This document shows positions 1 through 64,000 of a stretch of 64,000 bases of DNA, one piece after another. A model generated the notes under the pieces. The model saw nothing but the letters and a program-made list of their open reading frames with translations, searched no databases and was not told where the DNA came from. The DNA is from Penicillus capitatus (taxonomy: Eukaryota; Plantae; Chlorophyta): the NCBI GenBank assembly GCA_965649825.1, contig OZ287694.1, positions 681,197 to 745,196 on the forward strand. Direction: 5' to 3'. How positions within the stretch are numbered: the first letter of the stretch is position 1; every line of letters starts with the position of its first letter. Made by a program: the position numbers and the translations under genes.

Positions 1-1150
1 GCGCAACAGTCGTTCGTCTTTCAACTTAAATGTTTAAATTTTGCGTGAAGATGGTCTTAAACGATGCTAAACTTTTTCATCTGGGAAGATGCGGTGCGCT
101 ATCACACCGTCTGGCGAGACAGCTTCATCAAATCGAGCTTCTCTTATTCGTAATTATTTGTTCGGCCGAACAGCAACAATCCTTACGTCGCTGATCGGCA
201 AAGAACATCTCTTAAAAATGAAAAGAAAAGAAAAGAACGGACATTGGGCTGGGAATAGATGACATCGGATGGCATGCATGGTTGCATTGTAAGAAAAGGC
301 ATCCTTCGTCTTGGCAAACGATTTCGAAGAGTCGAGAGTCTTGAAGACGGATTTTCTGTCAAACGGTGACAGAGATTCTTATGCAAACCCCCAACTACAA
401 AAAATGGCAAAGAATGTCATAAGGATTGATGCTGTCAAGGTTCGCCCTCGACGGTAATCGTGTTATCGTCTTGATGGCACGAAAAAAAAGTCCACAGGTG
501 ACCCAGGAGGTGAAAGACCACGATCTGACCACCAGCTAAATAAGCAGTATTGTCGGTGTTCTCGATCGCAGATCCTTTATTCACGAAGTTAGTTAAGATC
601 GGAACAACGACGAAAAAAGATACAAAGAAGGCACATAAAATATAGGATAGCCACGGCATGCATCGATGCATCCAATGATGCTGGCGAGTGAAGGTCGCGA
701 TGCAGATCGGTATGCAGGAACATCCCCAGTAAAACGTGGCGATCCAGCGACCGACGACGACAAAACCGTAGACAACAGAGGCGGTATGGCTTAGTGTCTC
801 AAAATGGTCGTCTAGAGGCTCGAGTGCGTGAAGACACTGAAGACTGAAGTAACCAGTAGCAACAAGGGATAAAAACCAAACCCACTGCAGAAGTCGCAGT
901 ACAATGGTACCGTCCTCGACGAGGGTGGAGAGACGCGTCTGCATGGTAGAAATCGCAGAGATACGTTTCGCAACGGGGTACAGGACGATATGACAAAAAG
1001 CAACAGAATCCCGCCAAGAGACTTAAAACCACAAACTGCGCGCGTTTAAGACGAATCGATGGCGAATGAATGGATGGCCTCCGTCGTTTCAGAACCTCGA
1101 CCGCGCAGTTTGATCTCCTCCATTAACAAGGCATCTGGGCTGAGAGTGGC
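1..1150. repeat. Diverged inverted segmental duplication, partner at about 14520-15660; carries the 4-TM orphan gene plus flanks
   Basis: Reverse complement aligns by eye with 14520-15660 throughout: gatgccttgttaa(a)tgg at the inner end, the shared ORF, and a shared downstream tract (ctttcaactt...gagacagcttc...atcgagcttct). Confidence 0.9.
435..944 (-). CDS. Orphan multi-pass (about 4 TM) membrane protein, copy 1; may extend upstream through a 43-nt intron (939-981)
   Basis: 169-aa ORF with several hydrophobic segments. Differences from copy 2 are enriched at third codon positions (GGT/GGC, ATT/ATC, GTA/GTG, CAG/CAA, CCT/CCA). No family recognised. Confidence 0.7.
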   Translation of the reverse strand: MQTRLSTLVEDGTIVLRLLQWVWFLSLVATGYFSLQCLHALEPLDDHFETLSHTASVVYGFVVVGRWIATFYWGCSCIPICIATFTRQHHWMHRCMPWLSYILCAFFVSFFVVVPILTNFVNKGSAIENTDNTAYLAGGQIVVFHLLGHLWTFFSCHQDDNTITVEGEP

Positions 1151-2329
1151 AGAACGTACGCTTATCCAGTTACCTCCGCGAGCTCTTGCCGTGTGAAGCT
1201 GTCGTATTAGCGTATCAGACGGAGATGCCATGTGCGTCTTTTCTAACTGCCCCAGACATATGCTCGATCTTTCCTTTGACACAACACAACGATGTCAGAG
1301 TGAGCTCACCTGAAAACGAGAGTCCTCAGTACTCCTTGATACCGTTAACCAACAGAAGTGCGATTACTGAACTTCTCCATTGCCACGGGAAACCAGGACT
1401 GTCAAAAGGCTTTCGCTAGGAGCTGACAGATTCATGTCAGGTCGTGTGTGGAACTTCACAAAGAGTTCACGCAGCTAATGAGTGATTCCAGGCACACTGA
1501 AAAATGCGACAGGCAGTGAGAGTGCCGACAATTGCATGCTGTCTCGGCGTTTTTGATATCTTCTGAATGCGGCCTATCGCCTTTTCATGCCACTAGCCAC
1601 CACATGCCTTCACATGCGATTCATTAGAGACTGCCGACAATGCTTCTGACTCACTCTTCCATACAGCTCACACATCCAAAATGAAGATGAGGAGTGGATG
1701 GTCTAACGACATGATAGACGCGTTTATCCCCGATAGTTTGGGTATGCAGACAACCTGCATGACATCAGACTCCTCGTCTCACACTTCGTTTTCGTGCTTC
1801 CCCGCGCGACTACCTCCTTTCGCTCTCAGATCGACGTCGAGTTGAACAGAACAGAGTCCTTTCGCAGCGACCTCGCCAATCGATGTCAATACTCCTCTCA
1901 ATCAACACCAGTGATGATCACTGTCGCTTCAACACGTTAGATTGCAACAAGCCCGTGCCACCGTACGAAGGAGACAGGAGCAGTCGATACTTGAAGATGC
2001 ACGGAGAAACGAGGTCACTCTCCGACGACGTCATGCCAACGAATCTGAACGCATTACAGGCAACGTGCAAATTTCCACCGAACTTGCAATCGGCAGGCAA
2101 GAAGATGATTTCAGTGCGTTACATCTCACATTTCCGAGACCATCGTAAGCATCTGGCTGCCATTGTCCAGTTTCGTGTTGTGGCAATCGCATGTTCATTC
2201 ACAACAAGGTAATTGCAAAACATATCCACAGATTCCACAGTGTCATTTGCAAAGGTGCGTGCTGACTGCGTGCGTCATGCAGTTAAGGATCAACGCCCCG
2301 CTGCTGCTTCATCTATCTCTGTCTCGTCA

Positions 2330-3264
2330 TCTTTCGATCCTCTGACTTTGAATACAGAACATACAAAGCCTTTAACTGACGGTCCGAAATCAGCTCGCCA
2401 TTTCTGATCGCTATTTCAGTCGTTTAATCCTCTCCATATCCACAAGCTTCAGCCACTCCATATTTCTGGATCTCATGTAGGCGATACCCGAATCTCTCAA
2501 CATGACTGGGTTCTTCACGACTTCCTTGCTGATAGGACAACAGAACTGATCAAGAAGATCAGCAGACAAATCCGGAGCCGTGGCATGTTCTGTCTGCTTA
2601 AGTGATTCATTAATAGCATTGATGATATGCTTTAGCTCGTACTCCAGTAGCCAGTCTTTATTTCTTCGCGCCTCGCGCATGTAATCCTTCAGCACAATCA
2701 AACCATGCAATTCGGCTTCGACTGTTCTGGAATGCTCTTTCATCATGTCAACGAGGACGGTCTTCATCTCTTCTGTTCCTTCCAGATTTTTATTGAATGC
2801 CTTCTCCATTATAAGTCTCCAAATCCTCGTCTGATGCGTCGATGCCGCCAAGCTGTCGAACTTGGCTTTGCGAAGGTTGCCTTTAAAAGCGAGCATGCAT
2901 TCATGCATCTCTCCCATAATCGGCAGACTGACCAGAGGCAGCTGTTGCAAGGCGTGTTGCGCTTCTGTGCTACGTGTTTCAGTCTCTCGCTCCTCGAAGC
3001 GAATACCATTCCTTTCAAAACTGTCGACTTGCAACAGTCTTCTATGACTCGGTCGGCTGCATTAAGTGCATCTAGGATGAGGTCCAGCGATGCGAGCAGT
3101 GAAGGGTCATTCACATGGAGCTGCTTCAGGGTCTGCAGAAACGGCATTGTTTGTCCCGCCAGGGAGGCGAGCAGTTTGCACTCTTCGGCGTTTGTGACGG
3201 CGAGTGCGGCATGGTCTACGATGCCTTCGGCCACCTTTAGAGCCAGATTTATAACGACATCCAT
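2330..3264 (-). pseudogene. Frameshifted MLKL-like/MCAfunc 4-helix-bundle + U-box gene, paralog of 20716-21783
   Basis: ORF 2809-3264 gives the N-terminus (MDVVINLALKVAEG...), ORF 2411-3034 the coiled coil and U-box start (DQFCCPISKEVVKNPVMLRDSG). A 1-nt loss near 2960 (CAGAAGCGCAAC vs CAGAGGATGCAAC) and further frameshifts/stop within the U-box. Confidence 0.85.
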
Positions 3265-3269
3265 CGCGC

Positions 3270-3660
3270 TGTAAAGAAAGGAAAACGATGGACGTTGACG
3301 CTGCTATTGTAGCATGCGGCTGCTGATCGTTCTGACAGTTTAATGCATAGAAACACCACGTTCGACCTTGTGGAGTCATCATCGAGGATTCCGCCTAATC
3401 GCGTTTGGATCAGCAAAGCTGTCTTTGATATATAAATCGGGTCTTACAGCCCCTTTGTGCCAGTGGCATGTGGGGGAAGCTGTCTTTGATGGTGTCTTTT
3501 CACCTCACAGTTCGACGAACCCGTTCGCCCGTACAAATGAATAGATAAGTTATGCATATGATGGTACCATCGTGTCCGCAGTCTTTCAAACACACCGACC
3601 GTCATTTACACGAGTAACAGTGCAGTGGAAACGCTTGTTCGATCTGGCAATGTGAAATCA
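3270..3660 (-). promoter_or_regulatory. Upstream region conserved between the two U-box paralogs (partner about 21790-22120)
   Basis: Shared blocks agaaaggaaaa(c/t)gatggacgtt and tttttcacctc(a/g)c(a/g)gttcgacgaac immediately 5' of both ATGs. Regulatory function is inferred. Confidence 0.55.
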
Positions 3661-4189
3661 GGCATACCATGCTGTCCACATCACGCATCTCCATACCTTC
3701 ATCATGACTGATGGAACATTGACAAGCAATGCCCGTGTCTCGGCCACATGACATGGGGGTGTAAGACGGTAGCCAAAACTCTTAATAGAACTCTTGTCTT
3801 AACCTCTCGTCTTTGAGGATAGTAACTTGTACAAACAGACTGAAAGAGACAAGTGACTGAAATACATACTTATAAAACTGATAGAAAAGCAGACGGCGGG
3901 TAGACCTCGAAACGCTTTTTGTTAACCAGCTTTTAGTCAGTATGGTCTGCAGACAGACAGCGTCCAATTGCTTGTGTTTAGAAGCTTTCGGGCAGAGGGC
4001 TTCCATTGACGACATCGAAGCTCGGACAGGACAGAGTATGTTCAGGTGCATTTTGTCACGTCAGTCAATTCAAATGCGAAATCCATCCACCGTCTAATTC
4101 TTGCATGACCTTTGCACGAGGGTCAAGGCGATCGCCCATGGTAAATCAGCGGAAAGAAAGCTATTGGGCGAAGCAGAATTGCGTTCGTC

Positions 4190-5235
4190 AAAGCGAGGAA
4201 TCAGCCGACTACAACATTCAGTAATATCTGCATCCGGAAAACGAAACGGACTGCATCTATCTGCCACTCATCCTTGTGCGCTGCAGTCACAGACAGGTAG
4301 GTTAGCACACAATTCTAGAAGAAATCGCGACGAACGTGGTAATGCCGACCTGGCGCGCCAGATAGCGAGAATCTCCTGAGCGGTACGCAATGTTAAACGG
4401 GTCTAGATTCTGCATTGGAGCACTAGAAGGGAAATGGCTTTGGTTACAGGAATCATCGAAACAGTCGTTTGTGTACGTCTCCTCTCGAAATTTGCATGTC
4501 ATTGCACGAAGATTGAGCAAAGACTCTGCCCTCTGACAGCCTTAACAATGATGGCGAATCAATACGGAGATAGTTAGAGAACTTGAAGACGCGAGAATCA
4601 CTACCGAGATAGTTAGAGAACTTGACAACGACATTAGCAGATACAGGGAAGTACATCACTTAATCTACAAAATGATGCACGAAGAAGAACTACGAATGAC
4701 GCAAATCACCAACGCTCTTACCAAAAAAGAAGACTATTTTAGAAGCCTTTGTAAGTGAATTATTCTATTGCTTTATTAGTTGGTTATAGTATAATGTCGG
4801 GAATATTTTAACACCTCGATTGTCGAAAGAAACTGAAGACGTGGAGGAGGATATACTCTCGGATCTTGAGCGAGGATTGAAAAGCTTGAAGGCAAATTAG
4901 AAGAGGATTCGAGAGTTAGATATAAAAGTGCATGTTGTAAGTGCCAAAAAAGCCTTTAAACAGCGACAAAGAAAGAGACAAAACATTCAAGAAGGAATCA
5001 AAAGATTGTGACACAAAACTGTTGTAAGAGCGTATATGTACAGTAGACTCATGGTTCTTAAGGATGGGACAGATTACGATTAATGAGTTTTTAGCAAGTG
5101 TCGGAGTTGATCAAAAAAGTGATTGTACTGTGAAATTGCGAGATTGATCGATGGGCTATTGACATCTAGGAAGAGAAGAAAGGTTTGTCAAGCGCTATGA
5201 AGGTATAAATTGATAGGGTATTTTGAACATCATAT
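4190..5235 (+). repeat. About 1-kb dispersed direct repeat (partner about 30960-31950); degenerate intron-containing gene relic
   Basis: Aligns with the 31-kb copy (catctatctgccactcatccttgtgcgctgcagtca... to ...tgatagggta). Shared intron-like gtaagtgaattattctatt...ttatag. Best frame ILEEIATNVV...GKWLWLQE; multiple stops downstream. Confidence 0.85.
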
Positions 5236-6012
5236 ATACCGTCGTAAGATTGTGAAAGACATAGATGCTATCTCTGAGCATCAAACAAGACGACGATAGA
5301 TCGCCGGACAAGGAATGCAGTATGATGGCCGATTACAGCCATTGTCGGTATCTTGGACGAATTGACAACGTGATGATGCAGCCAGCATCCGTCCCTCAGC
5401 GATGCGTCGACATAGTGTGCATGTAGACATCGATAAAGCTTAGTGGCGATAAAGGGACATTAGGTGAATCCATTCCCGGCCGTGTGCAACATGATCATAT
5501 TCTTTAAGTTAAGGATAACGACATATCTCTTCGTTTCCCCTTCGAAGAGATGTAGCGCAACGCTCAAAGTACAGCAAGTGTGCATCTCATGGCAAACTAG
5601 AACGCAGCTAGCTAAAGGTAGGCGAGGATGTGCAAAGAAAGCCAAGAAAGCCAGATGCTTTCCATGCACCGCAGAAATGACGACTCGTGATGATGGATGG
5701 TATAAGCAAAGTAGAGTTATCAGAAAGGCATCTGGTGGTGTATGAAACAAGAACAGGAACGTACAATCTTGCACGTGTATATTTAGATAAGGACTTGCTT
5801 GCCAACATACTGTTAATGTAGCTCTGCAGTGCATGGAAAGAGTTCCAAGAGTGCAATATTTCAGCCGAAGTCGAGGGGGCATGAACAGTTGTAGACATGT
5901 TAGTCCAGGCGAAAAGAAGATTTAATTGAGGGTGGCAGCGAGAGTTTTTGCCGCCAGGCACCGTAGACAAGACTATAAACACTTATCAGTGAGAAGGCGC
6001 CAATTGTTCATT

Positions 6013-6987
6013 GGTTATCCTCTGCCCGTGCGGCGCCCTCGGGTGAAGTATATCGCCAGCTGTCCATTGGAGGCGGACGGCGACCCGACCCACAGCCTAA
6101 TGGCAGACACACATATTGAGTCATGTTATACGAGAGAGGTAGGGATCTTACCTGGGGGGTAGCGAAAGCTTGCAGGGCCCGCTTCTGTCACCATCCACGA
6201 CAGGGACACCGACCCGTGCAAAGCCTCACCCCACACCTTCACTGTGCTTTCCCCCTGCAGAGCCAGCTAAGAAGTCGTGTCGGCGCGCACGCGAATAAAA
6301 AAGTACACAAAGAAGGGACAGAAAAGAGCAAAACGCACAATATGGATGAAAAAACACACATGCAATAAAACACGAACAAAAAAACACACAGTCAAGAAGG
6401 CAGGTGGCCGGTCTCAAGCCCAAACAGCACAGTAACAAACAGGCAAACACAGGGAATGAGAAAAAACACAATTGAGATACCATGGAACATGAACAAATTA
6501 AACGCGACAGAAAGGTCGCCAGAGCGCACATAGAAAGAAGTGAAGTGATACATAAAACACAATCAAGAAAGGTTCTGTACTAAACACTGCAAGGAGAACA
6601 GAAAGAGCAGGGTCAAACAAAGTACTAAAAAACTACTGGCTAATACGATGAAATGAAAAAACCCACTCAGGACGAAAGAAAAGACCCTAACAAGAGACCC
6701 TTATAGAAAAGAATGGAAATGCGGGTCCTGAGTGGGGCCTCCAAAGCCAGCATCCTTCAAGGTACCGGCGACAGATCCGAACGCGAGGGGCTTGGACCGG
6801 GCCCAGCGCTTCAGAATGACGCCACGTCCACGCATACTCCGCCTATCCCACCGCAGAGCTGCCTCAGCCAGGTGCCACCACTAGGTGACAGCTGCATCTA
6901 GAACACACGCCCATGAGTTTACCCCTGGGTGTGATGGCTAACTCGGCTCACGTGGATTTCCCGAGGGCGCCGCTGGCAGGGAAACTC
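6013..6987. mobile_element. Possible non-autonomous TIR element with an A-rich low-complexity core (about 6260-6710)
   Basis: Imperfect inverted repeat of about 30 bp with an exact 14-bp core (gcggcgccctcggg at 6030-6043; cccgagggcgccgc at 6960-6973). No target-site duplication or transposase seen. Confidence 0.3.
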
Positions 6988-7149
6988 TGATGGTGCCCTT
7001 TTCGCCTGAGGATGTTGTGCGCGGTGATGGTACCCTTTTCGCCTTGTTCGTTGGGCGGTATCGCAATCTCTCGGGAATCTATTGGCCTCAGAGCCTCCTT
7101 GAAGAAACAAACGTGCTTAGACGATGCGCGGTCGAAGGAGAGCCTACTT

Positions 7150-8450
7150 GCATGGAGAGTCGACGCACGACCCGTCGGTTTCTGACGCGTCGGTTAGGAG
7201 TTTGCTTTTCTTCGGACGCAAACTGCGCTGCATGCGTGTCCTCCACGCTCGTGGTTCCACTGCCCGTCGTCGTTCTCTTCAGGCGGGTCGGATCACTGCG
7301 GAAAATAACAGACGACCTCCGTCGACAAACCTCCGACTGCGTTCTGCTCCGCCTTCCGAGATCGGTCTGAAGGACGTGTACTGCGTCGCCGAACCAACTC
7401 ACGAACAACAGGAAGGTGGTCCGCACACAAGTCGCAGTGGTTTGGAGCTCAGTCGGAGAGGAACAAAGCAGACGAACACAAAAGACACGAATCAATGGTC
7501 GCCAGACGATTGATTCGTACGACGGTTTGCCATGCATCACCACGACCGTGATTCCGTACAGCCACAGACGCTGCTAACCATCGAAAGGCCTTCGTCGGTT
7601 ATTTCCTAGAGGCGACGAAGCATTGCTAAAACCTCTCTTAGGATGCTTGATACAAGTGTCGTTTGGCAGGAGTGGGCGGGGCCAGACGCACGTGATGCGA
7701 GAAACAACATCGCATATTCGAGTATAGCCGATGATTCTCGCGCGTGGTTCACTTTGTGCAAGCGATTGCTGGACGGTCTTCTGTCTTCCAATCATCAGGT
7801 GAAAACAGAATTTCTCTGAACTGGATAGATACCATAATCTCCGTCTCCATGGGCATGCATCTTCAAGCTGTTTCACACAGAACTGCGGCTGTCTGATACC
7901 ACCTGCGACTACTGAAGAAAGACAGAGATGTACTGGTACATTGTCTTACGTTGGCTTTGTGATGGGACACAATGGATCGTGTTAACACACTCGACTATCA
8001 TGGCCATCCTGCTATTCGTTGTATCTCTGCCGAGCCAGACGTCCTACACTTCTGTTCACTCTGGATGGGTTATTGATCCGCGAGCGTGAATTCACCATTC
8101 ATTCTCACACTTCGGATGCGTTGTACCTGCCTTACGCCAAATCTGCGATCAGCCATCGATCCGACTATTTTATTTTTTCACAAAACGCAATGAAAAAGAA
8201 ACAGCCGAATCTGTGGCATACATATAAGGAACAGACCTCAGTTGCTTTCCTTCTCTAAGGCAACAGCAGCAAAGAAGAGAAGACTCCTTGCCGAAGCACA
8301 GATGGCGGCTCCCATCAAACGAGCGTTTGAGAATGCCATTTTGCGGCACTCTATAGAGAGACGAACCCAGATAGACTCTCTCTGCGACGGCGCAGTTGGT
8401 TGGTTCGTTTGTGGTGGGTGCAATGATCATGACACATCTCGCAGATGATT
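7150..8450 (+). other. Possible unidentified or degenerate multi-exon gene
   Basis: Protein-like short frames (RMLDTSVVWQEWAGPDARD..., RRLLAEAQMAAPIKRAFENAIL...) and plausible splice sites, but no consistent model or family. Confidence 0.2.
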
Positions 8451-8469
8451 ATCATCTGTCGCGTGCTCC

Positions 8470-10627
8470 ATGTCCGCTTGGCTATTGCTCATTGCCTACT
8501 GGACCGTGCTCGACGTCGTATCGAGTCATGAAGATACTGCCGGATCCTGTTTCTCCCCCCGTAGTGGATTTCACGGATACGGTCTTAACGGAACCGGAGG
8601 CTATATCCTTTCTGTCAAATCTAAGACACGCACGGCGCATTCGCAAGTAAATCTCAGCGATGTGTACTCACGCATCCACAGCACTGCCACAGGAAATGAC
8701 AATTCGATTGGCGAATGAGGCAGCCGATCAGACCTTCCGTGGATTTCAGCTCATTTGCGAAGCTTGCCAGTTTCAGAATCTTCCGAAGGAAGATGTGCAT
8801 TTCGTCAACACACGATACTGCAATGCGGAAGGACACGTCACACATACCAACAACGTAATGTACTACCGACAAAAACGATATCCATCCGAGTGGTCTGGTT
8901 AACCCCAGTCGGACAAGAAGAGTGTCGAAATCGATGTTCGACTGGATCGCAAAGAGGGTTCACACATTCCCATCTCGTTCTATGTGGTTAAGACACTGAG
9001 AGAATGGTCCGTGCACATCCGAGCGAGGCCGACCGCTTTCCATAATGTGCGTCTGTCTGTAGGTATGGTCCCATGAATGTCACCATCGATCTCGACGAAG
9101 AGCTTCATGTCAATGGAGGCCATGAGCGAAAGGTAACGATACAGAGTGCAGCTGATGAAGATGCCTCGAAGGAAAAGTGTCAACGATCGACTGACCCAGA
9201 CTATCGTTGCATGGCCTATGTTCCGTTCACCTTTCTCTCAGGTCTATGCTTCCTTGACCTGCACAGCTTCTTAGATTCTGGACGACTTCATTCTTCACTG
9301 GTCAATAGTGGATAACGCCACACTAGGCGCATCGCAGACCATGTGGGTAGATATCTTTTCGCGCTTCACTGTGAAGTATGTGTCGAAGCGCAGGATCGAG
9401 ATGATGGTAGAGGCGAGGACGCAAGGATGGGCAAGTTTGGCTTTTGCTGGCGTCAAAGGTACCGCTCATCCAGATTCGCCTTTCTGACGCCCATCAGCAG
9501 GGAAGATGCATCCAGCTGATGCCGTTTTGGGATGGATGCAAGAGAACGGCGAATCGAGTTACCATTCCTATCACATACAGGTCCAACCACAATCGCAGCT
9601 TAGCCACATTCCTCCTAGAGACCCTCGTCTTGCAGTCCGATACGGTGACGGATGCCAACCGAAACGACACACTGTTTGATCTGCACTACATCGATCGACG
9701 AGACGCCTGGCTGCATCTTCGTTTTACTAAGCGTCTCGAACGCGGTGTCGTCCCTGTCGACATCGATCGGAACGTATCTCTAAACTATGCGACCGGAAAA
9801 GAAAACCGACTGACGAAGCACGATCGGTGAAACACGCATTCTCGCTCTCTTTGAACGTCGTTAGCAGATCGGGATCTCTGGAATTCGATTTCGTGACAGG
9901 TCAAACACGTCGACTATCTTCTCGGAAGTACTATCAGGCACACGGGTGTCTTATGATCCTTGGCTGGATTGTACTCGTTCCCTTAGGTAAGCCCTTGGCA
10001 TCACAGCGTCCCTCTATGTGTGCACGGTGTAGCTATCATCATGGCACGATCCAAGTGGTCACCATCCGGTATGGGACTCTACGGTTGGCTCGAATTGCAC
10101 CAGGCGTTGCTTCTCTTTGCCGTTATCGCTATCGTATCTGCACTTCTGATTGCTCTGGTCAGTTTCCAACCGATCAAGTCTCGTACCGGCCGTGTGCATC
10201 GTCTCCTTGGCATCCTGACTTCCATCTTCCTCCTTTGCCAGGTCCAGACTTCGTCCATGACCGATTCTACAACGTATGCCTGCGTTAGATGACGATGGGA
10301 TTTCTAAGACCAGCAGAAGAAAGCACAAATCGTTCCCTGTTCAGAGTGGCGCATGCTTGGGGCGGTCGCTGTCTGGCGCTGCTCTCGATCACCACCGTCT
10401 TCATCGGCATCTCGGCCTTTCATCTGACAAGCAACGCCGATCCATCGACGTGGATTGGCAGCGTCCTACTATTGCTTTTCCTTCAGCTTTGCACTGGGCT
10501 GTTCTTTGAGTTGGGTCCCAGACGCACGGCCCAGAGACGCGGCATCGTATCCGAAGTGAACATGGTTCAGATTCCGTATGCACGCCCTGGAGAACAGGAC
10601 TCGGACGAGCATTACACAACAGATTGA
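8470..10627 (+). CDS. Ferric-chelate reductase 1 (FRRS1/SDR2)-like protein: signal peptide + Reeler + DOMON + cytochrome b561; multi-exon
   Basis: Signal peptide MSAWLLLIAYWTVLDVVSS; Reeler motifs FRGFQL, VTHTNNSDKKSV, VVKTLREW; DOMON ILDDFILHWSI, GWASLAF, KMHPADAVLGW; b561 helices with heme His: AHGCLMILGW, WLELHQ, VHRLLG, AHAWGGR. Exons join through GT-AG introns. Confidence 0.85.
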
Positions 10628-10743
10628 GTCACAGGCATCTGTCTCTTCACCTACCTGTCAAACTCGATTCAAACGCGAAATGAGCATTGACTTAAGTTTA
10701 AGTGTGTGGATGACAGCGAACAAGTTGAAATGCAAAAAACCAT

Positions 10744-11756
10744 TCACTCCTTAGAGAGAGGATGGGATTCTGGCAAAGCATCGAACCAAAGCAGTGGCAC
10801 CATTCCTATAATACAACCAACAGATACGCCCAAGACAGCTCCCAGCGTACGCGCCACTAGACACATGCTTATCGATAGCGGACGCCCGTGTGAGGCTACC
10901 TCTGACGGCAAACGTGCCCTGCTGATATCTGGAAAGAAGTGGCGTTTGCAGTCCAAAGAGCTTTCTTGCCGTCGACTGGCATCAGAGACATATGAGCGAT
11001 GGATGGCTCAGGGTGTCGATTCGCCTACTTCGATGTTCTCTGCCAGACAGACGCCTGCGACATCCGATACGAGATTCCCAAGTGCTGCTGCCCCCATGAT
11101 CGAGATGCCTAAAGTGAGGCCAAAGAGATGTTCAATCGATTCTCCGGCCGAAATCTGAAGGACATGATGTGACAGGCGATCGATCGCCGGCGGCAATGGC
11201 ATTGGTCTTTACCATAATGAAGTTGTCCAAGAAGCCAAACCCAACGTACGGGACCCCCGTTGCCACTGCCAAAGGGAAAAGACGTGACATAGGAACGGGA
11301 AGTCGATCGCGTATAAGACGAGCCTGCTCTTCGCGGAGCTTGTGAGCTCGGAGTGCTTGAATAAACTCGGCTCGATCAAGCAGTCCGCGTGGATAGCGTC
11401 TATCGGCCCGTCGGAAGGACGCGTGCGCCATGGCATCCTCAGATGGCGAGAACTGCGCTAATGATGCCGATTCATGCAGAGCCGATAACAACTGGCGTCT
11501 CTGTTCATGTCCAAGCGACGCAACCAGTTCCTTCGCCGATTTTATGGAATCCAGTCGAAAGCGTTCCGTCGTCTGAAGCGGCACTCTCCACTCCTCGCCT
11601 GAACGTACACACGCATGGCGTCAGCTCCTGTAACGCACACGCACGGTCGGTTTCAGCCGCCTCGGATGCAGTGGGACGCAGCAGGGTCAGCAGTGCAGAA
11701 GGATGACGGCTGAACGCGACGCTAAGTCGAGAAGGACAGGCAAGACGACGGAGCAT
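10744..11756 (-). CDS. TMEM65: Transmembrane protein 65 with mitochondrial transit peptide; multi-exon
   Basis: PYVGFGFLDNFIM, LGISIMGAAALGNLVSDVAG and GVSVGCIIGMVPL match the TMEM65 family; Arg/Ser-rich N-terminus MLRRLACPSRLS; GT-AG introns join the frames. Confidence 0.9.
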
Positions 11757-11765
11757 TCGATTTGA

Positions 11766-22835: not shown

Positions 22836-25800
22836 TCACAATCCTGAGGAGAAACCCGCCGAATCTCGTCTGGCGTTCAGGCCAATGTTTGTTTGCTCCT
22901 CATCGGCTTTGGATTTGCGAATGAAGCTTCTCATGCGAGGGACATTCTGCGCCACTTTGAAGATCATGAACTCGCGCATCACTCGCAAATTGCCAAGCGT
23001 ATCGATCTGTGGAACCTCTTCTATTCCCAGTACGACACGCATATAGGCAAAGGTTGCCTGAGAAAAGACAAAGCCCAAGAAAGCCAACAGTCCACAGATC
23101 GACAGAAAAAATAAAACTGATAGCACTACCCTCAGAGCATTTCCGATCCGATCGTCATTGAATAAGAGAGCCATGACAAAGGTAATGTTCGAGAAAAAGA
23201 GAACGGCCTCTTCATACACATTCAGACTGGCAAATTCGTTTCGGAAGGGATGACATATCGTGTGCAGGTACAGTGCCGTGGTCAGGATGCAGACGGCAAG
23301 GATGGCTTGGAGGTTCGATCCTAGGTGGTATCCAAATGCCACGACGATCGTCAACAGCGCTTTTCGGAAGAGGACAAGAGATTCCCAATAGATAAACCTG
23401 TCGGCGTAAGCCCGATACAGAAACGCTGTGGCATCCATAAACCAGCTCTCGTGAGAAGGATCGCGGCTTCTCTTTCTCAGCAGCTTCCACGACAACAGCA
23501 CTGGGAATCCGATCGTGAAGAAAAGGAGGACGGGTAGGCCAAGGACACTGACAAGGATGGCATGGGATCCTGCGAAACACTCGACGGTGGTCGCCTGTGT
23601 CCAGCGATAGCTCGTGCTTTCTGCGCCCGTGTGAATGAATTGGTGCACTCGGACGCAGGAAAGCATGTTCGCGGCGTTTTTTGTGATCCAGACATAGGTC
23701 AGGTAGGAAACTGCAAGGAAGCTCAATGACCACCTCTTCTTCAAATACTCCCAGCTTTCTGCGGATCTCATCGCCACGCAGAACCAGAAAACGCCGTGCA
23801 GGAGGAGAGCGGTAACTGGAACGGCTATGGTGACGATCGGGCGAAGGATGGACCGGGGGAAGGCGGCCTCCACCGGAATGAGACATTCGATGGAAAAGGA
23901 CGCCGTGTTCAACATCATGCCTCCAACGACATCTATCCATCGAACAGTCTGTCCCTTGTCCGAAAGCGGGACGATGGCGGCCTACCTGTTGCCGAGATCA
24001 GCGACTTTGCCGAGGATGTCCAGTTGGAATTGATGTATATCGCCACCGAAATCATCTGTAAAAAATTGATCGTGATCTGGAAACAAGAGATTCTTTACGG
24101 AGCCGCATCTGATGCTGTATGTACCTTAAAGATCTCGACGAGTTTCCATTTGGCCAGTTCGGCTGACAGTTGGCTATCTTCGTCGCTTCCACGACTGCCT
24201 GCGATCTCGGTCGCCTGGCGCCTTGATGGGACGACTCTGCTTGACGGACCACCGAGTTCTGCCAACTGGAGTTCTTCCGGAACAGAAACGGTCCTGATCA
24301 GCTTGCGTGCTGGCACTTGGCGAAGGAGCCGCGCGATGTCTTGTCCACTTGATAGAGCTGGTCCCAGACTACTCTTGATGGCGAAGCTGCTGAGTGCCAA
24401 AACGACGACAACAGAGAGAACTAGGTAGGCAATGCTCAGGTCCTTGTCACATCGGTCGCAGTCCAAAGAAGACGTATGACCGTATCCACTTCTGCATTCA
24501 CCACAAAGTGGTCCTCTGTATCCCTGCTTCACGAGAGATAGCAGAAAAGGGGTTAGGAAAACGAACACGAGACCTCATTGCATTGTTCTTCGGCGTAGGC
24601 ACTTTCAATTGCCGCATTGAGATCACAGTCGTGCATATCTCTTGTGATGGCGACCAGCTGCGCCTCTCGATCAAAATCGCACGCCGATTGGCTCAGGCAT
24701 TCCTGCATGTGCACGGAGCACGGATACGGATGCCAGTACTTTCGGTTCGGCTGAATGACGTTATCGAATGCACAGTTTGCATTCGGAGGACACGGCTGAC
24801 ACGCGTCATCCTCGGGTGACATTCGATACTGAGTCTCCGTACAGCGAACACATAGTTTCTTCTGCTCCGTCGGCGCTTCGCCGATGACACACGGCCGGAC
24901 GGTGATGTCCATGGACAGGTAAGGCAGCAGTGCTTCACTGAATGCAATCTTAACACCGTAGTCTCCGGGAACTTGCAGTACTCGTATCTCTGAGAAGTTT
25001 GCCGTTCCGTCCTTCATCAGCACGCTGATGTTTCCAGGAAGGAGAGGACGATTCAGTGGCTCCGAAGAGAGCGTTGCTCTGACGACTGCTTCAGTAGTGC
25101 CGACAGCGGAGCCCTGATTGAACGCATCCACGACTCGAAGTCGAATCGTCGGAAGCAAATCGCCACTTCGGTGAACGGGTAGAGAATACACCGTTCCTTG
25201 CACTTTCTCACAGACATCTCCTACGCCGCGTTGCTCATCTTCGACGCACCAACTAATTCGCCGAGCGTAGGAAGCCACTTCCTTTCCGGAAAGACGGGCC
25301 TTATTCGCTGTCCATTGGTCGCACACCCACTCGAGGGAATCCAGGATGTGTAGAGCGCTGCTGGTCCCCTCATCGGCGAGAGTTGGCATAGGCTGGTTGT
25401 GGTTGTCAGGACAGGCGACCCGGATGGCTGTTGGATCACCTGCGAAAAGAGCACCTCCCGATTCAGCTGCGTTCTTCGTCAGAACGCTGTCGATTAAGGC
25501 CATCAGCGTACAGGAAGTGCCAGAGGCACTGCAGTCTCCTTTCGTTTTCATACCAGAGAAGAAAATTCCCCCTACCAGCAAACAAGCTTAGCGAAACACT
25601 AGATCCAGTCTGCGTCACCTCCCAATGTTGCTCGGTTTCCTTCGAAACGGCAAATGTCAAACTGATAAGCGATGCCGTGTGGTATGGTATCATCTATGTA
25701 GACTGCACCGCCAGCGTCGAGCGCCCTGTTGTCCTCAAAAACGCAGCCAGAACAAAAGAAGGAGGCATTCATTTGTGCATGAATACCACCCCCGTCTGTC

Positions 25801-28800
25801 GTCGCCGAGCATCTCACGATGTGGAGATCTGTGGCGTTGATATAGGATGCTTCCACACTGATTGCTGCACCTTTGGCAGCAGTGGATTTTGAAATGTCGA
25901 CGCCAGCAAGGGTGATTCGGCTTCCAGTCGACGCCCTTATAGATCCACCTTCATAAGTCGCGTCATCTTTCTCGAAGAGCGCCTCCTTGATGAAGACAAC
26001 GGATCGGTCAACTGCCATGGATCCACCCCTTCCAGCCCTGCCATTCTGAAATCTATTCCTTTCCAGAACCAGATTGCTTTCTTGGACAAAGAGTGACCCG
26101 CCAGTGTCGTTGCTCATGTTGTCGACGAAGTTGCTTGCCGTTATCGCCGCAGGTCCCCCACTTTCCAAAAAGGCTCCTCCGCCAAGACCAGCTTTGTTTC
26201 CAAGGAATGAGCAGGAGTCAATCGTCAGGCCAAAGCAGTCCCGACAGTTGATTCCTCCGCCGCTTTTGCCTGCCACGTTCTGCTCCAGAACCACGACAGA
26301 TCCACTCATCCAAGCTTCGAATATGTACATGGCGCCGCCATATCCTTCAGCGCGGTTGTTGGAAAACCACAAGGTGGAGAGAGAAACATTCGATGTTCGC
26401 TCGGTGAATAGGGCTCCTCCCGTGGACGCTTCGCAAGAGGAAAACTGTGTGTCGCTGACGACAAGAGTACTCTTGCGTGCGAAGACGGCGCCGCCGTACG
26501 AAGCGCGATTCTTCTCGAACTTAGACGAGGTGATCTCGCAAAAGCTGTCCTCAAGAAGACAGATGCCGCCGCCGAGAACGGGGTCCTTGTTTGCGAGGAC
26601 GGTGACGTTCGTCATCTTCAGTACGGCATCCGTCACGTCGACGGCAGCTCCGCGATCCACGGCGAAGTTGTGGCTCAGTTCTGAATCGCGAATCTCCACT
26701 CGGCTTCTCTGATCGCACTGGATTCCGCCGCCGAAGAACAAGGTTGCGTTGTTCTTGGTGATTGTCGATGATCGAATGGAGACAAGTGCGTTCGTGGATC
26801 CGATGCCACCCTTGGACTTGGCGGTATTGTGCTTGATGTGACATCTTGCTATGAATCCGGCGGATTTGGACAACCTCAGCGCTCCGGATTCTTCTCCAGC
26901 CCAATTCCCTGACAATACGACAGACGTGGCGTTCAAATGGCCTCTCTCGATCACGTTGATAGCACCGCCCCTGTTCTGCGCTTTGTTGTCAGCAGCTGTG
27001 CAATTCGTCAGCGTCACATGTGACGTAGCTGCGTGTACAGCGCCTCCATCTTTCTCGACGACGTTCTTCACGAAATTCGTCGCTTCGAGAGTCGCCTGAC
27101 CCTGAGTGACGGCTATTCCTCCTCCCTCTTCGGCTTTGTTGTTCCGGAATACGCACGAAAGGGTACCAAGAGCCGAAGCGTTGACGTGCAAACCGCCGCC
27201 AGAATTAGCAGAATTGGCATTCATCTCTGTTTTCTCGAGGCGGACTGAAGACTTGACGATGCACATTCCGCCTCCGTTCCTGGCAGAGTTATCGCTGATG
27301 TCAGCGTGAGTGATATACCCCCAGATGTCTTCGGCGTAGAGACAGCCTCCTCCGTTCTCGGCGCTGTTGCTGACACACGTCAGCTGAGATATGTTGACGG
27401 ACGTCTCCTTTACGTAGATGGCGCCTCCAGAATGTGTGGCCGCGTTGCGTTTGAATGCACAGTTGTCGATCTCCAGTGATCCACCAGAAGCGAACAATCC
27501 TCCGGCATCACCTCGCACTTGGTTGTCTGTGAATTTGCAGTTGCGGACTCTGGCGGAGCTTTCTGTCGAAGAAACTGCGCTTCCTCGTGTGATTTCCGTT
27601 GAGGTGACCGCAAAACCCGAGTGCTCAACGACTGCCAGTGCGATTCGAAGAGCCTCTTCTGTCTCTTGAACCGAAGCACGATTTCTTTCGAATACGCAAT
27701 CCACGATCTCTGCTTCGCTGTCACTTTCCACCCGTACGAGCGGTCCCTCCGAGTTTGCCACAAAGAAGGAACTCGTCAACTTCAGTGTTCCGTTTGTGAC
27801 GTGCAGACCAGGAATCTCATTCCTGCTGAAGTTGAGGCCGACAACCGTTGTCGACGACCTTGATGCGGCATGCAACAGCGACAGTGCAGAGGTCTGGCGC
27901 GGGGCGTCCACTGGCACGTTTTCGCTGAGCACGACCTTTCTCAGGTGACTGGCGGAGGAAAGCCTGGCGAAGCAGGCCTCTCCGCACGTGTTGCCTGAGA
28001 ACTCGACGCCGACCATCTCCACGCTTGAGCAGTTGGAGCGACGGGAGGAGAATGCGCTGGCTCCGTTCAATGCGTTTCGACGGAACGCCACGCTGCGCAG
28101 CTCGATCACTCCGTCCGACGTCTCCGCATCGCACTCGTCGACCTCGACGATAGCCTGGTCTTCCCCGTCCAGGGAGCAACCCTCGAACGCCACATCTGCA
28201 AGAACCGCGTTCGGCGTCCTGCGAGCCGACGGCGTCAGACCCTCAGCAAAAGCGAGAGCAGTCACCTGAGGAGAAGGACGCCCGATCCTGGAGGACATTC
28301 GAATCTCGTTTTCCTCTGCCGTTTGGCTGAAGTCGATCCTTCGCGTCCGGTCTTCGTTCTGCTCGATCTCAGCGTCAGGTCGTGCGGCAGCGTGATCCGC
28401 CTCGGGGGCCTGACGGTCGTCGTGACGTCGAGAAGGACGACGTCTCCCTCTCTGCTGCAGTTGACGACTTTCTGCAGGTCATGGGATATCTCCTTCAAGA
28501 ACTGGTCGTCAACCGTCCACCTTCGGGACCCCGCGTCGAAGATATTATCGATCTCCTTCTCGGTCAGCTGACAGCTGAACTCTGCACACATGGAGCTGAT
28601 GTCATTTTACAGACAATGCAGATCGAACCTTCATTGTTGTTGCGGTTGTCGGTGCGTCGCTGAAGCAGTGAACGGACAACCGTCTGCTCCTATTCATAAG
28701 CAATAGTCATTCTGCGAGTGCAGTTGCATGACGTTATAATTACGTAGTGATGTGTCTTGATTGTTGCGCGTGCTTCATGACCTGTTCGCAAGCAATGCGA

Positions 28801-29077
28801 AACGGACAGTTCTCCTACGCACACCAGGTGTCCATTATTCCAAAACATGTTGTCTGGCAAAAGAGAGGGAAAACTCATCTAGTCCGTTAAACTCGAGCCG
28901 TCAACAAAACACCGCAGTTTTCTTCCACTGTGTCATATAGTTAAGACAGGCACCTTGCGTTTGAAGTGAGCGTTTTGACATTGTTTTTGAATTGCACTGG
29001 ATATTTGAACCTCCTTGGACGACACTCGACAAGATTCCAACGACAACAGACAACAATGCTCTGTAGAGTGTCTTCAT
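22836..29077 (-). CDS. Receptor-like protein A: signal peptide, long parallel beta-helix (PMP GGA(I/V)/FxxN repeats), Cys-rich ephrin-receptor-like region, multi-pass TM domain; multi-exon
   Basis: Signal MKTLYRALLSVVVGILSSVVQG; RSLLQ motif; 899-aa exon of GGAI/GGAV and FxxN repeats; CVRCTETQY...CQPCPPNANC and GYRGPLCGEC; TM region with RAYADRFIYWESLVLFRK. 5' splicing is ambiguous. Confidence 0.85.
27210..28686. repeat. Near-identical inverted repeat arm 1 (partner 35314-36790), 1477 bp
   Basis: Reverse complement matches 35314-36790 with only scattered substitutions, including two introns, except a diverged tract at about 27590-27697. Confidence 0.95.
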
Positions 29078-30959
29078 GCTGAACAGTGTTTTCTCAGGGT
29101 GCCGTCTTGTGAATGACAGCGACTCTCTTGGCGCTTTTTTAACGAATGCGTCACAAGCACTTGCAAACAACTGGTCTTGGAAGAAGAACACCCCTTTCTA
29201 GAGGGCTCTTTGCCTTTTGCGACCTCTTGCAAGGACCGATTTTTGACTAAAGTATATGTCCTAGTCTTCTTCTTATGCTTCTGTCAAATTCTCGAAGTGA
29301 CACAACGCTGCTATGGCGTCAGATACGCGACTGATAGCACCCACCCTGGCATGCTACCATCTACATGGGATACTGTGTGGTACGCGTCTATTGCTGCCAC
29401 GTGTCTCTTCAACCGACTGAACCGCGGAGAAACGACGCAGTAATGCGTTAAGAGCAAAAGTCGAGGCCCGAGAACACAGTCAGCGTCTTCTGCAGGAGTC
29501 TCCGCTCACCGCGTCTCAGTCTACCGGAGGCAAATACGTTCGTCTGCCGCAACTGGCCTGCGATTTTCAATTTCGCGGCGAAGAGGAAAGGGGTTTTCGC
29601 AGCGTCTCTTTGGCGCAGCATCGTTTTCTAAAACGCACCTTGCTTGCGCTACGTCAGAAGATGATGATGTGAAGGACAGCTCACGTTTGAGGTTCTCACA
29701 CCATTCTGCTGTCGAACGCTAAGAAACTCAAGTTTCATATCGCAGCATCAACTTTGGCACACGAAAAAGAAAAACACAAACGGAGCCAGATTCGAGATGA
29801 CAACACGGTTGCCGTTTATGAAATGCTTCGAATGGGATGGTGCAATAATCCCAGAGATACTTCGTTCTCGTAGCTACGTCTAGGAAGAGGTTGGAATACG
29901 AACCACTCACCTGCAGCTCGTTTGCCTGATGCTTTGTTGAATTGGTCTAATAACAGAGCAAGCGTTCTTGGAGTGTGTATGTGAAATCCCTGTACGCTTC
30001 CACGTCGGATGGTAACCGCACGACTCCCTTTTCGACGCACAAAACTCTGCTAAAAACATCATCTAGCCGATAGTAGAACTTTGATTTTTCTTAGTGCACT
30101 TAAACATCGAGAAACTGTAGCATTCGCGGTGGTGGCAACGAAGCTCGACATTGAACGATACCAAATGAGGCGCGTGTATAACTCCAGGGAGTTTTAGTAC
30201 AACCTAAAACCGGTGTCATGCCGAGAACCGGCAAACAGAGTGCTATCGGGCCCTGCGACTAGGCTGACTTCCGACTGACCGCTGCTGTATATATCCGTGA
30301 ACGCATGGGAACTGCAACTCAACACACGGCCGTGAGCATTTGGTTATTTACATAGAATGGACGGACGCACTTCATCTTCTAAGGAACGGCGTTTTGCTGT
30401 CGGATACGGGAACACGCTGTCTCTGGTCGAATCGCTTTCGTTCATTCGCCGCCGCCGACTGCTTCTAACATTGTACGGCATTCGTCAGATGTTCATAGTC
30501 GATGTGACAGGACTCTTCGTGTTGCCACGCCGCAATTCGTTCCAGAACAGCGCTGCCTTCTGAGCACGAGTGGCTGAGAATGTGAAAGGTTCGTTCTTTG
30601 TAAATACCTTTTCACTGTCACTGAGTATGGCATGCTTCCATCCTGCAAACAGGCTTTGAACATATCAGTCGCAAACCTCTTTTTCTACGTTCTTTTCTTG
30701 GTCCATGTTCTCATCATGCTGTTCAGGAGCAGCTTCGAGCGTTGCCACATCAAAACATGAAACGGGATCTTGACTGTTGCTCGCCACGGATTCCAGAGAT
30801 GCACTTGCAGAGTTCCACGACATTGATTCTGAACCGGAATCTTCCGCGATGAATGTCACAGTACTAGGAAGGCTGGTCTCCTCCACCAATTTCTGTGGCA
30901 GGCATTCTTCCTGTCCACTGCAGGCCTCCATTAGGGACTTGTCGGTGGCCGACACATGC

Positions 30960-31950
30960 AGACAGTTGACAATAGTGTTTGATAATATCTGCTTCAAGCA
31001 AGGAAACGAACCACATCTATCTGCCACTCATCCTTGTGCGCTGCAGTCAGACAGGCTAGCAGCGCAATTCTTGAAGAAATCGCGACAAACGTGGTAGCAT
31101 CGACCTGGCGCGTCAGATAGCGAGAATCACCTGAGGAGCACGCAACGTTAAACGGGTCCAGATTCTGCATCGGAGCAGTAGAAGGGAAATGGCTTTGGTT
31201 ACAGGAATCGTCGAAACAGTCGTTTGTGTACGTCTCCTCTCGAAGTTTGCATGTTATTGCACGAAGATTGAGCAAAGACTCTGTGCGCTTCGACGGTCTT
31301 ATCAAAGATGCCGGGAGGAATTTGCGAACCAGTTAAAACAGAACTAGCGAAGGACATTATCAAATCGACCGAACTACGAGCGCTATTAAGAAAATGGATA
31401 GGGAGACCAAAGCTTGACAACCAAACAGATGACACACGCAATAGAATTGAAGCCACACAGATCATTTTAGAAGCCTTTGTAAGTGAATTATTCTATTATT
31501 TTATTAGTTGATTATAGTATAATGTCGGAAATGCTTTTAACACCTTGATTGTCTAAAGCTATCCAGACGCTTATAACGGACGTATTTGACATCATGAAGG
31601 AAGAAATGAAAGAACTTGAAGGCAAATTAGAAACACACTCCAAACTTAGATAAAGGAGATACATGGTACAAGCGATACGAAAGCCTTTAAACGACGCCAA
31701 GTCTGAGAGCCGAGACATTAAGAAAGGATCCGAATACATCGAAGGACAACTGTTTGCAAGAACTTTTATGTACTACAGACTCATAGTACTTAAGGATGAG
31801 CCAGATTACGATTAATGAGTTTTTGGCAAGTGTCGGCGGAGTTAATCAAGAACGTGATTATATTGTGAAATTGACATTTAAGAAGAGAAGAAACGTTCGT
31901 CGGGCGCTATGAGAGTACAAACTGATAGGGTACCTCGAACGTCACATCCC
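30960..31950 (+). repeat. Second copy of the about 1-kb dispersed gene-relic repeat (partner 4190-5235)
   Basis: Direct alignment by eye; same conserved frame and intron-like tract. Confidence 0.85.
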
Positions 31951-33659
31951 ACCGAAACTTTCTTCTGCGCCTTTGTGGGTGCATATTCTACGGCTCGATC
32001 CTTCTCCATAGAAAGAGAGAATCACAATAGCGTTAGCTCCCTATTAGAAGACAGGATGACTTGAGCACAATTTGAATCATAAGGTTTTCGATATCAAATA
32101 TTCTGGACAAAGCAAGGAGGACATTGGAATGTGTAAACGTTTCATGTAGACAGTCGAATGTTGATGCCGGTCGGCTCTTCTTGTTTTAAGCTTCATAGAA
32201 TATTGAAAGCATTAACTGGATAGACTGTCGATTGAAAAGCATTCTGGGCGGGAGAAGTGTATAAGTACTATGTACTTCTAACGCTATCCTTGACACCAAG
32301 GACGGAGACAAAAGTGTTCTCTTGTCGAGAACTGAGTATGGTAGATAGAACATACAAAATCGGAAGACAAAGGAAGACGGTTCATAGAACACAATTCTTC
32401 CGTGAGACAATAGATACTTAGGGAAACCGGATCTCAAAGTTCAACATTTGTTTGTACCGTACGTATCTTTATTTTTTGCTGCTGAGAAAGAAACAGATGA
32501 CCAAGAACAAGAATTCGGTAGATACTTCTGAAAGCCACCGAAGTGCATTTATTCGTTGGTGTTATTGTATAGAGTGATGCCTATAAGTCCGTCCAATTAC
32601 ATACTACAAGTCGACACTAAATTTATCCTTCTAGGGCATTTCACAGTGTTTTTTCATACGGTCTCTCGTATGATTGGTATTAGAACGTAGGATTTCTTGA
32701 TGACTTGTTTCCCAACCGCAGACAAAGGAGTTTGCCGACTTTGTTCCTTTCCTAACTTAAGTGAGTGCAACTTACTACCGAAGCATAACCGATCTGACAA
32801 GGCCGTTGTTTAACAACGCAATTCACACACACCATTTGCTTCTGGTGCACTTTCCGTTGCGCAGAATGATCATGCCATCGAAAAATGCGTAACACTGTCT
32901 CTCAGATTTCGTACAGTCAACCGATCGACGCCTAAAATGACCCATTGACTAGACATCTAAAACAACTCAATTCATCTAGCTCTGCATCTGAATAGAATGT
33001 CGCCGTTCTGACGGTAACAAAATGGTTGCCTTGATCACACACAGACTGGTCCTACTTTTTAGTCAGATAGCAAGCAATCAATGAAGAGATAACGGGCTAT
33101 GTTCCGGACAGTCATGAAAAAAAACAAAGGGAGGATAAGAGTACCGTTCGTACTCGTCTTTCCTGCCCTTCCGGTTATTCCTCTGTTCTGGCTTGCACGT
33201 CGAACGATGTTTTGCGTGGAAGATCTTTTCAGCAGTCCGCGCTGGGTTGACGACGTTGCAACGCGTCAAGCTCGACTTTAGTCCAAGTGCTGTTCTTGTC
33301 GTAGCGTGCGCGTCGCTCGGTGGTCCACCGTGTCCAAAAACGAAGTTCATCTGAACCGTAACGCTGAACAAACAAACAGTCGGTACACCGTCGATTCTGC
33401 CGACGCAGATGACGGAACGTATGGACGTTGGGCTCTCGCTTTGCACGATTGACTTGTTTGCCCGCCAAGGAAGACGTCTCGATATCCTCAGACCACTCCT
33501 GGCTTCGAGCATCGTCGTGTTTATCTAATCAGTGAACAGGAGGGACCCCCAGATCATCTTGGCATACCTGTTATCATCGAGGGCGATCTCACTATCCATC
33601 CCTGTGCTCGTGGATTCAGTACCTCGTAAAGCAAGATGCCATGGCAGCAGATGTTATAC

Positions 33660-33915
33660 TGACTGTGCGATGCTGCTGTTTGGATGACTGTGCGATGCTG
33701 CTGTTTGGATGACTGTGCGATGCTGCTGTTTGGATGACTGTGCGATGCTGCTGTTTGGATGACTGTGCGATGCTGCTGTTTGGATGACTGTGCGATGCTG
33801 CTGTTTGGATGACTGTGCGATGCTGCTGATGTTATACTGACTGTGCGATGCTGCTGATGTTATACTGACTGTGCGATGCTGCTGTTTGGATGACTGTGCG
33901 ATGCTGCTGTTTGGA
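33660..33915. repeat. Minisatellite: 25-bp unit TGACTGTGCGATGCTGCTGTTTGGA (A) and 28-bp variant ending GATGTTATAC (B), order A6-B2-A2
   Basis: Units counted directly; a partial B tail precedes the array at 33644-33659; no spacers. Confidence 0.97.
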
Positions 33916-34973
33916 TGTGACCTTCGTCGTGTCCTTCGCTAGGCAGATCGACGCGGCCTGTCACATCAAAGGAGACCTGAATGTCTGGGATGCACGAACT
34001 CTCTCTGTTTTCCCTAGAAGGGGTAGGTTACCTCTTTGGGTGAGAATGGCAATACACCGGTCCGTGGTTTACATGTCTGATGTACTCGGATGATTGCCAT
34101 CAGTCCACTTAATGAATAGCCAGTCGACAACATGACTGGTGGGAGATCGGCTCGCAACAGCGGTAAGCCCTAATCTCCTTCGAATCCAACGCAACGGCGT
34201 GACAGTCATCGTTTGCGTGACTGTCTTAGGAGTGAGTGTCCTGTCCATCTGGCACGTCACATCGGTGGAATGCGTCTACAGACTATTCCTCATCGCTGGC
34301 TGGCACGCTGTTTCTTGGGTTTTAGATAACGATCGATGCAGGTTCCATTGCTAAACACAACACAGATGTCAAGATGCTTGACATCTGAAGACACCAGATC
34401 TCCCCTTCAGTTGCTAAACCGGACAGCTTGACACTGACTTCCCTCATATGAGTTGTAAAAGCTGCGACTCCATGGATCGCAACGAACGAACAGCGCGGCT
34501 TTCGCACTTACCGACGAAACACACTGTGCAAACAGCTTCACTAGGGCTCCTTGTCCTTGAGCCGCCACGAAGTCGTCCTCTTTGACACATTCAGGTCGAC
34601 CGAGTCCGACACGTGGCAATACAAGACAGTTTCGTCGCCGTGCAGATGATGATGCTGCTCAATATGAGAATCTTTCCGTCGTGCGTCAATCGCCACCCAC
34701 ACTGCATCATTCGCTGTGACACCTGACACCGTTGTTGTGTCATTACCAGAATCGAAAAGGAAGCGAAGTCATCTGTCGCAGGGGGGACCACCATACGGCA
34801 CGCAAGCGTCGCTTTCACTAGAACGTCTGCCTTGCTTCACTTTTCGACACTTTATTTTTTTAGCCAACGCGTGCATCGTCATGTGCTCGCTACGGAAATT
34901 CACTGCTGCGAAACATATCGAACGAAGCAGCTGTGCTACACAAGGATGGAATCTTTGGGCGATACTGCCCGTA

Positions 34974-37900
34974 ATGCCTACACGCGCCAATTTTCGTTTC
35001 TTCGCTGTCGTTACCTTTCTGTTTGTGCGTCAAACGTGCTCAAGTGGCCATTATGACTCAAGGGAAACAGCAAAGTCTTCACAGGAGTCACAAGGTGCCC
35101 CTTTTGAATGTCCATGCGGTTTTGTTGGAATTCGCGTGTTGGTACTGGTTTCGGTTCCTTCAACAGTGTTATCTGTATGGCAGGTGGCGAGATAACTTTG
35201 CAGTTTTGGCGAACAAACATTGCGAACGCTTCCTCTGGAAACTCGACCAGTCGCGTAAGCGATCATGCTTCTTCGCATCTTTCTGTAAACGTAACGTTGG
35301 CACATGGCAGGACCAGACGGTTGTCCGTTCACTGCTTCAGCGACGCACCGACAACCGCAACAACAATGAAGGTTCGATCTGCATTGTCTGCAAAATGACA
35401 TTAGCTCCCTGTGTGCAGAGTTCAGCTGTCAGCTGACCGAGAAGGAGATCGATGATATCTTCGACGCGGGGTCCCGAAGGTGGACGGTTGACGACCAGTT
35501 CTTGAAGGAGATATCCCATGACCTGCAGAAGATCGTCAACTGCAGCAGAGAGGGAGACGTCGTCCTTCTCGACGTCACGACGACCGTCAGGCCCCCGAGG
35601 CGGATCACGCTTCCGCACGACCTGACGCTGAGATCGAGCAGAACGAAGACCGGACGCGAAGGATCGACTTCAGCCAAACGGCAGAGGAAAACGAGATTCG
35701 AGTGTCCTCCAGGATCCGGCGTCCTTCTCCTCAGGTGACTGCTCTCGCTTTTGCTGAGGGTCTGACGCCGTCGGCTCGCAGGACGCCGAACGCGCTTCTT
35801 GCAGATGTGGCGTTCGAAGGTTGCTCCTTGGAGGGGGACGACCAGGCGATCGTCGAGGTCGACGAGTGCGATGCGGAGACGTCCGACGGAGTGATCGAGC
35901 TGCGCAGCGTGGCGTTCCGTCGAAACGCGTTGAACGGAGCCAGCGCATTCTCCTCCCGTCGCTCCAACTGCTCAAGCGTGGAGATGGTCGGCGTCGAGTT
36001 CTCAGGCAACACGTGCGGAGAGGCCTGCTTCGCCAGGCTTTCCTCCGCCAGTCACCTGAGAAAGGTCGTGCTCAGCGAAAACGTGCCAGTGGACGCCCCG
36101 CGCCACACCTCTGCACTGTCGCTGTTGCATGCCGCATCAAGGTCGTCGACAACGGTTGTCGGCCTCAACTTCAGCAGGAATGAGATTCCTGGTCTGCACG
36201 TCACAAACGGAACACTGAAGTTGTCGAGTTCCTTCTTCGTGGCAAACTCGGAGGGACCGCTCGTACGGGTGGAAAGTGACAGCGAAGCAAAGATCGTGAA
36301 TTGCAGTTTTGACAAAAATGGAAATTCAAATCTACGAACAGAGACAGGTCACCAGAAAAGAACAAAACGGGATGAAGATAGCGTCCTCGTGGGTGGCCAG
36401 ACAAGTGTAATGCGAGGAAGCGCAGTTTCTTCGATCGGAGGCTCCGCCAGAGTCCGCAACTGCAAATTCACAGACAACCAAGTGCGAGGTGATGCCGGAG
36501 GATTGTTCGCTTCTGGTGGATCACTGGAGATCGACAACTGTACCTTCAAACGCAACGCGGCCACATATTCTGGAGGCGCCATCTACGTAAAGGAGACGTC
36601 CGTCGACATATCTCAGCTGACGTGTGTCAGCAACAGCGCCGATAACGGAGGCTGTCTCTACGCCGAAGACATCTGGGGGTATATCACTCACGCCGACATC
36701 AGCGATAACTCTGCCAGGAACGGAGGCGGAATGTGTATCGTCAAGTCTTCAGTCCTAGGACTTGAGAAAACAGAGGTGAATGCCAATTCTACGCAGTCTA
36801 GCGGAGATGTCGGAGCAAAACGGCGGCCGTCATTCTTGTGCGATACTTGCGTGTTCAAGAGAAACGAAGCCGAGCTTGCTGGTGGGGCAATCTACGCGAA
36901 TGTCAGTAATTTACAGAGACTTGTGCACCATTTTGACGACTGCCGCTTCGAAAACAACAGAGCACATCTGGGAGGTAATGCAAAACCTCTCCCAAATCTG
37001 TCGAGTCTGTTCCAATACAGGTGGCATCTTCCTCACAGGCAGCAACTCCACGGGGAACTGCCACATATCAAGCGACGACTGCACAACAACAGTCGTAAGT
37101 GGGAGCATTTTGAAGCACAATGTGGCAGAGATGGGCGGCGCTCTTTTTGCAAACGATCCAACGGCCGTCAACATTTCCTGCAGCCAAGAAAACACGACGA
37201 CCCATTCATCCGATCCCCTTCCACAAAGCATCCAGACTCTGACTTCGCTTGACGCAGTGTGCAGTAGCTGGACATCTAACAACGCCCGTCGTTACGGAAA
37301 CCAAGTCGCATCTTACGCAGAAAAAACAATCTGGTGCACGGAAGAGAAATCACACAACAATGAGAGTCGCTGGCAACAGATTGAAGGGTACAACCATTCT
37401 GTCTGCCGGCATCGCAGCGGCGACCCACTTCCCAGCATCCGTCTGCAGATGGTCGATGCATTCGATCAAGGACCAGCCGTGAATGCCGACGATGCGCTCG
37501 TCCGCGTGGTGATGTGGTCAGAGCCGCAAGACAACGCTCTGTTCCCCGGAAACGTGACCATGATGATGACAGACGGCACGGCAGAGTTTTCACAGATCAA
37601 TGGTCTGCAGCTTCCCGGCAACTACGTCATCCGGATAGACTACAGTGAAGCGAAACTGCCTGGACTGAAGATCGACGTCAACATCCGTTCCTGCATTATC
37701 GGCGAGGAGAAGTCAGAAGATCGCAAACTGTGTGTACAGTGCCCAGAAACGCAGTACAATTTTTTGCCGGAAGATTCGGGCTGCAAAGACTGCCCCGCTC
37801 ATGCGAATTGCAAGCAGAGAAACGTCATTCAGCCAGAGAACAACTACTGGCATGATCATCCGTGCTCCACCCACATGCAGCAATGCCTCAGTCCCGAAGC

Positions 37901-39693
37901 CTGCGTCTTCGATCGTCGAGCATCGCATCTGGCAAATCTCACAAAAGACATCGAAGACTGCAACGTCGATCTATCGATTACAGACCAGTACGCCGAAGGG
38001 CAGTGCCACAAGGTGTGTGTGCACAGGGCTTCAGTCTTTAGGTATAGGTGCTGTTGTAGGGATATGGAGGGCCACTGTGTGGTGATTGCAAGGCTGGATA
38101 CGGCCAGACCACTTCATTCAACTGCGAGCGTTGCCGGAGGGACCACGGCATTGTCTACGTCGTCCTCTCCGTGCTCGCTGTGCTAGGTCTCAGTAGTTTT
38201 GCCATCAAGAGCAGTTTGGCTCCAGTGCTGTCCGCAACGAGAAACATGGCTGTGTTGCTCCGTGCAATGCCGGCGCGGAAGAAGATACGAAAATTCACCG
38301 ATCCACTGGACCACCGGCGCGAGAAATCGGATGGCTCATCCATGGTGGTCCATGCACAAAGCATACAGTCTTTCGACATCGAACACTCCGACAGCAGCAG
38401 AGAAGAGCGTGAGAAAGAGGCCGAGCTTGCCAAGTCCAAAATCGTCGAGATCTTTAAGGTATGTCGAGCTGCGCTTCTCGTCTGCCGATCTGTGTTGCTA
38501 GATCACGATCAACTTCCTGCAAGTGGTTGCCGTGGCTGTCAACATCAATACCAACTGGACAACTTCGGCCAAATCGCTGATCTCAGCGACAGGTAGGAAC
38601 CATCCGACAGAAAGGCGGCTGAGCTGTTTGGATCGTAGATGCCGTTGGGGGTATGCTGTTGAGTACAGCATCGTTCTCTGTCGAGTGTCTGGCGCCTAGC
38701 GGCTCACTCCTTCCAAGCTGCATCGTCCGTCCGATCGTCAGCATCGCGATTCCTGTCGCCGCCGTTTTGCTCTACGGCGTTTTCTGGATGTCCATCGCCG
38801 CGATGACGTCGAAGAACTGGGAGTACGTCAAGAAGAGATCCATGCTGAGCTTCTTAGCCATTTCCTACTTGACCTACGTCTTCATGACCAAGACGGCCGT
38901 CAATATCCTCCACTGCATCCAAATCCACGAGTTTGCCAACGTCGACTGGCACAGCCGAAGCTCGCGCTGGTCGCAAGCCACCACCGTGAAATGCTATGGA
39001 CCTTTTCATGCCCCTCTGGCCATCACCCTCGGCTGGCCCGTTCTCATCGCCTTTACCATCGGCTTCCCTCTCTTCATGTCCTGGAAACTGTTGAAGAGTC
39101 GAAACGCCGAGTACTCTCGGGAGAGTTGGTTCATGGACAGCACGGCATTCTTCTATCGAGCCTATGCCGACAAGTTCATCTACTGGGAATCGCTCGTTCT
39201 TGCCAGGAAGGCGCTGTTGACGATCGTGGTTGCGATGGGACACGATCTCGGTAGCAATCTGCAAACGCTTCTGGCCGTGTGCATCTTGACAACGGCGTTA
39301 TATATACAGACAGCATCGCATCCCTTTCGTCCTGAATTCGCGTCACTGAATCAGTACGAAGAGGCGGCGTTGTTTGTGTCCAATGGCACCTTTGTTCTGG
39401 CGCTCTTCTTCAATGATGACCGATTGGGTCACGTTGTCCGAGTGCTGCTTTCGATGCTGTTTTTTGTGCTCATCTGTGGATTGTTCTGTTTTTTGATTTT
39501 TGTGTTTCTCCGAGCGACATCGGATTACATGCGCATCGTTCTGGGAATCGAAGGCGTGTCAAGAGCACATGAGCTTAGTGATCTGCGTGTATTTTTCGTC
39601 TTTCTCGATCTGAAGGCGGCGAAGAAGGTTCCCAATATGAGGCGATTCCTTCATGCTGCGGAAACGGATGTGGAAACGGATTCCAGTGCCTGA
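34974..39693 (+). CDS. Receptor-like protein B, paralog of A with a shorter beta-helix; multi-exon
   Basis: Signal MPTRANFRFFAVVTFLFVRQTCSS; a consistent GT-AG model through DQTVVRSLLQ, the beta-helix repeats, HRSGDPLP, CVQCPETQY...CKDCPAHANC, GYGGPLCGDC, ITINFLQVV and the TM domain (RAYADKFIYWESLVLARK). Confidence 0.88.
35314..36790. repeat. Near-identical inverted repeat arm 2 (partner 27210-28686)
   Basis: As for arm 1; the diverged tract is at about 36300-36412. Confidence 0.95.
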
Positions 39694-40729
39694 AAGAGCC
39701 AAATGAGCGCATCAGGCTTTTTCCTTTATGACGCATTCGCTTCGAAATTCGACAGAATAAAGATGGATGCATAGCGCCATCGTGCTTGTAACGATCCATC
39801 GGCATTTCGTTGGATGTCTCAGGCGAGACGCATTCCCGCGGGGTTATGTATTGTTCAAAATGTGCCATCTGTGTCGCAGAAACGATGGTGAACGCGGATG
39901 ATGATAAAAACAGGAGCTGACGAAAGAGAGCGGCAGTCTGGCTCACTCTTTTTAACCTATATCAACTGCGAAAGATCACTTACGTTGTGCACGGCGTTCT
40001 GCGTTTGGCGCTTATTCGGTGCAAGGGCGAGAATGATGCCTGGGTAACGGAAAAATGCGTCGTTGTGTTCTGTCTGGTAGCGCTGTCGCAAAGGGTGGCT
40101 GCTAAAAGAACAAAGCTAGGTGGAAGTGCCCTTCAGTAAAAGGGCTTCAGGTGAAGCGTTAAATGTTGTTTTGACGTTGGAGGAGGAGGAGGAGACAGCC
40201 ACAGATCAAGAAACGGGTAACGATCTCGTGGCGGAATACGCACTCAATCGACTAAAAGTGTGACGTCACTCTTTAGTCTCATCCTCGAGCAATACGACTG
40301 GTCTCTTGTAGAGGACAGAGAGGTAACGTCAAGGGAAGGGAACCAACCGTTCAATGGTTCGTTTCGCGACGCGATTCTCTTTGCCAAATGAGAATCTATA
40401 AGAGCAGCGCGAATGACAGTTGACCAGCTGTTCGAAATGGCGACCGGTTATGGTTAAGAGGTCTCGGCAACGAAGGGCCGTCTATTTGTTTGGCACATGT
40501 CGACGGTCTGTCATTCCAGAACGAGCTCCATTCATTTGGTCTCCCTAACTTCACCGTCTTATTTACTCCGTGATTGCTGAACTCGTAAACAGAAATGCTT
40601 CATCATCCGGTGACTATTCTAAAAAACAATACCCATTACTCAGCCTCCAGCATTTTGTAGGGAATCTATATACTGCTGTGTCTACTATTAGCAACTGCAG
40701 GTGATGGAATAACGGTATCTCGTCCTTAA

Positions 40730-41704
40730 GTGAGACGTGTGGATACAGACACTGCTAGGGAGACGTTTCGAAACAGAGCGAATGTCGTGCGTGAACGCGT
40801 CAGCGATGGCACGACGACATTACCGACTTCTTTGTCGACGGATGATAACAGCTATCCAAAGAGCAGATATGGTCTGAAAGCTGTCATTACTGACAGCACG
40901 CCGGAAGAGGCGTATGCGGTGTCGATAACGACCGAAGAGCGTGCCATAACAAAAGAACCTGACGTTACGCGACCGAGCGCGAGAGACTGGATGTCGTCTC
41001 AGATGATCATCAAAAGTCCGTTTGATGCGTTTCTTAAAGATAAAGCCAGTCGTTCACTCGACGAAACAAATGGCATTCCCCTCGACGATGGAAAGCGGCG
41101 AGGAAGTGTGATATTGACTTCAGTCTTGCGGTCAATCAAATCTGAGAACTCGTTGGACGAAGAGGAAAAAGACAAGCAAGAGGAACATCCTTCTGTGTCT
41201 CTTGTCGCTCAGCCTTCGGCAGCGGACAGCATTGAGGCTGTCACTTTGCGGGTGGGACCAGCAGTGGCAGAGACCCGTTCTTCCGTACCGGAGCCGGAAG
41301 CTTCGCATGACACTGTGGAGTCTTATCCAACTCCTGATCCGGAGACTGGTAGGCTGAATATGACCAGCTCCACGGGGAATATCGTGATAAGATTTGGAGC
41401 GGCGACACCGCGACCTGTGGCGGAAATGGGGTCAGTGGCCACTTTCGAAGTGATCAAAGGGAGTAAAGCTGCGCCGGATACTGCTCCCCCACTCGCGAAA
41501 CCGCCTTCTGCTAGCCCTAAACCGCCGGCGCCCTCGCTCACACTACACGCACCGCTGCCTATTAATGAGATAGGACAGCGCCCAAGTCCACCTCACTTAC
41601 CGGCTAACCACAAGAGAAGAGCCAACAAAAAGGCTAGGAGAAGGGCGAAGAGAAGAGCCAAGAGAAGAGCCAAGAAACTTGCCAACCTCGTTCCGTCACC
41701 ATAA
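40730..41704 (+). CDS. Disordered Ser/Pro/Glu-rich ORF with a basic KRRA-repeat C-terminus, function unknown
   Basis: 324-codon open frame beginning at GTG after an in-frame stop, so probably a 3' exon or a relic; 12-bp aagagaagagcc repeats at about 41620-41680. Confidence 0.4.
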   Translation: MRRVDTDTARETFRNRANVVRERVSDGTTTLPTSLSTDDNSYPKSRYGLKAVITDSTPEEAYAVSITTEERAITKEPDVTRPSARDWMSSQMIIKSPFDAFLKDKASRSLDETNGIPLDDGKRRGSVILTSVLRSIKSENSLDEEEKDKQEEHPSVSLVAQPSAADSIEAVTLRVGPAVAETRSSVPEPEASHDTVESYPTPDPETGRLNMTSSTGNIVIRFGAATPRPVAEMGSVATFEVIKGSKAAPDTAPPLAKPPSASPKPPAPSLTLHAPLPINEIGQRPSPPHLPANHKRRANKKARRRAKRRAKRRAKKLANLVPSP

Positions 41705-42158
41705 TAGCTACGGCGTCGACTTGGAAAGACGACCAGATCAGTAAGAACTCGAATAATGCATCGATGAGTTTCTGTAGCGCATCGCGCAATGGAAACGGGA
41801 GACTCGATGGTCACACTTGTCATTTTATTCACTCTATGTACAGTTGATTGCATTCGATCTCACGCGCAACCGATCATCGCGTTGTTCGATCGATACACGT
41901 CCGACGTCGTCATCGAGCGACGTTTCGCGATACCCTCTCGCGAGGCGACCAGCGCTTGAACCGCGTTATCGCTACGCGTTCCTGCCGATGCTGCATAATC
42001 TACGAAAACGAGAGCCCCTCTCGTGCTGCTCTCCTTTATATACAGCGTCCAAAAGGCAGAAGGATCTCGTGGGTCATCTCTGCTGCAAATGGCAGGCATT
42101 AAATACAAACGCACGCGGCATTTCACACAAAACGGAAGGCATCATCGAAGCATTGACG

Positions 42159-45100
42159 ATGTCCGAAGCCGAAACGCTTCAGAGTCTGGACAACGTCTTG
42201 ACACGTCTGGCGCTCACTTCCGAGTCCAACCTCCAACAGGTCCGACGTCTTTGCCGTCCACTCCCCGACGACTTCCCTTTCCTGGCAGGTTCTCTGGAAA
42301 CTCATCCCCGCTGTGATACGGCAACTCAAGTTTCCAGCCGCCGCCATTCGCAACAAAGTCCTGCAGATTCTCTCGCACGTTAACAAACGACTGGACGTAC
42401 GCGATGACGACATCACACTTCCGCTGGTCGATTTGGTCACTCTTTTGCAAGAGGCGGATCGCGAACAGCAGGCGACGATTCGTAGCTTTGCCCTTGTCTA
42501 CATCGAAAAGGCCTCAGAGAAAACGACACCCGATGCACGCCGTCATGTCTTGCCTCATCTCTTGACCAACCTCGCCGCCCGACCCATGGAGCAGCGGACA
42601 ATTCTCCTGCGCGTTGCCATGACCTGTCTCGAAGACTGTCCAGCTTCGCGTCCATCGGAGCTGATAAAGAAACAGAAAACGTCTGCGGAAGACGAAATGT
42701 TCAACTGCCTACACGACCCAGCAGACCGCACGGCGTTTGTGGAATTCGCCTCGTGGACGCTGCTCTTTCAGACAAAGCAACGTGCCACCATTTACAAAGA
42801 GCTCGTGCACAACGGCGAGTCGGTCGTTGCCCCTCCCCAAGTGCAGGACGTCCTCACGGCGGTGGCGTCTGGGATGTCGCTGGAGCGCATGAGGGCGGTC
42901 GAGGGGAAAATGCAGTGGACCGATGAGCGTCTCAGGCGTCGCAAGGTTGGGATCCTGAATTATGTACGGGAGATAGGACTTGGACGCGCAGCATTTCTGC
43001 CGTTCTTGATTGCCTCCGTCGACGGGGACGAGGAGGTGAACCGCACCGGCAAAGCGCTGCTCAAAAAGCACTTCAGAATCGAGCAAGACTCTAAAGATCT
43101 TGATCTAAATGATCCGGAATTGATCCGAGAAGTATTCCGCCTCTTTCAAGGTACCATAGCTTCGGGCCAGCTTCCAACCGAACAGAACGTCACATCCTAC
43201 TGTACACCTGCCTCGCATGCGCTCAAAGCCAGTCTATTGGGGCTGCTGAACAAGAGCACAGAAGCAGCCAACCATTACCCAGACAACATACAGGTAGGTG
43301 CCCTTACTCAAATGCCGCGGTGCCATTCACGAATGCTCTTCCTTAGGTGATCTGGAGCTGCATCTTTGGCAAACAGGTGCCGATGTCTCTCAGGCTACAG
43401 GCGATGGAGTTTTCCGTCTGGGTCGTGAAACATGCCAATGCCGAAACACTCGACGCTCTGGCAGAGCCTATGCTGAACGAACTGCTAGGCTTTATGCACG
43501 GAGACATCTCCGCGCGACAGAAGGGTTATGTCTATGATGCCATCGGCCAGCTCGCCCAAAGACTGCCCTCTGTTTTCCAAGGCAAGATCCAAATCGCAGA
43601 GGATCTCTTTGCAGCACTAGAGACCGAACCTCCCGGTGGATATCGTCTCTCCTCTCATAAGAAGTCACTCTTTTTGATGCAGGCGTGAAATCGCAGCTTC
43701 AGTCTGCCGTGGCGACCCTCTCCGGTGCATACCAGGCGACAGATCCTGCCATTCAGGAGCTTCTCATGAACAGCATCGAAAGCAGCAGCAGTGCTGTTCG
43801 ACTGACGGCAGTGACATGGAGTATGCGACTCTTCCCGTTCCGCAACCCTATGGCACGGACGATCTGCATCGTCGGAGCTGGCGACGGCCGTTCCGAAGTC
43901 CAATCCGAAGCGCAACTTGGATTGGACCCCGTCTCCTTCTCCAGAGAATCCACTTCCGGCAAAGCTGCCGCCTACCCGTCGGTCTCCGAGCTCCTACAGT
44001 TCTTGAAAGAAAACAGTCTCTGGTGGGATCGCTGTTTTCAATGAGAAAGTGTGAGATGTGATGCGTAGGGTGAAAAGACGTTTGGATCATTCGGATAACA
44101 TCTATCAAGTCCTGATCTCTTTTCTCACCACAGCCTATCTCGCAAGCAGCGATGCTGATCGACATCTGCCCCATGTCGAGTTGACGGAACTGCTGGTGCT
44201 GTTTAAGGGAGCGCTGACGATGTCTGCCTCCTCTGCTCTCATCATCGAAGCGATGGAAGCTATGGTGTCGCTGCTGATGTCGAACAGAGATGCCATGTCG
44301 CAGTGGTGTGTGGATCAGATACCGGACTTCAAGAAATGGCTCTTTCATACCAACAACGCCGTCCGGGTTCCGTCCGCTCAGCTCATCGGTATCGCCGCGG
44401 CGGCGCTCACTCCTGCAGCGATTCTGAACCACATCGAGGAGTTCCGTGGCGTCCTGTGCGCTGTTCCCAAATCGAAATTCGAAGCTCGGAGCGGTGCCAT
44501 ACAAGCACTAGGTTCAGTTTCCCCTTGTCATAGCTGAGGATCGATGTATGGGTCGGTAGGGTATGTGGCGGCTTCGAATCGGAACGAGGAAGTCACGCGG
44601 AAGCTGCTGGAAGTGACCAGGGATGCGTTTCTGATCTACTTGGACGATGCCGATCCGCACTTGGCCACCACGGCTGCGCTGGCCATCGGTCACCAACTGC
44701 TGAACCCCGCTTTCTGCGCAGCGCTTGTAAACGACGCTGGCCTCGAGACGTTTTTCGATACCGTGTGTCCCAAGCTGCAATCCTTCTGTCGTCACAGCGA
44801 TCTCCACGTGGCGTCCACGGCCGTCCTCGCCACAGGACTGATCTGCAAAGGCCTTGAGGGCGTTCCTCACATCGAACAGCGATGTCTGATGGATCTGTTG
44901 TCGCTGCAAGACCTCAAGAGCGATGAGCGTCAGTGTTCGATCGGCGAAGCGATGGCCTTGGGCTTTGCAAAGGACACCATTTCCTCCGACTGGATCCTGC
45001 TCTTCAATTACAGCTGTCTCAGAAAACTGCCCATCGATTTAGCATCGCTCGGTGCACCGAAGGCATCGGAGGATGTCCACGGAGGCGTTATCGATGCCTT

Positions 45101-47819
45101 GCTGAAAGGCATGATGCATAGTCGGACTGAAAACCGTGCTGCGTGTGTCGGTCATCTCGTTGCACTGTTCACTTACGTGCCACGTCATCCCTCTCTGCTG
45201 CAGAGACTCGAGGCAGCACAGAACGGATTTCTGGGATTGCTGGGCGACAGGAATGCACTGACTCAGGAAATGGCATCCAGAGGCGTATCTCTCGTCTACC
45301 GTCAGGGCAGTGCCGACGCCAAAGCGCAGCTTCTCTCTGGACTGACGTCTGTGCTTAAAGATCCGACCAAACGTGGGGCGCAGGTGAAAGTGGACGCCGA
45401 TACGGAGGTGTTTTCCGAAGGGGAGTTGGGAAAGGCGCCCGGAGGCGGTCAGCTGACCACGTACAAGGAGCTCTGCTCCCTCGCGACGGATATGGGTCAG
45501 CCAGATTTGCTCTACAAATTCATGGACTTGGCAAATCATCAAGCCGCCTTGCAGTCGCGTCGTGGCGCCGCCGCCGGTTTCGGTCACATCGCCGAGATGG
45601 CTGGCGAAGATTTGAAGCCGTATCTCAGCAGTCTATTGCCCAGAATCTACCGTCTGCAATTCGATCCGAACCCTTCGGTGCAGGAAACCATGCAAAACAT
45701 CTGGCAGAGTCTGCTGCCCCGTCGCAAGGATGCGATCGACGAGCATCTCGACGGGATCTTCAAAGAGCTCCTGACCGAAATCACCGGACGCCAATGGAGA
45801 AATCGTGAATCGAGCTGCCGTGCACTGTCGGAGGTGCTGCAGGGCCGAACGTGGCCACAGCTACGAGACGTCCTCTGCAGAATGTGGTCTCTAGCTTTCC
45901 GTGCGGCAGATGATATCAAAGAGAGTGTCCGCGTGGCCGGTGTCCAGTTACTTAAGACGCTCAAACGCGTAACCTTGCGTTTTGCCGATCCACAAGTCAT
46001 GTCATCCGATATCGTCTCCGAAGTCGTCGGCCAGATACTGCCCGTTCTGCTGGAGGTCGTGCATCAGCCCAAGGTACCTGAGAATGTCGCCGTTGCGTTT
46101 TTGGCGCTCAAGAGCATCGCAGCCTCATGTCCACAGCCGCTCTTGCGTCCACATCTACCCTTACTGATTCCGACGTTGCTCGAGGGGCTCTCGAATCTCG
46201 AGCCGTCGATGGTGGACGAGCTGCAGCTGATGGTCGAGGGTTTTGGTCTGGATGGGAAGAAGATCGAGGCCATACGTGTGCAGGCTGCCGGAGCATCGCC
46301 TTTGAACGATATCCTACAGCGATGTCTCAGAGCGACAGATGCGTCGGCGCTGCCAGAACTGATGCCGCCGTTGCGCGAGGTCATTCAGCGCGGCGTCGGT
46401 TTGCAGTCCCGAGTGGGCACAGCTCGTTTCGTCGCGCAGGTGGCGGCGCACGTGGGTTCCGATTTCGAGCCCTATGCATCGAAGATTCTGAAGCTCTATC
46501 TCACGAAGACGCTCTCCGGTGAGGGCTCGACGGCGCTGAAGAAAACGTATGCGGCGACCGTGGGGGCAGTGAGCAAGGTGGCCTCGTTGGATGTCGTCGG
46601 CAAGATGCTGCGCCAGTGTCTTGCGGCGACGGAGGAAAGCGTCTCCGTGGCATTGATTTTGAGGGAGCTGCATCTCCAAGCCCCACAGAAGTTTTCCACG
46701 TATGCCGCTCAGATTGTCCCCGTGGCGTTCCTGCGACGCTTTGATACGTCGTCGCCTGAGGCGGCGTCGATGTGGAGTGCCGTGCTGGAGGAAGGTATGG
46801 GCACAGAGAACGGCGCTGTGCGTCTGTACCATGCGGAATTGATCCACGGAGTGACGGAAGCGTTCCGCGAAACCCGATGGACAGCAAAGGTCGCAGCCTC
46901 GCGCGTCATTGAGCGCCTGTACGAAGTGGACAAAGAGATCGTCGCGTCGTATTCAGCCGAACTCCTGCGCCTGCTGCTGGATCAGATGCCAGGAAGAATC
47001 TGGGATGGAAAGGAGGCGCTGATGAAAGCGATCGCCAAGATCTGCAGCGAGACGCCCACGATGGTACACGAACACGCCGCCCGTGTCATCCAGACATTGA
47101 AAGAAGCTTGCGGCAAAGGAAAGAAAATCTATAGGTGGCGGCGGAACTTCTACCTGAAGACGCGAGCGATGCCTGCGTTGTAGGGAGACGGCATTGGATA
47201 GTCTAGTCGATGTTGTCGGGTGCTTTGACGCTAAGGAGGGGTTCGTTGCAGATCTGTTGCCGTTTTTTCTCAGCGCCGCCAGGGAATCGGAGGAAGAAGC
47301 GGAGAAGAAGCTGCCTTTAGGTTCGGTGATGAAAGGCATCGCGCATCTTCGGTCCGGTCTGCCATTGGAGCCTTTCGTGGCGTACGACGCCCAATGCTTC
47401 GCACTGTTCCACGAGACGTTGTCCTCGCAGCGACCGTGGCAGCTCAAACTCTCCGCGCTGGAATCGCTCGGGACCTTCCTCGCAGCTTCGCAGTTCGATC
47501 CAAGTGATCTCTCTGCGCACCTCGAGCAGCTAACAACTGGCAAGATCGCGCCGCCTGCCACAAAACCCGATACTATGTGTGCGTTCGTGCAGGTGTGTTC
47601 GTCTGCCTTGACGAGCCAAAGTACGAGCAGCTTCGACTCAAGGCACTAGAGGCATTGGACAGCATTCGGCAAACGGCCACTCGTCACGGAAACGTATCGC
47701 TTTTGGCAGACCTCGAGCAGAGACTGCGTGTATGGAGAGAGCGGGAGAAGAGCCTCGCCGTAAAGATCCGAGCCAAGACGCTGCTCGGGCAACTGAAAGA
47801 GACGACGACGTTGCATTGA
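42159..47819 (+). CDS. ECM29: Proteasome adapter and scaffold protein ECM29 (HEAT repeats); multi-exon
   Basis: N-terminal LDNVLTRLALT...IRNKVLQILSHVNKRL; TTYKELCSLATDMGQPDLLYKFMDLA; RGAAAGFGHI; LPRIYRLQFDPNPSVQETM; WRNRESSCRAL; PGRIWDGKE; GT-AG introns of about 50 nt. Confidence 0.95.
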
Positions 47820-47825
47820 CGACGA

Positions 47826-48244
47826 CTATGCGTCGTTGACATGAAAAGGACAGTCTTTCGATTTCCAGAGAACGATATTAAGGTGCCGCCACTTGAGCCA
47901 GATGTGTTGCCGGTACTCGTGACTCGCCGCACCTACACCATCGACACCGCGTTGACGGAAAAGGCGTTTCGAGGCCCACAGGCGAAATGATCGCCGACGA
48001 CGCAATGGTAGACGCCATCCGTCGCTTTGCCGGTACCGGGATACCGCTTGTCGTATTCTTGCTTGATCGCACCGGCCACTTGCTTCAAATCGAGTGCACC
48101 TCCTTGCCCGGCGCCGCACTTCTCCAGTGCCGCCGTGGCGATCTCGACGGCGCTCGTTTGGTAAGCAAACGGCATTTGACTCCTCAAAACGCGCACGGCG
48201 GCAATGCCCGTTGCATGGTCGGCCTCTTCTGCGTTCTGTGCCAT
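47826..48244 (-). CDS. Dynein light chain type 1 (LC8-family), two exons
   Basis: IKQEYDKRY...YHCVVGDHFA|CAASHE...IVLWKS follows the LC8 fold pattern, with a short insertion (PGTGKATDGV); GT-AG intron near 47933-47980. Confidence 0.85.
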
Positions 48245-48639
48245 GACTGCGTTCGTGCTCTTGTCTCTTTCAGCCGCCACACAAGTCAACGCCGTTCTTG
48301 GACGGACCGACTAGACTGTTTGCGAGGGACCCTTGTCAACGTGTCGCTCGTCATCTGGAGACCTCTCTTCAGTCGCGACGCGCTAAGGCGGCGGTGGCGG
48401 CTGGACAGTAACGTACACGGCGCGTTGGGGTCAGCGGCATTTTAAGATTGAAGATGCGTTCACCGTCCGAGAAGGCTCGATCAAAAAACTCAGACGCTCA
48501 CGTATCTAATTCGCATCCGAGGCATCGAGACGGCATCTCGACAAAACGACGCCCCGCTATGGACAGAAGATACATCTAACGTTGTTGATACATGTCCTCC
48601 ACCAACTGACCCCATCATCCTTTGTCTCTCCAGCGATCG

Positions 48640-51600
48640 TCATGCCTCATCCATCTCTTTGGAAATTGACAGTCGAGACATGCGCCGCTCAACTTCGGGC
48701 GAACTGGGTGACGTGGATTTGACGCTCTCTCTCCGGACGCGTCCGATCGATTTTTCGCTGGGCGTTGCGCCTTGTGGAGGTAGAGATACAGAAGAAGAGG
48801 CGGCGGCGGCGGCGGCGGCGTTTGCGTCGACGCCTTCAGGAATGCGATCCAGACGGCTGGTTCTGCCCAACAGACGCATCTCCGAGCGTCGCTGTATATC
48901 TTCCGGCTCCTCGGCCTTTCTCTTTCGATCGATCGAACTACGGGCGTCACTGTTGCGATCGTGTCCACTCATCTCGGCAAAGGTCAACTCGCAGGACTCG
49001 TCCATACTCGTCGTTTGACTCTCCGTCTCCATAACCGCCCCACACTTCTCTTCGTGAAGATGCAACAGATCCGCTTCGAAACGCTGAGCAAGGGATTTGA
49101 GATCATTCGATCTGCCGTTCCGTTTCATCTTGATACAGGTCTCCTATCACCAAGCTATACGGTTTAACGCTGCCGAGATGTCTTCCCTACCCTAAAGTGC
49201 CGAAAGCAGCGTTCGTCTGCGAGGGATTTCTGATAGGTCGTCTTCAGCATTTCCATCCATTTTCGAAAACCTGCACGGGACACAAGGGCTATCGATGGAT
49301 GTGACAGCGACGTGGACCTCTTTCCCCTAACTGCAGGGATCGGATGCTGAACGAAAGGCCTCTCCACACGCGAACACTCTCCTCCGCTTCGAAACGCACG
49401 CAGAGCTTCTCCACGAGTTTCTCTCCGTGTCTCTCACTAGATCGCACCCGTCCAGAAACGCTGTCTCGAGATGCGGGTGTACTTTGTGAATTTGAGAAGG
49501 TATTGGACGATCGTCTGAAAGCGAAGAGCGTCCAGCGACGTCTCCGCCAGGAGATTCGAGAGAATGTCGGGGAAGAGGTTGTAGATCGGATTGAACGTCC
49601 GGGTGGCTCTGGATCACAAAGCGAGATAGAGATGCTTCTCTGTCGATCATCGGATGCGCACTTCTGTGCAAGTTCGTTGACAAAATTCGTCGCCATCGAT
49701 TTTAACCGTAGATCCTCGTCGGCCATCAAGATGATGATCTTGGAGATCTGTCCCTTCACCTACAAAACATATCTCACTCTTTTGCGATGGCGACAGAAGA
49801 GTGGTCACACTTTTATCATGTCACTCAAAATGAGATGCGTCAAGACGAGCAGGGTGTTGCGTTTGAGACCTAGATGACTCGCATGTGTCAAGGAATGGGG
49901 GTGTGCCTTTCTTACTGGGCTCATCTATTGCCAAGAGATCGTAGAGATGCGAAGTCCACGGCTCCATGAGATTTGGGAAACGGATCATCAAATCGCTCAT
50001 TCCGATCATAAGATTCTCTTTGATCACGCTCTCCACTTTTCTGCATACACGTCAGTGGGCTGTCGCAAGGATGGCGGCTGCCTTGCCTGTGCTGCAGGAG
50101 GGTGAAGATCAGTCGAATATTATTCTGGCAGAAGACGCCGTCGATCGACATCAGTTTCATCAAGGCGCAAGAGAGCGAGATCTGCACGGGCAGCGGCGTC
50201 TCGATAAACGACGCTAGGGAATGGCAAAATTTGGAGATCGTTGGAGCGTAGTGCCCGATGAGCGATCTAGGAGACAGAAGCTCCGTCTCCATATCGTTCT
50301 TCAACGCATCGAGTTCCAGTTCCTGCCGATGCGCATCGCTTCCCATCGGATCGTCCGTTTCGCCTTCCTTTTCCTGATCTGCCAGCCGCCGGTGGATGAG
50401 ATCGGTGCAGATTTCGACGTAGACCTGATGGCACACCGATCGCCACTCGATGAACATACGCCATACGATGCTACCATTTGATGCACGGCGACTTGGCCCA
50501 GGACGAAACAGAATCGAAGGAAAGCGTGACTGAGGATGGCGGCTTCAAAATCTCGATCGTCCATCGCATCGCCTCCTAGAAATCCACACACGTTATCCTC
50601 ACGCGATGGTCTTCTGCAAGAAGCTGACGCGAAGCTGCCGTGACTGGCACAGCCGCCGCCATTTCGGTGAGGATTTCTTCGAAAAGTGTGTCTGGAGTGG
50701 GGAAAAGGGCATAGAGTGCAGCAACGGCGCTCTCGGCCACTTCAAACCAGTCGGCATCGGACATGTGTTTCTCAAAGAGCGTCTGTACGAGAGCACAGGC
50801 GATATCCTGAGAGGCATCCGCATCGAACAAATGGGATGGAATCGAACGAAGCACACGGCAAATGTGCGAGACACAGAAGCCATCCGACAACGACTCCACA
50901 AATCCAATCTGCACAACACATCCGCCGTCCACACTACCAAACGTCTGTCAATGGCTCGACCTGCAGCAAGGTATCCAGATTCTCTGCCATGAGATCTTGG
51001 CAGTAAGGAGCGCAGACAGAGAGGCAGAAAACGGCGCCTCTGATCTAAAGGGCGCCGCCACACGTGATCCGATTGATCCGAAAGAACGGTTGGCGTACTT
51101 TGGCCTCGGTGGTGATCGGTACTGGCATGGTGTCTCGATCGAGGGCAATGAGCATCCACAGTTTGACAACCTTGTTCGAAATCTTCTCCTGCTGAAAAAG
51201 CAGTTTCAGCACCTCCTCGAGGCACGTCGTTTCGCCGATGGTGGCATCGACCGTCAACGCCACGATATTCTGAGCCGTCTTCAAATCGTCCTCCTCTAGA
51301 AACGCATCTCCCTCTCGTGAACATCCCGTCGCCCGCTCAAGGCAACGGACCGTCTCGATAGAGCTGCAGAAAAGCAGTGAGCAGTTCTTCTCTCAAACTG
51401 GCTTCCCGGCTGAAGACCAATGTCAGTGTAGCCTTGAATGCCACATCGATGCCCTTGACAGAGAACTGAACGCAGCAGAGATGTATCGGAGGCGATAGAT
51501 CGGCGGCGCACGTTCTTGCAGACGACAAGGTAGTGGATGACTTCCTGCACGACGAGGACAGAGGCACTGGAAAGCAGCGACTGGCACTGGACAAGGGATT

Positions 51601-53461
51601 CTGTCAGCGAATCCGTAAAGCGCACGGCCGTTTCGAGCTGCTGCACAACGAAGCAGATCTGATCATACGTTCCAGCTTCCGACAGCGATCCCCTGATCTC
51701 GCCCTCCCTCTCTCCTAACCACACCTCACAGCGATCTCAAGAGCCTGTGCATTACCGTGTTCGAGCTCCCTTTGCTCACGAGGGTAGTCTTGGAGACGGC
51801 GTTTGTAGAGATCCAGTGTGGCACGGAAACGCTCGGCGTTCATGTTGACACCGAACGGATTGTATTCGACCAGTGCCTTCAGGAGACAGAGACTGGATTT
51901 ACGGACAGTACTGGCACAGTCCTGGAGTCTTTCCAGTGCAGATCGGGTCACATCTAGCCAGTACTCAAGCGGCACACACTTGTGCTGCGTGAGCTGCACC
52001 CACACCGTCACACATCGCGATCTAGACATACAGGAAGCTATGCAGAAGCTGCTGGAGATGCATTCGACGCCTGCCTCGTGAAAGCATTCGTATCGGCAAA
52101 GCGCTGATGGAGTCGATCGAGCATCTGGTGCAACTCGTGCTGTTTGTTTGTGCGTTCCTCTCCCTCCAGAGACAGAATCAGCGATCCAAGTACAGACACC
52201 AAAGCACTGCGCATGGGATAGGCTGTACAGCACCAGTAGGGCTCGAGTGCGGAGCTCTGTTTGAGAAGCGACGCCGGAACAGCATCCCCCAGACATTCCA
52301 GCAACTTCGATACCGATTTGACAGCTTGACTGCGACCCTTCGATGCATCCCACTGATGACTGTAGTCATGTGGACTGCTCTTAGTCATCTCCAAGACCAA
52401 CGCCCTCGACTGTACACCCCATCAGCCAAGCGCGCTAGGCGGTGCAGGTTACCAGGGCGTCATCGTTGTGGGTCTGTTCCGAAAACTGTGCGATTTCGGC
52501 AACGATCGATGCGAGTTGTTCTGTCTTCTGAACAGCGAGAAGTAAAGCGGAGGCTGTCGCTGTCTCCAGTCGATGTCGAACGGCACATGCCGCAAAGACG
52601 TCGAAGACCTTCTCACGTATCCCTGCGCCTCTTAGCACCTCCCAATGTCTCAAACAGCGCATCCCCTACACAACGCGTTTCGTCCACGCTGTGGCGGCTG
52701 TACAGCAGAGGGAGGGATAGACCATTGCCAGACACAGATCCAGCATTCGACGATCGATCTCGTCGGACTCGAAGACGGCGCAGAGGTCCAATGATAGCAA
52801 AGCAGCGACGGCTGACAGGGATCCTTCCATCAACGTCCTCCAATCGAGAGCTGACGTCGATGAGGCTCTGCCTCGACCTGGGGGACAGGATCGATGACAG
52901 CAATGGGAGCGGAAGGCGTACGGGATGGTGTGTTTTTCTTTCGTGGTGTAAAGGAAGATGAGGGGGTGTTGTTCTGTTGATGCTCGACTCTGTTCCAGAG
53001 CCAGTCCACAAAGAACACGTAGACCTTTGCAGCACTGCGGTGCGATTTGAGATCATCGTTTTCGGTCAGTCCAGGAATCTGTGCGGCCAAGATCTTGAGA
53101 TTCGTCTGCATGCCTTCGAGCAAGGCCGTCTGCAGTTCCGCACTTAGCGAAGAAAATCCCCTGGACAGGACACGGCAGGTGATCTGGTCGAAGACGCGGT
53201 CAAAGGGTGCGGACTTGGCGATGAGGTAGGCGGCGTCGAAGGGATACTGCTCCAAGATGCAGTTCGGTTCATGAAATCCGAGATCGTGTACGACGCCTAA
53301 GGGAGAAAGGCGGCGGTGGAGAAACGGACGAAAACGGGTTGCGGACGTTCGGCGAGGTCGTGTGAGAAGCGCAGGTCGTGGTTGGAGGAGAAGGCGAGTG
53401 GGAAATCGTGTGGCTTCGTCGACAGATCTTCGGGAACGAGAGGAATGCGAAATTCCGTCAT
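48640..53461 (-). CDS. NCAPD2: Condensin I subunit CAP-D2 (Cnd1); multi-exon
   Basis: RFADTNAFTR, LEDCASTVRKSSLCLLKALVEYNPF, VVQEVIHYLV, CFVLGQVAVHQ, KENLMIGMSDLMIRFPNLMEPWTSHLYDLL, MKGQISKIIIL...ATNFVNELAQK; C-terminal exon HFR|ETCIKMKR. Confidence 0.95.
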
Positions 53462-53499
53462 CCTGACAGCAACGACGGCGGCGTAGATGATCGGAAAGC

Positions 53500-53612
53500 C
53501 CGTTGCCTGGCGATCCTTTCGGCAGCGTCGAAATAATGAAGTGCATTTGACGTCACGTCAAAAACGCGAAAGCGACGGAGACAAACCGTCCAGGCGAGAA
53601 ATCCGTTGCCTG
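53500..53612 (-). promoter_or_regulatory. Two copies of CCGTTGCCTG (MSA-like AACGG core on the - strand) flanking a TGACGTCA palindrome, upstream of CAP-D2
   Basis: Exact 10-mer at 53500-53509 and 53603-53612; TGACGTCA at 53548-53555. Function is inferred from plant G2/M MSA elements. Confidence 0.35.
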
Positions 53613-53965
53613 CGCCTAGCGCGATGGCGCCTGCGTCGATGCGCTCGCAAGAATTGCGTCGCATACGCGTTCTCTCAGTTAGTTACACTCGCAGGCTGTC
53701 ACATCAGAAAGCGAAACAAGAGCCAAGTCTTGGGTGCCCATTTCCACTACGCTACCTTCGTTCATAGTAGATCCGACGCAGGTCGACGTCGTCGAATGGG
53801 CGAAAATAGAATCGAAAAGAAAGCGATCGGATCGTTCTCGCCAAGAGACCCTCCGGCGAATCCGGATCAGGTAACTGGCGTCCCTGCTGAAGAATATAAT
53901 AGCCTGCCCACGCCATCCATCCATCCCATCTCGTTCAGCCGCCATCGAGAGCATTGCTGCAGTGA

Positions 53966-55143
53966 TCACTCTTTCCCTAACCGTCGTTTCTCACACTTGG
54001 TTGCTACAGTCGTTCGTTTGAGAAATGCATGTTGCGTCGCCGTCTCAGCCGTCATGCGTTTGGCTTCTTCGCGCAGCAAGAGTCGACGGAGAAAGTCTTT
54101 GGCATCGGGGCTGTACGTCTCCCACGGCGACGATGCGAAGTCGACGTCACGTGTGACGATCTTCAACACAATATCGTGTTCCGTTTCGAACGTCTCCTGC
54201 TCTTCCGGCGTAAAGTACGGCATCCGTCGCGTCGTCAGTTGATAGAGCATCGTCCCCATGCCCCACATGTCTGCCGCCAAGCCAAAACGCGCGTTAAAGA
54301 CCTCAGGAGGCCAATTCATCGGGGTGCCCACACGAAAGGTACAGCATCCCCTCCCTACAGCCAACAAGACGTCGTCCAGCGCCGAGCGATCGATCGTTTA
54401 CCCATGCGCATACTGCAGCCGAAGTCCACGGCCTTGAGCCATCCCGATCGTAGCGCCATCGGATCGTGGGCCAATCGCCAAGCGTCGTGCTCCGATCGAA
54501 TCACAAAATTTGCCGCTTTGATATCGCCATGCAGAATCGCCCGTTCGTGACAGATCCGCAGTACACTTGTCGCTTCGCGTGCAATTTCCACAAGCTGCGT
54601 CTCGTGCAGCGGCCCATGATGTTTTGAAAACATCGCCAAATCGCCACCCGTACAGAGCTCCGTCACGAGACAGTCTCTGTCTTCGAAACGCAAACGTGCT
54701 TTCACCTTTGCCACGGCCGGGCAGTCGTGAACCGCCACGTGGAGAGCGACCTCCTGCGTCAGGCGAGAGGGCGAGCATTTCGCCCCCGGGACACTGCCGC
54801 CGTGCGTCTGCATCTCCTTGACAGCCACGTTCTCTCCCGTCACCCCATCAACGCCACGATACACGGCACCGTAGTTGCCTCGGCCGATTTCTTCAAAGAG
54901 CGTCATATGATGGTGGCACATCTCCGTGGCATCTGTCCACGCAACGGCATCTTGCAACATGTCGCTCTGCTTGAGGATGGAGGGCTGCGTTGCATAGTAG
55001 TTGGGTGATTTGCCAGAAGAGATGTAGAATTGGCGACATTGGGGTGTCCGACGGCGCGACGCGCGACGACGCGGGCTCTCTCCTGTCGACGACGACAAAA
55101 CACGCATTCGAAACGTCGACAGACAGGACTTCATTTGACCCAT
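53966..55143 (-). CDS. CAMK/CDPK-like Ser/Thr kinase without EF-hands, non-RD (HGD), predicted N-myristoylation; two exons
   Basis: IGRGNYGAVY, VAVK, TELCTGGDL, LHGDIKAANF, DFG, GTPMNWPPE, DMWGMG, AKDFLRRLL...RMTAETATQHAFL; N-terminus MGQMKSC. Confidence 0.9.
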
Positions 55144-55501
55144 CCATCTTTAAGCGCCGACGGATAACTCTGCTGCGCACGATATCAAAGCAGTGCTAGA
55201 CACATGATCCTCGCTCCCAACATACGCCCTCAAGACACGAAACGCAGAATCGTATAGAACGTGGTTTTGTCCACGGAATATGCGGCAGGGAATATCCGAA
55301 GGAGGTGGAAGACGAATCGACGCATCGTAGACGGATGTCTGTATGAGCAGATGAACGAAAGAGACGCTGTGGAGGGGCTGCATGACGCCATAACAGAGGG
55401 AGAAATCAAAGAGAGGCGGCGCAGGGCCTTATAACAGCAGGGAGCGTTTGCATCGCCCTCCAATAAAGAGTGAGAGAGGCATGCCGTTACGGGCACGACG
55501 A

Positions 55502-57139
<1,638 letters not shown>

Positions 57140-57218
57140 TGTGCAAAAGAGGCGGCGACGCAGAGGAACCGTCTGTCAAGAGGATTCGTACAAGACGACC
57201 CGATCGATTCTGAAACCC

Positions 57219-57704
57219 ATGCTACTGCGTCGGACTCTCGTCGACGCCTCTCTCTTACGACGCATCTGCCGCCTGGCCATCGACACGCGTCCCCGTCCCT
57301 TCCACACCTTCCCATTCGCAGCGACGCCAGCACCTAGCGCACAAATCCAGAACCGACTGCTGGAATCGCCAGGATCACTCTATGTGTCACACGTGCTGCG
57401 TGGACGTGGATCAGATGCGTGGCGAGAAAGGAGAGTGGGATTTGCCACCAATCGTCAGAGAATGAAGACGCCGAGGTGAGATGTGTTCTCTCTCTAAGGG
57501 GTGCGGGGCTGCCTCTGTCCGTGCAGTTGCTTAAAGAGGCGCTTTAAGATGACCGGCACGGGGAAGTACATTCGTTACAGCGCTAAGCACTCACACAACC
57601 TCTCCAAGCAAAACAAACGCCGGCGCAAGGGTCGAAAGAAAACGTATCCGGTGCCAAAGTTCTTTGCCAGGATTCTGAAGAGACTCAATTTTAAACGCCG
57701 GTGA
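57219..57704 (+). CDS. MRPL35: Organellar (probably mitochondrial) bacterial-type ribosomal protein bL35 with transit peptide; intron 57476-57526
   Basis: Splicing gives RMKTPS-CLKRRFKMTGTGKYIRYSAKHSHNLSKQNKRRRK, matching bL35 (KMKT..aKRFK.TG.GK..R....H.L.K); Arg-rich presequence MLLRRTLVDASLLRRICRLAI. Confidence 0.88.
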
Positions 57705-57736
57705 GGATGTCGCGGACAGCGGACACCCATGTCTCT

Positions 57737-59123
57737 TTAAGCTTTCTTGGATTTTGTGGGGGAGGCGGTAAGGTCAGCCGTCTCTTCGATCTCGTCGGAC
57801 TCTGCGTGTGGCATTCCTTCCAATACACTCGATTCCTCCCCCGCGACTTCGTTCGAATCGATCTCTTCTGTGACGTTGGGCAGAGACGAGGTGGTGCCGA
57901 ACAGATCAAAATCGTCTGTCTCCAGCGACTCCTCTTGGACAGCAGGGAGAAGATCGAGCTCCTCTGTGGCGATGGATGGGTTATCGGTCACACTTTCGGC
58001 TGGAGCTGTCGGCTGAAGGTTGAATTTGAGCATGGATGAGAAGGAAGTGGTCGTCGATTTGACTTTCTTCTCCTTGACTGTGCTCTTCGCTTCTTTCTTG
58101 CGTTTCTTGACGAACTGCGTCGTCTCTTGTGGATCGAAGGAGGCGACGGAAGAGAGTGAGGCATTGGGCAGCAGCTGCGCTGTCGGATCTGTCGCCTCAT
58201 CTAGACAGACGGCATCTGATGGGACAGCTTGGATCCGAAAGATCAACTCACCGCTTTGCTGAAGACGACCGAGGAGAAGCTCTGTCCAATTGCCGGCCAT
58301 CTTTCGTTCGCGTCTGCTGACGGGTAGCTTCTCCGCGGCTTCCTCTTCCTGGTCCTCTTTGGATAGCATCGATGCAAAGGGATCCTCTAAAAGGATCTGT
58401 CAGAAGGGCAAAGGTGGAAGGAAGGCGACGCCTGGCTTGTCTGTGCCGTTTCCTATTTGAATGAGGACGTCTTCCGTCATCTTCTTGACCTCGTGGGCGC
58501 GGATGGCCTTTGTCTTCTCATCCTGCTGCGGCTGAACATACACGGCTGTCTCACGGTATGTATGTTCAGCAGGAAAGGCAGGCAGATAACTAGGGGCATG
58601 CTCCGGAGGCTTCTGTCCGAACAAGAGGATCGAGCAAATGATCATTTGTCCAAAAGTGTGACCTGTTTGGCATCTTTGAATGAGATGTAGTCTTCTGTCG
58701 CTGGCAGGACAGGGAATCGCGGCACCGTTGCGCCGAATGGGATCTCTGCCTACGGTACAGAACAGCAGTAAAGGGATAGTGCGTGCATCTCGGATGTACC
58801 GACGCACCGATGCTGCTGCAAATTCTCGCAAGGGATCGATGCCGAATCCCAAATCGTCTAAACTCATGGCCTGCGGAGAAGGCAGTTGGTTGTGGGCGCT
58901 GTTCTGTGTGAAGGGTGGAGGGTACAATGTCTTTGGCGTTGGTTTCGGTGCGTCCTGCGTTTTCGGCGTAGCTTCGTGCTCCGACGCTGCATTGGCGTAG
59001 GAACATTTTGACGAGGTCGGAGAGCACGTCTAGAGTCCCATCACTCGCGGCGCCATACCCGGCCAGACTGCAGAGTTGCAGGCAGAGCTTTCTGCCGACG
59101 TCGTGCGCATACTCATCTGCCAT
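57737..59123 (-). CDS. TAF8: TFIID subunit TAF8 (bromodomain-associated histone fold + TAF8_C) with an acidic C-terminal extension; multi-exon
   Basis: Histone-fold LDVLSDLVKMFLRQCSVGARSYAENAGRT; EIPFGATVPRFPV; EHAPSYLPAFPAEHTYRETAVY. The junction to the last ORF (57737-58369) is uncertain. Confidence 0.88.
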
Positions 59124-59400
59124 TCCTCAAACGGCAGAAATGACACGCATTTCGCACAGCATTGCCATTCCCTCTCATTTAACACACGAATCGCCGAATC
59201 GCAGTCAGGCAGAGATCTTAAAGGATGCGTTAATTTGATGCTGCTTCGTTAAATGGTACACTAAAAAGCCAGGATTCATAAGCACACTGAGGTTTCATAG
59301 CAAATGATTCCAAACAGACACTCATGGAATCTGATACATTGCTCAAGGCTGATAAAATGTGATATCTCTGAGGCGTAAACGCTGTGGAAGAATGTTTAGA

Positions 59401-62400
59401 TCACCCATCAGAAAACAAAGTAGAATCAGGACCGAGTTCATCGAACATATCATCCCACTTTGATGACTGTTTCATTTTCTTTGCGTAAAACTTCATCTTA
59501 TCTAGTCTCTCGTCATCCATCTCCATCATCTCCATCTCCTCTTGTGTGATGCGCCTTAGCCGTTCTGGCCATTTTTCCGAGAGCGCTGGAACGTAAGGAA
59601 TCGATATAGACCTTCCTTGTTGTTCGGTAAGATATGTTTCCTCTCCTAAGCATCGTGGAGAAGGTATTCATTCAGTGGCTTTTCCGCAAAGGACATTGTA
59701 TTCTACCTTGAAGTAGATTTTGACAACGGGGGACGATCTCTTCCGGCGATCCATATTCAACATTTCCACTGCGAAATAGTATCACTTTGTTTGCATTCTC
59801 GGCGACCTTGCGTCTAGGAAAGCAAACCGACTGGAGATCCGTGCGACGGTGTGATTTCTCTGACCTGCTCGTCATGGTGATGACCGTTTTGTCTCGAAAG
59901 TGCTCTTGCACAATCTGATGGATCTCTTCAAGAGTGTTGGAGTCTTCACTGCCTTCGCCTTCGTCAACAACAATAACCTGCACAACTGAAATGTATCGAC
60001 AGACACAAAGGGCAACGTGCTTGTCTGTTTTCCAGAAGAACGCGGGCCAAACAGAAGAGCCTCTTTTGTCTGTTGTCCAAAATTTTGTCGTTTTTCTGAA
60101 GAACGACATCGAGTCCCCCTAAATCGTCAATGTGTGTTTCCAGGTCAACCTTCCTCAATGCCTCCCGCATCTTAGCATCACGCAGTACGTTCGATAGCTC
60201 GTCATCACCGTCGTCATGCTTGGTCGGATCGAGATTCACTCGAACAGTTCCCGTTACTATAAAGGGACGCTGAAGGCAAAGATGTCAAAACAGTCCAATG
60301 CGTAAAGCGGTACCTACCCTTGGAATGAATGAGATTCTGCTTCGATGGCTCCTCAGTTCCACCTTCGAGATGTCGACCCCGTTAAAAAATACCTGACCGT
60401 GGCTTAAGTCTACGAATCTGTACAGAGCAATTGGAAGAACAGACCTCCTACGACATCAAACACATGAGTGTATGTTAGAAGGGCATAGAGATACCAGTTT
60501 CCGTATTCGCCAACAACGGCAATGTGCTCCCCTGGTTCTATTGTTGCCGTGAATTCCTTGACGACCGGAGGCGAATTTGAGCAATACCGCAATGTGACAT
60601 TCCTGAATTCGATGGGGCCAGGTTCCGAAAAATTGCTAGAACTGGCTGGAGGGTCGTATGACTGGCCTGCACCTTCCGATTCCAGGTCTGCGTACTCCAA
60701 GCCGTGTTCGATGACTCCCATGTCTCTCTCAAAAACTAACATGGCCATGACAAAAGTGGATACAGCAGCTGCAATTTTCCGTGAATAGCTAAATGCAAGG
60801 TACCCCACATAATGTTCTTCTTCGTATTCAAATATTAGCAAAGTGGCAGCTAATGCTGCTAATTCACTGCAAAAGTCCATCCGTAGGCCCATCCAGTTAA
60901 TAATGGATCGTCGAATGAGTGAGAGTGCTGTACTCCTGTCCACAATCTCACACTGCTTTTCAACCACATAGTCCTCAGCTGAGAATGCTCGAACGGTACT
61001 CAATCCATCTAGAGTGTTGGCAACTCTCTTCTCCTCTTCTTGCATTGCCAGTATAGACAACTGCCTTGTTTGCAGGAAAGCGTTGTGAGCTTTAGCAAAC
61101 AACAAGCAACACGCCACTCCAGAGGCCGAGAAGACAAGCATTGTCAGTGGAGTTGTCACGGCCAGTATAAGCAGAATGACCAACAGCTCCGTACCATACC
61201 TGTCTTCTGCTGTCAGTGTCAAAGCATGTATTTGTATGAGATGAACACCTGAGCAGTCGGTAGAGGGTGTCGTTTAATTCGTCATAGAGGACATGGTTGA
61301 TCTTTCTGAGCCGCTTGGTGATTTGGACTCTGGGTGTCTCACGATAGAAAGAAAGCCTAGTCTTCAACAGTCCGGAAAGCATTTGGCTGTGCAGTGAACT
61401 GGATGCTTTGTCGGCCATGACTTCAGATCTCCACGCAGCAATACTCCACGATATTGCGGACACGACTATTGAAACTGCAATGACTATTGCAATGACCTCA
61501 ATGTTGTGAACATCTTCATCATTGAATAGTTCTATTCCACAGGCCAAGAATATGTTCAAAGTATCAGAGGATACTGCACCAACTATTAGCAATAGAATGA
61601 TGAAAAAAGGGCCTGTGCCTCCAATTGCAAGTAGAACGCGCTGGATGGCTTTCAACAGCACGTCTCCTCTAAGAGGTAAAGCTCTTGGGGGCATTGGTGG
61701 CTGATCTACGGCGGATGGATCTATGGCGGATGGATCTATGTATGAGGTGTTCGCTACGACATCTGGTCTTTCTACACATCATCAACGTCAGCAAAGCACT
61801 GGATGTGGCATCCTTCCTACCTTTGCCAGGAGAGCAGCTTGTGTACAGAACAGGATTCAGTTCAGAAATACTGTCTAGAAACAGTTCAGCCTTCCTGTCA
61901 ACTTTGCAATCTATGATCTGCCCATTCTCGAGGTAAAGGATTCGGCTTGCAGAACGGAAGAGCTGAAGATCGTTTGACACAAGAATCACTGTTTTGTTGT
62001 CTCTCCATAGTTTCTCAATTCCATTCATGAGGATATTTTGCTTGACAGCTTCCTCAAAGCTGGAGAGGGGGTTATCCAGTAATATGATGTCGGCATTGGA
62101 GTAGAATGCCCTGGCCAAAGCAATGTGTTCCTTTTGACTTCTAGAAATCTTGATCCCCTGCTCTCCAAGGAGAGTCCCATCTCCCCAAGAGAGGTTTTGC
62201 AGAACTTGACGCATATCTGCTCTTCGAAGGGCCATCAAATAACGCATTCGATCGAAATCCTGTCCGAAAAGAATGTTCTCTCGGATAGTGGCGTCCAGAA
62301 TGAAAGGGGATTGAGCGACGAAGGCAACCCGGCCTTGGATGACTGAAGGCGAGCCAGATACACGCTGAGTCAATCCGATGATGCTCGATAGAAGGGATGT

Positions 62401-64000
62401 TTTCCCAGACCCACTCGGTCCGAAGATTCCGGTCACCGAACCTGAAGGAATCTGTACGTCCAAATTCTGCAGGCATGATGGTTCCGAATCTAGATTCCAA
62501 GCAAACTCTCCTTTCAAATGCACAGCCAAGTCCCCTGCAGAACAGTTACAATATTGGCGGGGTCACGGCAGCTCCAGTTCACCTGATGGCGAGTTATCTT
62601 CCTTTTCGTTTTCACAGTACTCTTCGGCGTTCAGGAAATCTTCGAGGGGTGTAATAATCTTCTTCATCTAGAAAAGAAGTCCATGGGAGTTTGTCTGTGC
62701 AGAAGAATGCGTGCCTTTCTTAAACGGGTCGTTATTTCATATAGCGTCTTTCCGACGGGAAAGAGTTCTTCCATCACGGTGTCATATGTGAACCACTGCG
62801 AGATGTCGATGCTCTTTCTCTGTAGAGATGAGAGAAGAAACAGTGAGGCGACCATGATCCAATATAAACCATCCTCGAGTAAGGATTTTCCAACGAATAT
62901 ACAAGTATTCCTGGATGACAGACACCACGGCATAGCGATGTGACAAAGAAATACGTTTCAGTCGTACATGAGGAGAGCGATCCACGTTTTGTTTTTGACA
63001 GCAGGTGTCTGTCGCTCCATTGGCTGCTCCCATCCATGACACTTGACAGAGTATATTCCTGAAATAGATGGATGCCCACATCGGCAACATGATACAGATA
63101 CAGACCTGAGATAAGATCCTTTTCCCATTGAGCACGCTTATCCAGTGCTATTTTTCGATCGTCTGGTTTGTTGTCTTGTTTATCATCGTCTTCTTCGGTT
63201 TCTGTGTCCGGAATAGGAATGGCTATGAGACAGATAATGGCAATTGCGACGATGCCCAAGAACACTCCGAGGGCGACTCTTCCCAACTCTTGATAAATGA
63301 TCCAGGACCCGATACCCACATCCACGGGGACGGCAATAATGAATGGCAGGAATTGAATGAATGACTTCAATCGGAGGCTCTCTATCAGAATAAGATTCCT
63401 GATGTGTTCGTCAGAAAACTTGAGACGCTCGGTTGAGGCAAGTAGAAGTGCTTTCCTATGAATCTCCGCCTTCAACATTGATGTGACTTGGCACCCAACT
63501 CGTTCTGTCACTTGTTCGGAATGGCGTTTGGCAAGCTTCATTATGAAGGTGAAAAGGAATAAAAGTACGGCAAGGCTTATGGGTTTTTCGAGCCAATGTA
63601 TAATACCCTCTGACGTGAGCCAATGTATAATACCCTCTGACGAATCCTCATCCGCCTCGTTTTGCTCCATATCGTCCATATCCACATAGTTCACCATGTC
63701 ACTGTAAGTTTCCGGAGGCAAAAAAGATTCTGGTTCATGATCGTCATCATCGTCGTCATCGTCGTCATCGTCATGATCGTCATAATCGTCATAATCGTCA
63801 TAATCGTCATCATTTCCTATTGCATCATAGATGTACACCACAATCCATAGCTGCGCAAGTTTCATCCCAGCTTCGATTAACCGAAGTACGACAGCCTTGG
63901 AGAAGTCTTGAACGGAAAGTAAACAAGAGAAGAACTTACCCAGAGGATTTGCCAACGCACTATCCTGAACAAGATCATCAGCAGGCCTCTCTTGGCCGGA
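59401..64000 (-). CDS. ABCC/MRP-type full transporter (TMD1-NBD1-TMD2-NBD2) with degenerate ATPase motifs; 5' end may lie beyond the window
   Basis: TMD1 (ISGIYSVKCHGWEQ, LEDFLNAEE); NBD1 GPSGSGKT, QSPFILDATIRENILFG; TMD2 (FYRETP, TLDGLSTVRAF, WMGLRMD); NBD2 IEFRNVTLRY, VRVNLDP, FCLARVLL, VVDE. Frames join through GT-AG and two GC-AG introns; stop TGA at 59401. Confidence 0.88.
63740..63812 (-). repeat. GAT/GAC trinucleotide-based repeat encoding a poly-Asp tract in the ABCC
   Basis: Reads DDDYDDYDDYDDHDDDDDDDDDDH in ORF 62774-63955. Confidence 0.9.

Follow-up and report, generated by a model that had tools for sequence, protein, structure and literature searches.

The two head-to-head, receptor-like genes in the window (the whole 64-kb stretch of DNA analysed) are very probably an old pair whose 5' ectodomain tract has been homogenised repeatedly by interlocus gene conversion. 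Haplotype comparison indicates that the duplication covered the whole gene including exon 1 and is older than the separation from a related species, and that homogenisation took place separately in each of the two lineages. Gene conversion is an already known process, and nothing here indicates a DNA flip switch.

Four haplotypes of two species about 20% diverged were compared: the window and L008 from the same organism, and L001/L002 and L003 from the related organism, which is known from a metagenome-type assembly alone and has the head-to-head pair as well, in conserved synteny. If the related locus were a homeologous subgenome the logic would hold, but the two lineages would be two loci and not two species.

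The gene pair and its inverted repeat

The predicted proteins of wL and wR consist, in this order, of a signal peptide, a right-handed beta-helix with PMP repeats, a Cys-rich region, a TM helix and a multi-TM module. The beta-helix of wR is about 480 aa shorter than that of wL, the architecture being otherwise the same, and the spliced ORFs are uninterrupted in all four genes (wL, wR and the related-species pair RL and RR). The features are as follows:

22836..29077, minus strand: gene wL, 1874 aa, 7 exons (29077-28954, 28581-28266, 28218-25619, 25571-24574, 24523-24125, 24076-23986, 23932-22836), introns of 372, 47, 47, 50, 48 and 53 nt
28954..29077, minus strand: wL exon 1, MKTLYRALLSVVVGILSSVVQGG..., signal-peptide-like hydrophobic N-terminus, outside the arm
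25051..27195, minus strand: wL-specific long beta-helix segment, its 5' edge being the 3' end of the window arm
22836..24964, minus strand: wL 3' half, with part of the Cys-rich region, TM1 and the multi-TM module; apparently never converted
34974..39693, plus strand: gene wR, 1388 aa, 7 exons (34974-35094, 35419-35734, 35782-36974, 37021-38012, 38060-38458, 38502-38592, 38639-39693), introns of 324, 47, 46, 47, 43 and 46 nt
34974..35094, plus strand: wR exon 1, MPTRANFRFFAVVTFLFVRQTCSS..., signal-peptide-like hydrophobic N-terminus
37620..39693, plus strand: wR 3' half, apparently never converted; groups with its own ortholog
27196..28691, minus strand: left arm, taking in, within wL, about 110 nt at the 3' end of intron 1, all of exon 2 and intron 2, and exon 3 up to its nt 1,023
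35309..36804, plus strand: right arm, covering the same gene parts in wR
35309-36297 (right copy): arm block 1, 967 of 989 positions identical (97.8%)
36413-36804 (right copy): arm block 2, 370 of 389 identical (95.1%) plus two 3-bp indels
27588..27702, minus strand: island, left copy, 115 bp, in frame, 62-65% to the other three genes
36298..36412, plus strand: island, right copy, in the form common to both related-species copies (76-78%)
28692..35308: spacer, 6,617 bp, with both exon 1s and most of both intron 1s

Exon 1 of wL ends in phase 1 at the donor AAG/GTGCC and shows 70% aa identity to its ortholog; exon 1 of wR has the same phase and donor motif and reaches 63% to its ortholog. Between wL and wR the two first exons share 27% of their residues, and were rightly called unalike in the sequence-only reading. 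Its estimate that the 3' halves are about half identical agrees with the measured aa identities of 51% from the Cys-rich region to TM1 and 62% in the multi-TM module (about 65% at the nucleotide level). Searches of Pfam and PDB gave no matches to the C-terminal half of the protein family.

The wL segment 25051..27195 is missing from wR and from both related-species copies. Four outgroup paralogs (more distant family members) align collinearly with residues 60-1014 of wL, whereas about 300-480 internal residues are lacking in wR and RL, so that the long beta-helix of wL is the ancestral form.

The arm pair is the longest and best-matched of the inverted repeats in the window (blastn 28691-27196 versus 35309-36804, 92.9% over 1507 columns, 85 mismatches, 9 gap openings), and 6,617 bp separate the two arms. 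The limits given previously, 27210-28686 and 35314-36790, thus describe a real repeat, but the blastn arms extend it by 14 bp on the outer and 5 bp on the inner side. The arms had been described as almost identical, introns included. Intron 2 (47 nt in both, 28219-28265 and 35735-35781) and the last part of intron 1 do lie inside them; the identity, however, is uneven, as the two highly similar blocks enclose an in-frame island of equal length in both copies with 49 of 115 positions identical (43%), i.e., essentially unrelated sequence. We read the left island as a relic of old paralog divergence. GC content is slightly higher in the arms (0.565) than in the unconverted beta-helix (0.54) or the 3' halves (0.52-0.53), which is weakly compatible with GC-biased conversion and could also be explained by amino-acid composition.

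As proposed before, both leader exons (28954-29077 and 34974-35094) lie in the spacer. About 1 kb of upstream sequence on each side is conserved between the species (28693-30108 and 33895-35307), and the unconserved middle contains a dispersed repeat (30983-31947) and a 25-bp minisatellite (33660-33917). A Pfam search of the spacer ORFs gave no match above threshold and hence no recognisable protein, recombinase included.

Relationships inside and outside the arms

Sliding four-way identity in the arms was 95-99% for paralogs within a species and about 80% for all four between-species pairs. For the 5' flanks the values were 70-79% between orthologs and about 45% between paralogs, for the 3' halves 80-90% and 58-68%; the 3' half of wL is 80-94% identical to its ortholog. 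Paralogs are thus alike inside the arms, and orthologs on both flanks. The quartet counts of parsimony-informative sites, listed as paralogs together : orthologs together : third grouping, give the same picture:

Arm: 153+59 : 0 : 0 (212 sites pair the paralogs within species)
5' flank: 7 : 123 : 7
3' half: 13 : 382 : 11
3' flank: 2 : 47 : 4

Because arm sites group the paralogs, while flanks and 3' halves group the orthologs, these counts argue for an old duplication with independent homogenisation, and the earlier suggestion that non-crossover repair accounts for the homogenisation finds strong support. In the arms dS is 0.05-0.11 between paralogs and 0.36-0.48 between orthologs, whereas paralog dS in the 3' halves is saturated (1.3 to above 3). 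The arm introns are homogenised between paralogs just like the synonymous sites. At an omega of about 0.43, constraint is weaker in the arm region than anywhere else in the gene, and orthologs differ there by about 20%; exon 1, promoter and 3' halves remain different between the copies and are subject to purifying selection (omega 0.14-0.21).

These patterns indicate that non-reciprocal arm-to-arm recombination on one chromosome repeatedly overwrote one copy with the other, and that conversion was confined to a tract from inside intron 1 into exon 3, i.e., the N-terminal beta-helix ectodomain. The arms start at the same homologous base inside intron 1 in both species (28691/35309 in the window, 12737/20155 in the related species), a shared boundary that could be inherited from the ancestor without independent maintenance. 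The long-diverged intron 1, exon 1 and promoter would set this 5' limit. At the 3' end of the tract in the window genome, the long (left) beta-helix exceeds the short (right) one by 1.4 kb, a length difference that would act as a heterology barrier, and the 115-bp island probably escaped conversion. In the related species a recent right-to-left tract extended about 830 bp further and substituted the right gene's short beta-helix for the left gene's long one: both related-species copies resemble wR and not wL across the wL-specific beta-helix region, and the related-species arm has a sharp end at RR 22483, the very point from which wL and RL are orthologous again.

In the left arm of the window species, one L allele deviates and the other matches both R alleles at 25 of 25 allelic differences. 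These differences are clustered, and ten of them show a derived state common to the paralogs when polarised with the other species, compared with about 2 expected by chance, a rough estimate with an outgroup about 20% diverged. The related species has a run of 5 amino-acid sites with the same allele-paralog pattern. Since left-arm alleles differ where one allele carries the right-arm base, conversion may well be still ongoing. As a net result, a nearly identical N-terminal ectodomain is common to two genes that differ in promoter, leader and membrane/C-terminal module.

Alternative explanations

The sequence-only reading had favoured a flip-flop or phase-variation-like switch, in which crossovers between the arms flip the 6.6-kb spacer and reversibly swap promoter and signal-peptide exon between the receptor bodies, arm identity being maintained for, or by, the flipping. 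Its topological part is correct, as a crossover between the inverted arms would invert the spacer with this outcome: the 1.5-kb arms are 95-98% identical and enclose both exon 1s with their upstream regions. The occurrence of conversion is evidence that recombination intermediates form, and rare inversions are known from inverted repeats elsewhere (PMC3723533). The switch itself, however, is very unlikely. The spacer has one orientation in 4 of 4 assembled haplotypes from the two species, the 5' flanks are orthologous to those beside the orthologous gene bodies (123 sites versus 7 for the swapped grouping), L/R chimeric arm patterns were looked for at nucleotide and protein level and none were found, and the spacer has no recombinase or other recognisable gene. 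Flipping would also not explain the main observation, because reciprocal crossover leaves the arms unhomogenised, and in the best-studied palindrome conversions exceed inversions by about 20 to 1 (PMC3723533).

The remaining alternatives differ widely in weight. That selection keeps the ectodomain alike so that both receptors recognise the same ligand is possible but the less probable view; such a paired-receptor system would be a functional layer on top of conversion, not an alternative to it. In both lineages the homogenised tract has persisted with one common 5' boundary, next to an exon 1, promoter and 3' half that remain distinct, all four genes are intact, and another head-to-head pair of the same family lacks homogenised arms, which shows that the pattern does not follow from proximity and orientation alone; the relaxed constraint on the converted exons adds to a close parallel with SIGLEC11/16. 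However, high identity makes conversion self-sustaining, persistence needs no selection, and the ectodomains are not equivalent overall, differing by about 480 beta-helix residues and the island. The shared ectodomain may be either maintained by selection or a neutral by-product of proximity. High arm identity and sharp edges would also fit a recent duplication, of the 1.5-kb arm alone or of the whole gene with rapid divergence elsewhere, which we consider practically excluded: the related species has a pair with the same edges, the flanks are anciently diverged (saturated dS) and group by orthology, and exon 1 must have been part of the original duplication, as its length class, phase and donor motif agree between the copies. 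An assembly collapse or mis-join, a concern raised beforehand, is equally improbable, even though the window is pieced together from two ENA contigs, one of them ending in the spacer minisatellite. The arms are not identical (31 paralog differences are fixed in both window-species haplotypes, besides the 115-bp island and the indels), a single 1.84-Mb contig (L008) spans both arms and the spacer, and the same structure was assembled independently from another sample, again in two haplotypes (L001/L002 and L003). That extreme purifying selection alone, with no conversion, keeps the N-terminal ectodomains alike would agree with a coding region and an intact ORF, but has next to no likelihood, given that orthologs are about 20% apart in this least constrained part of the gene and that paralog introns and synonymous sites are equally identical.

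Comparison with known systems

In inversion switches (bacterial Hin/Gin/Fim invertons, yeast 2-micron FLP, plastid inverted-repeat flip-flop) inverted repeats flank a promoter-bearing segment, and an inversion here would likewise re-pair promoters with coding bodies. Unlike these, the algal locus shows no coexisting orientations among the four assembled haplotypes, no recombinase in the spacer and no short defined recombination site, the arms being ordinary coding sequence. The inverted hsp70 pairs of Drosophila are closely spaced, divergent duplicates in which ectopic gene conversion has homogenised the copies, independently in each of several species. The algal pair shares this orientation, spacing and independent homogenisation in more than one species. 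In hsp70, however, homogenisation extends over the full coding region and the products have identical functions, whereas here the 5' third alone is homogenised and the rest is long diverged.

Sex-chromosome palindromes are shared between species, arms of one species resembling each other more closely than arms of different species (PMC3723533; PMC8327919), and 56 conversions versus 3 inversions are reported for the human Y palindrome P6 (PMC3723533). Like P6 and the primate X palindromes, the algal locus has inverted arms, a unique spacer, apparent intrachromosomal conversion and some arm GC enrichment; inversion of the spacer is possible in both, and in palindromes rare relative to conversion. 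In difference to palindromes, the arms are 1.5-2.3 kb long instead of 10 kb to Mb, 95-98% instead of >99.9% identical, and part of a gene whose other parts diverged, at an autosomal-type locus of a diploid alga.

The closest analogue is the primate paired receptors SIGLEC11/SIGLEC16 (PMC5701461). The earlier statement that no such system is described in algae holds for the algal literature searched, but the same layout is described for these primate genes. They lie head-to-head 9 kb apart, and an N-terminal extracellular exon tract of about 3 kb was repeatedly converted, separately per lineage, with fragmented converted regions, relaxed converted exons and TM and cytoplasmic parts that still differ (PMC5701461). 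Paired receptors of the SIGLEC type are defined by opposite signalling and co-expression, which the pair from this green alga may or may not share. The algal pair differs in having a beta-helix/PMP ectodomain and a C-terminal multi-TM module instead of Ig-like lectin domains and a single TM, and in ectodomains that differ from each other by about 480 aa of beta-helix. The arrangement is nevertheless alike: head-to-head genes, here with 6.6 kb between the arms, a converted tract, here of 1.5-2.3 kb, lineage-wise N-terminal homogenisation, fragmented tracts, relaxed constraint and distinct membrane parts.

The inverted repeat and its two genes

The window contains one long inverted repeat at the place named by the sequence-only reading, but both its edges and its degree of identity had to be corrected. 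Three ungapped inverted blocks of 96-98% identity were returned by a repeat finder (27658-28691/35309-36342, 27349-27587/36413-36651 and 27242-27350/36647-36755), and these are merged by blastn into one match of 28691-27196 against 35309-36804 (92.9% identity, 1507 columns). In a base-by-base alignment the arms consist of a 989-bp section with 97.8% identity, an island of 115 bp with 43% identity (left 27588-27702, right 36298-36412), which is of equal length on both sides and in frame, and a 389-bp section with 95.1% identity and two 3-bp indels. Outward of the arms blastn gives ~65% identity over ~2 kb (25046-23018 against 37537-39553), and inward, on the spacer side, the adjoining sequences of the two sides are unalignable. 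The arms are the longest and best-matched inverted repeat of the 64-kb window; the single other one (469-1017 and 14645-15193) has a length of 549 nt and 84% identity.

Gene models were obtained by comparing the window with a related organism (the related species); the criteria were the periodicity of substitutions, stops in frame and length changes other than multiples of three. Four complete seven-exon models resulted, all translating without interruption: the left and right gene of the window (wL and wR) and their orthologs in the related species (RL and RR, 1408 and 1393 aa).

Genes of the head-to-head pair, from the four-gene comparison
wL: 29077 to 22836, minus strand, seven exons, 1874 aa
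wR: 34974 to 39693, plus strand, seven exons, 1388 aa

Intron 1 measures 324-373 nt in the four models and introns 2-6 only 43-57 nt. Such tiny introns are partly read through by prokaryote-style ORF callers, e.g., a 45-nt intron of the related species that lies inside a 743-aa ORF. Intron 5 of one ortholog has a GC donor. Exon 1 lies inside the spacer (28692-35308), encodes a different hydrophobic N-terminus in each gene, ends in phase 1 and has the common donor AAG|GTGCC; its product appears to be a signal-peptide-like N-terminus, as read from the sequence. The arm starts ~110 nt before the end of intron 1, spans exon 2 and the 47-nt intron 2 and stops 1,023 nt into exon 3; it codes for residues 42-487, which form the N-terminal portion of the beta-helix ectodomain. 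Two other features of the arm were considered and discarded, namely an extra exon at the arm start (AG|GAC in 4 of 4 copies, with a stop in the window frames or incompatible phases) and a start codon at the in-arm ATG 28634/35366, which is ACG in the related species and is followed by a stop.

In the arm-encoded residues, island excluded, wL and wR share 90-97% amino acid identity, followed by 51% from the Cys-rich region to TM1 and 62% in the multi-TM module. Beta_helix and Chlam_PMP Pfam repeats were detected in the long ORFs on either side, in wL with 2e-18 for Chlam_PMP and 1e-32 for Beta_helix and more weakly in wR. Behind the beta-helix comes the Cys-rich region and then a single hydrophobic helix, which a charged loop separates from a module with about seven further hydrophobic helices, located at the last exons (38653-39690 in wR, 22839-23918 in wL). 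For the C-terminal half, sequence and profile searches in Pfam and PDB gave no significant relative, the nearest being DUF7630 (E=0.003, below threshold), and AlphaFold2 modelling of the multi-TM module reached a pLDDT of 46 from a shallow alignment of 8 sequences, too low for the model to be of use. The label "receptor" is a guess from this protein architecture.

Four-way comparison and probable gene conversion

The best database matches of the arm-encoded ORF are two proteins (68% and 65% identity) whose genes form a head-to-head pair on a 208-kb contig of the related species, which comes from another ENA sample. Synteny between this contig and the window extends from ~11.6 kb to 48 kb, with 70-82% identity at the nucleotide level. 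Downstream (window 40226-48000) the synteny persists at ~82% across an ECM29-like HEAT-repeat gene, and the pair is therefore set in gene surroundings that are otherwise ordinary and conserved. The left neighbour of wL (20716-21783, minus strand) is an intron-less U-box ORF with a weak MLKL_N-like N-terminal region, and an 82% identical direct copy of it is found at about 2450-3405, ~18.5 kb away. Relative to the surrounding synteny, the match of window 30-1135 to the related contig has a reversed order, suggesting a local inverted duplication or rearrangement.

Alignment of wL, wR, RL and RR revealed three regimes with sharp borders. 5' of the arm the orthologs are 70-79% and the paralogs (wL/wR or RL/RR) ~45% identical. 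Inside the arm identity is 96-99% for the paralogs of a species and ~80% for each of the four between-species pairs, and in the 3' half it is 80-90% for orthologs and 58-68% for paralogs.

Informative sites for the three possible groupings of the four genes
5' flank: paralogs together 7, orthologs together 123, third grouping 7
Arm (two blocks): paralogs together 153 + 59, orthologs together 0, third grouping 0
3' half: paralogs together 13, orthologs together 382, third grouping 11
3' flank: paralogs together 2, orthologs together 47, third grouping 4

By the Nei-Gojobori method the arm has a paralog dS of 0.05-0.11, the 3' half shows saturation between paralogs, and ortholog dS is about 0.4-0.6 throughout. 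Between species omega is ~0.43 in the arm, the least constrained part of the gene, versus 0.14-0.21 in the other parts. The homogenised DNA also includes non-coding sequence, i.e., intron 2 and the ~110 nt of intron 1. As the arm groups paralogs and the flanks group orthologs, the duplication long predates the species split and homogenisation of the arm took place in each lineage separately, which argues for interlocus gene conversion. This process, concerted evolution between inverted duplicates, very probably explains the arm identity. The sequence-only reading had suggested that non-crossover repair homogenised the arms, and this is borne out by the 212 arm sites for the paralog grouping with none for either alternative, by the ortholog grouping in the flanks and by the homogenised introns and synonymous sites. 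Recent duplication and assembly artefact were rejected as sources of the identity, and so was pure purifying selection, because intron and synonymous sites are homogenised and the arm is least constrained between the species.

The 5' border of the tract falls on the same homologous base in both species, within intron 1. Exon 1 was part of the original duplication, since the exon 1s of the paralogs, now diverged to 27-38% identity, still have length class, phase and donor in common. The 3' border differs between the two species. The related-species arm is 2,329 bp long with a sharp end at RR 22483/RL 10412 and 99.5% identity over the final ~800 bp, and wL-RL orthology restarts exactly at its end. 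The window arm ends at 27196/36804, where the beta-helix of wL has 2.1 kb versus 0.7 kb in the other three genes; in this region both related-species copies are like wR and unlike wL. Four more distantly related members of the family align collinearly with residues 60-1014 of wL, and wR and RL skip ~300-480 internal residues. Judged by this collinearity with outgroup paralogs, the long beta-helix would be the ancestral form, of which the right gene lost a part. A recent right-to-left conversion would then have brought the short form into the left gene of the related lineage, and in the window lineage the length difference may have been the barrier that ended the tract. With the other three genes the wL island has 62-65% identity, a value at the level of the old paralog divergence, and it could be a patch skipped by conversion. 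Among 5.8 billion proteins no relative of the wL-specific 2.1-kb segment or of the island exceeds 33% identity (P0058, a database protein from the same chromosome), and a recent conversion with a third paralog as ectopic donor of both was dropped for this reason.

A 16-kb alternative contig (ctg293591, 20x) matches window 17861-33943 with 100% identity, and a 1.84-Mb contig of the same sample (ctg340529, 34x) is 98.2-99.5% identical to the window, with the same arrangement. The window is thus one haplotype, and as ctg340529 differs from it by 0.5-1.8% the organism is diploid and heterozygous. Likewise, two haplotype contigs, 98.5% alike, exist for the related organism. When the four arms of the two window-organism haplotypes were aligned, 31 fixed left/right differences were found. 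The right-arm alleles show 0 differences between the haplotypes and the left-arm alleles 25, and in all 25 one of the two left alleles has the right-arm base. These left-arm differences are clustered, e.g., four within 6 bp at the island edge. When the related species is used for polarisation, a derived base common to the paralogs is seen at 10 of the 25, with ~2 expected from mis-polarisation by a rough estimate. In the related species a run of five such sites was found when the proteins of its two haplotypes were compared, the right gene of the second haplotype being represented by P0336. The two haplotypes per species therefore suggest that conversion tracts are segregating.

The spacer and its orientation

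According to the sequence-only reading the locus could also be an invertible switch, in which crossover between the arms inverts the spacer and exchanges promoter and exon 1 between the receptor bodies. If this were true, promoter and leader exon would be swapped between a long- and a short-ectodomain body, providing a reversible low-frequency expression switch. The comparison lends this proposal no support and we regard it as highly improbable. The spacer has the same orientation in 4 of 4 assembled haplotypes of the two species, although in such consensus assemblies a rare minority orientation would not show. Collinearity of the spacer holds for the window against the related species, for the two window-organism haplotypes and, from the left arm inward, for the related organism's second haplotype. 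In the site counts each 5' flank pairs with that of the orthologous body, and swapped flanks were not seen. Cross or chimeric arm patterns occur neither at the nucleotide level (window haplotypes) nor at the protein level (related species), and chimeric ORF variants were absent among the 90% protein clusters. Of the ten ORFs with 70 aa or more in the spacer none has a Pfam family above threshold, recombinases included, although a recombinase encoded elsewhere would not show in this search. No tRNA or Rfam features were found in the window. Moreover, reciprocal exchange leaves the homogenisation of the arms without explanation, and for the human Y palindrome P6 56 conversions versus 3 inversions were counted in the same chromosomes (PMC3723533). 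Single nuclei or lineages of this apparently siphonous, multinucleate alga might still undergo occasional spacer inversion through crossovers that accompany the frequent arm-to-arm recombination, but we give this very little chance. Gene conversion remains the preferred reading of the arms.

The spacer lacks conservation in its middle, where a dispersed repeat and a minisatellite lie. The minisatellite (33660-33917) has ~10 copies of a 25-bp unit, and the 16-kb alternative contig ends inside it (window 33943). Beside it, at 33000-33500, the haplotypes differ most, with 57 differences in 500 bp. The dispersed repeat (30983-31947, with a 73-86% identical direct copy at 4222-5235) is probably a transposable-element remnant; no ORF has a Pfam match.

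Protein family and comparison with known systems

By these sequence matches wL and wR belong to a large uncharacterised Bryopsidales (Caulerpa-type) family that combines a beta-helix with a multi-TM module. A profile of the module matches 3,778 cluster representatives (E<=0.001); W178 and E236 are invariant in the module, and several Cys, Pro and Arg-Lys positions nearly so. The long profile matches looked up were all Caulerpa lentillifera proteins (13 of 13, 779-3385 aa) that carry the module C-terminally, and Beta_helix and/or Chlam_PMP were present in 5 of 5 of those scanned against Pfam. Going by these matches, the organism would be a Caulerpa relative among the green algae (Bryopsidales). 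The repeated PMP motifs of a right-handed beta-helix passenger are also a feature of the chlamydial polymorphic membrane proteins and autotransporters. However, autotransporters have a C-terminal beta-barrel, whereas wL and wR show no autotransporter match and instead carry the Cys-rich region and ~8 hydrophobic helices. Being eukaryotic, spliced genes, they are not members of that group, and the repeat fold alone is common to both.

At least five further family members are clustered on one 895-kb contig of the related genome, among them those at the loci L004 (14197-19778, minus strand, and 5351-11041), L005 (5414-11032, plus strand) and L006 (5653-11041). One gene of this cluster has internal tandem repeats of ~150 bp. 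The cluster includes another head-to-head pair of the family (L004/L005, ~5 kb apart), which was examined as a candidate for a second homogenised pair and lacks high-identity inverted arms. Proximity and orientation therefore do not automatically give the pattern, which mildly supports the idea that selection keeps the ectodomain homogenised, following a paired-receptor logic. This is possible, though we consider it rather doubtful: paired receptors such as SIGLEC11/16 are defined by the same ligand, the same cells and opposite or different signalling, and wL and wR are at most candidates for such a pair. If the pattern were maintained by selection, it would suggest a general way to couple one recognition domain to two outputs.

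The locus is a clean, well-bounded case of part-gene concerted evolution, on which little work exists in Caulerpa-related green algae. In trees and orthology tables of this family the N-terminal part misleads on history. Conversion may also alter protein architecture, as one tract would have swapped the long beta-helix ectodomain for a short one in the related species. The mechanism is conventional and no long-standing question is opened by the locus, which is a tidy and instructive further case of an already known process. Arm-to-arm conversion of palindromes (PMC3723533, PMC8327919) is the same general process, limited in wL/wR to part of the gene, and this also holds for the conversion of inverted duplicate genes (PMC3924832). 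The nearest described case is SIGLEC11/SIGLEC16, head-to-head genes 9 kb apart with converted exons under relaxed constraint and differing membrane/cytoplasmic parts (PMC5701461). Like this pair, wL and wR lie next to each other and combine homogenised extracellular-domain exons with membrane/cytoplasmic parts that have diverged. They match its every structural and evolutionary feature, and the head-to-head, common-ectodomain layout of vertebrate immune receptors is thereby now also found in an alga.
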